The notes under the pieces: model-generated
The model's database searches: none
The model's input: only the letters and a program-made list of their open reading frames with translations
What the model was told of the DNA's origin: nothing
NCBI GenBank assembly: GCA_041494705.1
Contig: JBGQBI010000004.1
Coordinates: 296,471-328,470, forward strand
Source: Candidatus Methanoperedens sp.
GTDB taxonomy: Archaea > Halobacteriota > Methanosarcinia > Methanosarcinales > Methanoperedenaceae
Reading direction: 5' to 3'
DNA length: 32,000 nt
Shown here: one piece after another, positions 1 through 32,000 of the stretch
How the letters are laid out: every line of letters begins with the position of its first letter
How positions within the stretch are numbered: the first letter of the stretch is position 1
Translations under genes and position numbers: made by a program

Positions 1-411
1 ATCCCATCCCGCTTTCTGGAAAACGCCGCCAATGCATGCCCCGAAAATTTTCCTGTCGGGATACCCTTCTGTAATTTCATCAATCATTTTCTTTAACCCG
101 CTGACATCCACTTCCATTTTCGGCATTGCCAGACCCCCGAGAAGTACAACCGTATCTGATGACGGGTTGGCTTTTTCCCCCAGTTGCATTCCATAATCTG
201 TCATTACAACCCTTGCAGCCAGCTCTTTCCGCAGGTTCGGGATAAATACCATCTCTTTTCCTGCATCACGTAAAACAAAGCCCAAAAGCTCGGCAAAAGG
301 ATTGCACCAGCCCGGACAGCCGATGAAGGTTATCTTTTTCCTTCCGCGCGCAAGTTTCCGGAATGCGGTGAGCATGCCGCCGATGCCTTCCGAGGTTTCG
401 ATGGGTTTCAT
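1..411 (-). CDS. Conserved archaeal hypothetical protein, C-terminally truncated by the window edge (possibly DUF2124-like)
   Basis: Open frame on the minus strand from ATG at 411..409 to position 1 (137 codons, no stop, so absent from the ORF track). My translation is MKPIETSEGIGGMLTAFRKLARGRKKITFIGCPGWCNPFAELLGFVLRDAGKEMVFIPNL... The family name is from memory and unverified. Confidence 0.5.
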   Translation of the reverse strand, partial: MKPIETSEGIGGMLTAFRKLARGRKKITFIGCPGWCNPFAELLGFVLRDAGKEMVFIPNLRKELAARVVMTDYGMQLGEKANPSSDTVVLLGGLAMPKMEVDVSGLKKMIDEITEGYPDRKIFGACIGGVFQKAGWD

Positions 412-522
412 GGAATCACACGGCTATGGATTGCTGAACTGGGATATAAGGGTTTATTATTCAATATCAAAACAAGATAACAAAAATATAATTAATAAAA
501 AAAATAAAAGAAAAAAGGAAAT

Positions 523-1029
523 TTAAATCAGCGCAGCAGTTATTCCCTGCACGCCTGACTGTATGATAACCGCTGTGGTGATTATTACACCAGCCATTTC
601 CAGCGCTACAGCCACGTTTCCTTTCTTGAGTTCTTCGAACTCCTCGATGCCCTTTGTCAGTTTATCGAGTATGTTCAATGCAAGATATATCGATGCGATT
701 GCAAGCACGATTCCGAGTATTAACTGGAGTAATCCCATTCCGATTGCTAACAAGCCGCCTGCGGACAGGATGCCACCCGCTGATGCCTGGGCTGCTTTAA
801 TGCCGCTGGATATTCCTGCAACGCCCGACTGCACCACGATACCTATCGCAAAAAATACCGAAGCAACAATAATGCCTATGGCAGTGTTGCCTTTTGCGAG
901 TTCCTTTTGTTCATCGATTCCTTTAGTTATCCTGCCAAATACTGAAAAGCCGATATATAGTGCAACGACTGCAAGTATAATGGCGATAACTAATTGTATA
1001 ATCCCTACAACTGCATTTATTGGGTCCAT
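523..1029 (-). CDS. Membrane protein with two DUF350-like repeats
   Basis: 168 aa with an internal duplication: two ~80-aa halves each carry ...(R/K)(I/L)TKGI(D/E)E..EL.KGN.A(I/V).. flanked by TM helices. GAGGTG SD lies upstream of the ATG at 1029. The DUF350 assignment is from memory. Confidence 0.7.
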   Translation of the reverse strand: MDPINAVVGIIQLVIAIILAVVALYIGFSVFGRITKGIDEQKELAKGNTAIGIIVASVFFAIGIVVQSGVAGISSGIKAAQASAGGILSAGGLLAIGMGLLQLILGIVLAIASIYLALNILDKLTKGIEEFEELKKGNVAVALEMAGVIITTAVIIQSGVQGITAALI

Positions 1030-1103
1030 AATTCACCTCACGCTTTAAGCGTTATCCTGTATAATGGCAATAGGGTCATATAAAATTATTGTGATACATA
1101 CCT

Positions 1104-1250
1104 TCATTCAAGAAGTTTCAGGGCTTTATTCGGGCAAACTATAATGCAGCGCATACATTGCGTGCATCTATCGTAGTCTATTCTTACAATGCCATCGATG
1201 CGCAAAAGAGCCCTCGCGTTGCACACGCTGTCGCACCTGCCGCATTTCAT
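1104..1250 (-). CDS. Small ferredoxin-like protein (4Fe-4S motifs); the 5' end may be frameshifted
   Basis: Below the ORF-track size cut-off. Minus-strand frame reads (IGC)MKCGRCDSVCNARALLRIDGIVRIDYDRCTQCMRCIIVCPNKALKLLE*. The second motif is a full CxxCxxCxxxCP. The first Cys of motif 1 lies upstream of the only in-frame ATG (1250). See finding. Confidence 0.45.
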   Translation of the reverse strand: MKCGRCDSVCNARALLRIDGIVRIDYDRCTQCMRCIIVCPNKALKLLE

Positions 1251-1352
1251 GCATCCGATAACTGTTATCAAACCATTCATTGTCCTTCACAAGCTATTTA
1301 TGCTTATAAGTATAGATAGGTTTTGTCTAAATTGTGCAAAACAGAGGATTTC

Positions 1353-1724
1353 ATGCCAAGATCTATTCCTGAAATGATACGGGGGGACTTCAAATGCGAG
1401 GATATTGCAAAATGTATCCTGGGTCTTAAGAATATCGACATTGACGCCTATAAGATGCTCGTCACAAAAGGCCCAATGACAGCAGAACGCCTTGGTGAGC
1501 TTTTGAACAGGGAACGAAGCACGGCTTACAGGTCGCTGCAGAACCTGATGGTATGCGGTCTTGTGTACCGGGAGACAAAAACAATCAGCGAGGGCGGCTA
1601 TTATTACGATTATACCGCGCTTGACCCGTGCAAAATGAAAGAGAAAGTAGCAGGCAACATAGACGAATGGTATAATAAAATGAAAAAACTTGTCGGCAAT
1701 ATCGATAAAGAAATTATGAAATGA
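1353..1724 (+). CDS. Winged-HTH transcriptional regulator (TrmB/MarR-like)
   Basis: ORF 1323..1724. ATG at 1353 is preceded by GAGGA. The segment AERLGELLNRERSTAYRSLQNLMVCGLVYRE is typical of a TrmB-type wHTH. It is divergent from the ferredoxin-like ORF. Confidence 0.6.
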   Translation: MPRSIPEMIRGDFKCEDIAKCILGLKNIDIDAYKMLVTKGPMTAERLGELLNRERSTAYRSLQNLMVCGLVYRETKTISEGGYYYDYTALDPCKMKEKVAGNIDEWYNKMKKLVGNIDKEIMK

Positions 1725-2750
1725 TTACACACCGAAAATACTATCGCACACTTCTTCCACTTTCTCCCTGAACTCTTTTTGCGAAAAACCCATCATTGCA
1801 GCCGCGAACATTGCTCCACCGGCGCCCACTCCTTCTTTTACATCCCCTGTTTCATACATCCGAAGCCCGGGGAATCTTGAATCACCAAATCCCGGGTCTG
1901 CAGCATAAGCTTTGTAACCCAGGATATCTGTCATTTCCCTGAAATTGGCGCTCGGGTCATCTGCAACATAATGGGTTGTTGCGATGGAAACATCTTTTTT
2001 CAGCCCGAGATGTTTGATTATACTTAAAACCGAAACCATCTGCGTCCCGCCTGCAAGCACGGTTTTTGTCTCAAGCCCGTCCACAATCCCGGCTGCTGCC
2101 GCCATCATGGGGTCGCCGATGCACCCGACCGCACGAAGCGGCTGGTTCCGTAAACTGCCGAAGGATATCCCTGAATTCCTCATACCTTCAGAGACTACCA
2201 TGTTTTTGATGTCAAGCGGGTTTTGCGGGAAACTGGATGAAACTTTCCCGTCATACCCCAGGGCTTTCATCACAGCCATGGCAGTAGTTGTTCCGCCGGG
2301 GACACTCTCGCCAATAATCACAAAATCCGAGAATTTTGAAAGCTTTTTTCCAAGAGTTCTGGATTTAGTGTAAATCTCAAGTGCATCCGCCACCGCATTT
2401 CCTTTCCTTATATCCCCGCCGGGTTGGGCGTTGATATCTATAGTCGGTATTTTTGGGCGGATGCGCAGCCCTGCGTTAATAAAAAGGCATGGGATTTCCG
2501 TGAGAAGCATTGATGCTCTTGTTATTACTGCCGGAGAAGGAGCCCCCGAAGGTGTCATTGCCGGCTCACTGATACTTATGGCATTGCCTGTCTCAACGAG
2601 TTCGGCATCCGCTGCAGGGGTATAATCCGTAAGCTTCGGGGATTTTCCTGCCGCGGATATGTTTGGGATTTTAGCCGTCTCGGTATTGGCAAGAATGCAC
2701 AGGAACAGGGGTTTTTCCGGACTGAAATCCGGATGAGGTTTAACCCACAT
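1725..2750 (-). CDS. cobT: UPF0284/archaeal CobT-type nicotinate-nucleotide--dimethylbenzimidazole phosphoribosyltransferase-like protein
   Basis: 341 aa with FLCILANTETAKIPNISAAG..., GESVPGGTTTA and AGGTQM motifs, as I recall for the archaeal UPF0284/CobT family. GAGGT SD present. Confidence 0.7.
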   Translation of the reverse strand: MWVKPHPDFSPEKPLFLCILANTETAKIPNISAAGKSPKLTDYTPAADAELVETGNAISISEPAMTPSGAPSPAVITRASMLLTEIPCLFINAGLRIRPKIPTIDINAQPGGDIRKGNAVADALEIYTKSRTLGKKLSKFSDFVIIGESVPGGTTTAMAVMKALGYDGKVSSSFPQNPLDIKNMVVSEGMRNSGISFGSLRNQPLRAVGCIGDPMMAAAAGIVDGLETKTVLAGGTQMVSVLSIIKHLGLKKDVSIATTHYVADDPSANFREMTDILGYKAYAADPGFGDSRFPGLRMYETGDVKEGVGAGGAMFAAAMMGFSQKEFREKVEEVCDSIFGV

Positions 2751-2756
2751 TTACCT

Positions 2757-4061
2757 CTATAGTTCACTTGAAGTTTCTATATGCATTGATGCAGGGCTTT
2801 TTACTAGATTGCCCATTTTTGCGCCTATTAGAGTCTCAATTCCTTTTTCTGATGCAATATCCACAATGCGCTGGGTTATGACGCCATCGAATACCAGGCT
2901 TTTGACATTGCCGTTTATGTCCCTCAATGCATTTGCGAGGTCGCGTACAGGCACTTCGCTTATGACGCTGTTCTGTTCATCGATAAAACGCGCGCTGAGC
3001 GTGCCGCTCAATTGGGTTATATGTTCCTGGAAAGGACTTTCTTTCCTGGCCTCTTTTTCCCTTTCTTCTCTGGGTTCTTCCCTCGGCCTGGGTTTTTCTG
3101 GCTCTGGCGCTTCAAATTCTGCAAGCTCTTCCTTGGCAGGTTTCATTTCTATTTCTTCAGGAATTGATGGTTCGCTCTTTCCTGTTGTCTTTTTCCTTGT
3201 CGCTGCCATGATGGCAACTCTTCTCTTTTTGCCGACCTGGTAATAATCAAGCCCCTGCTCAACAGGTAGTTTCTGTCTTAGTGACTTGACAATTTCTTTC
3301 TGGACAAGTTCCTCAACGCCTTTCCCGTCCGGGGCGCGCGCAATGAAATCTATATCCGCGACCTGGAGCAGTTCCTTTATTATGAGTTCCCCGCCCCGGT
3401 CTCCATCTGTAAAAGCCGTGACCGTCTTTTTCTTGCATAAATCGACCACAGCCTGCGGCACATTTGTTCCACCGACTGCAATAGAGTTCTTAATACCGTA
3501 ACGCAGGAGGTTAAGCACATCAGCCCGCCCTTCAACCACTATTATGGCATCCGAATCAAGAACATTGGGTCCCATCGGGATGTTATCCTTGCCATACGTG
3601 GTCATCTCTTCAATCCTCACAGACTGCCTGACCTCATCAATGATTTCCTGGCTTTCAGGCAGCATTTCATCAAACATCGCTGTAAGAATCTGTTTTGCGC
3701 GGTCTACTACCTGTTTCCTTTTCGATGACCTCACATCCTCTATTTTAACCACACTGATGTTTGAGATGCATGGTCCTATCCTGTCAATGGTTTCAAGGCT
3801 GGCTCCAAGGACAGCGGTTTCAACCTTATCAAGGCTTGAAGGTATCTCGATTGTCCCGTTTGATTTACCCATGTTTGATTTTATATTGACCTCAAGCCGT
3901 CCGATCCTGCCGCTTTTTTGCAGTTCCCGCAGGTCAAGGTCAGCGCCTATTAGTCCTTCTGTCTGCCCGAAAATCGCCCCGACGACATCCGGTCGTTCTA
4001 TAACTCCATCCGCTTTTATTATGGCATGAATGATATATTTTGTTGTATCTGAATTTTGCAT
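2757..4061 (-). CDS. dnaG: Archaeal DnaG primase (Toprim domain; exosome-associated)
   Basis: N-terminus [31 protein letters not shown]. Toprim motifs [11 protein letters not shown] and [11 protein letters not shown]. Charged low-complexity insert before the C-terminal domain. Confidence 0.9.
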
Positions 4062-4399
4062 GTTTAGTACCCTCCCTAAGAATAGTGTTAGAAAAAGAAT
4101 TTCACTGGTTTGAACTACGCTATTTCGACGTTTTTTACTATCCTGAACTAATATCGTTTCTATTAGTCCCCGGACTATTTATCTTTCTCAAACCGGAAAT
4201 GACAGGTAACATTGAATATCAGGCCACAATTCATTGATTGTGACTTCTGCATGATTATTATTATCTGAATCTAACTACTTTCTTGGATGATTATTTGCAT
4301 TGATGTTTTTCGTAACCGCATCAATGCAAGTCATACTATAATTGCCGAATCACTTTAAAAACTTTGTGGTTATCCCTTTTGATAGGATGAGATGTAAAA

Positions 4400-4442
4400 A
4401 CAAAATAAAAAAATACGTTTTCAGGTGGAACGCCAAACACCT
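4400..4442 (-). terminator. Putative terminator after the ferritin-like gene (hairpin plus oligo-T)
   Basis: On the minus strand, 1 nt after the stop: AGGTG-N10-CACCT (4442..4423), followed by GAAAACGTATTTTTTTATTTTG. Oligo-T is the usual archaeal termination signal. Confidence 0.35.
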
Positions 4443-4443
4443 A

Positions 4444-4854
4444 TTATTTCAAGAGGATCGTGAACGTATGTTTGTGTTCTTCCTCAGCCGTTAAAATCTC
4501 CTCAAACAATAATCGTGTGGTTGAGTCCTCTTTTTCGGATGCCTTGTCTATTATTTCTTTGTACAACCCGATAGCCTCGTTCTCTGCCCGGAGGTCGTTC
4601 TCAATCATCTCTTTCAGGGAATCGCCCACCTTAATCGGCGTTGGTTTGGTTGTAGGAATCCCGCCAAGATAAAAAAGCCGTTCTGCAATCTTTTCGGCAT
4701 GTTTCATCTCTTCTATGGCAATATCTTCGAAAACATCTTTAATCTCAGGGCTTTTCATACCCAATGCCATAACATGCTGCCACATGTACTGTACACTAAC
4801 ACCGATTTCCCTTGCAATCGCTTTATTTAATAACTCCAGCAATTCATCCGCCAT
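4444..4854 (-). CDS. Ferritin-like diiron protein (bacterioferritin family)
   Basis: Two E...ExxH diiron ligand sets (IEEMKHAE and AEEEHKH) in a four-helix-bundle-sized protein. First ATG at 4854; the track start at 4863 is TTG. Confidence 0.75.
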   Translation of the reverse strand: MADELLELLNKAIAREIGVSVQYMWQHVMALGMKSPEIKDVFEDIAIEEMKHAEKIAERLFYLGGIPTTKPTPIKVGDSLKEMIENDLRAENEAIGLYKEIIDKASEKEDSTTRLLFEEILTAEEEHKHTFTILLK

Positions 4855-4910
4855 AATTATCAATAATTGTCTGCTTTGTTCTTATTTAAGGATTGGCTTT
4901 TTCGATTTTC

Positions 4911-5909
4911 TTATTTTATTTCCATTCCTTTAACAAAGATCCCCTCATCCACAATCTCCCCAACAATTTTCCCCCCCATCATCTTTGAAGCCTCCTCTGC
5001 TTCGCTTTGCGGTACTACCACTACGAAACCCATTCCCATATTGAATGTCTTGTACATCTCAACATCTTCCACATCCCCTTCCCCCTGGAGGAACCTGAAT
5101 ACGGGCTGCGGCGGAAGCGGGTCGGAAATATCAAACCCGAGTTTTGTGATGCGGTGAAGTTTCATAAGCCCACTGCCGGTTATGTGCGCCAGCCCGTGAA
5201 TATCGAATTTTTGTGCCGCATCCAGGATTTCCATGTAAATCCTTGTAGGACTCAATAGCTCATCGCCGATAGTGGTATTTTTATTATACGGGAAAGCGTC
5301 TTGGTAAGAGTAGCCAGAGTCTTTTATAATCCTGCGGACAAGGGAATAACCATTACTGTGCACCCCGTTTGAGGGAAGCCCGATTATGGCATCTCCGATT
5401 TCGATTTTCTCACCTGTAATAATGCTGTCTTTCTTCACCATCCCAAGACATGTGCCCGCGAGGTCAAAACCATTTATGATATCCGGAAGAGTCGCAGTTT
5501 CCCCTCCTACTATGGTCATTCTTGAAATCTCTGCGCCTTTTGCAAGCCCCTCCCCGATCTGCTTCATGATTTCATTATTGGGTTCCTGGATGGCGATATA
5601 ATCCACGAATGCAAGAGGCTCGATGCCCATTGCCAGCAGGTCATTCACGTTCATGGCGATGCAGTCAATACCCACAGTATTCCATCTCTTCATCTCGTTT
5701 GCGATGAGGACTTTTGAACCCACCCCATCTGTGGTAAGCGCAAGAGCATACTCCCCGAAATCTATCAGACCTGCATAATGACCCACGTCTGTCAGGGGCG
5801 CTCCCAGTCCCTTTCGTTTATAAACAAGTTGTTTTGCAAGGGCTGCTATTGCACTGTTTTCCCTTTCAATATCAACGCCAGCCTGCGAATATGTTAAAGC
5901 CATATCCAA
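4911..5909 (-). CDS. purM: Phosphoribosylformylglycinamidine cyclo-ligase (AIR synthetase)
   Basis: 332 aa. YSQAGVDIE, TTDGVGSKV, GGETA and FNMGMGFVVVV are typical PurM blocks. Confidence 0.9.
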   Translation of the reverse strand: MDMALTYSQAGVDIERENSAIAALAKQLVYKRKGLGAPLTDVGHYAGLIDFGEYALALTTDGVGSKVLIANEMKRWNTVGIDCIAMNVNDLLAMGIEPLAFVDYIAIQEPNNEIMKQIGEGLAKGAEISRMTIVGGETATLPDIINGFDLAGTCLGMVKKDSIITGEKIEIGDAIIGLPSNGVHSNGYSLVRRIIKDSGYSYQDAFPYNKNTTIGDELLSPTRIYMEILDAAQKFDIHGLAHITGSGLMKLHRITKLGFDISDPLPPQPVFRFLQGEGDVEDVEMYKTFNMGMGFVVVVPQSEAEEASKMMGGKIVGEIVDEGIFVKGMEIK

Positions 5910-6071
5910 CTCAATAAAAGTTATTGCATAAAGATTTTATGATTGGAAGAGCAGGCTTGATAGGGTGTGGGAGTTAAAAAAGCAATGCCTGCTCACAATC
6001 ATAATGATGAAAAAGCATAATAAATGTTTCGGTCTGTTTAATATTTTCCGCCAAAAACCTAACAGAAATAT

Positions 6072-6731
6072 TTACAGATAACTCAGGGCATCTTCAATCC
6101 GGCTTATCTCAGGCCCGGTAGTATCTTCACCCACGACGTATCCTTTGCCATTGGCAAGAATCCCCGAACCCACAAGCGGTGAACCAAAATTAACCGTCCC
6201 GATCTCCACCGGGAGATTGAACAGTTCTTCGATTACTCCAATTTCCGAAGGGGTTGATTTTGGATGCACAAGCACTCCTTTGTTCGTTGCAATGCCAGCC
6301 ATACCCACTGTTTTTAACCCTCCGATAGTACCGCGTTTAACATCAACATCAAGAGCTTTCTTAATTATCCCGACTGATTTATCGCTGAGGTCGGGATGCA
6401 CGATAGCAGCGGTATCGTTGGCAAGTATGAGATTTCCTGCGGCATTTAATTCACCCGTCAATTTTGCGGCTTTCGTGTGTTTCCTGAGTACACGCAATTC
6501 TTTATCATATATGAGACCTGCTACCATGACACTTCGGCTGTTTCCCCGCAGCAGCGAGCCGACAATTGAGCTTCCGCCTACGGAAGAACTGACAGCTATT
6601 ACACCAAGTGATTCTTCTAAATCTTTGATGGTCTCAGGCGATGTATTGCCTGAAACAAAAACAAGCTCATCAGTACAGGCAGCAAAAACACCAAGTACGG
6701 GGCTCCCTGAAATATTTAACTTACGTTTCAA
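6072..6731 (-). CDS. eif6: Translation initiation factor 6 (aIF6)
   Basis: 219 aa pentein-repeat protein (GSPVLGVFA..., NAAGNLILAND..AIVHPDLS, GIATNKGVLVHP). Sits in the conserved aIF6-L31e-L39e cluster. Confidence 0.9.
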   Translation of the reverse strand: MKRKLNISGSPVLGVFAACTDELVFVSGNTSPETIKDLEESLGVIAVSSSVGGSSIVGSLLRGNSRSVMVAGLIYDKELRVLRKHTKAAKLTGELNAAGNLILANDTAAIVHPDLSDKSVGIIKKALDVDVKRGTIGGLKTVGMAGIATNKGVLVHPKSTPSEIGVIEELFNLPVEIGTVNFGSPLVGSGILANGKGYVVGEDTTGPEISRIEDALSYL

Positions 6732-6757
6732 ATCTGTCCCTTTTTATCCAAAAAAAG

Positions 6758-7021
6758 TTATTCCTGGGCGAGTTCAGCCTGCACGCCGCCCGCCTCGAAT
6801 TTTACAGCCCTTACCCTTACTTTCAATGGCGGTTTCATGGAGCCTCTCTCCCAGAGTTTCTCGTTAATAGTCTTGTCAATCTTAACTTCTTTCAAATCTG
6901 TCTTCAGATGCTTTGCAAGATATGCCCTTACTTTTCTTGCTGCGCTTTCTGCTCTCTTCCAGCGCGGAACTTTCCTTGCATCTGAAAGTGGAATCGTATA
7001 TATTCTTTCAATGTCTGCCAT
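6758..7021 (-). CDS. rpl31e: 50S ribosomal protein L31e
   Basis: [12 protein letters not shown]...[17 protein letters not shown] at 7021 is preceded by GGTGAT SD. The longer track start at 7039 would overlap L39e. Confidence 0.9.
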
Positions 7022-7031
7022 ATTAATCACC

Positions 7032-7184
7032 TTAAACATCCAGCGTGCTGCGTCTCCAGTTGCGTCTCTTTGGATGGGTCATTACATTTCTTTGAGTTTT
7101 AACGATAACCCATGCAGGAACGCGCTGGTTCTGGTTCTGCGCTTTTGCCAGCCGTTTCTTCTTTCCTTTTGTCTTTTGCGTCAT
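7032..7184 (-). CDS. rpl39e: 50S ribosomal protein L39e
   Basis: [30 protein letters not shown]...RRNWRRS. ATG at 7184 is preceded by GGTGA SD. Confidence 0.9.
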
Positions 7185-7309
7185 AAAAAATTCACCGGAT
7201 AATCTTAAATTGGGATTATCCATAAGGTATTGATTTGTTGATAAAGCTTTTGGCGATAATCTATTTATACCCTCCTGCCATCTAAAATCCTCGCGTGGTG
7301 AATATACTC

Positions 7310-8584
7310 ATGACAAGAACATCAAAGCTTTCAGGTTTTTATAAATTAAGCCCGAAGGACAGGCTAAAAATAGTATCCGAATTTTCAGGTCTTACAGATG
7401 AAGAGGCTTCGTGCATCAGCGCTACCGGCGCTCTCTCGCTTGATGCGGCAGATCGCATGGTAGAGAACCTCATAGGGGTCATGGAAGTACCCATGGGCGT
7501 GGCTGTCAATTTCCTGATTAACGGCAGGGATTATCTTATCCCCATGGCAATAGAAGAACCTTCGGTGATAGCTGCTGCCAGCAACTCTGCCAAGATGGCA
7601 AGGGAAGGTGGGGGCTTTACCACGAGCAGTACCGGCCCTGTGATGATAGGACAGATACAGGCTGTGGGGATAGCCGACCCGAACGGCGCCAGGATGAACA
7701 TCCTTGAGAAAAAAGACGAGATTATAAGGCGCGCAAACGATGTTGACCCTGTACTTGTCAAGTTCGGAGGCGGGGCAAAGGATGTGGAGGTCAGGGTGAT
7801 AGACACGCCGGAGGGCAAAATGGTCATCACTCATCTGATTGTGGATTGCAGGGACGCCATGGGTGCCAATGCTGTAAATACCATGGCGGAAACGGTGGCT
7901 CCTTATATCGAGGAGCTGACTGGTGGAAGAGTGTATCTTCGAATCATCTCGAATTTTGCGGACAAGCGTATCATGAGGGCAAAAGCAGTATTCACAAAGG
8001 AAGCTATCGGAGGCGAGGAGGTCGTGGACGGTATCCTGGCAGCCTATCACTTTGCTGCGGGAGACCCTTACCGGGCGGCAACGCACAACAAAGGCATAAT
8101 GAACGGGGTAAGCGCGGCTGTGCTTGCCACGGGCAACGACACCAGGGCAATAGAGGCTGGTGCGCACGTCTATGCAGCCCGAAGCGGGATATACAGGCCG
8201 CTTTCGTGCTATGAGAAAAATGCAAACGGAGACCTCATAGCCACAATTGAAATGCCAATGGCAGTAGGTCTTGTGGGCGGCGCCACGAAGACAAACCCGA
8301 TTGCACGATCGGCAGTAAAGATTCTCGGGGTCAAGACTGCGACAGAAATGGGCGAGGTATTTGCAGCGCTGGGACTGGCGCAGAATTTCGCCGCACTTCG
8401 TGCATTAGCCACTGAAGGAATCCAGAGAGGGCACATGGGGCTTCACTCAAGGAACGTTGCGATACAGGCAGGCGCTACCGGCGAGATGGCGGATAAGATT
8501 GCCGAAATCATGGTCAAAGAAAGGAAAGTCAGGGCAGACAGGGCAAAGGAACTGCTTGACGAGATGCTGCAGAAAAAGAAATAG
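7310..8584 (+). CDS. hmgA: Hydroxymethylglutaryl-CoA reductase, class II-type
   Basis: [31 protein letters not shown] and [12 protein letters not shown] blocks, with length ~425 aa. First ATG at 7310; the track start at 7295 is GTG. Confidence 0.9.
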
Positions 8585-8654
8585 TATCCATCCTTATCAG
8601 GTTAATTATTTAGCACATGAATACTAATATTTATGATAAGGCGAGGGATACATT

Positions 8655-9059
8655 TTGAGATTTGAAAATAAATTATTAAGAGATATAATGACAAGAGGGG
8701 TTGTAACTGTGCCCATGGATGCTACGGCCAAACAAATAGCCACCATGCTGAGCAAGCAGGGGCTTTCCGGGGTGGCTGTAATCAGCCCGGAGGGCGGAGC
8801 AATGGGGGTAATCTCGGACATGGATATTCTTAAAGTGATAGGAAAGGATGACTGGGAAAACCTGCCTGCAGAATCAATAATGACCTCGCATCTTGAAACG
8901 GTCAAGCCCACTTCAACACTGGGCGAGGCTGCAAGAATAATGAGAGAAAAGCATATTCATAGACTGCTTGTTTTCTCAGAAAAGGGCGTTGGGGCGTCGC
9001 AGAGACCTATCGGGATACTGAGCGCGAGCGATATTGTAAGGGAAGCGGCAAGGGAATAA
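8655..9059 (+). CDS. CBS domain pair protein
   Basis: Two CBS repeats (IMTRGVVTV...GVISDMDILK and IMTSHLETV...GILSASDIV). TTG start at 8655 is preceded by GAGGG. An alternative ATG is at 8688. Confidence 0.8.
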   Translation: MRFENKLLRDIMTRGVVTVPMDATAKQIATMLSKQGLSGVAVISPEGGAMGVISDMDILKVIGKDDWENLPAESIMTSHLETVKPTSTLGEAARIMREKHIHRLLVFSEKGVGASQRPIGILSASDIVREAARE

Positions 9060-9061
9060 AA

Positions 9062-9973
9062 TCAAAGTTTCTGGTTATTCCATTTCGAAGGCATCTCTAT
9101 CCTCGTTTTCTCACTCGGAACAAGCCCGCAGCACATACCATAATAGTTTATTTCATAACCATTTTCTTTTGCAAAACCAATCGTTTGCATCGTCGGCGCC
9201 GCAATGCCGCTCACGCCGACCCTAAGTGCGATTTTTTCGATTTCATCCCGGTCTTTCCCGCTTGAATGGGCGCAGCCAAGTACAACGGGCGTATCGGGGA
9301 ACATTTCCTTTGCCTTTTCTATAACTTTTTCAAAATCTGAGGGTCTGGGCTTGATATGCTCCATCGGCGTGCCGGCAACAGGCATCAATCCTGTTATTAT
9401 TATCGTGGTCGGATTGATTGAACTTATGAGTTCAAGGGCGCGGTATTCCCCTCTCAATTCGCCAAAGTGCAATCCCACGCACACATGGGGGAATACTATG
9501 AGACCCGAATCTTCTATAGCGCGGAGGCTGTCCGTGTATTCCTTTTCCGAAACATCAAGACCATAAACATCTCTTACCGTGGTCATATCGCCTATTACGT
9601 CAAAACCAATGCCGTCAAGCCCCGAGTCTTTTAGCATGGAAGCCTCATCGCTTGAAATAAAACCTGTATGCGCAATAAGAATCAAATCTGTTTTTTCCTT
9701 GAGTTTTTTTATTGCAGGGATTAAATTTCTTATCGGCACACGTCCGCGTTCATCGCAGCCGCCTGTCAGGAGTATGCCTTTTGCCCCTTTTCTGTAAAGC
9801 GCCAGGGCTTTCTTTTCAAGTTCTTCGCAGGTCTTTGCAGGAATCAGGGCTTCGAGCAATTTGCCTTTACAGTGCTGGCACATGAGGGCGCAGGAGCTTC
9901 CTGTAATCGAGAGCGAAGGGAAAAGAGATGAGGTGATGAAGAAGTTGATTTTTTTAACTCTATTTTCAGGCAT
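9062..9973 (-). CDS. Radical SAM protein (biotin-synthase-like fold; possibly LipS-type, unverified)
   Basis: CALMCQHC is a Cx3Cx2C motif near the N-terminus. Length is TIM-barrel-sized and there is a GGC motif. The specific subfamily cannot be assigned by eye. Confidence 0.75.
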   Translation of the reverse strand: MPENRVKKINFFITSSLFPSLSITGSSCALMCQHCKGKLLEALIPAKTCEELEKKALALYRKGAKGILLTGGCDERGRVPIRNLIPAIKKLKEKTDLILIAHTGFISSDEASMLKDSGLDGIGFDVIGDMTTVRDVYGLDVSEKEYTDSLRAIEDSGLIVFPHVCVGLHFGELRGEYRALELISSINPTTIIITGLMPVAGTPMEHIKPRPSDFEKVIEKAKEMFPDTPVVLGCAHSSGKDRDEIEKIALRVGVSGIAAPTMQTIGFAKENGYEINYYGMCCGLVPSEKTRIEMPSKWNNQKL

Positions 9974-10047
9974 ATTTATCTTATAGTGCAGGGTGCTGAT
10001 GAGAATCAGGGAAACTTAAATAATACTTGCTTCTTAATAAGCCTTGC

Positions 10048-11013
10048 ATGCTCAAAGAAGAAATCTGGATTGAGAAATACCGTCCAAAAAAACTGGATGA
10101 CGTGGTGGGGCAGGTTGAAGTAATGAAGCGCCTGAAATCCTATATCCAGGCAAGGAACCTTCCGCATCTTCTTTTCTCAGGCCCTCCCGGAGTCGGGAAA
10201 ACCGCTTCGGCCATATGCGTGGCGCGTGAGCTTTTTGGCGAATCATGGGCCAATAATTTCACCGAGTTAAATGCCAGCGATGAGCGCGGCATCGACGTGG
10301 TCAGGAATAAAATCAAGAACTTTGCAAGGACGGCGCCCCTTGGCGAAGCCGAATTCAAGATAATTTTCCTTGATGAAGCCGATTCCCTCACATCGGATGC
10401 GCAGTCGGCGCTGCGAAGAACTATGGAAAAATACACAGCTTCATGCCGTTTTATACTCTCCTGCAATTATTCTTCAAAAATTATCGAACCCATCCAGTCA
10501 AGATGTGCGGTTTACAGGTTCAAACCGATATCAAGCGCGGCTGTTGAGGAAAGGGTAAGGCATATCGCCAAAATTGAAGGCGTGACTCTCACGGATGACG
10601 GGATGGAAGCAATACGATACGTGGCTGCTGGCGATATGAGGCGCGCCATAAACGCCCTTCAGGCTGCTGCCATGCTTGACAAGACTGTAAATATGGATGC
10701 AATTTACAAGACCACAGCTACTGCAAAACCCGAAGAAGTAGTGGAATTGATAAAACTCGGTCTTGAGGGCAATTTCATGAAAGCCCGCGCCCAGCTTGAT
10801 TACCTCTTGATTGAACAGGGACTTTCTGGTGAGGATATAATAGGACAGATATACCGTGCCATGTTTGACATGACGATTCCCGACAAGCTGAAAGTTGACC
10901 TTATTGACCGCATCGGTGAAACTGATTTCAGGATGGCAGAAGGTGCAAACGAGCGGATACAGCTTGAGGCACTGATAGCCCATTTTATTCTCTGCGGTGG
11001 AAGTAAAAAATGA
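10048..11013 (+). CDS. rfcS: Replication factor C small subunit
   Basis: WIEKYRPKKLDDVVGQ, Walker A GPPGVGKT, DEAD box and SRC motif (QSRCAVYRF). First ATG at 10048. Confidence 0.9.
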   Translation: MLKEEIWIEKYRPKKLDDVVGQVEVMKRLKSYIQARNLPHLLFSGPPGVGKTASAICVARELFGESWANNFTELNASDERGIDVVRNKIKNFARTAPLGEAEFKIIFLDEADSLTSDAQSALRRTMEKYTASCRFILSCNYSSKIIEPIQSRCAVYRFKPISSAAVEERVRHIAKIEGVTLTDDGMEAIRYVAAGDMRRAINALQAAAMLDKTVNMDAIYKTTATAKPEEVVELIKLGLEGNFMKARAQLDYLLIEQGLSGEDIIGQIYRAMFDMTIPDKLKVDLIDRIGETDFRMAEGANERIQLEALIAHFILCGGSKK

Positions 11014-11071
11014 CCTTTGAGCGGGCTCCATTCAACAACCTTTAAATAATGCCCATCTCTATTCAGTTGTC

Positions 11072-11674
11072 ATGATTGCCGAACTCCTGTCTGGTTATAT
11101 CACACAATTCATTTCCACCATCGGATATGCAGGAGTTTTTATTTTAATGACCATGGAAAGCGCCGCCCTTCCAGTGCCCTCAGAAGTTGTGATGCCGTTT
11201 GCAGGCTTTGTGGTATATCAGGCACATCAGGGAGTTTTCAATGTGTTTTTGATAAGCATTGTAGGTGCAGTTGGATGCACCACCGGCTCGGTCATCTCAT
11301 ATTATGTAGGACTAAAAGGAGGGAGACCCTTCATAGAGAAATATGGCAAATATCTCTTTATTGAAAGCAGCCATATGAAGCTTGCAGAGACATGGTTCAA
11401 TAAATACGGGGACAGGGCTGTTTTCTTTTCAAGGTTACTCCCCGTTGTTCGCACTTTCATCTCACTCCCGGCAGGTATAGGAAAGTATGACCTGAGAAAA
11501 CTGGTGACATTCAGTTTTATCGGCTCATTACCCTGGTGCTTTGCCCTGGCATACGTGGGATTCTACCTTGGGCCTTTCTGGAAGAATATCATTGGCTTTT
11601 TTAACGGGCTTGATATTGTTGTGGTCGTTTCGATAATTATTATCGTTTTGTATTATTGGAAACTCCGGAAGTGA
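11072..11674 (+). CDS. DedA/SNARE-associated family membrane protein
   Basis: 200 aa polytopic protein with FFSRLLPVVRTFISLPAG, the DedA signature. Confidence 0.8.
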   Translation: MIAELLSGYITQFISTIGYAGVFILMTMESAALPVPSEVVMPFAGFVVYQAHQGVFNVFLISIVGAVGCTTGSVISYYVGLKGGRPFIEKYGKYLFIESSHMKLAETWFNKYGDRAVFFSRLLPVVRTFISLPAGIGKYDLRKLVTFSFIGSLPWCFALAYVGFYLGPFWKNIIGFFNGLDIVVVVSIIIIVLYYWKLRK

Positions 11675-11811
11675 CCCATCTCATGAATCCCGGCGCAAGA
11701 ATAAATATATTTAACAGAGTATAGTTTTCTTCAAAACATTTATCCATTTATAATGCAATATATAGCGTGTTAATGAGAGAGTATATAACATCTATTTGAG
11801 AGAGACCATTC

Positions 11812-12321
11812 ATGGGAAAAAGAACTCGTATTATAAATGAACCATCAGATATTGTCCCGCTTCTTCGTGCATTCGGTTCTGATGCACATAAAAAAGTTTT
11901 CGATTGCCTCCAAAATGGCTGGAAAACCGAAGAGGAGATAGAGAAAGAAGTTGGATTTAACCCGCGTGAAAGTCTTGATATTCTGAAGAAGAGCGGATTT
12001 GTCGAGAGCAAGTGGCGAATGCCGCAGCCCGGGAAAACCCCTGAAAAAGAATATCATTCGTCTTATTCCAGGGTCCAGGTCAATTTCCAGTGCACTGTTG
12101 AAGATTTAAGCGACATGATAATGGTCACTTTTAAAAGCGATAGCGAAATAAGGAATTATATTGAGATAATAGAGAAAGAAGTTAAAGCCGGTAATCAGTC
12201 AATGAACGGTCTGCAGAGGGTAGTAGATAAGAGTATTATGTTCATCCGCGCGGTCGCAAGGCGTTCACACATCCTATCAGTGAAAGGACAGAGGATTGAA
12301 ATGTTCGGGGAAACCGAATGA
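11812..12321 (+). CDS. Putative winged-HTH (ArsR-like) protein
   Basis: N-terminal region KKVFDCLQNGWKTEEEIEKEVGFNPRESLDILKKSGFVESKW resembles an ArsR-type wHTH. The C-terminal half is unassigned. Confidence 0.45.
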   Translation: MGKRTRIINEPSDIVPLLRAFGSDAHKKVFDCLQNGWKTEEEIEKEVGFNPRESLDILKKSGFVESKWRMPQPGKTPEKEYHSSYSRVQVNFQCTVEDLSDMIMVTFKSDSEIRNYIEIIEKEVKAGNQSMNGLQRVVDKSIMFIRAVARRSHILSVKGQRIEMFGETE

Positions 12322-12422
12322 AAAACTTTATGAAAGTTTTATCAAAAACTGTTGCGTCAGTTTACACCGCGCACACATATGGCTTCGCCATACGTGGACT
12401 GTCATAAAGGGGTGTACCCTTT

Positions 12423-13196
12423 ATGATACTGCGGAGTAAAAAAGAGATAACCAAATTCCAGATTCTTGTTGAAATAGCCGCACACCAGCCTGATGTAATG
12501 CAGAAAGAGATTGCGGATAAGATAGGTATAACACCGCAGGCAGTTTCGGAATATATCAAAGACCTTGTTTCGGATGGGCTTTTATACTCAGACGGCAGGG
12601 TGCGTTACCGTGTTACCAAAAAAGGCATTGAGTGGGTTCTTGAAAGGGCACAGGAACTGAAAAAATATGCGCGTTTTGTCATGGAGGATATTGTAAGCCA
12701 TGTCTCGGTCGCGACTGCAATTGCAATGGAAAAATTTAAAAAAGGGCAAAAGGTCTCGCTCTGGATGGAAAATGGTTTGCTGTATGCAGGCTTAAAAGGC
12801 GATGTCACGGGTGTTACAATATCAGATGCGGTGGAAGGAGAAGACGTCGGGGTGACGGATTTGAAAGGTATGATAAGTTTTCCCCCGGTCAATATTACCA
12901 TCTGCAAGGTGCCAAGGGTAGAGAAGGGAGGTTCCCGAAATGTGGATTACGAGATGCTAAAGAAACATGTTGAGAATAAGCCGTATATCGCAGCGATAGG
13001 TGTCGAGGCGCTGGTATCTCTTCGTAAAATCAATATCCAGCCCGGCATTCTATTCGGAGCCAAAGAATCAGTCGTGGAGGCGGCGTTTCATGGGCTTTCC
13101 TCTCTTGTGGTTTCGGTGGACGAGGAGGTTCCTTCACTGCTCAACAGGCTTGAGTCCGAGGGGTTGAACTACGAAGTTGTGGATTTGGGGAAATAG
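12423..13196 (+). CDS. Archaeal HTH transcriptional regulator with an uncharacterised C-terminal domain
   Basis: N-terminal FQILVEIAAHQPDVMQKEIADKIGITPQAVSEYIKDLVSDGLL is an HTH. ~170 aa of unassigned C-terminal domain follows. Confidence 0.6.
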   Translation: MILRSKKEITKFQILVEIAAHQPDVMQKEIADKIGITPQAVSEYIKDLVSDGLLYSDGRVRYRVTKKGIEWVLERAQELKKYARFVMEDIVSHVSVATAIAMEKFKKGQKVSLWMENGLLYAGLKGDVTGVTISDAVEGEDVGVTDLKGMISFPPVNITICKVPRVEKGGSRNVDYEMLKKHVENKPYIAAIGVEALVSLRKINIQPGILFGAKESVVEAAFHGLSSLVVSVDEEVPSLLNRLESEGLNYEVVDLGK

Positions 13197-13199
13197 CGG

Positions 13200-13610
13200 T
13201 CACAGTTTTTTATAGATGATAACTCTAAGTTTTTCTATTATCGCCAGAATTTCTTTCATTTTTCTTTCCAGATACTCATCGGTTACGAAAAATCCGTTAT
13301 AAGCGATACGATTTCTTGTCAATCTCAGGTCATCTATGAGCGAAATCTCATGTCTTTTGAATTCCGGGTAATTTTTCTCCAGATACTCTATCAGCTTTTT
13401 ATGCGCCCCTTCTCCCTGCGTCTTGTAACCATCCAAAAGTAAAATGACTGTAATAAGCTCCCGAATGACCTCATAATATTCCTTAAGTACATTGGATGGA
13501 TATTTCCTGGAGTCTATTGCGCTTATCATTTCCAGTGTGGTTTCCACCATTTTCAAGATGGATTTTGCCTTTTCCCTGTCAGGGATGGTTTTTATGATGC
13601 CTTCTTCCAT
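13200..13610 (-). CDS. HEPN-domain protein (partner of the upstream nucleotidyltransferase)
   Basis: 136 aa all-helical protein with LRLTRNRIAYNG where HEPN proteins carry Rx4-6H. Its start overlaps the upstream gene's stop by 1 nt at 13610. Confidence 0.6.
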   Translation of the reverse strand: MEEGIIKTIPDREKAKSILKMVETTLEMISAIDSRKYPSNVLKEYYEVIRELITVILLLDGYKTQGEGAHKKLIEYLEKNYPEFKRHEISLIDDLRLTRNRIAYNGFFVTDEYLERKMKEILAIIEKLRVIIYKKL

Positions 13611-14149
13611 CAGAACACCTTCAGGTAGCCTTTTAAAATTGTCCCATTTATTATGTTGTTTTTCAATTCGTTGCTGAGTTCACCAAAATCGTTGCTAAAT
13701 AACAGGCTGATTTTTCTTTTTATTTTTTTCTCGAAATCCTGTAAGTCCATCTTTCTTTCTTTGCACATCAGGTATAAGTCTATATCGCTTTTTATTGTAT
13801 CTTCGCCTCGTGATGCAGAGCCGAACAAAATTATAACGTCAGGCATGCATTTGCTATCAAGAAACTCTATTAAGCCTGAGTCTTTTAAGGTCATTATTGT
13901 ATCTATTTTTTTCAGGAACCTGAATTTTTCGCTTTCCAGGTTCGCCCGATAAACAGGATATGCATGTATCCGGTGTCTGGATATTGTAATCAGTTCTTCA
14001 TTAACCAGTTCGTTCAGATACCGCTTTACAGAGGTTGTGGCAAGTTTTGTAATTCTGCCAATCTCTCTTAATTGAAATCCTGCGCCTTCCGGATTCGGGT
14101 TCTCAAAGAAGACCTTAAGCACTTTCCATTTGTTATATTTTTGTAACAT
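13610..14149 (-). CDS. Minimal nucleotidyltransferase (MNT) with an N-terminal winged-HTH
   Basis: LFGSASRGEDTIKSDIDLYL is the GSxxRGx(n)DxD Pol-beta-type NTase motif. The N-terminus (LREIGRITKLATTSVKRYLNELVNEELI) is wHTH-like. ATG at 14149; a TTG at 14158 is also possible. Confidence 0.75.
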   Translation of the reverse strand: MLQKYNKWKVLKVFFENPNPEGAGFQLREIGRITKLATTSVKRYLNELVNEELITISRHRIHAYPVYRANLESEKFRFLKKIDTIMTLKDSGLIEFLDSKCMPDVIILFGSASRGEDTIKSDIDLYLMCKERKMDLQDFEKKIKRKISLLFSNDFGELSNELKNNIINGTILKGYLKVF

Positions 14150-14486
14150 ATGTGACAATATTGTAACGATTGTAATATAAATGTTTCAGTATCTTTTCAA
14201 CCGCACTTACAGCGCGTCACGCGTCAGTAATTGGTAAATGCAATATATCAAAACAAAAAGGGCTGCATATTAAAAACCACGTAGCTTATATAGCGTGCCA
14301 CGCACGCAACCGTCTAAACGGTTATATCACAAACATAACCAATCTTTTCACAACAAATAAGAATGTTTGCAAAAAATTATCCGATGGTTTTTTATCTTTT
14401 ATTGCCATATAGCATTTATTCCATCGGTCAGGTTGATGAACCCGTCTAAAAAAGAATAATTTTGGGTCGTCAAGGAAGGAGGCTCT

Positions 14487-15752
14487 ATGGAACTTGAATT
14501 TGCGCCCCATGTTGAAGAAATAAAAAGGGCGCTCGATAACGAAGTAGATGAAAATAATATTACCGCGGAGCTAAAAAAACTGCTCGAATATAGAGTCCCA
14601 CTTAGCGAAGCCAAGAGAAGCCTTATCAGGAAATATGGCGGCGGGGAAAAAACTACAATCAAGAAACTAAAGGATATACAAATCGGGGACCGCAACATCG
14701 AAGTAACCGGGCAGGTCATGGAAATCGCCAAAAAAACGGTTAATATAAAAAATGTTGAAAAGACCATTTTTTCAGGGACTATATGTGATGAGACGACTGC
14801 AAGAAGTTTCACTGCCTGGTCGGATTTTGACCTTAAAGCGGGCGACGTAATAAGGGTCACACAGGCTTATGTCAGAAACTGGCAGGAACGGCCTGAGATA
14901 AATTTCGGGAACAAATCAAAAGTAACAAAACTCACTTCAAAGATTGAAATCAATCAGGAAAGCGAGATTAAAAAACTTGCAGAATTAAAGGACGGGGACA
15001 TTAATGTACATGCCGTGTTCACCATCCTGAATTTGGAAACGCATGATATCAATACAAAAGACGGCGCTAAAAAAATTATGGGTGGCATCGCCGCAGATGA
15101 AAATACCAAAATTCCATTTACGGCATGGGTAGTACTTCCCGAGCTTGCAGCCGGGAACACGGTTGAAGTGAAAAACGCATATATAAGGTCATTCCGGGGT
15201 GTTCCCAGCCTGAATATCAATGAAAACAGCACAGTAATTAAACTTGATAAAAAGATGGAATATAAAGAAACCGGCAGCGTCAGGATAGGGGATATCACCG
15301 GGAAAGACGGGGCTTACGATATTATAATCGAAGGGAACATCCTCTCCATAAGACCCGGGTCGGGATTGATAGCCCGCTGTCCGGAATGTTCGCGGGTTAT
15401 CCAGAAAGGCATGTGCCGTGTCCACGGTAAAGTGGATGAAAAAATGGACATGCGGATTAAAGCAATAATCGATGATGGAACCGGGGCGCTGACACTCGTT
15501 CTCGATGCCGGGCTCACACAGAAAATATGCGGATATACAGTCGAGGAAGCGCAAAAGATGGCAAAAACAGCCATGTCCCAGAAAGCCGTGGAAGATGAAA
15601 TCAAAAAGAAACTTATCGGAAAAATTCTCGCTGCAAGGGGTAATATGTCAAAAGGCGAATTCGGGATTACGCTTGTGGCAAATGATGTGTGGGAACCGCA
15701 GGAAATAACCAGGGAAAAAGCAAATGAACTGCTCGGGAGGATAGGGGGATAA
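14487..15752 (+). CDS. rpa: Replication protein A (ssDNA-binding, multiple OB folds plus zinc finger)
   Basis: 421 aa with repeated OB-fold-like units and CPECSRVIQKGMCRVHG (Cx2Cx8Cx2H). GGAGG SD present. First gene of a three-gene operon. Confidence 0.85.
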   Translation: MELEFAPHVEEIKRALDNEVDENNITAELKKLLEYRVPLSEAKRSLIRKYGGGEKTTIKKLKDIQIGDRNIEVTGQVMEIAKKTVNIKNVEKTIFSGTICDETTARSFTAWSDFDLKAGDVIRVTQAYVRNWQERPEINFGNKSKVTKLTSKIEINQESEIKKLAELKDGDINVHAVFTILNLETHDINTKDGAKKIMGGIAADENTKIPFTAWVVLPELAAGNTVEVKNAYIRSFRGVPSLNINENSTVIKLDKKMEYKETGSVRIGDITGKDGAYDIIIEGNILSIRPGSGLIARCPECSRVIQKGMCRVHGKVDEKMDMRIKAIIDDGTGALTLVLDAGLTQKICGYTVEEAQKMAKTAMSQKAVEDEIKKKLIGKILAARGNMSKGEFGITLVANDVWEPQEITREKANELLGRIGG

Positions 15753-15753
15753 T

Positions 15754-16773
15754 ATGGAAAAGACTGAAAAAATAATGGACAGGGAAATTGCATGGCGCAT
15801 TTTTGCCCACGAGTTTAACAGGTCAAATCTGCATGTCAGTGAAGGGGATGAGCGCGCCCCGAATTATATCATTACGCCGACAGGAGTAAAGTGCAACAGG
15901 CTCTTTATTGTCGGGGTGGTCACCGAAGTTGAGAACATCGGCAAGGACAATAACCTGTGGCGCGCCCGCGTGGCAGACCCGACTGGCGTGTTTACCATTT
16001 ACGCCGGGCAATACCAGCCCGAAGCTGCTATTTTTTTGTCTGAATTGCAGGTGCCTGCATACGTAGCGATTGTGGGGAAAGCAAGAAAATACGAACCTGA
16101 GGACGGAAGCGTCTATATATCGGTCAGGCCCGAGGAAATGAATGCGGCTGATGAAAAGCAGAGGGACAGATGGATTTTGGATACTGCGGAGCGCACCATG
16201 GAACGCATAAAACTTATGGAAGAAGCCTTGAACTCTGGTTTATCCGGGAATGAATTAAGGGAATTTTTGCAGAAAAAAGGAGCAAGTCCCCTGCTTGCCG
16301 ATGGGGCCGTGCGTGCGCTCCAGCATTATAAAAACCTCGATAAAATCAAATTGGAACTTAAAAACGTCGTAATCCATGCTGTAAAAACGATTACTTCAGA
16401 GAGCGGTGCCCAGGAAAAGACAGTTGGAAAGGAACAGGCGGAAAACGTGCAAATGAGCAAGAATCCGCAGGGTTCCGGCGATGGGCCTCTTGAACAGGAA
16501 CTCAAGATGGAAGAAATAAAAGAAGAAAAAGAAGAAGCCGAAAGCCCGCAGGAACCCGGTATTACCGAAACCGAAAAGACGCCGGAACCCAAAGAAGTCA
16601 TTGCAGCCATAATCGACAAACTTGATACAGGGAAGGGAATTTCTTATTCTTCGGTTGTTGAAACCGCGATGAATGCCGGTATAAACCCGGAATCCGTTGA
16701 GGCCGGTATCAAGGAGCTTATGGATGAAGGAAGATGCTATGAGCCGAAAATCGGGGTGCTGCGGAAAGTCTGA
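15754..16773 (+). CDS. RPA-associated OB-fold protein (RPAP-like)
   Basis: Starts 2 nt after the rpa stop. N-terminal OB-like region (NRLFIVGVVTEVENIG...WRARVADPTG), an acidic linker, then a small C-terminal domain. The position matches the rpa-rpap-rpe arrangement described in haloarchaea. Confidence 0.65.
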   Translation: MEKTEKIMDREIAWRIFAHEFNRSNLHVSEGDERAPNYIITPTGVKCNRLFIVGVVTEVENIGKDNNLWRARVADPTGVFTIYAGQYQPEAAIFLSELQVPAYVAIVGKARKYEPEDGSVYISVRPEEMNAADEKQRDRWILDTAERTMERIKLMEEALNSGLSGNELREFLQKKGASPLLADGAVRALQHYKNLDKIKLELKNVVIHAVKTITSESGAQEKTVGKEQAENVQMSKNPQGSGDGPLEQELKMEEIKEEKEEAESPQEPGITETEKTPEPKEVIAAIIDKLDTGKGISYSSVVETAMNAGINPESVEAGIKELMDEGRCYEPKIGVLRKV

Positions 16774-16775
16774 GA

Positions 16776-17573
16776 ATGGAAATCAATCCTCTGTTAAATG
16801 AGCCTGCTCTTATCGTTGAAAACACCAAAAAGACGCTTGTGATCGCCGATGTACACCTGGGAATAGAATGGGAGCTTTACCACCGCGGTTTTTCAATTCC
16901 CAGCCAGGTTGAGAAGCGCAAAAAACGCATCTGCGATTATATTGAAAAAGTAAATCCGGACAGGATAGTACTTCTTGGGGATATCAAGCACAACGTGCCC
17001 AGGACATCATGGCAGGAAAAGAAGGAAGTCCCGGAATTCCTGAGGACAATAGCGGCGTTGGCGCCGGTGGATATCGTTCCCGGCAATCATGACGGGGATA
17101 TAGATGCTCTTATCCCTGAAAACGTGACGATGCATGAGATGAGGGGTTTTGTGCTTGACGGCGTTGGTTATTTCCACGGCCATACATGGCCTGGTGCGGA
17201 ATTGCTATCAGCATCGCATGTTGTAATGTCGCACAACCATCCCACGATAAGGTTCACAGACCCTCTCGGTCATGCTGTTTCTGAGGAGGTATGGATACGG
17301 ACGCACTTTATTGAAAAAGCCATCAGGGAATATTACGGGGATATTGTGTGGAATGACCCGGAGGTTATAATAATGCCAGCATTTAATGAATTATGCGGCG
17401 GGATACCTTTTAATGAATCCATTCATGAAGAACTGCTGGGTCCGGTCTTTGCAAACCATGCAATCGAACTTGAAAAAGCAACCGCATACCTGCTTGATGG
17501 CACGAATCTTGGTACAATCGGGAGCATCAAAAATCTTGGAATTACCAGGGTGAGAAGAAAAAGGAAAAAGTGA
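16776..17573 (+). CDS. Calcineurin-like metallophosphoesterase (Rpe-like, RPA-operon associated)
   Basis: Metallophosphoesterase motifs ADVHLG, LLGDIKH, GNHDG, FHGH and SHNHP. Third gene of the RPA operon. Confidence 0.75.
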   Translation: MEINPLLNEPALIVENTKKTLVIADVHLGIEWELYHRGFSIPSQVEKRKKRICDYIEKVNPDRIVLLGDIKHNVPRTSWQEKKEVPEFLRTIAALAPVDIVPGNHDGDIDALIPENVTMHEMRGFVLDGVGYFHGHTWPGAELLSASHVVMSHNHPTIRFTDPLGHAVSEEVWIRTHFIEKAIREYYGDIVWNDPEVIIMPAFNELCGGIPFNESIHEELLGPVFANHAIELEKATAYLLDGTNLGTIGSIKNLGITRVRRKRKK

Positions 17574-17621
17574 ATTTTAAAAATAAATAAAGAACCCTGA
17601 CAATTTGTTCGGGTTAGGGGG

Positions 17622-18677
17622 TCATTTTATAGACCCCGCCACTTTAACCAGTTCTTCCTTGCTCAATGGGCTGGAAACCGTCAGTTCAAGATTTCCGATG
17701 TTCCATGTAAGCATTTTGCTCTCTCCAAACCCGGACATGATTTTACCTTCAGCGCCATTTATGCTGACCTTCTCAACATCCCCAAAATCAGGCGCATGGT
17801 TCGTATCATCCTTCAGCTTTTCAGAAAGCAGAAGCATTTGCGAACCTTTCTGATATGTAAGGGATACGATTTCCATTTTGTCATATTTGAATACTGTGGC
17901 GCTTTCAAATACATACCCCTCTGGCAGATAGGAAGGCGAAATTACTGAGAAATTGACTTCTTTCTTCGCCTCTTCAAGTGTTATCTTTTTAGGCGGCGCG
18001 GGCAGCTCTCGTGTGGAAACTTTCGCCCCTTCAGGTATCTTGAACTCAAATTCGCTGTCAGGTATGCCCGTGTTGAACTTTATATCGCGATATTCTATAG
18101 AAGATAAAAGTGTATCGTTCTTATCAAAAGTTTCCATTTTAAGAGGCATCCAGTTTTCACTGTCTACCCACATGCTGAAATGTATTCCCATCAACATATC
18201 TTCTTTTTTGGGCGCGGCTTTTATGAGATATACGCTGCGTTCCTCAAACTTATCCGTGCCCTGATATGATATGTCTGTCTGGTTAAGAAGTTCCCTGATG
18301 GATTGTATGTAATCCTGTTCGGATGGATTGGTATTGTTGATTTCAGGCATATCCATCTTAGTTACCTCATTTTTCTTAGGGTCGTAACTCCAGATGGTCT
18401 TGCCGTCGTTGACCATGACCTGGCCGGCCATTTCAGCGGGTTCAAGATATTCAAACCGGCTTTTGCCGGGCATCTTGTTTATTATTTTAGCCTTTGTCAT
18501 CTCGTTCTTTCCGCCAAACGATGATGAGATGACCATCGTGGCTGAATAGTCTTTAATACTGTCCTGCTTCGCTTTCATCTGCTTTGCAATCTGCTCGGCA
18601 GACATGTTCGCAGTACAGCCAGAAATAAGGGCTATTATAATAACTGCGAGCAGAACTATTCCTGTTCTTTTAATCAT
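17622..18677 (-). CDS. Lipoprotein with a LolA-like fold and DUF4367-like C-terminal domain
   Basis: Signal peptide ending in the lipobox LISGC. The pattern YSATMV...GKSRFEYLEP...GKTIWSYDPKKNEV is typical of LolA/outer-membrane-lipoprotein-sorting-like beta-barrels. AGGAGG SD present. Confidence 0.6.
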   Translation of the reverse strand: MIKRTGIVLLAVIIIALISGCTANMSAEQIAKQMKAKQDSIKDYSATMVISSSFGGKNEMTKAKIINKMPGKSRFEYLEPAEMAGQVMVNDGKTIWSYDPKKNEVTKMDMPEINNTNPSEQDYIQSIRELLNQTDISYQGTDKFEERSVYLIKAAPKKEDMLMGIHFSMWVDSENWMPLKMETFDKNDTLLSSIEYRDIKFNTGIPDSEFEFKIPEGAKVSTRELPAPPKKITLEEAKKEVNFSVISPSYLPEGYVFESATVFKYDKMEIVSLTYQKGSQMLLLSEKLKDDTNHAPDFGDVEKVSINGAEGKIMSGFGESKMLTWNIGNLELTVSSPLSKEELVKVAGSIK

Positions 18678-18782
18678 GTATTTCCTCCTGTGTTAATTTT
18701 TGTCAGAAACGCGACCCACAAATCCCGTTTTTTATCACGTTGGTAACCGCAAATGTGATGACCCTTTTTGATTAGAGCCGGA

Positions 18783-18977
18783 TTACTCATCAAAGATAAA
18801 AACCTCCTCTATTTTGGATTTCAATACCTTTGATATATCGTATGCAAGTTTCAACGAAGGATTATATTTCCCCTTTTCTAAAAAAAGGATGGTTTCTCTT
18901 CTCACACCTACCTTTTTAGCAAGCTCTTCCTGGGTTAAATCGTATCTTGCCCGAAGCTCCTTGATTCTGGTTTTCAT
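18783..18977 (-). CDS. XRE-family (Cro/CI-type) HTH transcriptional regulator, 64 aa
   Basis: [48 protein letters not shown] is the canonical short XRE HTH. Its ATG overlaps the stop of the preceding membrane paralog (TAATG). Confidence 0.85.
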
Positions 18978-19405
18978 TATACTTCGCCTTTTTTGTCAAT
19001 ATAATGCCCAATAATTATCCAGGAAAACATGCTGGCGACCGAAATCACATATACCGTGCTTGTATATTCCAGCCTTAAATTTAAGATGCTGTTAGCAAGG
19101 CCGGAAACGATCAAGACCGCAATAAGCAGCAAAAATGCAAATGATCCAGCCTTCTCACCGACACGCATAGATCGTTCGTCAGCTATTGTATTTCCTTCTG
19201 ATTCTGCCTTGAACCTTTTGATGTTGAAATATGCGCCTATCAAAAGAGTCAAGCCAAAAATGATGAAAATCAAGGGCTCATAATACGGTTTTCCTTCATA
19301 AATAGTTTGAAGGAACCAAAAAGATGCAAATGCGAGCATAAATACGCTTGTGGCCAGGTTAATCTTACTCATCAACAGTAGTTTTTTATTTTCGTTAAGT
19401 TTCAT
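18977..19405 (-). CDS. Array paralog 1 (last in transcription order): 4-TM DER-loop membrane protein (DUF2178-like)
   Basis: 142 aa, four hydrophobic helices, loop [18 protein letters not shown]-terminus YIDKKGEV. Confidence 0.7.
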
Positions 19406-19803
19406 TCGATATCGCCTTTTTTGTAGAAATAAAATGCAAATAACGCATATAACACAAACATGCCTAAAGGCAAAAAAAACCCCACCTCAATAAAATTTAT
19501 CTCAGGCGGCGGAAATCCAATGTTGAGCATACCGAAAAGAGACAGAGAAACGAAAGTCAACCAAAAAACATAATATGCCGCCTTTTCTGAGCCTCTTTGT
19601 CCTCGTTCATCGACAAGAATAACTGTTGGTTTTGGTTTTGTTGATTGATATATCGTTCTTACCAGCATAGTGGCCCAAACAGCAGTAAAGACTGACAGAT
19701 GCTGATTTGATGTATTTTGAAGCCAACGCGCAAAAAAAATTAACACCAAAAAAATAAAAAAACCCGCTTCAAACAAAATATCTTTATCTTTCCTGAATTT
19801 CAT
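19402..19803 (-). CDS. Array paralog 2: 4-TM DER-loop membrane protein (DUF2178-like)
   Basis: 133 aa. N-terminus MKFRKDKDI, loop VDERGQRGSEKAAYYVF, C-terminus [12 protein letters not shown] overlaps at both ends. Confidence 0.7.
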   Translation of the reverse strand: MKFRKDKDILFEAGFFIFLVLIFFARWLQNTSNQHLSVFTAVWATMLVRTIYQSTKPKPTVILVDERGQRGSEKAAYYVFWLTFVSLSLFGMLNIGFPPPEINFIEVGFFLPLGMFVLYALFAFYFYKKGDIE

Positions 19804-20195
19804 TTAATATCACCTTTTTTATTATAAAACCACAGAAATAATATGAATGAATATATTCCCATAAACAAAATCACAACACTTGCATCCTTGTATATTATGG
19901 TTCCAGGAATTACAATTTCAAATATGTCCAGAATTATAATTGTCTCCATGACAATCCAAAAAGCAGCATGTCCTGCTTTATCCCTATTTTTATTAGTCCT
20001 CTCATCAGGCATAAAATATTCTTTTGGCTTTGATGCAACATACACACCCATTGAGGTCAGTATCAGCCCGCCAAGAATAAGCCCTCCGCCAAGAAATGGC
20101 GGATTTACATATTTGGATAGAACTGCGCCTACAAGCGCCATGCCTATGCTTGCCGCAAAAAACTTCATTATTTCTTTGTCTGTTCTGAATTTCAT
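19800..20195 (-). CDS. Array paralog 3: 4-TM DER-loop membrane protein (DUF2178-like)
   Basis: 131 aa. N-terminus MKFRTDKEI, loop PDERTNKNRDKAGHAAF, C-terminus FYNKKGDIK. ATGA overlaps at both ends. Confidence 0.7.
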   Translation of the reverse strand: MKFRTDKEIMKFFAASIGMALVGAVLSKYVNPPFLGGGLILGGLILTSMGVYVASKPKEYFMPDERTNKNRDKAGHAAFWIVMETIIILDIFEIVIPGTIIYKDASVVILFMGIYSFILFLWFYNKKGDIK

Positions 20196-20605
20196 TCAGC
20201 ATCACCTTTTTTGTTGTAGTACCACCTAAACACAATGAAAATCCATAGTCCGATAATCCATATATCCCGAACCACTTGCTCTACTTCTATCGACGGTGTT
20301 ATTGACGGGGAGATTTTCAGCAATCGCAGGAGCGAGATTATTGCTGCAATCAGCAGGGTTGCAATAAACGCAGAATATCCGGCTTTTTCACGGACTCTGG
20401 TGGAGCGTTCGTCTTCTATTAAATCTTCTTTAGATTTAGTTGCTGCAATAAGACCGGCAGTTAATCCTATCAGACCACCCATAATTAAAAGAAATCCGAT
20501 AGTGCTAAATGGTTTGATAAATAAAAAAATGATAATTCCAGCCAGAATTGCGCCCAGACTGATCCCAATAAATTTTATGATGTCCTTATCTTTCCTGAAT
20601 CTCAT
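20192..20605 (-). CDS. Array paralog 4: 4-TM DER-loop membrane protein (DUF2178-like)
   Basis: 137 aa. N-terminus MRFRKDKDI, loop EDERSTRVREKAGYSAF, C-terminus WYYNKKGDAE. Closest to paralog 6 (shared SPS(I/L)TPS and WYYNKKGD). Confidence 0.7.
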   Translation of the reverse strand: MRFRKDKDIIKFIGISLGAILAGIIIFLFIKPFSTIGFLLIMGGLIGLTAGLIAATKSKEDLIEDERSTRVREKAGYSAFIATLLIAAIISLLRLLKISPSITPSIEVEQVVRDIWIIGLWIFIVFRWYYNKKGDAE

Positions 20606-20631
20606 TTTATAGTCACCCTTATCTATCGGTT

Positions 20632-21042
20632 TTATTCTCCTTTTTTAACAAAATAGTAAACCAGTATGCCCCACGAATATATTCCGATATGTGCGACAAT
20701 TATCGGCGTCCATGGGGAATCCTTGGCTGCCAGCAGGAAATTATTTGTCCCACCCAAAATGTATGCTCCACTCAATAGAAACAAACATCCCATAAGAATC
20801 AGAAATGCGTATAAGCTCGCTTTTTCACCAGCTCTTCTGGTTCTTTCATCGCCCAAAACTCCTGTTCTTGGCCTGGACAAAAGAAGCGAGGCAGTTATGA
20901 TGATGTCCAACTGCCAAATAATGAAGATAATATTGTTTGGGCTAAACCTTCGTCCTAAAATTATTTGGATTATTGTACTTGCCAATAACACAAACCCGAG
21001 AACGAATACCAAATACAGCCATTTTCTGTTGAATTTGTTCAT
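20632..21042 (-). CDS. Array paralog 5: 4-TM DER-loop membrane protein (DUF2178-like)
   Basis: 136 aa. Loop GDERTRRAGEKASLYAF, C-terminus YFVKKGE. A 26-nt gap with GGGTGAC SD separates it from the next gene. Confidence 0.7.
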   Translation of the reverse strand: MNKFNRKWLYLVFVLGFVLLASTIIQIILGRRFSPNNIIFIIWQLDIIITASLLLSRPRTGVLGDERTRRAGEKASLYAFLILMGCLFLLSGAYILGGTNNFLLAAKDSPWTPIIVAHIGIYSWGILVYYFVKKGE

Positions 21043-21452
21043 TTGATATCACCTTTTTTATTGTAGTACCACTTAAGTATCAAGAAAGAGTACAGCCCTA
21101 TGACCCAAATTAGAAGAGCTCCACCCAAGAAATCGTTGGAAGGAGTTAACGAGGGGGACAACTTCACAATATTAAGGAACATAATTACTGCCGCCACAGA
21201 CACCATTATTTCATACGCGTAATACCCTGCTTTTTCCTTAATTCTTCCAGACCGCTCATCTTCCATAAAGTAATCTTTGGGTTTTGAAGCTATACGTAAA
21301 CCTATTATAAATCCCATCAGTCCGCTAGAAATTGAAATAACCCCAATAATCGTAATCTGGGGAATGAACCATATTATAAATGTTCCAGCCAAAATTGCAG
21401 CCAAACAGAATCCAAGAAGTTTTGAAATATCTTTGTCTTTTCTAAATTTCAT
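21039..21452 (-). CDS. Array paralog 6: 4-TM DER-loop membrane protein (DUF2178-like)
   Basis: 137 aa. N-terminus MKFRKDKDI, loop EDERSGRIKEKAGYYAY, C-terminus WYYNKKGDIK. ATGA overlaps at both ends. Confidence 0.7.
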   Translation of the reverse strand: MKFRKDKDISKLLGFCLAAILAGTFIIWFIPQITIIGVISISSGLMGFIIGLRIASKPKDYFMEDERSGRIKEKAGYYAYEIMVSVAAVIMFLNIVKLSPSLTPSNDFLGGALLIWVIGLYSFLILKWYYNKKGDIK

Positions 21453-21838
21453 TCCACGTCACCTTTCCTTTTGAAGAACCACTGAAAAACTCCCGCAGCC
21501 ACGGTCGCCACAGCCAATGTTAATGAAAGAGCTTGTGAAGCAGGCATCTTAACCAGATTATAAAGATCTAACCATAGCAATAAACTCACGAATATAAATG
21601 TAACCAGCCATGAATAAGCCAGTGCAAAAGCCCCAAGCTTTGTTGTTCTCTCATCACTCTCAGGTCCCTCTCCGAATTTTAGATGCCGAAGCGCGCTTCC
21701 TATAATGAGAATCAAACCGGACAATGTAAATAAACTTGCAATTAAACTGAAAACGCCTTTCCAGATAATCTCTATCGCTATACCCAGAAGCAGCAGCACA
21801 AGCCCAATCGCCAGACGGGATTTATATTCGTTCTTCAT
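21449..21838 (-). CDS. Array paralog 7: divergent 4-TM DER-loop membrane protein
   Basis: 129 aa. Loop SDERTTKLGAFALAYSW (EKA lost), C-terminus FFKRKGDVE. Confidence 0.65.
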   Translation of the reverse strand: MKNEYKSRLAIGLVLLLLGIAIEIIWKGVFSLIASLFTLSGLILIIGSALRHLKFGEGPESDERTTKLGAFALAYSWLVTFIFVSLLLWLDLYNLVKMPASQALSLTLAVATVAAGVFQWFFKRKGDVE

Positions 21839-21847
21839 ATACTTACT

Positions 21848-22234
21848 CTAAAACCCGATTTCCTTCTTTATCTTCGTATAATACAAGTGGAATGCTATTT
21901 TTGAAACTATTATGACCGCAATCAAAATCCCGAGTACTTCGAACACATCAAAAAGCATTGGGTAAAAATGCAACACTATCGTCAGTATCCCGATTGTTGA
22001 GATTGCTGCAACCAGTGTATACTCCGACGCTATGGAGGAAATTCTTTTTGTCATTTCATCTTTTTTCATTTCACCTTTGTATATTGATCTACGTAAAAAA
22101 TAATTTAAAAATAGTGCTATTCCAGCAGCGGCCATCATACTTACCCCAACAGTATCGCCATAAAATGATAAGATAACGGCAGCAATTCCAAAAATCGAAG
22201 CCAGTACCAGCGTTAGCATGTCAGATTTTTTCAT
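21848..22234 (-). CDS. Array paralog 8 (first in transcription order): most divergent 4-TM member
   Basis: ATG at 22234 is preceded by GGAGGT (22246..22241); the track start at 22249 is TTG. Loop is degenerate (KKDEMTKRISSIASEYTL) and the C-terminus YYTKIKKEIGF lacks KKGD. Confidence 0.6.
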   Translation of the reverse strand: MKKSDMLTLVLASIFGIAAVILSFYGDTVGVSMMAAAGIALFLNYFLRRSIYKGEMKKDEMTKRISSIASEYTLVAAISTIGILTIVLHFYPMLFDVFEVLGILIAVIIVSKIAFHLYYTKIKKEIGF

Positions 22235-22248
22235 ATCATCAACCTCCA

Positions 22249-22296
22249 AATGTTGTATATTTACAACATTATGTTATGTATTTAACACTATTTAAA
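22249..22296 (-). promoter_or_regulatory. Putative promoter (TATA box TTTAAATA) plus a perfect 9-4-9 palindromic operator upstream of the membrane-protein array
   Basis: Minus-strand TTTAAATA is plus 22289..22296. AATGTTGTA-TATT-TACAACATT lies at 22249..22270, about 20-40 nt downstream of the TATA box (the expected TSS zone) and directly upstream of the SD. Confidence 0.5.
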
Positions 22297-22471
22297 ACTT
22301 TCTTTTTTGTTAGAAATATATCACTTAAAAGTTCTTGAATACGAAGAACCTATAGCTCTGCAATAGATAGGAGCAGCTTTATCCGGTGTTGATAGCTGGT
22401 AGTGCGTCATCTTGATTTGTTTTTGTAAAAGTGACGGATGGTCCCGGTACGAACATTTAATTACATAACCT

Positions 22472-24466
22472 ATGAATATTAACCTGAATCTGGCTATGAA
22501 TCAAAGACAAAAACCAGCACAATCGACTGCATGGGAACAGGATAAAAATTACATTTTCTGGTGCCCCAAGTGCAACATCCCATTGCTTGAGGAAGAGTGC
22601 GGCATATGCCATGAAAAAAGTGCTCAAATCGAGCTTTCCCAGCCCGGAGACGTGCGGTTTTCCTCGCAGCATGAAAGAGAAATAATCAACAACTTGATGC
22701 TAGAGCTTTTTGGCAGCAATCCTCTTGCAGGAAAACTCATTCTTTTGAATAAAATTCCGGGCGAGGATAAGACAGACGAGATTCTCGTGGATGGAATTCG
22801 TTTCGGCGTGTTGAGATTCGATATGAAGGAACTCGATTTCAAGCTCGACCTCATGGTTGAAGGGGCTTCTGCGCTCATAAATTCAGGCATTTTAAGTAAA
22901 CTTGTTAAAATATCCTCAGGCGGGCGGCATCTGAGCGGCAAAAACATTGACGGGAGCGAAGTCATTGAGTGTTCGGAGGATATCAGGAAAGGGGATACCG
23001 TTCTTGTAATTGCCAGGAATTTAAGCGGGTTTGGCATATCATATCGCGATAGCGGCGATTTGAAACACCCGGGGCAGGCGTTAAAGGTCAAAAAAATCGA
23101 ATCGCAACAAGTGAGCTTTATTTCAAGGAATCCATCCATGGATGAAATTATCCGCGCCAATGCGCCTCACATGAAAAGGCTTGTCAGGGATGCCGTAAAT
23201 ACTATCAGGGGAATCGCAAACCAGAAAGAATTCAGGGATTCGCCTGTCTATGTTTCTTTTTCAGGCGGCAAGGACAGCCTTACAACGCTTGACCTCACGC
23301 GGAACGCCGTGAAAAAACCAATAAAGGTATTTTTTGCAAACACTGGAATCGAATTTCCGGAAACGGTTGAGTTTGTAAGAAGATTCTGCAAAGAAAACAG
23401 TATCGAGCTTATAGAAGTGGAGGCAAAGGATGCTTTCTTTGAGAATCTTCCGAGTTTCGGACCTCCTGCCAAGGATTTCAGGTGGTGCTGCAAGGTGTGC
23501 AAACTTGCGCCCATCAATACCGTCATAGAAGAATGCACGCGCGGCGGGGGGAAGTGTTTGACGATTGACGGGAAAAGGAAATACGAGTCCTTTACACGCT
23601 CGCGGATAGCCCCGAAAGAGGAGAACCCGTTCATTCCGGGGCAGGTGAGCGTGTTCCCGATACGCGACTGGCGCGCCATCGAAGTGTGGCTCTATATTTA
23701 TTACAGGAAACTTGAATTCAATCCATTGTACGAGCTTGGTTTTGAACGAGTGGGATGCTGGCTCTGCCCTGCTGAACTCAGCGCAGAATATTACCGGGTC
23801 AGGGAATTGCATCCTGAATTGTTTGGGCGCTGGAATGATTACCTTTTGAATTGGGCAAAAGAGCACGGAGTTACAGATGAATTCATCGGGCATGGATTCT
23901 GGCGCTGGAAAACATTGCCGCCCAAGATGATTCGCCTTGCTGAAGAGCTGAAAATCAGTACGGCATTAAAGGGCAAAAAAGAAGAGTTCGGCATCGTGGT
24001 GACAGGCGGGGTTTCGCCCTGCAAGACGGGCAGCTATACGATTGAAGGGAAAGTTTCAGGGCTTACACTTGATGAAGCCCAGAATATCGCCAACATCCTC
24101 GGTGATAATGTATTCTCAGAAGACCTCGGGGTGCTTCTGGTTAAAACAAAAAGCTCAAGCGTCAAGATATTTTCATCAGGGCATATCTCGGTGAATGCGC
24201 CGGATGAAAAAGAGGCGTTGTCGCTTTTTGAGAATGCGGCAAAGCAATTAATCCGGGTGAAGAAGTGCACGAAATGCGGCGTGTGTTTGAAAGTGTGTCC
24301 TGTGGATGCTATCGTTATCGAACCGCAGCTTAAAATAAGCAAAGAGTGCACACGATGCGGGAAATGTACGGAATCATGCGTTGTTGTGAAGTATTTTGAC
24401 AGGCTTTTGCCACAATTCAGCCAGAGAAATACCGTGCAATCACCGGCGTCACATAAGATTCAATAA
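22472..24466 (+). CDS. PAPS-reductase/PP-loop ATP-pyrophosphatase family protein with an N-terminal zinc ribbon and C-terminal 2x[4Fe-4S] ferredoxin domain
   Basis: CPKCNIPLLEEECGIC (Zn ribbon), VSFSGGKDS (PP-loop), CTKCGVCLKVCP and CTRCGKCTESC (ferredoxin motifs). The true start may be a downstream Met. The last ~9 codons run into repeat copy A. Confidence 0.75.
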   Translation: MNINLNLAMNQRQKPAQSTAWEQDKNYIFWCPKCNIPLLEEECGICHEKSAQIELSQPGDVRFSSQHEREIINNLMLELFGSNPLAGKLILLNKIPGEDKTDEILVDGIRFGVLRFDMKELDFKLDLMVEGASALINSGILSKLVKISSGGRHLSGKNIDGSEVIECSEDIRKGDTVLVIARNLSGFGISYRDSGDLKHPGQALKVKKIESQQVSFISRNPSMDEIIRANAPHMKRLVRDAVNTIRGIANQKEFRDSPVYVSFSGGKDSLTTLDLTRNAVKKPIKVFFANTGIEFPETVEFVRRFCKENSIELIEVEAKDAFFENLPSFGPPAKDFRWCCKVCKLAPINTVIEECTRGGGKCLTIDGKRKYESFTRSRIAPKEENPFIPGQVSVFPIRDWRAIEVWLYIYYRKLEFNPLYELGFERVGCWLCPAELSAEYYRVRELHPELFGRWNDYLLNWAKEHGVTDEFIGHGFWRWKTLPPKMIRLAEELKISTALKGKKEEFGIVVTGGVSPCKTGSYTIEGKVSGLTLDEAQNIANILGDNVFSEDLGVLLVKTKSSSVKIFSSGHISVNAPDEKEALSLFENAAKQLIRVKKCTKCGVCLKVCPVDAIVIEPQLKISKECTRCGKCTESCVVVKYFDRLLPQFSQRNTVQSPASHKIQ

Positions 24467-24482
24467 CAGCGGCCACAAAAAG
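24439..24482. repeat. Direct repeat copy A (44 bp, perfect)
   Basis: atcaccggcgtcacataagattcaataacagcggccacaaaaag is identical to 25614..25657. Similarity continues leftward, with 12/16 matches over 24423..24438 versus 25598..25613. Confidence 0.95.
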
Positions 24483-24568
24483 CTGGGGCGCAATAATATC
24501 GTATCGGATTGTTCTAAAATTAACCGATACCGATATATACTCTTGTGTAATATCGGATATATTAAATT

Positions 24569-25495
24569 ATGTCCGATACCGATACATCATCAATCCAGGA
24601 AAAGCTTCTTTCACGCATAAATGAAAAAATACACAGGCTTAACTCGCTTCGCCCTCTTCCAGCCGATGCCGTAAAAAAGTTACATGAAGAAATGAGGCTG
24701 CTGCATACGTATCACTCAAATGCAATAGAAGGGAATACCCTGACGCTTCCCGAGACAAAACTTGTTCTTGAAGAGGGTATTACCATAGGCGGGAAATCAC
24801 TGCGCGAGCACCTTGAAGCAACAAACAATGCCAGGGCATTCGATTTAATAGAGGATATTGCAAAGAAGAAAAAGACAATAGACCATGCTGTAATTCAGCA
24901 AATTCATGAAGTTATCACGTCAGGCATTCTCGAAGGCGCAGGCAAATACCGCACCAAGAACGTCAGGATAACGGGTGCAGCAAAAACTCCGCCAGACTGG
25001 TCAAAAGTTACCAAGCTGATGGATGAGCTTATTGAAAAAATCACTCAATGTAAAAGACATCCTGTTGATATTGCTGCCTTCCTGCATCACAGATTCGTTG
25101 AGATACATCCATTCATAGATGGAAATGGCAGGGCGTCCCGCCTTCTCACCAACCTGTATTTGATTGCCCAGGGTTATCCGCCAATAGTTCTCAAAATAGA
25201 GGACAGAGGAAAATATTACAGGTTCCTGAGAGCAGCGGATGCTGGAAACATTGTCCTGTTTGCCAATTTCATTGCAAAGGCTGTTGATGAGAGCCTGACG
25301 ATGTATCTTTCCATCTCTGGCGGGGTTGATGAACTGCTGCCCCTCAGAGAACTTGCTGGAAACACACCTTATTCCCAGGAATACCTGAGCCTGAGAGCAA
25401 GGCAGGGTGTTCTGGATGCGGTAAGAATAGGGAAAATATGGTATTCATCAAGAAATGCAATAGAACAATATCTATCTGAACACGGCAAACGATAG
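24569..25495 (+). CDS. Fic family protein (AMPylase-type) with an N-terminal inhibitory motif and C-terminal HTH-like domain
   Basis: Canonical HPFIDGNGRASR (HxFx[D/E]GNGRxxR). The upstream SNAIEGN fits the (S/T)xxxE(G/N) autoinhibitory helix. The C-terminal ~60 aa (LRELAGNTPYSQEYLSLRARQGVLDAVRIGKIWY) looks like a small DNA-binding domain. Confidence 0.85.
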   Translation: MSDTDTSSIQEKLLSRINEKIHRLNSLRPLPADAVKKLHEEMRLLHTYHSNAIEGNTLTLPETKLVLEEGITIGGKSLREHLEATNNARAFDLIEDIAKKKKTIDHAVIQQIHEVITSGILEGAGKYRTKNVRITGAAKTPPDWSKVTKLMDELIEKITQCKRHPVDIAAFLHHRFVEIHPFIDGNGRASRLLTNLYLIAQGYPPIVLKIEDRGKYYRFLRAADAGNIVLFANFIAKAVDESLTMYLSISGGVDELLPLRELAGNTPYSQEYLSLRARQGVLDAVRIGKIWYSSRNAIEQYLSEHGKR

Positions 25496-25591
25496 CGGTA
25501 TATCCCCTGTATAATTCGAGTTGTGCCCCAAATTTAAGCGCTAGGATTGTTATTCTGATTTCAGGCTGCCTATGATGAACGGGAACGCCTA

Positions 25592-26176
25592 TCACATAGA
25601 AAAATACAGCGCTATCACCGGCGTCACATAAGATTCAATAACAGCGGCCACAAAAAGAAGAGGAAGTATCCTCACCACATAAAACCACAGTCCCTGCTTA
25701 AATTCCTGTTTCAGATTCGTCCTTTCGCCTTTTAAAAACCGATACACCTCATACCCGAGCCGAAGCCCGATGGCGGCGCTAAGAAACACCATCGGCAATT
25801 CTATGATACCATGGGGAAGGACCGCTGCAAGCACAAAAAGAATCCCTTTTTCTGTTGAAAAAACCTCAGCAACCATTCCCAGGAATAATCCATTCACTGC
25901 TATAAGAAAAATCGGAACGAAACCAAGACCGATGCCAAGCACAAGAGCCAGCAGGCTGTTAATTGCATTGTTCTTGAAAATCGCGAGCATTCTTTCAAAA
26001 GGGTCAAGTTGTGTAATCCATCCGAACGTCTTCTTAAATAAATCAATATAGTATGTTGATTTTTCCGGGTTCGTTATTGATACCAATACGCCGATAATTA
26101 AGAAAAACGTGAAAATCACGGTGACTGCAAGAATATATTTCCTTAAAGAATACAGATATTCGGCATCTTTTTGCAT
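25592..26176 (-). CDS. SpoIIM-like (stage II sporulation protein M family/DUF95) membrane protein
   Basis: 194 aa polytopic protein with the PHGIIELP motif characteristic of this family. Confidence 0.7.
   Translation of the reverse strand: MQKDAEYLYSLRKYILAVTVIFTFFLIIGVLVSITNPEKSTYYIDLFKKTFGWITQLDPFERMLAIFKNNAINSLLALVLGIGLGFVPIFLIAVNGLFLGMVAEVFSTEKGILFVLAAVLPHGIIELPMVFLSAAIGLRLGYEVYRFLKGERTNLKQEFKQGLWFYVVRILPLLFVAAVIESYVTPVIALYFSM
25614..25657. repeat. Direct repeat copy B (44 bp, perfect), inside the 3' end of the SpoIIM-like gene
   Basis: Identical to 24439..24482. On the minus strand it encodes LFVAAVIESYVTPVI of the intact gene. Confidence 0.95.
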
Positions 26177-26177
26177 C

Positions 26178-27038
26178 TCATACCCCCATCAAAATCCGAA
26201 GCGTGTTCCTGGCCGCCGGGGAAAGCCCTAGCACCAGTATGGCAAGTTTCATCATAGCTATAAGTTTCTTTTCTTTTTGGACATCAAATTTGTTATCCAG
26301 CATATAAAGCACAGGTATGAACACGAGCAATTTAAGCGGATACATCACAAGCGAGGGGTGGTCCGTATAATTTCCTGCCATGTCAATAAAAAATGTGGGA
26401 GCCACATGCTTTTCATAATATCCGAGCCAGTCAATTCCGATAAATGTAGAAGAGGCATCCAGTAGATGGGTGAAGAGTATAGATATATTGAGTTTATCCG
26501 TAAGAAGCGTGAACCTGAATTGCCTGGATACCAGATATACAATACCGGTCGTTATAATCCCTAAAATCAATATGGCAGCCGCGGGAACAGGATTTGTTAT
26601 TTTACCAATATCCAGGAGCGTTGCTATATTGATAGCAGTCCATACAAGCCCCGCATAGCCGAAAAACGCATGATAATCCTTAATTTTCCCTTTCCGTTCA
26701 AGGACAATGGCAAGTACAAGAAGGCTTACCGTTACTGCAAACATGAAAAAATAGATGATGGGCGTTATAAAGAGATATTCAAGCGGCGGCGTGAAGGCTT
26801 TTGAATCCTCAAGCACGCGCAGGGATGAGCCCGCAAGAATATACGGCGTCACCGCAATCATGAATCGCGTATCGATGTCCACATCAAGTTTTTCCAGTAA
26901 CTTTAAGACTCCGAAAAGGCTTATACCAAGCAAAATCGCATAAGTGAGCGTGTCCACAGGATTGTAGGACGTATCATTGATTATGCCGTTTATGTAATAC
27001 TTATATATATACTGCCAGACGGTATTTATTATATCCAT
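26178..27038 (-). CDS. DUF63-family archaeal membrane protein
   Basis: 286 aa polytopic protein. [22 protein letters not shown] matches my recollection of DUF63. It ends 1 nt before the SpoIIM-like gene starts. Confidence 0.6.
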
Positions 27039-27049
27039 ATCGTGACCTT

Positions 27050-28111
27050 ATGAAAGAGAAAAACTATAAAAACAAATGGATGCAGCTGCCAAGAAATGTA
27101 GTCGTTGGTCATGGTGTTATCAATGACACAGGTAAGGTTTGTAAAGACCTTAAGCTTAATGGGAATGCGCTCATAGTAGCCGGGGGCACAACTTTTAAGG
27201 CAGCAGGGAAAACGGTTGCTGTATCTCTTGAAGATTCTGGTTTTAATGTAAATTTTGCGAAGGTTGAAAATCCCACGCTGGATGAGGTCAATAAAGTTGA
27301 GAAAATCTCAAAAGAGGTAAAAGCAGAATTTTTATTGGGTGTTGGAGGGGGGAAATCCATTGATATCGCCAAGCTTGCCTCCATGCACCTTGACCTGCCC
27401 TTCATCAGTGTCCCTACGGCGGCATCGCATGATGGTATAGTTTCTTCGCGCGCCTCCATCATAAGAAATAATAAAACCGTTTCAGAAGCTGCACAGACCC
27501 CTCTTGCGGTTGTGGCTGATACCGCTATCATTGCGGCTGCGCCGTACCGTCTCCTTGCAGCAGGATGCGGGGACATCATTTCCAATTACACTGCTGTCCG
27601 GGATTGGGAGCTTGCACACAGGCTTCGCGATGAACCCTTCAGCGAATACGCATCCATAATATCAAAGCTGACTGCGAAAGTATTGATTGATTCCGCAGGG
27701 TTGATAAAACCGGGACTGGAAGAATCGGCATGGACTGTTATGAAAGCTCTTGTGGCAAGCGGTGTCGCCATGAGTATTGCGGGTTCGTCACGTCCTGCCA
27801 GCGGCTCCGAGCACAAGTTCAGTCACGCGCTGGATGAGATTGCCCCCAAACCCGCGCTTCATGGCGAGCAGTGCGGCGTGGGAACTATAATGATGATGTA
27901 CCTGCACGGCGGTGACTGGCAGGAAATCCGCGCAGCACTGAAGGCAATCGGCGCGCCCACAAATGCTTCCGAACTCGGGATAGGGGAAGAGCATATTATA
28001 AAAGCGCTCCTTCATGCACACAAGATTCGTCCTGAGAGATATACCATACTCGGGACAGGACTGACACGGGAGGCGGCCGAGAAAGTGGCAAGGATTACAA
28101 AAGTGATATAA
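27050..28111 (+). CDS. egsA: sn-glycerol-1-phosphate dehydrogenase (archaeal lipid backbone synthesis)
   Basis: 353 aa iron-ADH-superfamily protein with [21 protein letters not shown] and [12 protein letters not shown] blocks typical of G1PDH. Confidence 0.85.
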
Positions 28112-28144
28112 TTATTATAGAATATTAAAAACAGGTGAAATCAT

Positions 28145-28594
28145 ATGGAAGAATCAGATACAATAATAACTTTGATAGGAACAAAACTTGCAAAAATCGG
28201 GAACGAGTTCATTTATAAAGGCGGCGCAAAGGAATGCGAGCCATGTAAACTCAATAAAACATGTTTGAGCCTCAATCCCGGAAGTAAATACAGGATAACC
28301 GGTATTCGAACCGGGGGAAAACTTGAGTGTTTTGTGCATGATTCCGGCGTTTGCGCCGTAGAGGTAATCGAGGCGCCGATTATGATGGCTATCGAATCCA
28401 GAAAAGCGATAAAAGGCTCAAAAATAGTGTATGAACCAGTTTCGTGCAATCTTTCATCCTGCGAAAATTTCAGGTTATGCCGCACTTCAGGACTCAAGCC
28501 GGGTGATAAATTCACAATCATGAACGTGGAGAGCGATATAAGCGAACCTTGCAGGAAAGGTTTTTCATTGAAAATGGTGGAGGTTAAAAGATAG
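28145..28594 (+). CDS. UPF0179-family conserved archaeal Cys-rich protein
   Basis: 149 aa. The pattern ITLIG...CEPCKLNKTC...YRI... and its size match my recollection of UPF0179. Unverified. Confidence 0.55.
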   Translation: MEESDTIITLIGTKLAKIGNEFIYKGGAKECEPCKLNKTCLSLNPGSKYRITGIRTGGKLECFVHDSGVCAVEVIEAPIMMAIESRKAIKGSKIVYEPVSCNLSSCENFRLCRTSGLKPGDKFTIMNVESDISEPCRKGFSLKMVEVKR

Positions 28595-28595
28595 T

Positions 28596-28832
28596 ATGCT
28601 ACAAAATATCAACCAGGATACATGCATGGATTGCGGGGTCCCCCTCGCTGGTAAAAAGAGGCATCCCGTATATTCAGCGAGGCTTGCTGTCCTTGGATAC
28701 AGGTGCGAAGCATGTAATGAGAAAAGTAAATCCCCGGGGCAAAAAAAGCGGGAGGAAGAAATCAGCAAACTCACAAAAGAAGTGCCCAAACTTGAAAACC
28801 CGAACATGGACATCAGGAAGTCACTAAAATAA
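28596..28832 (+). CDS. Small zinc-ribbon protein, function unknown
   Basis: 78 aa with CMDC...CEAC (two CxxC pairs) and a Lys/Glu-rich tail. Starts 1 nt after the upstream stop. Confidence 0.5.
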   Translation: MLQNINQDTCMDCGVPLAGKKRHPVYSARLAVLGYRCEACNEKSKSPGQKKREEEISKLTKEVPKLENPNMDIRKSLK

Positions 28833-28885
28833 ATAATGCATTTTTGGTAAATTATATAACATGATGATTCATATAATCAAAAAAA

Positions 28886-29506
28886 ATGATTAAGAAATGC
28901 CCGAGTCACGGATTCTTTAGAGGAGAAACCTGCAGTTGCGGTGACGCAGGAACTATCGTACTTACTGACGAGCAGACAGAAAGGCTTGGCAGGTTTATCT
29001 CCGGGGCGCTGCGGCATTTCCCGGATGATCTCGGCCTGGCGATGAATCAGCACGGATGGGTGGATGTGGATGTCCTTATTGACGCCATGAGGACGAGATA
29101 CAAGTGGTCAAACAAGGAAAAGCTTTTTTCGATAATAGAATCGGATGAGAAAGGCAGGTATGAGCTAAAGGGCAATAAAATCAGGGCGCGATATGGTCAT
29201 TCGGTTGATGTAGACCTTGATTATCCTGAAAATACGCTGCCTCAGCTTTACTATGGGGCAAGTCGCGAGGAAGTGGATATCCTGCTTGAAAAAGGGATAA
29301 AACCCATGAAACAGCGATATGTGCACCTGAGCACGTCTGTGGAAAAAGCAAGGGAAGTGGCAAAGATACATACTGATGACCCGGTATTGCTGGTAATAAA
29401 TGCTGAATTGGCCCGGAATGACGGAGTGACCATGCTTTCAGCTACCGAAAATATCGTTCTTTCCGAGGAGATTCCGCCGCAGTATCTGGGTTTATTGCAG
29501 GAATAA
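28886..29506 (+). CDS. kptA: RNA 2'-phosphotransferase (Tpt1/KptA family)
   Basis: LSGALRHFPDDLGL..., GNKIRARYGHSV and RYVHLS motifs. The N-terminal Cys cluster is common in archaeal KptA. Confidence 0.85.
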   Translation: MIKKCPSHGFFRGETCSCGDAGTIVLTDEQTERLGRFISGALRHFPDDLGLAMNQHGWVDVDVLIDAMRTRYKWSNKEKLFSIIESDEKGRYELKGNKIRARYGHSVDVDLDYPENTLPQLYYGASREEVDILLEKGIKPMKQRYVHLSTSVEKAREVAKIHTDDPVLLVINAELARNDGVTMLSATENIVLSEEIPPQYLGLLQE

Positions 29507-29621
29507 CGTAACGACCAGGGTATTTTTGCAGTAAGCTATTTATATCTGTAATAATATCCTTATTATTACTTAGAAAAATGGCGCTTTCGCGTCATGGGGA
29601 TTCTAAAAGAAGGGTTGGGTT

Positions 29622-30155
29622 TTGAAAAGTAGACAGGGAAACAGTTCATGCTGGCACAATAAGTTACAGGGAGCCCTGTTCATATCGGCGTTTTTGACAT
29701 GGGGTCTTGGCGATGCAGTCACCAGTTTATGGATGATTGAACACCGCGGTATTACGGGAGAGGCGAATCTGATTGCACAGTATATAATTATAAATTATGG
29801 CGCTTCAAGTTTTATAGCAATGAAAATATGGTTCACAACCATAGTTCTTTTTTTTGTACCCTTTTTAATGCAGAAAAGGTCACAGGAACCAGTCTACTGG
29901 ATGATTAACGGCTATTTTTGCTCCTTTTTTGTTGCAGGAGTATTAGCTATGATTCTCAATATGCAGGCAGCTCAGAATGAAGCGCTTCTCCTTTCACCCG
30001 AACAGGTGATATTTTTATTTTTAAGTTTGATTTTTATATTGACCAGCGTTGGAGAAGAAGTTGATAAACGGACAAACCCCAGGATAAGAAGCTATTTTGA
30101 TTGTTTTTTGTATGATATTGCAAAAGTACAGGCTTTCATTAATAATCTTAATTAG
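29622..30155 (+). CDS. Polytopic membrane protein, function unknown (possibly DUF5658-like)
   Basis: 177 aa ORF with 4-5 hydrophobic helices. The GDAVTSLWMIEHRGITGEANL segment resembles DUF5658 as I recall it. The start is a TTG and is uncertain. Confidence 0.4.
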   Translation: MKSRQGNSSCWHNKLQGALFISAFLTWGLGDAVTSLWMIEHRGITGEANLIAQYIIINYGASSFIAMKIWFTTIVLFFVPFLMQKRSQEPVYWMINGYFCSFFVAGVLAMILNMQAAQNEALLLSPEQVIFLFLSLIFILTSVGEEVDKRTNPRIRSYFDCFLYDIAKVQAFINNLN

Positions 30156-30563
30156 TAATCCCCTTTATAGCATCAAAAGGATGCTCAAATCATTTTTGGT
30201 AGGGTGATGCTGGCCAAGGCAATTAAAGCAAGGACCCACAATGCGATTTTTCCTTTTGTTAGCCTGATGTTCGAGAATATATTGGTCATATATTATCCGT
30301 TTTCTTTTAATATAGTTTTTGTCCTCATTAGTAATAAATGTTTCTATAGGGCGTAGATGTTTTTTCGGTCATTCTCATTCATAAGAATCGTCTCTACCTT
30401 TTATTTATCAAACGGGTAAGATAACATTACCAATTACAAATTATTTCGCACCCTCTCCTCCTTTCCACGGGCCATGCATGAATGCGGTATGGTGCGACCT
30501 TGGGAAATCTCCCGCGGTAGGATTGGGAAAAGGTGCACGTCTAAATAAGAAGGAGACAAAAAA

Positions 30564-32000
30564 ATGAACAAAAAACTAATATTTGGGTTAATACCGGTGG
30601 TAGTAATAACTTTATTAATACCTGGGGCTTTGAGTTCGTGCGGCTATCTCAGTAGCTTCGAAAAAACGTACCCCGATGCGGTAGGATCAAGAATTGATAC
30701 TTGCGAGCTCTGTCATATCAACCCGTCTGGCGGAGGACCATTGAACTCCTATGGTACAGATTTTGCGAACAATAGACACAACTTTACAGCAATAGAGTCA
30801 AACGACTCGGATAAAGATAGATTTACCAACATTGCTGAAATCAATGCCACGACTTTCCCTGGCAATGCACTCGACAATCCATTAACCCCAAAACAGACAC
30901 CGGCTCTCGACGGGGCGACATTATACTCCAGCTACTGCCAGGACTGCCATAACCCACTGACATCTTCCAGCAAGCTAGGGGCTACGGCGGCGCAGATTCA
31001 GATTGCAATCAACACAGTCCCCGAAATGAAAACCCTCTCCCCACTGAGAATGGCGCAGCTCCAGGCTATCTCAACCGCCCTGGCTGTGTCGCCAACTTCT
31101 TCACCGACTACGGCTCTTGACAGGGCGGCACTTTACGCCAGCTACTGCCAGGGGTGCCATAACCCACTGGCATCTTCAACCAAGCACGGAAGAACGGCAG
31201 ATCAGATTAAGAATTCCATCAGCACTGTTTCAGCCATGAAATCCCTCTCCTCTCTGAATTCGGCGCAGCTCCAGGCTATCGCAATCGCGCTGGGTGCGTC
31301 GCAAACACCAATCCCGTCGGTGATTCTCGACGGGGCGTCACTATACGCCGGCAACTGCGCAGGCTGCCATAGCTCCCTGGCATCTACCGTCAAGCCCGGA
31401 AGAACGGCGGCGCAGATTCAGAATGCCATCAGCGCAGTCTCCTCCATGAATTCCCTCTCTTCCCTGAGTTCGGCTCAGATCCAGGCTATCGCAGCCGCCC
31501 TACCTCCAGCACCGGCACCAACGCCACCACTAGCACTAACTACGACTCTTGATGGGGCGACACTATACGCTAGCTTTTGCACAAGCTGCCATAGCTCCCT
31601 GGCATCTACCTCCAAGCCCGGAAGAACGGCGGCGCAGATTACGAGTGCCATTAGTTCAGTTCCTGACATGAGTTCCCTCTCTTCCCTGAGTGCGGAGCAG
31701 ATCGCGGCTATCGCAGCCATCCTACCTGCAATCCCGACACCAACGCCATCACCAACTCCGACCCTCAACGGGACAGCACTCTACGCCGGCAACTGCGCAG
31801 GCTGCCATAACCCTCTGGCATCTACCACCAAGCCCGGAAGAACGGCAACGCAGATTACGAATGCCATCAGTACTGTTTCTACCATGAGTTCCCTCTCTTC
31901 CCTGACCTCCCTGAGTTCGGCGCAGATCACGGCTATTGCAGCCATCCTACCTCCAATTCCGACACCAACGCCATCACCAACTCCGACCCTCAACGGGTCA
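30564..32000 (+). CDS. Secreted or lipid-anchored modular c-type cytochrome (N-terminal CxxCH module plus tandem monoheme modules), 3' end beyond the window
   Basis: ATG at 30564 is preceded by AAGGAG, and the frame is open for 479 codons to the window edge. It is not in the ORF track because it has no stop. Signal peptide with LSSC lipobox. Six CxxCH motifs: CELCH, CQDCH, CQGCH, CAGCH, CTSCH, CAGCH. Confidence 0.85.
   Translation, partial: MNKKLIFGLIPVVVITLLIPGALSSCGYLSSFEKTYPDAVGSRIDTCELCHINPSGGGPLNSYGTDFANNRHNFTAIESNDSDKDRFTNIAEINATTFPGNALDNPLTPKQTPALDGATLYSSYCQDCHNPLTSSSKLGATAAQIQIAINTVPEMKTLSPLRMAQLQAISTALAVSPTSSPTTALDRAALYASYCQGCHNPLASSTKHGRTADQIKNSISTVSAMKSLSSLNSAQLQAIAIALGASQTPIPSVILDGASLYAGNCAGCHSSLASTVKPGRTAAQIQNAISAVSSMNSLSSLSSAQIQAIAAALPPAPAPTPPLALTTTLDGATLYASFCTSCHSSLASTSKPGRTAAQITSAISSVPDMSSLSSLSAEQIAAIAAILPAIPTPTPSPTPTLNGTALYAGNCAGCHNPLASTTKPGRTATQITNAISTVSTMSSLSSLTSLSSAQITAIAAILPPIPTPTPSPTPTLNGS
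30906..32000 (+). repeat. In-frame tandem coding repeats (periods 210, 210, 222, 216, 225 nt)
   Basis: Module starts (L(D/N)G..LY) are at 30906, 31116, 31326, 31548, 31764 and 31989. The later copies share long identical strings, e.g. ccgacaccaacgccatcaccaactccgaccctcaacggg occurs twice. Confidence 0.9.

Follow-up and report, generated by a model that had tools for sequence, protein, structure and literature searches.

What is the role of a row of eight genes for small, diverged membrane proteins that ends in the gene for a short XRE regulator? The question is raised by a locus of Candidatus Methanoperedens, a methane-oxidising archaeon, in a stretch of 32,000 nucleotides that was analysed at its full length (the window). 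An initial annotation, made from the letters alone, had offered a membrane-tethered signal or anti-repressor set for the XRE protein, a hetero-oligomeric membrane complex, or an envelope/virus-exclusion module.

Layout of the array and its transcription unit

The array consists of eight homologous minus-strand genes, W1 to W8 (18977–22249). All of their ORFs, and that of the XRE regulator, are found at the coordinates given in the initial annotation, with lengths from W8 to W1 of 142, 133, 131, 137, 136, 137, 129 and 133 aa. The features of the locus are as follows.

22289..22297, minus strand: TATA-like box TTTTAAATA, read from the sequence; putative archaeal promoter
22250..22269 (20 bp), no strand assigned: operator-like perfect palindrome ATGTTGT-ATATTT-ACAACAT, between the TATA-like box and the ribosome-binding site
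21848..22234, minus strand: W1, leader DUF2178 paralog; 128 aa from ATG 22234, ORF extending to TTG 22249; DUF2178 E 7e-5; leave-one-out E 2.5e-8
21449..21838, minus strand: W2, DUF2178-family paralog; 129 aa; no Pfam match; leave-one-out HMM E 2e-15; orthologs 64-69% identical
21039..21452, minus strand: W3, DUF2178 paralog; 137 aa; E 5.6e-6; 96% ortholog; AlphaFold2 model
20632..21042, minus strand: W4, DUF2178 paralog; 136 aa; E 2.2e-5; 85% ortholog
20192..20605, minus strand: W5, DUF2178 paralog; 137 aa; E 2.5e-4; 93% ortholog
19800..20195, minus strand: W6, DUF2178 paralog; 131 aa; E 4e-4
19402..19803, minus strand: W7, DUF2178 paralog; 133 aa; E 0.02; leave-one-out E 1.5e-18; 97% ortholog
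18977..19405, minus strand: W8, XRE-adjoining DUF2178 paralog; 142 aa; E 3.9e-5; 85% orthologs; stop overlaps the XRE start (TAATG)
18783..18977, minus strand: XRE/HTH_3 regulator, full-length CylR2 homolog; 64 aa; Pfam HTH_3 E 2e-15
17622..18677, minus strand: LolA-like + DUF4367 lipoprotein of the SsdC/YdcC type; 351 aa; lipobox LISGC; Pfam LolA_like, LolA, MucB_RseB and DUF4367
17558..17583, minus strand: T-rich candidate archaeal terminator of the 10-gene unit, proposed from three T5 runs on the transcribed strand

The gene junctions, read from these coordinates, are as first described. Five are 4-nt ATGA overlaps (19402-19405, 19800-19803, 20192-20195, 21039-21042 and 21449-21452), and W8 and the XRE gene share 1 nt in the TAATG at 18977. 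Two short gaps, of 26 nt (20606-20631) and 9 nt (21839-21847), separate other paralogs. Runs of at least five T were found neither in any intergenic junction of the array nor between the XRE and LolA-like genes, and three T5 runs sit immediately 3' of the latter. This pattern makes one translationally coupled transcript plausible, as had been suggested, and the LolA-like gene is probably its final gene. Also as described, the block is richer in AT than its flanks (GC 0.36-0.40 vs 0.45-0.49), which hold housekeeping genes in conserved synteny, and the next gene downstream, also on the minus strand, does encode a LolA-like lipoprotein. About 13 loci link this gene to an array, and four loci of the ANME-2 type have it at the head of the operon, behind the same operator; the LolA+DUF4367 lipoprotein thus appears to belong to the array unit.

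Homology, topology and age of the paralogs

Homology among the eight copies is far above chance, every copy being recovered by leave-one-out HMMs (E 2e-36 to 2.5e-8). The Pfam DUF2178 profile matches seven of the eight (all but W2), four of them above the gathering score, in agreement with the initial assignment to DUF2178-type proteins paired with a short XRE; we found no mention of the DUF2178 family in the literature searched. Four TM helices are predicted for the paralogs, as first reported, the second being weak in W7. Lys and Arg abound in both termini and in the DER loop, which are therefore predicted to be cytoplasmic. In the AlphaFold2 model of W3 (pLDDT 84.7), which has four long helices, DER begins a helix of residues 66-96 that runs on into TM3.

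The conserved loop motif of the initial annotation holds in part: D-E is invariant in all copies and the complete motif is present in five to six of the eight, but W1 and W2 deviate, the loop of W1 reading DEM in place of DER. The N-terminus M(K/R)FR(K/T)DK(D/E)I is indeed shared by exactly four copies (W3, W5, W6 and W7). The view that loop and termini were kept while the TM segments diverged is borne out as well, identity between paralogs being 37% in the cytoplasmic parts, 23% in the TM helices and 20% in the external loops. Most of the best-conserved columns are cytoplasmic (14/18), and column conservation analysis found no conserved polar residues inside the TM helices.

The initial annotation knew of no description of an eight-fold diversified array. 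Among 27 related loci (Methanoperedenaceae, ANME-2 and Methanosarcinales MAGs), retrieved by two peptide patterns and hence a sample biased towards this subfamily, all are tandem, with 2-10 copies. This shows that the DUF2178 array is not exceptional in its lineage. The idea of a novel array was to fall if such arrays proved both routine and annotated with a known function; routine they are, and none of the 27 carries a functional annotation. ORF calls are available for 26 of the loci, and in 23 of these the XRE gene comes immediately after the array. As for the other three, two arrays end about 70-80 bp from a contig end, and only the two-copy L021 lacks an XRE gene internally.

The comparison with orthologs also bears on how the array arose, for which local amplification had been considered. 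The copies are not products of local amplification but subtypes of ancient origin, whose presence and absence form a mosaic across species. These subtypes are old and under purifying selection, their order is colinear, and the leader subtype is fixed. W1, with orthologs of 89-91% identity that come first in every other array holding one, is this conserved leader subtype. The initial description of W1 as a degenerate copy is ruled out by these orthologs. Translation of W1 likely begins at ATG 22234, a codon with a GGAGGT ribosome-binding site; the other candidate, TTG 22249, lies within the operator palindrome.

The regulator, its operator and related systems

The XRE protein is homologous to CylR2 over its full length (PDB 1utx, E 5e-9, residues 4-61; 64 vs 66 aa), and it also matches PDB 9k3w (E 1.7e-13). 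It consists of the HTH domain alone, without a sensor domain. CylR1/CylR2 is the signalling pair that controls the cytolysin of Enterococcus faecalis. CylR1, the partner of CylR2, is a small membrane protein encoded immediately upstream; it is needed for cytolysin induction, which involves no phosphorelay, and immunity to cytolysin comes from another protein.

The window resembles this pair in having a small polytopic membrane-protein gene directly upstream of the regulator, abutting or overlapping its start codon, in the cytoplasmic D-E-R just before the penultimate TM helix followed by a basic C-terminal tail, and in the lack of a kinase or phosphorelay partner. CylR1 has the sequence KKDER behind its first TM helix, followed by two more TM helices and the basic tail, and its one distant relative keeps DER unchanged. 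When the archaeal family was compared with the CylR1 pair by HHalign, the two aligned in register over the DER loop with a probability of 60% (P 9e-5), against 0.3% for a reversed control; the Lactobacillales family reached 93% (P 3e-7) with the archaeal family and only 7.7% with CylR1, which the Pfam DUF2178 model does not match. The D-E-R helix is thus probably common to the window proteins and CylR1, homology of the membrane partners being only probable at that score; that the window proteins have this cytoplasmic helix in common with bacterial DUF2178 proteins is solid. The differences are also clear. CylR1 has three TM helices and 94 aa, is single-copy and is almost without relatives, whereas the window has eight four-TM copies of about 135 aa. 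The cyl pair is divergent from a lantibiotic operon, whereas the window, in an archaeon with an archaeal-type promoter, has no nearby toxin genes and is linked to a LolA-like lipoprotein, and its relatives carry linked ABC exporters.

The uncharacterised DUF2178/DUF3796 + short XRE pairs that occur in Bacillota and haloarchaea have the same regulator, the best matches from Bacillus and Clostridium being 59-68% identical to that of the window; membrane-protein genes adjoin the three of those XRE genes that we fetched. Their membrane family is homologous, and gene order and overlap are the same. Partners of CylR2-like XREs score with the window family at 34 bits (C. botulinum), 29 (H. larsenii), 20 (L. 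lactis) and 14 (H. volcanii), scores that none of 2000 shuffles reached. In contrast to the window, with its eight diverged subtypes and linked LolA/DUF4367 gene, these pairs have a single membrane gene beside each regulator, except in H. volcanii, which has two; L. lactis has the genes in reverse order, and many of the pairs are plasmid-borne.

From the position of the TATA-like box, transcription is predicted to start inside the palindrome, which reads AATGTTGTA-AATA-TACAACATT on the minus strand (22270..22249). The palindrome stands at the operon 5' end in about 20 of the 27 related loci. In 353 kb of these loci, the motif ATGTTRT-N6-AYAACAT has 36 sites vs about 9 in shuffles (an approximately 4-fold excess), and 25 of the 36 lie at most 150 bp upstream of an array. 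The same operator is found upstream of the C. botulinum pair, as three abutting sites, and of the B. mycoides pair, and the cyl regulatory region holds a related palindrome, TTGTTGT-N7-ATAACAT vs ATGTTGT-N6-ACAACAT here. Judged by position and conservation, the palindrome is operator-like and would be the operator of the array.

In about nine related loci, exporter genes lie directly 3' of the array and XRE on the same strand. They encode a Yip1-domain protein, ABC ATPases (one with a DrrA-like C-terminal domain), an ABC-2 permease, a secreted 411-aa protein and a MacB_PCD+FtsX permease, a composition like that of YknWXYZ from Bacillus (Yip1, MFP and MacB-type ABC), a peptide-toxin efflux pump, and of DrrAB-type ABC-2 exporters. 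Unlike in YknWXYZ, no membrane-fusion protein is recognisable in these sets (the secreted protein is without a Pfam match) and adjacency only suggests co-regulation; such genes were not found in the window. A resemblance of mechanism only links the locus to RseA/RseB/sigma-E and further systems of transcription-factor sequestration at the membrane, where a membrane protein holds or controls a small cytoplasmic transcription factor and a LolA-fold extracytoplasmic lipoprotein is linked, the window lipoprotein scoring on MucB_RseB, LolA and DUF4367. However, the XRE protein is unrelated to sigma factors and DUF2178 to RseA, and there is no neighbouring protease.

Proposed mechanism and alternatives

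With moderate confidence, we propose that the array forms a membrane-sensor/repressor module of the CylR1/CylR2 type that regulates its own expression, works without a phosphorelay, has an enlarged set of sensors and is tied to envelope or peptide-toxin export. On the minus strand, the operon would run from promoter and operator through eight DUF2178 proteins and the XRE protein to the LolA/DUF4367 lipoprotein. An XRE dimer would bind the 20-bp palindrome over the predicted transcription start and repress its own operon. The paralogs would present one shared cytoplasmic face, formed by the basic N-terminus, the D-E-R helix running into TM3 and the KKGD tail, while their subtype-specific TM helices and external loops would differ. 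The paralogs might respond to cues from the membrane or from outside the cell, of which hydrophobic or peptide toxins or signals are the most plausible, and pass the signal through the shared face to the repressor, by sequestration or conformational change. Derepression would then yield more sensors and LolA-like lipoprotein and, in related genomes, also the downstream ABC exporters.

Of the three roles first offered, the membrane-tethered signal or anti-repressor set fits best, given the CylR2 homology, the cytoplasmic position of the conserved residues and the operator on the promoter. The arrangement, common in relatives, looks like an expanded version of the CylR1/CylR2 pair. That analogy explains less than appears because the mechanism of CylR1 is itself poorly understood. 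Moreover, the external loops are not hypervariable between orthologs (81/77/75% identity), so that a ligand-binding surface shaped by an arms race is not apparent, a pattern that would count against the proposed sensor module. The absence of exporter genes from the window counts against it too.

The same genes could form an effector or immunity repertoire, the paralogs being protective membrane proteins, e.g., against membrane-active peptide toxins or archaeocins, and the XRE protein an ordinary autorepressor not talking to them. Immunity-gene repertoires are typically tandem arrays of mosaic make-up that encode diverged small membrane proteins, and composition does vary between species; the neighbouring exporters are of the peptide-toxin-resistance kind, a halocin C8-like gene adjoins the H. 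volcanii pair, and bacteriocin clusters are regulated by short XREs. We nevertheless regard this as unlikely: paralogs differ most in their TM helices and external loops, the parts that would face a toxin, the invariant cytoplasmic residues (D-E-R, KKGD) are left unexplained, a 64-aa HTH without a sensor domain must get its input somewhere, the stop-start overlap with the XRE gene is conserved, and in the one homologous pair studied CylR1 serves signalling, not immunity. Less probable again is a hetero-oligomeric membrane complex, for example one that serves the LolA-like lipoprotein or MacB-type exporters as an accessory scaffold, with stoichiometry set by translational coupling. In its favour, the five ATGA overlaps point to translation that is coupled and nearly equimolar, the glycines conserved in TM1 and TM2 hint at packed helices, the arrays have linked envelope genes, and the subtypes are old, each under purifying selection, and stay colinear behind a fixed leader. 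However, an obligate complex would keep fixed subunits, whereas copies range from 2 to 10 with subtypes mosaic between close species; one copy suffices in bacteria and haloarchaea, and the invariant link to a CylR2-like repressor is left unexplained.

A toxin-antitoxin, abortive-infection or virus-exclusion module, with membrane-damaging toxins or effectors and the XRE protein as antitoxin or controller, is very improbable. The XRE protein does score on HipB, MqsA and control-protein models, but as generic HTH matches far under curated cut-offs, and a faint match of W1 to a four-TM "Effector" PADLOC model (E 0.09) stands against the lack of any significant PADLOC or PHROG match for the membrane proteins. 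No relatives were found on viral contigs, which also speaks against the virus-exclusion role first suggested; eight conserved tandem toxins with one 3' antitoxin correspond to no known toxin-antitoxin layout, and the flanking housekeeping genes keep their synteny.

The initial annotation made no connection to CylR1/CylR2, the operator or the exporter genes. The CylR2 homology, the shared D-E-R helix, the array-promoter palindrome, the LolA+DUF4367/exporter linkage and the leader status of W1 are new findings.

Layout and ancestry of the DUF2178 array

The minus strand of the window, which belongs to a Candidatus Methanoperedens (ANME-2d) genome, carries nine tightly packed ORFs followed by a lipoprotein gene on the same strand, in agreement with the initial annotation:

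18783–22249, minus strand: eight ORFs of 128–142 aa (W1–W8 in transcription order, W1 first), plus one ORF for a 64-aa HTH protein
18783–18977, minus strand: the 64-aa HTH gene (XRE), directly after W8
17622–18677, minus strand: LolA-like + DUF4367 lipoprotein (Pfam)

Adjacent membrane-protein genes are joined by five 4-nt ATGA overlaps and separated by two short gaps (26 and 9 nt, from the coordinates), while the W8/XRE junction is a TAATG stop-start overlap. When each paralog was searched with HMMs, as the initial annotation had proposed, Pfam DUF2178 (PF09946) matched seven of the eight copies, as many as are listed in a precomputed Pfam table. Four exceed the gathering score of 22.8 bits (W8 24.1, W4 24.9, W3 26.8 and W1 23.3 bits) and three are under this cut-off yet specific, at 15–21.5 bits. 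W2 has no Pfam match, but a leave-one-out HMM brings it into the family (E 2e-15), and even W1, the most divergent copy, scores E 2.5e-8 in this way. Together, ORF coordinates, Pfam and leave-one-out HMMs confirm the block of eight paralogs plus XRE. Its higher AT content, also described earlier, is borne out by a GC of 0.36–0.40 in the block versus 0.45–0.49 in the flanks. Searches of the window for Rfam families and tRNAs returned no matches.

As for the membrane proteins, hydropathy and the positive-inside rule predict an N-in topology with four TM helices, the conserved motif being located between TM2 and TM3. The basic N-terminus, the 25–30-residue loop containing the D-E-R motif (DER loop, with 6–7 K/R) and the C-terminal KKGD tail are predicted to be cytoplasmic by the positive-inside rule, and both external loops are short by hydropathy. 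An AlphaFold2 model of W3 (77 sequences, pLDDT 84.7) consists of four long helices, in which D65-E66-R67 begins a 31-residue helix whose first half is cytoplasmic before it becomes TM3. A Foldseek search of the PDB with this model gave no match at E < 1, the top ones being generic helical bundles (GPCR fragments, ferritins) that carry no meaning in this case. Among 110 members of the family, cytoplasmic positions make up 14 of the 18 best-conserved columns, and the D, E and R are found in 97%, 100% and 88% of the sequences, respectively. Paralogs are 37% identical in their cytoplasmic parts, 23% in their TM helices and 20% in their external loops, and the identity between orthologs is evenly spread over the same three parts (81/77/75%). 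Since none of the polar residues inside the TM helices is conserved among the 110 members, we rejected a channel or transporter as the primary role.

A scan of GTDB species genomes, which used a tighter alignment plus two peptide patterns and whose sample is biased towards this subfamily, yielded 27 loci from Methanoperedenaceae, Methanosarcinaceae, ANME-2 and other Methanosarcinales MAGs. All 27 contain tandem copies (2–10 each), with at least five copies in 15 arrays, that of the window included. Of the 26 loci for which ORFs were called, 23 have a co-oriented XRE gene directly after the array; two of the other three arrays end within ~70–80 bp of a contig end, and only the two-copy locus L021 lacks XRE internally. 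The subtypes of the window have 85–97% identical orthologs in other species, in colinear order, and their presence varies from genome to genome. Judging by these comparisons, the repertoire is old, with gain and loss. A recent local amplification was rejected because each subtype has its 85–97% orthologs in other species. W1, which the initial annotation had called degenerate, is instead a conserved leader subtype, with orthologs of 89–91% identity that always occupy position 1, a placement that holds even in Methanosarcinaceae at 57–59% identity. Some genomes have two separate arrays (L004 and L029 in one MAG, L005 and L021 in another), and two loci carry a second, single-copy module of a DUF2178 gene followed by XRE a few kb downstream of the main array (L027:13024-13662 and L028:14289-14922).

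A candidate operator and the likely extent of the transcript

A perfect palindrome, ATGTTGT-ATATTT-ACAACAT, is located at 22250–22269 upstream of W1, with a TATA-like element (TTTTAAATA) on one side and, on the other, the GGAGGT/ATG at 22234. The predicted transcription start would lie under a repressor bound to this site. We searched 353 kb of related loci for the motif ATGTTRT-N6-AYAACAT with up to two mismatches, which gave 36 sites versus ~9 in shuffles. Twenty-five of these sites, in 16 loci, precede the first array gene by no more than 150 bp, frequently in pairs spaced by 21 bp. The conserved 20-bp palindrome is suitably placed for an XRE dimer to bind its inverted repeat, and we consider it a candidate operator. 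For another short regulator that shares the Cro/C1-type HTH domain and is encoded in a bacteriocin gene cluster, paired 20-bp repeats ~22 bp apart have been reported. Four ANME-2-type loci have a LolA-like gene at the head of the operon with a site ~75 bp before it, which assigns the lipoprotein to the array unit.

The 222-bp intergenic region that contains the palindrome is shared with a divergent gene (22472-24466, plus strand) encoding a 664-aa PAPS-reductase-domain protein with 4Fe-4S ferredoxin motifs, a synteny that is kept in the related loci L003 and L011. Beyond it lies a gene for a 308-aa Fic-domain protein (24569-25495, plus strand; precomputed Pfam list of the identical contig L001). 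Another conserved palindrome, CGGAGTC-N8-GACTCCG, is found upstream of the first DUF2178 gene in three ANME-2-type loci (L023 at ~3842-3863, L025 and L027), overlapping the 3' end of the LolA-like gene in L023; it may form a hairpin in the RNA or be a second site for protein binding.

Within the unit, no runs of at least five T are found between the genes, the stretch from XRE to the LolA-like gene included, and three T5 runs lie directly 3' of the LolA-like gene. A 10-gene transcript is likely for this reason, as far as sequence can tell. The lipoprotein scores above the gathering scores of LolA_like (47.8 bits), LolA (37.6 bits) and DUF4367 (53.4 bits), but is a LolA member at the domain level only, its score with the LolA equivalog TIGR00547 being 65.1 bits against a cut-off of 112. 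Its LolA+DUF4367 architecture is that of B. subtilis SsdC (SsdC/YdcC type), and LolA-fold proteins can serve as protein-binding regulators.

Directly downstream of the array and XRE, about nine of the related loci carry a further set of co-oriented genes, which encode a Yip1-domain protein, ABC ATPases, an ABC-2 permease, a 411-aa secreted protein and a MacB_PCD+FtsX permease. These exporter genes are absent from the window. Their composition resembles that of Bacillus YknWXYZ, which pumps out the SDP peptide toxin and has YknW as its Yip1 component. The secreted 411-aa protein (L003:6480-7715, with homologs in seven loci) is conserved but has no Pfam match, and its gene is always flanked by that of the ABC ATPase/ABC-2 permease and that of the MacB/FtsX permease. 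It may be the membrane-fusion/adaptor protein of an archaeal YknWXYZ-like system.

Comparison with the CylR1/CylR2 pair

XRE matches Pfam HTH_3 with 56.9 bits and is homologous over its full length to CylR2 of Enterococcus faecalis (PDB 1utx_A; E 5.3e-9, residues 4-61 of 64 against 5-62 of 66). The closest solved structure is a 65-aa "PbsX family" regulator, PDB 9k3w (E 1.7e-13, better than CylR2), for which we found no literature. CylR2 represses the cytolysin promoter, and CylR1, a small membrane protein encoded directly upstream, is needed for its response to the extracellular peptide CylLS''. The pair works without a phosphorelay, by a signaling mechanism that is unresolved after more than 20 years, and has been treated as nearly unique.

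CylR1, as encoded on a cytolysin plasmid (locus L030), consists of TM1, KKDER, two TM helices and a basic tail, a layout that corresponds to the C-terminal three-quarters of the window membrane proteins. It has three predicted TM helices in ~94 aa and no equivalent of the first helix, whereas the window proteins have four in 128-142 aa. The gene junctions are also comparable, cylR1 ending at 1500 and cylR2 starting at 1501, so that stop abuts start, while W8 and XRE overlap by TAATG. Relatives of CylR1 are scarce: a word-indexed search returned near-identical proteins only, and HMMER found a single distant one among 1.84 billion representatives, in which DER is invariant. HHalign aligned the 110-sequence archaeal family with this CylR1 pair, a thin profile, at 60% probability (P 9e-5), with the DER loop in register and a reversed control at 0.3%. 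The archaeal HMM gives CylR1 6.9 bits, a score matched by 4 of 2000 shuffles, and an L. lactis DUF2178 protein hits CylR1 with E 4e-5 to 2e-4, matched by 1 of 2000 shuffles. Pfam DUF2178 does not match CylR1. In statistical terms, the homology of the window membrane proteins to CylR1 is probable but not proven. The L. lactis-type family was tried as a bridge: this Lactobacillales family (named DUF2178 by NCBI) aligns with the archaeal family at 93% (HHalign, P 3e-7), but its profile reaches only 7.7% with CylR1, which does not strengthen the link, and it was rejected in this role.

Pairs of this kind occur elsewhere. The closest Bacillus and Clostridium matches of XRE are 59–68% identical to it, and CylR2-like regulators adjoin small membrane proteins in C. 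botulinum, B. mycoides, L. lactis, Haloferax larsenii and H. volcanii, each with D-E-(R/M/L) ahead of its penultimate TM helix. The archaeal profile clearly recognizes four of these five partners (34, 29, 20 and 14 bits; none of 2000 shuffles reaches these scores). The B. mycoides partner is a DUF3796 member. Kinship between DUF2178 and DUF3796 is suggested by the C. botulinum partner, since it matches the archaeal profile and also has a weak score with DUF3796.

The operator motif extends to these pairs as well. It precedes the B. mycoides pair, and on C. botulinum plasmid pCBH (L032:2026-2085) three abutting 20-bp operator-like sites (ATGTTATATAATTTTAACAT, AAGATATAAATATATAACAT and TTGTTAAAATTATATAACAA), with half-sites identical to those of Methanoperedens, lie directly upstream of the pair. 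In the cylLL-cylR1 intergenic region (L030:1121-1141), TTGTTGTATATTGCATAACAT is a near-match that departs from the archaeal operator in its N7 spacing and by one mismatch. The same plasmid has a separate palindrome with 12-bp arms at L030:1178-1202 (TTTTGTCAAGTGTCACTTGACAAAA). On H. volcanii pHV4 (NC_013966.1; L035:1868-4641), a 76-aa membrane protein (1868-2098), a DER 4-TM protein (2100-2495) and a CylR2-like XRE (2501-2701) are encoded in succession, with a halocin C8-like gene (3724-4641) 1 kb downstream. In this genetically tractable archaeon, the locus may be an archaeocin-linked equivalent of the cytolysin arrangement.

A membrane-sensor/repressor reading and its rivals

The best-supported reading, to which we give about an even chance, is that the unit is an autoregulated membrane-sensor/repressor module of the CylR1/CylR2 type, in which the sensor has been expanded to eight subtypes. 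We favor it because a minimal HTH protein without a sensing domain needs an input, because its gene is joined by an overlap to the last membrane gene, and because the membrane proteins keep only their cytoplasmic face and vary elsewhere. Moreover, the candidate operator sits on the common promoter of the membrane genes, and linked genes point to envelope or peptide-toxin handling. A role of DUF2178 proteins in signal-dependent derepression would be by analogy with CylR1, where it is known from the literature only.

An immunity or effector repertoire, with XRE as a plain autorepressor, would be another way to account for the unit, and we consider it unlikely. Slightly more doubtful still is an obligate hetero-oligomeric complex of the eight proteins, against which the variable copy number and the existence of single-copy relatives both argue. 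A toxin–antitoxin or defense role appears very improbable. Models of type II antitoxins (HipB/MqsA/HigA-type) reach at best 41.6 bits on XRE against a cut-off of 71.65, and no toxin family is present among the neighbor genes. As for known anti-phage defense systems, PADLOC components gave nothing at E < 0.01 for the membrane and LolA-like proteins and only generic HTH matches for XRE. No PHROGs family was matched by the membrane proteins, and the module was not found in a scan of viral contigs. The virus-exclusion module contemplated in the initial annotation therefore finds no backing in these three resources, and defense and phage readings were rejected since all three are empty for the membrane proteins.

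Pursuing the sensor/repressor reading, we tentatively propose, with distinctly less confidence than for the module itself, that DUF2178, DUF3796 and CylR1 form with CylR2-type minimal repressors one ancient phosphorelay-free signaling system, operator included, common to Bacillota and Archaea. Methanoperedens/ANME-2 would have expanded its membrane part to up to ten subtype-specific receptors that converge on one repressor via a D-E-R helix common to them all on the cytoplasmic side. If true, many sensors would feed into a single regulator to detect peptide or hydrophobic signals or toxins in consortia, and the "enigmatic" one-off CylR1/CylR2, which controls a clinically relevant toxin, would become a superfamily with the DER helix as its signaling interface. 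Minimal repressor, DER-motif membrane partner and 20-bp operator co-occur from Clostridium/Bacillus to haloarchaea and ANME archaea, which offers concrete testable residues (D-E-R, KKGD tail) and a DNA site. For methane-oxidizing archaea, whose cell–cell interactions are poorly understood, this suggests that a repertoire for sensing signals may exist, tied to envelope lipoproteins and peptide-toxin-resistance-type exporters.

In the library searched, we found no papers on DUF2178, DUF6442 or DUF6773 and no functional literature on DUF3796, which is mentioned in passing only. A working hypothesis is now attached to DUF2178 and, more tentatively, to DUF3796. The DUF2178+XRE pairing is already recognizable from database annotations; what appears to be new is that the two systems are linked, that the operator crosses domains and that methane-oxidizing archaea have arrays of 2–10 copies. 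These findings extend a known kind of system and do not define another.

Elsewhere in the window, a Polbeta-type nucleotidyltransferase gene (13610-14149, minus strand) is followed, with a 1-nt overlap, by a 136-aa ORF (13200-13610). A weak operator-like site with two mismatches at the start of the nucleotidyltransferase gene (14130-14149) is probably due to chance. The two genes (13200-14149, minus strand) are possibly an MNT/HEPN-like toxin–antitoxin pair.

Follow-up and report, generated by a model that had tools for sequence, protein, structure and literature searches.

The locus raises the question of how a single gene of the Fic family came to stand between two core genes that converge in the genome of Candidatus Methanoperedens, an archaeon that oxidises methane, with a perfect direct repeat on either side of it. 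The window, i.e. the whole stretch of 32,000 nucleotides that was analysed, contains the features collected in Table 1. A sequence-only reading had regarded this arrangement as the outcome of site-specific integration into the 3' end of a gene, with the incoming DNA bringing along a surrogate gene end.

Table 1. Features of the Fic locus; positions are those of the window
Feature	Position	Strand	Evidence or detail
PAPS-reductase-like / 4Fe-4S core gene, bordering the hotspot on the left	22472..24466	+	Pfam PAPS_reduct, E 6.9e-41, and Fer4
Repeat copy A, the SpoIIM-like gene's ancestral 3' end, now displaced ("G-end", ...LFVAAVIESYVTPVIARYFSG*)	24417..24482	-	matches empty-site sequence
Perfect 44-nt core, copy A	24439..24482	.	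exact-match search
CAAAAAG, 7-nt microhomology at the novel (putatively illegitimate) junction of SpoIIM core and Fic cassette	24476..24482	+	flank comparison
Upstream control region of Fic	24483..24568	+	two 37-nt repeats, 24502-24538 and 24551-24587
Fic-308, predicted FICD/HYPE-like class II Fic AMPylase (cargo)	24569..25495	+	Pfam PF02661, E 1.7e-22
3' flank moved along with Fic	25496..25591	+	common to other contexts up to ~25557
Repeat copy B, present 3' end of the SpoIIM-like gene	25592..25657	-	tail of 22 nt with the "M-end" allele (...ALYFSM*)
Gene of a SpoIIM-like membrane protein, bordering the hotspot on the right	25592..26176	-	Pfam SpoIIM, E 8.5e-35

The repeat and the overlapping gene ends

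The 44-mer occurs on the plus strand exactly twice (24439-24482 and 25614-25657, no mismatches) at the claimed distance of 1175 bp, and 100 dinucleotide-preserving shuffles gave no match to it even if up to 3 mismatches were allowed. A repeat finder extended the similarity to 60 nt with 93% identity and the same spacing (24423-24482 and 25598-25657); reading by eye from the stop codon to the inner edge gave 66 nt, 59 of which (89%) are identical. All seven mismatches are confined to the outer 22 nt and none falls within the 44-nt core, which fits a crossover within this core. No palindromic or lox-like structure was found in the repeat at this locus. As had been noticed from the letters alone, Fic is the only open reading frame with a family match between the copies, copy B terminates the intact SpoIIM-like frame (...VTPVIALYFSM* on the minus strand), and copy A, being detached from any gene body, reads on the same strand as an alternative end (...VTPVIARYFSG*). 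The duplication produced by insertion of the Fic gene into this pair of core genes is real: an identical locus is present on two contigs assembled independently (2.07 Mb from JGI and 777 kb from NCBI), and diverged versions with both repeat copies were registered in two further assemblies (in L010 the copies agree to 88% over 66 nt, in L015 to 96% over 47 nt).

The flanking genes belong to the conserved part of the genome. The UPF0179-EgsA-DUF63-SpoIIM side is kept in 14 loci, and the PAPS-reductase-like gene, which exceeds the cut-off of the NCBIfam equivalog PRK13795 (961 bits against 745), lies on the opposite side of the interval in six of the compared loci (L009, L011, L013, L053, L055, L061) as well as in the window. 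Its final 17 codons (QFSQRNTVQSPASHKIQ*) run antisense across copy A, and this termination inside the repeat had been taken for a side effect of the insertion. True empty sites, where SpoIIM and PAPS-reductase are directly convergent, had been proposed as a thing to look for in relatives and were indeed found in four close ones (L009, L011, L013, L053), so that a history in which every relative carries the duplication does not apply. In these sites the PAPS-reductase frame ends within the 3' end of SpoIIM with an overlap of ~50 nt, and the same overlap is present in a distant lineage (L061) whose SpoIIM protein is only 58% identical; because it is shared with this lineage, comparison of the loci shows the overlapping empty arrangement to be ancestral. 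The long tail of the PAPS-reductase in the window, also present in empty-site relatives and in the distant lineage, is codon-for-codon homologous to the short PAPS-reductase tail, with a SpoIIM-like stop retained in antisense. Since the overlap is ancestral, the idea of a side effect proved to be wrong: the gene ends in the same way where nothing has been inserted.

Copy A together with its left flank coincides base for base with the empty-site sequence of L009, L011, L013 and L053, and this comparison shows copy A to be the old SpoIIM end, still joined to PAPS-reductase. The tail of copy B (...ALYFSM*) has its counterparts elsewhere: M/T-type SpoIIM tails occur in L006-L008 and L054-L057, loci whose SpoIIM and PAPS-reductase genes are not adjacent. 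These alleles show that the M-end belongs to another haplotype of the locus; it arrived together with the insert. A surrogate gene end on the incoming DNA, as anticipated, is supported by both observations, copy A having the empty-site sequence and copy B the tail of the other allele.

The Fic-308 cassette and its other contexts

The cargo, Fic-308, was aligned with FICD from PDB (E 9e-40), and the two signatures of this class fall on each other in the alignment: the catalytic motif HxFx(D/E)GNGRxxR, represented by HPFIDGNGRASR, and the N-terminal inhibitory-helix motif (S/T)xxxE(G/N), which is SNAIEGN in Fic-308 versus TVAIEGN in FICD, both being invariant in 22 homologues. PADLOC matched the protein to PDC-S04 (8e-35) and SoFic (2.7e-32). 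Its assignment as a SoFic equivalog was rejected, as NCBIfam NF046030 gave 34 bits with a cut-off of 550 and Pfam finds the Fic domain alone; the C-terminal domain of ~55 aa has no match in Pfam or PDB. The dN/dS ratio is 0.10-0.15. Most likely the cargo is a self-inhibited Fic AMPylase, predicted to serve as a toxin or a defence gene of abortive-infection type. Each 37-nt repeat of its promoter contains a palindrome TATCGG...CCGATA(CCGATA), the second one overlapping the start codon, and the promoter motifs are invariant in nine copies taken from differing genomic contexts, and Fic-308 may be autoregulated via these conserved elements. Homology with Fic modules elsewhere begins at 24492/3; behind ~25557 the remainder of the 3' flank is, by eye, weakly similar to the downstream flank of L062 and L065.

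In several unrelated loci members of the Fic-308 family are bracketed by long repeats of 58 to ~285 nt that differ in sequence and length from context to context. Flank-versus-flank scores of at least 15 were obtained for the window (50), L062 (111), L065 (21.5) and L018 (17.5), in a separate run for L022 (28), and also for a methyltransferase occupying the same hotspot in L014 (69.5), while none of 100 control genes was bracketed by long repeats (every score was 14 or lower). Three contexts of Fic-308 (L019, L020, L021) have no bracketing repeat, and L062 and L065 probably descend from a single event. In the window, as in L062, the left repeat meets the Fic promoter directly with its inner edge. 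The copy in L018 is surrounded by three lox-like palindromes and adjoins a degenerate tyrosine recombinase with a split Phage_integrase domain; this palindrome was seen nowhere else.

Cargo turnover at the interval and origin of the duplication

The interval between SpoIIM and PAPS-reductase was found occupied by Fic-308 (twice), by Fic-445, which is a 445-aa Fic protein of SoFic-like architecture, by a methyltransferase of metabolic appearance and by an Hhe-like helicase (in L015 the neighbouring gene matches PADLOC PDC-S37 and Hhe). At least five types of junction were registered, none farther than ~25 nt from the SpoIIM stop, and other insertions at this spot, Fic-445 in L055 and Fic-308 in L012, have different junctions and no duplication; the junction of the methyltransferase differs as well. 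Within a clade of 93-95% identity the empty, Fic-308, Fic-445 and other states are interleaved on the flank tree, and the nearest relative of the window sequence changes every few hundred nucleotides over EgsA-DUF63-SpoIIM. The genes flanking the hotspot are thereby shown to be pervasive mosaics, and the SpoIIM gene P0038 also looks like one. No hallmark genes of mobile elements were found within the interval in the loci compared. The best reading of these data is a recombination hotspot, putatively for defence genes, flanked by core genes, with cargo swapped among close relatives.

Based on this one can assume, with somewhat more confidence than doubt, that the repeat is the scar of an insertion of ~1.1 kb carrying a single gene and brought to the hotspot by host recombination. 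The insert would comprise the Fic promoter, the Fic frame and ~95 nt of 3' flank, and its target would be the ~50-nt overlap of the convergent SpoIIM-like and PAPS-reductase-like genes. The donor may have been a Methanoperedens strain in which Fic immediately followed an M-type end of SpoIIM, and the recipient a strain with the empty site, entered through the host recombination machinery. It is well known that a homologous anchor combined with a microhomology join, or one crossover with a circle (Campbell-type), leaves the anchor duplicated on both sides of the insert; homology-facilitated illegitimate recombination and Campbell-type insertion were experimentally described in naturally transformable bacteria. 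In our case the first crossover would have taken place in homologous SpoIIM sequence, and the second join at the microhomology CAAAAAG, 66 nt inside SpoIIM; equivalently, the fragment may have become circular and integrated through one crossover inside the 44-nt core. The 3' end of SpoIIM would be duplicated in both cases, and the products would survive because the duplication supplies a complete end to both overlapping genes. The microhomology was noticed post hoc and is based on the related flank of L065/L062 rather than on that of the true donor: the donor-like flank in L065 reads ...ACCAAAAAG/GAGAGGCA, and ...CACAAAAAG/AAGAGGAA of the empty sites is to be compared with ...CACAAAAAG/CTGGGGCG of the window. 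The perfect repeat might afterwards permit precise loss of the insert or its spread to other empty sites by homologous recombination. None of the loci compared showed the haplotype expected of the donor, in which Fic-308 would follow an M-type SpoIIM and copy A would be missing. Further observations count against this explanation: at least two arrivals of Fic-308 (window type and L012 type) in an interval of 70 nt hint at targeting, the L018 copy adjoins a degenerate tyrosine recombinase amid lox-like palindromes, and purely opportunistic recombination does not predict bracketing that is specific for Fic-308.

The latter, seen in unrelated Fic loci and in none of the 100 controls, leaves room for a cassette-specific mechanism, in which tens to hundreds of target bases are duplicated without any recombinase gene by repair of widely staggered breaks or template switching in replication, or the repeats drive self-mobility through a circle that takes one repeat copy along and homologous re-insertion. 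We consider it rather improbable. Scores of at least 15 only around Fic-308 and the L014 methyltransferase speak for it, as do the left repeats abutting the Fic promoter in the window and L062, and the 87-nt repeat in L014, which includes an idiosyncratic rearrangement junction hardly portable by a foreign element and therefore favours duplication in situ. However, the two copies in the window differ only in the outer tail, which is a pre-existing allele, and this is not what a simple target duplication predicts; three contexts lack the repeat, independent cases are few because L062 and L065 probably represent one event, and no known enzyme can be named as a candidate.

Site-specific integration of a 1175-bp satellite cassette, or of a remnant resembling a cis-mobilisable element, whose attP imitates the SpoIIM 3' end and whose tyrosine recombinase is encoded elsewhere or by a helper, seems unlikely. 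The architecture is classical, with repeats at the 3' end of the target, regenerated frames (...ARYFSG* and ...ALYFSM*) and unoccupied sites in relatives; the hotspot accepts several types of cargo, bracketing is particular to Fic-308, the L018 module is placed amid lox-like palindromes next to the split integrase domain, and 16 of the innermost 20 nt of the SpoIIM core agree, by eye, with the inner end of the Fic-flanking element in L065. Against it, neither integrase nor transposase was found among the scanned frames of the window, the claim of their absence from the segment being upheld by domain scans; the window also lacks a tRNA. The part of the 2.07-Mb contig covered by the analysis reached 10 kb to either side, and the fetched flanks of the other loci with long repeats (L022, L062, L065) contained no recombinase. 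The 44-mer, which had been suggested as a query for viral contigs, its degenerate core and the Fic protein all gave no match in 2.9 million viral contigs, so no free attP was located there; in plasmid and phage collections no homologue reached 48% identity. Bracketing repeats are wholly different across contexts and reach ~245-285 nt, unlike a single att site, the junctions of other inserts at the SpoIIM stop are different and free of duplication, and the palindrome of L018 recurs neither in the window repeat nor anywhere else. Of the integration claim, the insertion polymorphism and the surrogate end have therefore stood, and an attL/attR pair made by a recombinase has not, as no recombinase was found in the window or in the fetched flanks and junctions and repeats differ. 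A transposon, IS or MITE was rejected as well, the duplications (58 to ~285 nt) being of no fixed length and accompanied by no transposase. A 10-nt inverted match TGGGGCGCAA / TTGTGCCCCA is limited to window-type copies, and in other copies it is not conserved at the left end.

It is quite improbable that the arrangement with the duplication is the older one and that close relatives acquired their empty sites secondarily, by pop-out between the repeats. Deletion between the 44-nt repeats would restore exactly the empty sequence observed, occupancy is patchy in the clade of 93-95% identity, and Fic divergence among the window, L010 and L015 (4-6%) is close to that of flanking genes; but the overlap occurs in L013, the most divergent of the close relatives, as well as in the distant lineage (L061; PAPS-reductase tails P0149, P0166, P0172, P0193), which means that the empty arrangement predates the insertion, and pop-out would bear on how single empty sites arose without changing what the feature is. 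An assembly artefact, that is a chimeric join or collapsed repeat, is hardly credible, even though several MAG contigs stop at the locus (L010, L015, L054, L058-L060) and a k=31 Logan unitig is interrupted precisely at the repeat (L003, 1191 nt = 1131 + 2x30), as the independent contigs and the diverged assemblies share the structure.

Relation to known systems

The hotspot resembles cDHS1/2 of Pseudomonas aeruginosa, fixed intervals between conserved chromosomal genes with variable, largely defence-type cargo that is tied to no single class of mobile elements and could move by homologous recombination of the flanks (PMC10250203); the interval between SpoIIM and PAPS-reductase likewise has changing occupants (Fic-308, Fic-445, a methyltransferase, an Hhe-like helicase), some of them putative defence genes. 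Unlike cDHS1/2, the Methanoperedens site is archaeal and very small (from zero to a few genes), with no tRNA or tmRNA at its border, and its flanking genes overlap by 50 nt. Any insertion must therefore resolve the overlap, and the window variant does so by duplicating 66 nt.

Streptococcal cis-mobilisable elements (CIMEs) are att-flanked islands without recombination genes, derived from ICEs; their cognate integrase is known and their att site does not vary. The Fic insert is similarly short, its repeats take in a host gene's 3' end and the frame is regenerated, and no integrase is present inside; in contrast to CIMEs, neither a cognate integrase nor attP was found for it and its repeats vary by locus. 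With homology-facilitated illegitimate recombination the window shares the 7-nt microhomology and repeat tails taken from two haplotypes. As a single-gene unit of ~1 kb found in many contexts, with the L018 copy between imperfect palindromes near a tyrosine recombinase, Fic-308 also recalls integron cassettes, from which it differs by its own promoter, the lack of conserved attC-like ends and of IntI, and the absence of an array; assignment to integron cassettes was rejected for want of a conserved end motif and an IntI-linked array, palindromes being limited to L018. The protein itself is like class II Fic enzymes of the FICD/HYPE type in its alignment at HPFIDGNGRASR and SNAIEGN, and like the anti-phage system SoFic (PMC12249575) in its PADLOC match. 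The Fic_N/DUF4172 and wHTH architecture of SoFic is shared by Fic-445, not by Fic-308, whose role in defence is a prediction.

It is conceivable, with considerable doubt, that Fic-308 is a mobile cassette free of any recombinase, which inserts with, or is maintained by, long local duplications (58 to ~285 nt). If this is true, the bracketing repeats would allow host homologous recombination to excise a Fic-308 circle and to return it to homologous empty sites in other strains, and Fic-308 would act as a "pop-in/pop-out" defence gene complete in itself, with whichever sequence it had duplicated last as its attachment site.

The repeat around the Fic gene

The 44-mer noticed in the sequence-only reading, ATCACCGGCGTCACATAAGATTCAATAACAGCGGCCACAAAAAG, occurs exactly twice in the window (copies A and B of the direct repeat), and 100 dinucleotide-preserving shuffles gave no match to it with three mismatches allowed. 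A repeat finder extended the repeat to 60 nt at 93% identity, while by direct reading both copies span from the stop codon to a common inner edge. Over this length they are identical at 59 of 66 positions, and all seven mismatches fall within the outer 22 nt and none in the 44-nt core, as expected for a crossover inside the core. The genes were also described correctly: Fic (hereafter Fic-308) is the sole ORF with a family match between the copies, copy B is the end of the intact minus-strand SpoIIM-like ORF (...VTPVIALYFSM, then stop), and copy A on the same strand gives the alternative end ...VTPVIARYFSG, then stop. An assembly artefact is refuted by the identical locus on two long contigs (2.07 Mb, JGI; 777 kb, NCBI) and by two more assemblies in which the locus has diverged but keeps both copies (L010 and L015; L numbers denote homologous loci). 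A 1191-nt Logan contig (L003), considered as an excised circle, equals the 1131-nt inter-repeat segment plus 2 x 30 nt and was rejected, since a k=31 unitig that breaks at the repeat would have this length. Secondary structure was absent from the window repeat (z +0.5), no discontinuity in GC or skew was registered at the insert, and there was no Rfam match in 24000-26000.

Every related locus belongs to a MAG of Candidatus Methanoperedens. The insert is flanked on the left by the gene of a conserved archaeal Fe-S protein resembling PAPS reductase (assigned to the NCBIfam equivalog PRK13795) and on the right by SpoIIM-like, DUF63, EgsA and UPF0179 genes; the rest of the window is housekeeping (DnaG-like primase, RFC, HMG-CoA reductase, eIF6, RPA-like protein, G1P dehydrogenase, KptA). 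The domain scan of ORFs in the 32-kb window found no integrase or transposase, in agreement with the initial view of the insert, and the window contains no tRNA. Directly upstream of the PAPS-reductase-like gene, seven membrane-protein genes annotated by Pfam as DUF2178 and one unannotated ORF of similar size form a tandem array, which adjoins a small HTH_3 regulator gene; the array is also present in L058, with variable copy content.

MAG contigs of several assemblies (L010, L015, L054, L058, L059, L060) stop within a few hundred bases of the locus, which is consistent with strain-level heterogeneity or repeats, and within one genome SpoIIM and PAPS-reductase, the two sides of the locus, are often split between contigs. 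In L010 the stop codon of copy A is lost (tga to tgg), and the last 86 nt of the contig beyond it, which by eye seem far richer in G+C than their surroundings, may represent foreign DNA or a chimeric join.

Coordinates and properties of features at the Fic locus and related loci
Feature	Locus	Position (strand)	Properties
44-nt core, copies A / B	window	24439-24482 / 25614-25657
Full repeat, copies A / B	window	24417-24482 / 25592-25657	66 nt each
Fic-308	window	24569-25495	308 aa
Two 37-nt repeats upstream of Fic	window	24502-24538, 24551-24587	second overlaps ATG
Segment coding on both strands	window	24417-24466	~50 nt; also L053, L061
DUF2178 array	window (L001)	18783-22249 (2215-5681)
Junction type 1			empty overlap
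Junction type 2	window, L010, L015		Fic-308 + 66-nt duplication
Junction type 3	L012		Fic-308 four bases past stop of intact ancestral-type end; without surrogate tail
Junction type 4	L054-L057, L060		different Fic (442-445 aa, SoFic-like) 12-20 nt after ...YFST end; without duplication
Junction type 5	L006-L008		...ALYFSM end, then unrelated housekeeping-looking genes
Second, unrelated Fic	L055	8605-9933 (-)	same interval
Second, unrelated Fic	L057	1575-2912 (-)	same interval
Cas4/PD-(D/E)XK nuclease gene	L007	6689-7453	four Cys
Contig end beyond copy A	L010	5976-6061	86 nt
Bracketing repeat	L022		58 nt, 79% identity
Bracketing repeat	L062	6685-6926 / 8167-8450	176 nt + ~65-nt element; ~245/285 nt per arm
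Bracketing repeat	L065	362-428 / 1579-1646	67 nt
Bracketing repeat	L014 (JBAQMZ010000017.1)	4981-5067 / 6032-6118	87 nt, 92% identity, spacing 1051
Palindromes	L018		34 nt, adjoining split tyrosine-recombinase domain
Split/degenerate tyrosine-recombinase catalytic domain	L018	676-1229 (-)
Three lox-like palindromes, ATACTACAAT-N-ATTGTAGTAT	L018	1479-1507, 1562-1592, 2639-2670	two bracket Fic module
Fic-module flanks compared	L021, L022	~7914-8952

Alleles of the locus

With the SpoIIM protein, a scan of 185,579 species genomes and subsequent synteny mapping by tblastn yielded nine loci. The empty sites implied by an insertion do exist: in L009, L011 and L013, and in the additional locus L053, the SpoIIM and PAPS-reductase genes are directly convergent, with an overlap of ~50 nt. 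Past the 44-nt core their sequence, tgcg.ggtatttctctggctga + attg/actc.ggcaaaagcctgtcaaaatac..., matches copy A of the window and its left flank; thus copy A is the displaced ancestral gene end, and it is the copy B tail (agcgctgtatttttctatgtga) that arrived with the insert.

It had been assumed that the PAPS-reductase ORF ends inside copy A as a side effect of the insertion. This is wrong, since the overlap is ancient and predates it: the 50-nt overlap is also present in L061, a lineage with SpoIIM only 58% identical; the long PAPS-reductase tail, which is read antisense across the SpoIIM end, is found again in distant homologues (P0149, P0166, P0172, P0193); and the commoner short tail (...LLPGFRKRA, then stop; TTC AGG AAG AGA GCA TAA) is homologous codon-for-codon to TTC AGC CAG AGA AAT ACC of the window. 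The antisense of the short tail keeps a SpoIIM-like ...TCC TGA, and the long tail appears to have arisen via loss of the ancestral TAA (GCA TAA to AAT ACC). In the segment coding on both strands the last 17 PAPS-reductase codons are antisense to the last ~16 SpoIIM codons.

Junctions of at least five different structures were registered no more than ~25 nt from the stop codon of SpoIIM. Fic-308 of type 3 has ~65 nt less 3' flank. In type 4 loci the PAPS-reductase tail becomes divergent precisely at the stop of SpoIIM, and the different Fic, found in other Methanoperedens genomes, combines Fic_N/DUF4172, Fic and a DeoR-like wHTH (SoFic-like). Further cargo includes a Hhe/PDC-S37-like helicase beyond copy A in L015 and a SAM methyltransferase 290 nt downstream of PAPS-reductase in L059 (same MAG as L010). 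On the flanking-gene tree the states with Fic-308, with the longer Fic and without cargo are interleaved within a clade 93-95% identical. The alternative M and T tails of SpoIIM are one base apart (tatttttctaTgtga versus tatttttctaCgtga) and are confined to loci in which PAPS-reductase does not adjoin SpoIIM, which means that the copy B tail in the window is a pre-existing allele of another locus haplotype. The locus is a hotspot, not one att site.

Among the rearranged alleles, L007 has a Cas4-type nuclease gene directly 3' of SpoIIM, then TusA/DsrE-like genes, synteny breaking immediately past the SpoIIM stop. A 15-kb integrated element was considered for L008/L014 and rejected: in the two parts read, on either side of contig positions 11973-14974, the genes look housekeeping (MoaA, ThiF/MoeB, UMP kinase), and we read this interval as rearranged, with end fragments of SpoIIM and PAPS-reductase scrambled in it, and not as a mobile element.

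Recombination left its signature in the flanking genes as well. The nearest relative of the window switches every few hundred bases across EgsA-DUF63-SpoIIM; for instance, L006 and L008 are 98.7% identical to it at 27061-26912 and 81-82% at 26761-26612. A clean breakpoint in the window SpoIIM was sought, but mosaicism is too pervasive to single one out. The SpoIIM homologue P0038 shares 65% overall identity with the window protein, its last ~60 residues being by our own reading nearly identical to the window clade, and it looks like a mosaic gene; its apparent breakpoint near residue 134 is where the SpoIIM fragment of L014 begins. The novel junction lies at the inner edge of copy A, where ...GGCCACAAAAAG is followed by CTGGGGCGCAATAATATCG in the window and by AAGAGGAAGTATCC in the empty sites, and where the flank left of the Fic module in L065 reads ...TTTACCAAAAAG, then GAGAGGCATGAAATAATACCG. 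CAAAAAG is shared exactly at the switch point, as are six of the next eight bases (donor-like versus recipient).

Fic-308 and its bracketing repeats

Residues 8-247 of Fic-308 align to human FICD (E 9e-40); the inhibitory-helix motif is SNAIEGN (TVAIEGN in FICD), the catalytic loop HPFIDGNGRASR is present, and both motifs are invariant in 22 homologues. The protein matches the PADLOC models PDC-S04 and SoFic, but its score is well short of the cut-off for the NCBIfam SoFic equivalog; SoFic itself is an established AMPylase that acts in abortive infection (PMC12249575). The dN/dS of Fic-308 against five homologues is 0.10-0.15, one off-frame value against L010 being left out. The family comprises more than 120 clusters at ≥75% identity, organism-named sources being nearly all Methanoperedens or Methanoperedenaceae, and many members lie on 1.0-1.5-kb contigs. 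For the C-terminal domain of ~55 aa, Pfam searched to E≤1 and PDB to E≤10 gave nothing; the domain gives the impression of being excisionase/HTH_17-like. An AlphaFold model was set aside (pLDDT 42), the 22-sequence alignment being too shallow.

Each of the upstream 37-nt repeats holds the palindrome TATCGG...CCGATA, i.e. TATCGG...(A/C)CCGATACCGATA, and they are invariant in nine Fic copies of different contexts, so that they may serve as a putative operator; autoregulation of Fic-308 through them can be inferred only. The motifs TGGGGCGCAA / TTGTGCCCCA, considered as terminal inverted repeats of the cassette, are paired only in window-type copies, and the right one looks like a conserved 3'-UTR element.

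The Fic module (homology from window ~24492 to 25495-25557) was found in at least six other genomic contexts, and in several of them it lies between long direct repeats whose sequence is local and specific to the context. L062 and L065 have the ~65-nt element in common and probably descend from the same event. L062 places the module in a small island, together with an N6/N4 methyltransferase, a PemK toxin-antitoxin pair and a HARE-HTH protein. No bracketing repeat was found in L019, L020 or L021. The lox-like palindromes of L018 were rejected as a general cassette boundary, being missing from the window and all other loci. In the 97% identical genomes of L021 and L022 the module flanks differ by indels within ~25 nt of the module ends (left +1.5 kb; right 389 versus 1264 unrelated nt), and L022 also carries a truncated leuC/hacA-like 5' fragment. 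The L014 repeat brackets a single SAM-methyltransferase gene (the hotspot methyltransferase) and is the genuine PAPS-reductase 3' end fused to SpoIIM codons ~134-142, and is found amid scrambled end fragments at a distance of ~15 kb from the intact SpoIIM.

An identical procedure was used to score flank-versus-flank repeats for 105 ORFs (≥200 aa) taken from the window plus 19 loci. Scores of 15 or more were confined to five cases (L062, 111; L014, 69.5; window, 50; L065, 21.5; L018, 17.5), while the other 100 genes all gave ≤14, indicating that bracketing is specific to this cargo and is not genome background. A purely opportunistic model does not predict such specificity for the Fic family, which is the chief unexplained finding.

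Route of insertion and its meaning

The account with the best support is a hotspot flanked by core genes, of the same kind as that in Pseudomonas (PMC10250203), into which the Fic cassette came via host recombination from another Methanoperedens haplotype. One crossover would have occurred in homologous SpoIIM sequence; the second join would have been made at the microhomology or, in an equivalent scheme, a circular fragment would have entered by a single crossover, and the SpoIIM end would be duplicated in both cases. The donor haplotype predicted by this account has an M-type SpoIIM end, ~34 nt and then Fic-308, and lacks copy A. Retention of the duplication would follow from its keeping both overlapping genes complete, and the need for both to stay functional would also explain why breakpoints cluster in a ~25-nt zone.

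Of the integration with a surrogate gene end proposed from the sequence, polarity and empty sites stand, while the site-specific attL/attR mechanism is probably wrong. There is a modest probability of a repeat-driven pop-out/pop-in life style, or of a long-target-duplication mechanism specific to Fic cassettes, as favoured by the specificity of bracketing for this family. Repeat-mediated pop-out would give a circle with the junction ...GAACGCCTA + copy B tail + core + CTGGGGCGCAATAATATCG, and an empty site in which ...GGCCACAAAAAG, preceded by the copy A tail, meets AAGAGGAAGTATCC. A dedicated integrase acting in trans is possible, the genome having been read for ±10 kb, though every test run here went against it. 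A viral carrier of the 44-mer finds no support, as the 44-mer, the degenerate core and the Fic protein all lacked a match in 2.9 M viral contigs; plasmid and phage collections gave only bacterial Fic proteins of <48% identity.

Methanoperedens is an uncultured anaerobic methane oxidiser, best known for giant Borg elements; to our knowledge it has no genetic system, and little is known about the gain and loss of accessory genes in its chromosome. What is described here belongs to a known class of locus, the defence or accessory hotspot whose cargo is exchanged through recombination, here resolved to the base pair between archaeal core genes and with clear empty, occupied and rearranged alleles. 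It suggests that cargo moves by host recombination, not by an integrase, and shows that overlapping convergent genes can tolerate an insertion between them through duplication of their overlap. The repeat bracketing specific to Fic merits following up. If it is mechanistic and not incidental, it would be a simple new mobility route for single defence genes without a mobility gene, and the circle and empty-site junctions would provide ready PCR or read-mapping assays in existing enrichment cultures.

Follow-up and report, generated by a model that had tools for sequence, protein, structure and literature searches.

The closest described system is PgcA of Geobacter sulfurreducens (GSU1761; PDB 8QJ6, 8QJG and 8QK0), published in 2023-24 under the terms “hemes on a string” and “heme-tethered redox strings” (PMC10570954, PMC11520253). 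PgcA is extracellular (PMC10570954) and helps reduce Fe(III) and Mn(IV) oxides (PMC10570954; PMC11520253; PMC5732950); its domains tumble independently, span up to 180 Å and exchange electrons (PMC10570954, PMC11520253). Entries 8QJ6 and 8QJG represent domains I and II, whose haems are ligated by His274/Met301 and His365/Met392, respectively (PMC11520253), and bacterial paralogues with 3-14 haems are on record (PMC10570954, PMC11520253).

Two other groups of cytochromes serve for comparison. Small class I cytochromes c (c-553, c6 and OmcF, PDB 3DP5) have the same N-terminal CxxCH, C-terminal Met ligand and helical fold as the modules described below, but they are soluble carriers made of a single domain, 80-90 aa long and with one more helix, whereas the present domain is minimal (~58 aa) and is strung together ten times. 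Packed multihaem cytochromes (ANME S-layer-fused proteins, OmcS/OmcE/OmcZ, MtrC/OmcA, and GSU1996, built of c7-type domains) also carry many haems per extracellular polypeptide, presumably to transfer electrons over long distances, but the haems lie <5-15 Å apart, are mostly bis-His, and have CxxCH motifs few to tens of residues apart. Discussion of how Methanoperedens (ANME-2d) passes the electrons released by methane oxidation on to metal oxides, electrodes or partner cells has so far revolved around large, tightly packed multihaem cytochromes.

The gene and its N-terminal region

The window (the whole 32,000-nt stretch of Methanoperedens DNA that was analyzed) ends inside an ORF whose translation gives 479 stop-free codons on the plus strand, from 30564 to 32000. 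The gene starts with an ATG that is 8 nt 3' of an AAGGAG site, and its in-window portion encodes a signal peptide, an N-terminal CxxCH module of ~75 aa, five whole monohaem modules of 70-75 aa and the start of a sixth (Table 1). Its absence from the list of ORFs, remarked on in the first-pass annotation of this DNA, is true but trivial, since the program skips ORFs that leave the source; the sole ORF listed at the array is a spurious antisense ORF of 97 aa (31475-31768). Extension of the contig, as that annotation had suggested, gave the full gene. It was read from an identical 2.07-Mb public contig (locus L001, in which the window ends at position 11437), where a further 1,068 nt encode modules 6-10 up to a stop at 12505, with an NrfH-like gene next downstream. 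The full protein has 834 aa and 11 CxxCH motifs at intervals of 66-79 aa; the N-terminal module contributes one of these and the repeat modules ten. Six motifs, at aa 47, 125, 195, 265, 339 and 411, fall within the window. No C-terminal anchor was found in the full 834-aa protein.

Table 1. Features of the string gene, its leader and the gene downstream (window positions unless marked L001).
Feature	Position	Strand	Residues (aa)	Remark
Conserved 5' leader	30443..30563	+		kept upstream of orthologues in other Methanoperedens loci
Leader box ATTTCGCACC	30443-30452	+		recurs upstream of downstream NrfH-like gene
Leader box AGGATTGGGAAAAGGTGCA	30519-30537	+		recurs upstream of downstream NrfH-like gene
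Ribosome-binding site AAGGAG	30550-30555	+		within 5' leader
Signal peptide MNKKLIFGLIPVVVITLLIPGALSS	30564..30638	+	1-25	from sequence
N-terminal haem module + short linker	30639..30899	+	26-112	Temptin_C and NF041762 matches
CELCH of N-terminal module	30702-30716	+	47-51	
Degenerate Ca-loop-like motif DSDKDRFTNIAEI	30804-30842	+	81-93	
PgcA-type monohaem module 1 + linker, CQDCH	30900..31109	+	113-182	PF13442; Met at His+26
PgcA-type monohaem module 2 + linker, CQGCH	31110..31319	+	183-252	PF13442; Met at His+26
PgcA-type monohaem module 3 + linker PPAPAPTPPLALTTT, CAGCH	31320..31541	+	253-326	AF2/Foldseek
PgcA-type monohaem module 4 + linker PAIPTPTPSPTPT, CTSCH	31542..31757	+	327-398	PF13442
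PgcA-type monohaem module 5 + linker PPIPTPTPSPTPT, CAGCH	31758..31982	+	399-473	PF13442
Start of module 6	31983..32000	+	from 474	cut by window end
NrfH-like multihaem gene	L001 12657-13403			151 nt after string-gene stop

The gene neighbours are archaeal housekeeping genes, and a location on a Borg or plasmid is rejected because these genes flank it on a 2-Mb contig. The window and 22.5 kb of the 2.07-Mb contig, together about 43 kb of the genome, contain no ccm genes; for the Methanosarcinales/ANME group, abundant c-type cytochromes as well as ccm genes are reported (PMC4429474). A search of Rfam with the gene and both leaders returned no real match (a DnaX element at E=0.78 only), and a metagenome scan with the 3' leader box gave 103 chance matches, none of them accompanied by the 5' box or a cytochrome gene.

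The residue directly after the signal peptide is Cys26, which creates a lipobox-like LSSC. In some orthologues Asp or His occupies this place, and a lipid anchor is uncertain for this reason. The module that follows scores 26.3 bits with Pfam Temptin_C, slightly below the cut-off of 27, and matches NCBIfam NF041762 (GEGP dihaem) in part (E=4.8e-17); it is also present at the head of unrelated secreted proteins in many bacteria. A profile search of the PDB with this module found nothing significant, its AF2 model (pLDDT 46, from an alignment of 12 sequences) is unusable, and the module alone as a homologue query brought back two fragments, which is uninformative. PgcA has a cofactor-less secretion domain of its own (residues 58-252) in place of this CxxCH/Ca-loop module.

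Repeat modules and linkers

Modules 1-5 have unit lengths of 70, 70, 74, 72 and 75 aa, and Tandem Repeats Finder describes the array with a period of 210 nt, 5.0 copies, 75% matches and a score of 855. The chain of monohaem modules proposed in the first-pass annotation, with a sixth starting at the window edge, is thus borne out by six CxxCH motifs and units of 70-75 aa. Each unit comprises an independently folding, all-helical haem domain of ~58 aa with one CxxCH, followed by a linker. The Pfam family PF13442 (Cytochrome_CBB3) matches five stretches (E=3.6e-30, 104.5 bits versus a cut-off of 27), well outside chance expectation, and PF00034 also matches at 60.9 bits (cut-off 21.3). When one module was compared to the PDB with phmmer, the matches were 8QJ6 (E=5.7e-8) and 8QJG (E=2.8e-6); module 10 matches as well.

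The predicted structure of module 3 (AF2, pLDDT 96) superposes best on 8QJ6, i.e., PgcA domain I, with a Foldseek TM-score of 0.83, an RMSD of 1.2 Å and 53% sequence identity. PgcA domains I and II together form the top pair (TM 0.82-0.83, RMSD 1.2-1.3 Å), while ordinary class I cytochromes appear from rank 6 onward and only at E>0.07. The modules are 46-53% identical to the crystallized PgcA haem domains. A Met, the predicted distal ligand, is located at His+26 (equivalent to first Cys+30) in all ten repeat modules and aligns with PgcA Met301/Met392. None of the ten has a distal His or lacks the Met, and the C-terminal module aligns best with PgcA domain II. By these sequence matches and the one predicted model, the repeat modules are small class I cytochrome c domains of the His/Met type; the class assignment, the invariant Met about 30 residues downstream and, for the one module modelled, the haem-binding fold all agree with what had been noted from the DNA at first reading. 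A nanowire or packed multihaem reading is rejected because of the motif spacing (CxxCH 66-79 residues apart, in separate domains joined by disordered spacers) and the Met ligands.

The nine linkers are 6-19 aa long, and Pro, Thr and Ser make up a fraction of 0.38-0.89 of their residues. Their lengths are 13, 13, 17, 15 and 15 aa in the window and then 19, 19 and 17 aa beyond it, and the P+T+S fraction climbs toward the C-terminus, from 0.4-0.6 to 0.9. The linkers do lengthen (13 to 19 aa) and become enriched in the C-terminal direction, as described before. Thr/Pro-rich tandem repeats of this general kind are common in adhesins and surface proteins (PMC5732950), and one might regard the gene as encoding a structural or adhesive surface repeat protein whose CxxCH motifs are incidental or bind metal, with no redox chain. 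We judge this exceedingly improbable, and reject a purely adhesive protein: across hundreds of modules both the haem ligands (CxxCH and distal Met) and the fold have been kept, and the similarity is to haem domains of known structure.

The gene is a new member of the PgcA-type class; it does not represent a novel type of protein. It has in common with PgcA the all-helical monohaem domain (~60 aa, one haem per domain), the aligned His/Met ligands and Pro/Thr-rich flexible linkers without a tightly packed haem chain. The archaeal N-terminus also reads like the export signal of PgcA, with a putative lipobox Cys. The differences are that the archaeal host has no outer membrane, that PgcA has 3 repeat modules versus 10 (or 7) here, and that 29 alternating Pro-Thr (PTx) repeats precede the PgcA haem motifs, as opposed to linkers of 6-19 aa. 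The His/His domain III, which is PgcA's mineral-reducing domain and is PgcA-specific rather than class-defining, is absent here; the lack of such a terminal domain counts against the relay proposed below. In addition, 9 of the 10 modules differ from PgcA at His+7, where modules 1-9 have no acidic residue and only module 10 has an Asp. The acidic residue of PgcA forms a hydrogen bond with the proximal His; it is believed to hold the potential down. Because modules 1-9 have no such residue, the haems may be of higher potential, and may be a better fit for soluble or nitrogen-oxide-linked chains.

The first-pass annotation had proposed a different design from that of known archaeal multihaem cytochromes. 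The contrast with packed bis-His archaeal cytochromes stands, but the novelty that it implied was overstated because PgcA and the heme-tethered redox strings were already described and thousands of bacterial relatives exist. A profile search puts the module family at ~3,800 cluster representatives at 50% identity, with PgcA-type modules reaching at least 14 per protein. We found no paper that places heme-tethered strings in archaea, that names PgcA together with Methanoperedens, or that cites the assembly or contig accessions. Neither a paper on electron transfer in Methanoperedens (PMC10874420) nor a survey of cytochromes in Desulfuromonadia (PMC11492766) describes the protein. With the present gene, the “hemes on a string” class reaches beyond Desulfuromonadia into Archaea.

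Copy number of the central modules

The length of the protein differs between two public assemblies of one strain, at 834 aa versus 604 aa (2,505 versus 1,815 nt; 10 versus 7 modules), although the 8-kb flanks on both sides are 100% identical. The shorter version is a three-piece mosaic of the longer, with joins that fall inside repeats. Over the first 1,357 nt of the gene the assemblies agree base for base, and the five in-window modules are identical. A warning that the repeat number might be mis-assembled was therefore well founded, as was the suggestion of recent expansion, which is lineage-specific: the central modules, of which module 5 is the first, have expanded separately within each lineage. 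The long identical nucleotide stretches reported for the later repeats are modest in the window (longest exact repeats 39-48 nt) and become strong just past its end (209 nt). Units 6-8 are 89-91% identical, versus 65-81% nucleotide identity among the in-window modules.

These data bear on whether mis-assembly produced the array or its apparent length, with fewer true modules and a mis-joined repeat in the window. The discrepancy between identical flanks, the mosaic with its joins in repeats and the exact repeats of up to 209 nt all favor such an explanation; however, the in-window modules are the same in both assemblies and distinct enough for unambiguous assembly, and MAGs obtained independently from other species have 6-12 repeat modules each. 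We regard it as very improbable. We reject a complete artefact, since the two assemblies agree within the window and other species have orthologues; the doubt concerns only how many central modules there are (7 versus 10). Annotators should be cautious here, as short-read assemblies give unreliable repeat counts for genes of this type.

The downstream gene and a proposed electron path

The gene that follows the string gene encodes a 248-aa protein with an N-terminal transmembrane helix, one CX3CH and six CXXCH motifs. Its match to the NrfH profile TIGR03153 (E=1.3e-18) covers essentially the whole model (positions 5-138 of 138) but, at 67 bits, stays below the equivalog cut-off of 134. PDB 2J7A_C also matches (E=2.7e-5), whereas Pfam PF03264 has no match in the protein. 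The N-terminal membrane helix and a first haem motif followed by Ile-Met are as in NrfH/NapC/NirT proteins (2J7A chain C; TIGR03153). The first motif is CX3CH (in CGKNCHIM), however, three extra CxxCH are present at the C-terminus, and no NrfA gene is found near the gene.

Orthologues of the string protein, with 6-12 repeat modules, are present in at least five Methanoperedens genomes; those in Ca. Methanoperedens MAGs are 79-88% identical. The NrfH-like gene, a further difference from PgcA, lies directly downstream of the string gene in L001/L003, L005, L006, L008 and L009 (at least five species-level genomes). One Methanoperedens MAG has paralogues (L002/L004), with a PGF-CTERM protein and an ABC transporter downstream instead. 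These paralogues without an NrfH-like gene, and the lipobox Cys that is not conserved, count against a relay. New here are the Methanoperedens orthologues, the conserved NrfH-like neighbour, the lineage-wise central expansion and the disagreement of assemblies on copy number.

We consider it reasonably probable, largely by analogy with PgcA, that the protein is a secreted hemes-on-a-string cytochrome that acts as a flexible relay, taking electrons from a quinol dehydrogenase in the membrane to the outside of the cell. The electron source would be the NrfH-like protein, as a membrane-anchored multihaem quinol dehydrogenase, and the destination would be acceptors at or past the S-layer, such as Fe/Mn oxides, other surface cytochromes or partner cells. 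The domains would be free on their tethers and would hand electrons on when they briefly collide, the behaviour measured for PgcA, so that the chain could reach tens of nm with only 11 haems (contour no longer than about 65-70 nm). Copy number would be tuned in each lineage through duplication or gene conversion affecting the central modules. A tethered relay had been suggested at first reading, and such a relay is the experimental finding for the homologous PgcA (PMC10570954, PMC11520253). For the archaeal protein itself, we infer that haem is attached, where the protein resides, at what redox potentials it works and which way electrons move.

Alternatively, the string might be an electron carrier or buffer kept between membrane and S-layer in the service of ordinary respiration, where an NrfH-like donor would feed nitrite/nitrate reductases or other soluble enzymes without export to minerals or partner cells. 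NrfH-family proteins classically supply periplasmic reductases (cf. the TIGR03153 and 2J7A matches), all ten repeat haems are of the His/Met type with nine modules lacking PgcA's potential-lowering acidic residue, which is compatible with higher-potential chains, and nitrate respiration occurs in Methanoperedens (PMC4429474). We nevertheless find this unlikely, since no reductase gene adjoins the string gene, ten domains on protease-resistant Pro/Thr tethers would be odd for a short-range shuttle, the characterized homologue PgcA is extracellular (PMC10570954), and a relative in Sideroxyarcus is encoded within a porin-cytochrome cluster, which also speaks for an extracellular role in relatives.

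That cluster, in which the homologue adjoins MtrA-like and MtrB/PioB porin genes, resembles the Mto/Pio electron-uptake systems, and close bacterial relatives belong to iron-oxidizer lineages (Sideroxyarcus, Nitrosomonadales). Since His/Met haem potentials often suit uptake, electrons might flow in reverse, from extracellular donors (Fe(II), reduced minerals or a partner) through the string and the NrfH-like protein to the quinone pool. This seems to us distinctly improbable: PgcA operates reductively, and Methanoperedens is a known electron-exporting methane oxidizer (PMC10874420, PMC10542353).

With an outward relay as the preferred reading, the conserved PgcA-type string and its dedicated NrfH-like partner are a concrete, testable candidate for part of the electron path in Methanoperedens. 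A further step, which is conceivable but doubtful, is that the two genes constitute a minimal extracellular electron transfer route by themselves: the quinol dehydrogenase would charge an 11-haem chain extending up to ~65 nm through or past the S-layer, delivery would rely on diffusing domains that collide, with no wire of packed haems involved, and reach would be tuned over evolution by gain and loss of central modules. If true, the pair would be a tethered-haem conduit with no described precedent in Archaea, and would offer a new answer to the question of how electrons pass the ANME-2d envelope.

The string gene and its full-length product

The window ends inside a gene for a PgcA-like "hemes on a string" cytochrome (the string gene), whose reading frame continues in frame 1 for 479 codons, with no stop, from an ATG preceded 8 nt upstream by AAGGAG. 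The first-pass annotation described a chain of monohaem cytochrome c modules on Pro/Thr linkers that was absent from the ORF track. The gene is unlisted there, but only because the ORF lister leaves out reading frames cut short by the edge of its source; for this region it returns just one spurious antisense ORF of 97 aa. The feature itself is real. Translation gives a signal-peptide-like N-terminus (MNKKLIFGLIPVVVITLLIPGALSS followed by C), an N-terminal module of ~75 aa with CELCH and a DSDKDRFTNIAEI motif, five complete repeat units (70, 70, 74, 72 and 75 aa) and six residues that open a sixth. A 210-nt period in 5.0 copies emerges from Tandem Repeats Finder, and the proposed profile search for class I/CBB3-type domains matches PF13442 (Cytochrome_CBB3) to five stretches (E=3.6e-30) and PF00034 as well.

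Extending the contig, as had been proposed, yields the whole gene. A protein search finds an identical full-length product (P0001, 834 aa, labelled 'mono/diheme cytochrome c family protein') on a 2,065,243-bp JGI contig that is base-for-base identical to the window, the window end being position 11437 of that locus (L001). CxxCH occurs 11 times in the full protein, once in the N-terminal module and once per module in the ten repeats; an NrfH-like gene lies downstream. The described chain holds in all details of translation, motif positions and Pfam matches, and the measured linkers do become longer and richer in Pro and Thr toward the C-terminus. There is no transmembrane or PGF-CTERM anchor at the C-terminus of the 834-aa protein, which reads ...AIAKALSTA. 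The Ala/Pro/Thr/Ser-rich composition probably explains the high G+C content and skew of the repeat region.

Coordinates of the string gene, its neighbours and other features (window positions unless a locus is named)
Feature	Position	Strand	Description
5' leader of string gene	30443-30563		~120 nt
String gene, in-window part	30564-32000	+	
N-terminal module	30639-30863	+	aa 26-100
High-G+C repeat region	31001-32000		57% G+C, GC skew -0.25; rest of window 36-51% G+C
Starts of modules 5-8	31764-31772 and beyond	+	NGT or NGS; aa 402, 477, 556, 635
Recurring leader boxes	L001 12580-12656		upstream of NrfH-like gene
NrfH-like gene	L001 12657-13403		248 aa; outside window, 151 nt downstream of string gene
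Sideroxyarcus relative	L129 5001-10707		in a MAG; tandem PgcA-type modules plus C-terminal multihaem part
LolA-like protein	17622-18677	minus	351 aa; lipobox-like LISGC signal, LolA-like and DUF4367 domains
Seven tandem paralogous genes	18977-22249	minus	small membrane proteins of ~130-142 aa, most matching DUF2178
Fusion protein	22472-24466		664 aa; PAPS-reductase and 4Fe-4S dicluster domains
Fic-domain protein	24569-25495		next after fusion gene

Module fold and relation to PgcA

Searched against the PDB, a single module recovers 8QJ6 (E=5.7e-8) and 8QJG (E=2.8e-6), both titled 'Lipoprotein cytochrome c', and the full protein recovers the same entries at E=4.5e-12. Both entries derive from PgcA, a trihaem cytochrome found outside the cell in Geobacter sulfurreducens: 8QJ6 is domain I (His274/Met301) and 8QJG is domain II (His365/Met392) (Nash et al. 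2024, PMC11520253). Structure prediction for one module, also proposed earlier, gives a haem-domain fold: the AlphaFold2 model of module 3 is very confident (pLDDT 96, pTM 0.82), and Foldseek places PgcA domain I first (TM 0.83, rmsd 1.2 Å, 53% identity) and domain II next, with ordinary class I cytochromes (c-553, c6, c4, OmcF) only at E>0.07. The expected pairing of one CxxCH with one Met per unit is present throughout, the Met sitting precisely at haem His+26 in 10/10 modules and aligning with the distal Met of PgcA. In an alignment of 107 modules from the search hits G..LY, CxxCH and Met are invariant, partly by construction because selection required those residues. We regard the PgcA-type identity of the modules as very probable.

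PgcA consists of three monohaem domains that tumble independently on (PT)x linkers, spans up to 180 Å and exchanges electrons between domains with potentials of -48, -65 and -106 mV, Fe(III) oxide being reduced by domain III; the class, named 'microbial heme-tethered redox strings', includes bacterial paralogues with 3-14 haems (Fernandes et al. 2023, 'Hemes on a string', PMC10570954; Nash et al. 2024, PMC11520253). Fe(III) oxide reduction benefits from PgcA, whose homologues differ in haem number (Zacharoff et al. 2017, PMC5732950). The string protein differs in having ten (or seven) modules rather than three, all of them Met-type, with no counterpart of the His/His domain III among the ten. 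The acidic residue at proximal His+7 (Glu281/Asp372), suggested to keep the potential of PgcA low, occurs only in module 10, the divergent C-terminal module (CSSCHH...SKMKS), which is nearest to PgcA domain II and keeps its Met.

The cofactor-less secretion domain of PgcA is replaced by the small N-terminal CxxCH module, with its Ca-loop-like DxDxD motif (DSDGDGFTNIAEI-type, degenerated to DSDKDRF). This module scores slightly under the Pfam Temptin_C cut-off and partially matches NCBIfam 'GEGP dihaem'; a PDB profile search with it found no relative, and AF2 models it poorly. It also heads two strings of 13-14 modules and, usually with a Pro-rich linker next, secreted proteins that have little else in common, from Nitrospirota, Desulfobacterota, Chloroflexota, Geobacter/Pelobacter and another archaeon.

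The PgcA-type module family is large. The first protein search gave 402 matches among 8,000 candidates scored, many with 4-9 tandem modules at ~70 aa spacing, and the profile search gave ~3,800 cluster representatives (50% identity), some of them with 12-14 PgcA-type modules; a protein with 19 matched stretches has modules that look more like the ordinary class I type. The bacterial Sideroxyarcus relative is followed directly by an MtrA-like decahaem-type gene and an MtrB/PioB porin gene, which places the family in outer-surface electron-transfer clusters. The spot beside MtrA/MtrB-type genes is usually occupied by an extracellular MtrC-type cytochrome.

The first-pass annotation is supported as a whole, and its "different design" is a fair contrast to the archaeal multihaem cytochromes known so far, but the design itself was already known as the PgcA class. 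The string protein adds an archaeal member to a class defined only recently and does not form a new one. A literature search found no paper naming both PgcA and Methanoperedens, and the archaeal occurrence therefore appears to be undescribed.

Orthologues and repeat number

A scan of GTDB species genomes finds orthologues (79-88% identity) on contigs that carry the label Candidatus Methanoperedens sp., five in number, and one further orthologue in an 'uncultured archaeon'. Judged by these nearest relatives, the host is a Methanoperedens (ANME-2d) archaeon. The CxxCH counts among orthologues are 7, 9, 11, at least 8 and 13. Nucleotide identity between units rises from 61-73% (units 1, 2 and 10) to 84-91% (units 5-8). 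The long identical stretches ascribed to the later repeats occur beyond the window (longest exact repeat 209 nt); inside it the longest are 39-48 nt. Modules 1-3 and 10 match orthologues best at the same position (68-92% identity), and modules 5-9 resemble one another (82-85%) more than they do orthologue modules (62-75%) in all comparisons but one, module 9 having 82% identity to one orthologue. This shows lineage-specific expansion or gene conversion of the central modules; the annotation had anticipated a recent expansion or gene conversion. Modules 5-8 begin with NGT or NGS and the others with DG(A/G), so that an N-glycosylation sequon opens each recently expanded module; these sequons could matter if the protein sits at the archaeal cell surface.

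The caution that repeat number might be mis-assembled proved apt. In a second public assembly (GCA_041480985.1), the 8-kb flanks on both sides are 100% identical, and the string gene is only 1,815 nt (604 aa, against 834). The short gene is a three-piece mosaic of the long one with both junctions inside repeats, which suggests repeat collapse in one assembly; real polymorphism is the alternative. The in-window part is identical in both, and an assembly artefact would affect copy number only. Repeat copy number in assemblies clearly needs to be read with care.

The NrfH-like neighbour and a candidate electron path

The NrfH-like protein combines a membrane helix at its N-terminus with seven haem motifs, the first CGKNCH and the other six CxxCH. 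Its match to the NrfH profile TIGR03153 covers the full length of the profile (E=1.3e-18) but stays under the equivalog cut-off; it also matches 2J7A_C, a crystal structure of NrfH (E=2.7e-5). Its first haem motif is CX3CH (CGKNCH-I-M), in contrast to CXXCH in NrfH, and three additional CXXCH motifs follow the NrfH-like core. By tblastn, the gene is directly downstream of the string gene in L001/L003, L005, L006, L008 and L009, at least five species-level genomes; the paralogues L002/L004 (one MAG) lie instead between PGF-CTERM proteins and an ABC transporter.

The string gene's leader is conserved in other Methanoperedens loci, and both of its boxes, ATTTCGCACC and AGGATTGGRAAAMGGKGCA, are found again ahead of the NrfH-like gene. 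RNAalifold predicts a closed multi-stem fold, with covariation at just 2 pairs in a set of 5 close sequences. The leader has no match in Rfam, and a metagenome scan for its 3' box gave chance matches only. Possible roles are a regulatory site common to both genes or a structured UTR.

Judged by sequence, an exported-looking polypeptide with ten PgcA-type monohaem domains on Pro/Thr tethers is encoded beside a conserved gene for an NrfH-like membrane multihaem protein. The NrfH-like protein would oxidise membrane quinol and reduce the string, perhaps with the N-terminal haem module as the entry point; the domains on their tethers would then hand on electrons by collision, over distances that could reach tens of nm, and bridge to acceptors at or beyond the S-layer. 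From 134 linker residues (3.1-3.5 Å each) and ten domains (~25 Å each), we estimate an upper bound of ~65-70 nm for the fully stretched string. We put the chances of this complete path at even or slightly better. One rival, an intra-envelope carrier for nitrogen-oxide respiration, would draw on the NrfH likeness of the neighbour; no NrfA gene is found near it in L001. Another, electron uptake, would use the same components in the reverse direction. A non-redox surface protein is a further rival account. Read as an outward path, the string protein is a concrete, testable candidate for extracellular electron transfer in Methanoperedens.

The other window genes, named from their translations and listed Pfam hits, are archaeal housekeeping genes, among them a DnaG-like primase, RFC, RPA, HMG-CoA reductase, UPF0179 and an Fe-ADH-family gene read as glycerol-1-phosphate dehydrogenase; further genes are given in the table. 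Among the latter, the LolA-like fold stands out as unusual for an archaeon, a cell with no outer membrane.
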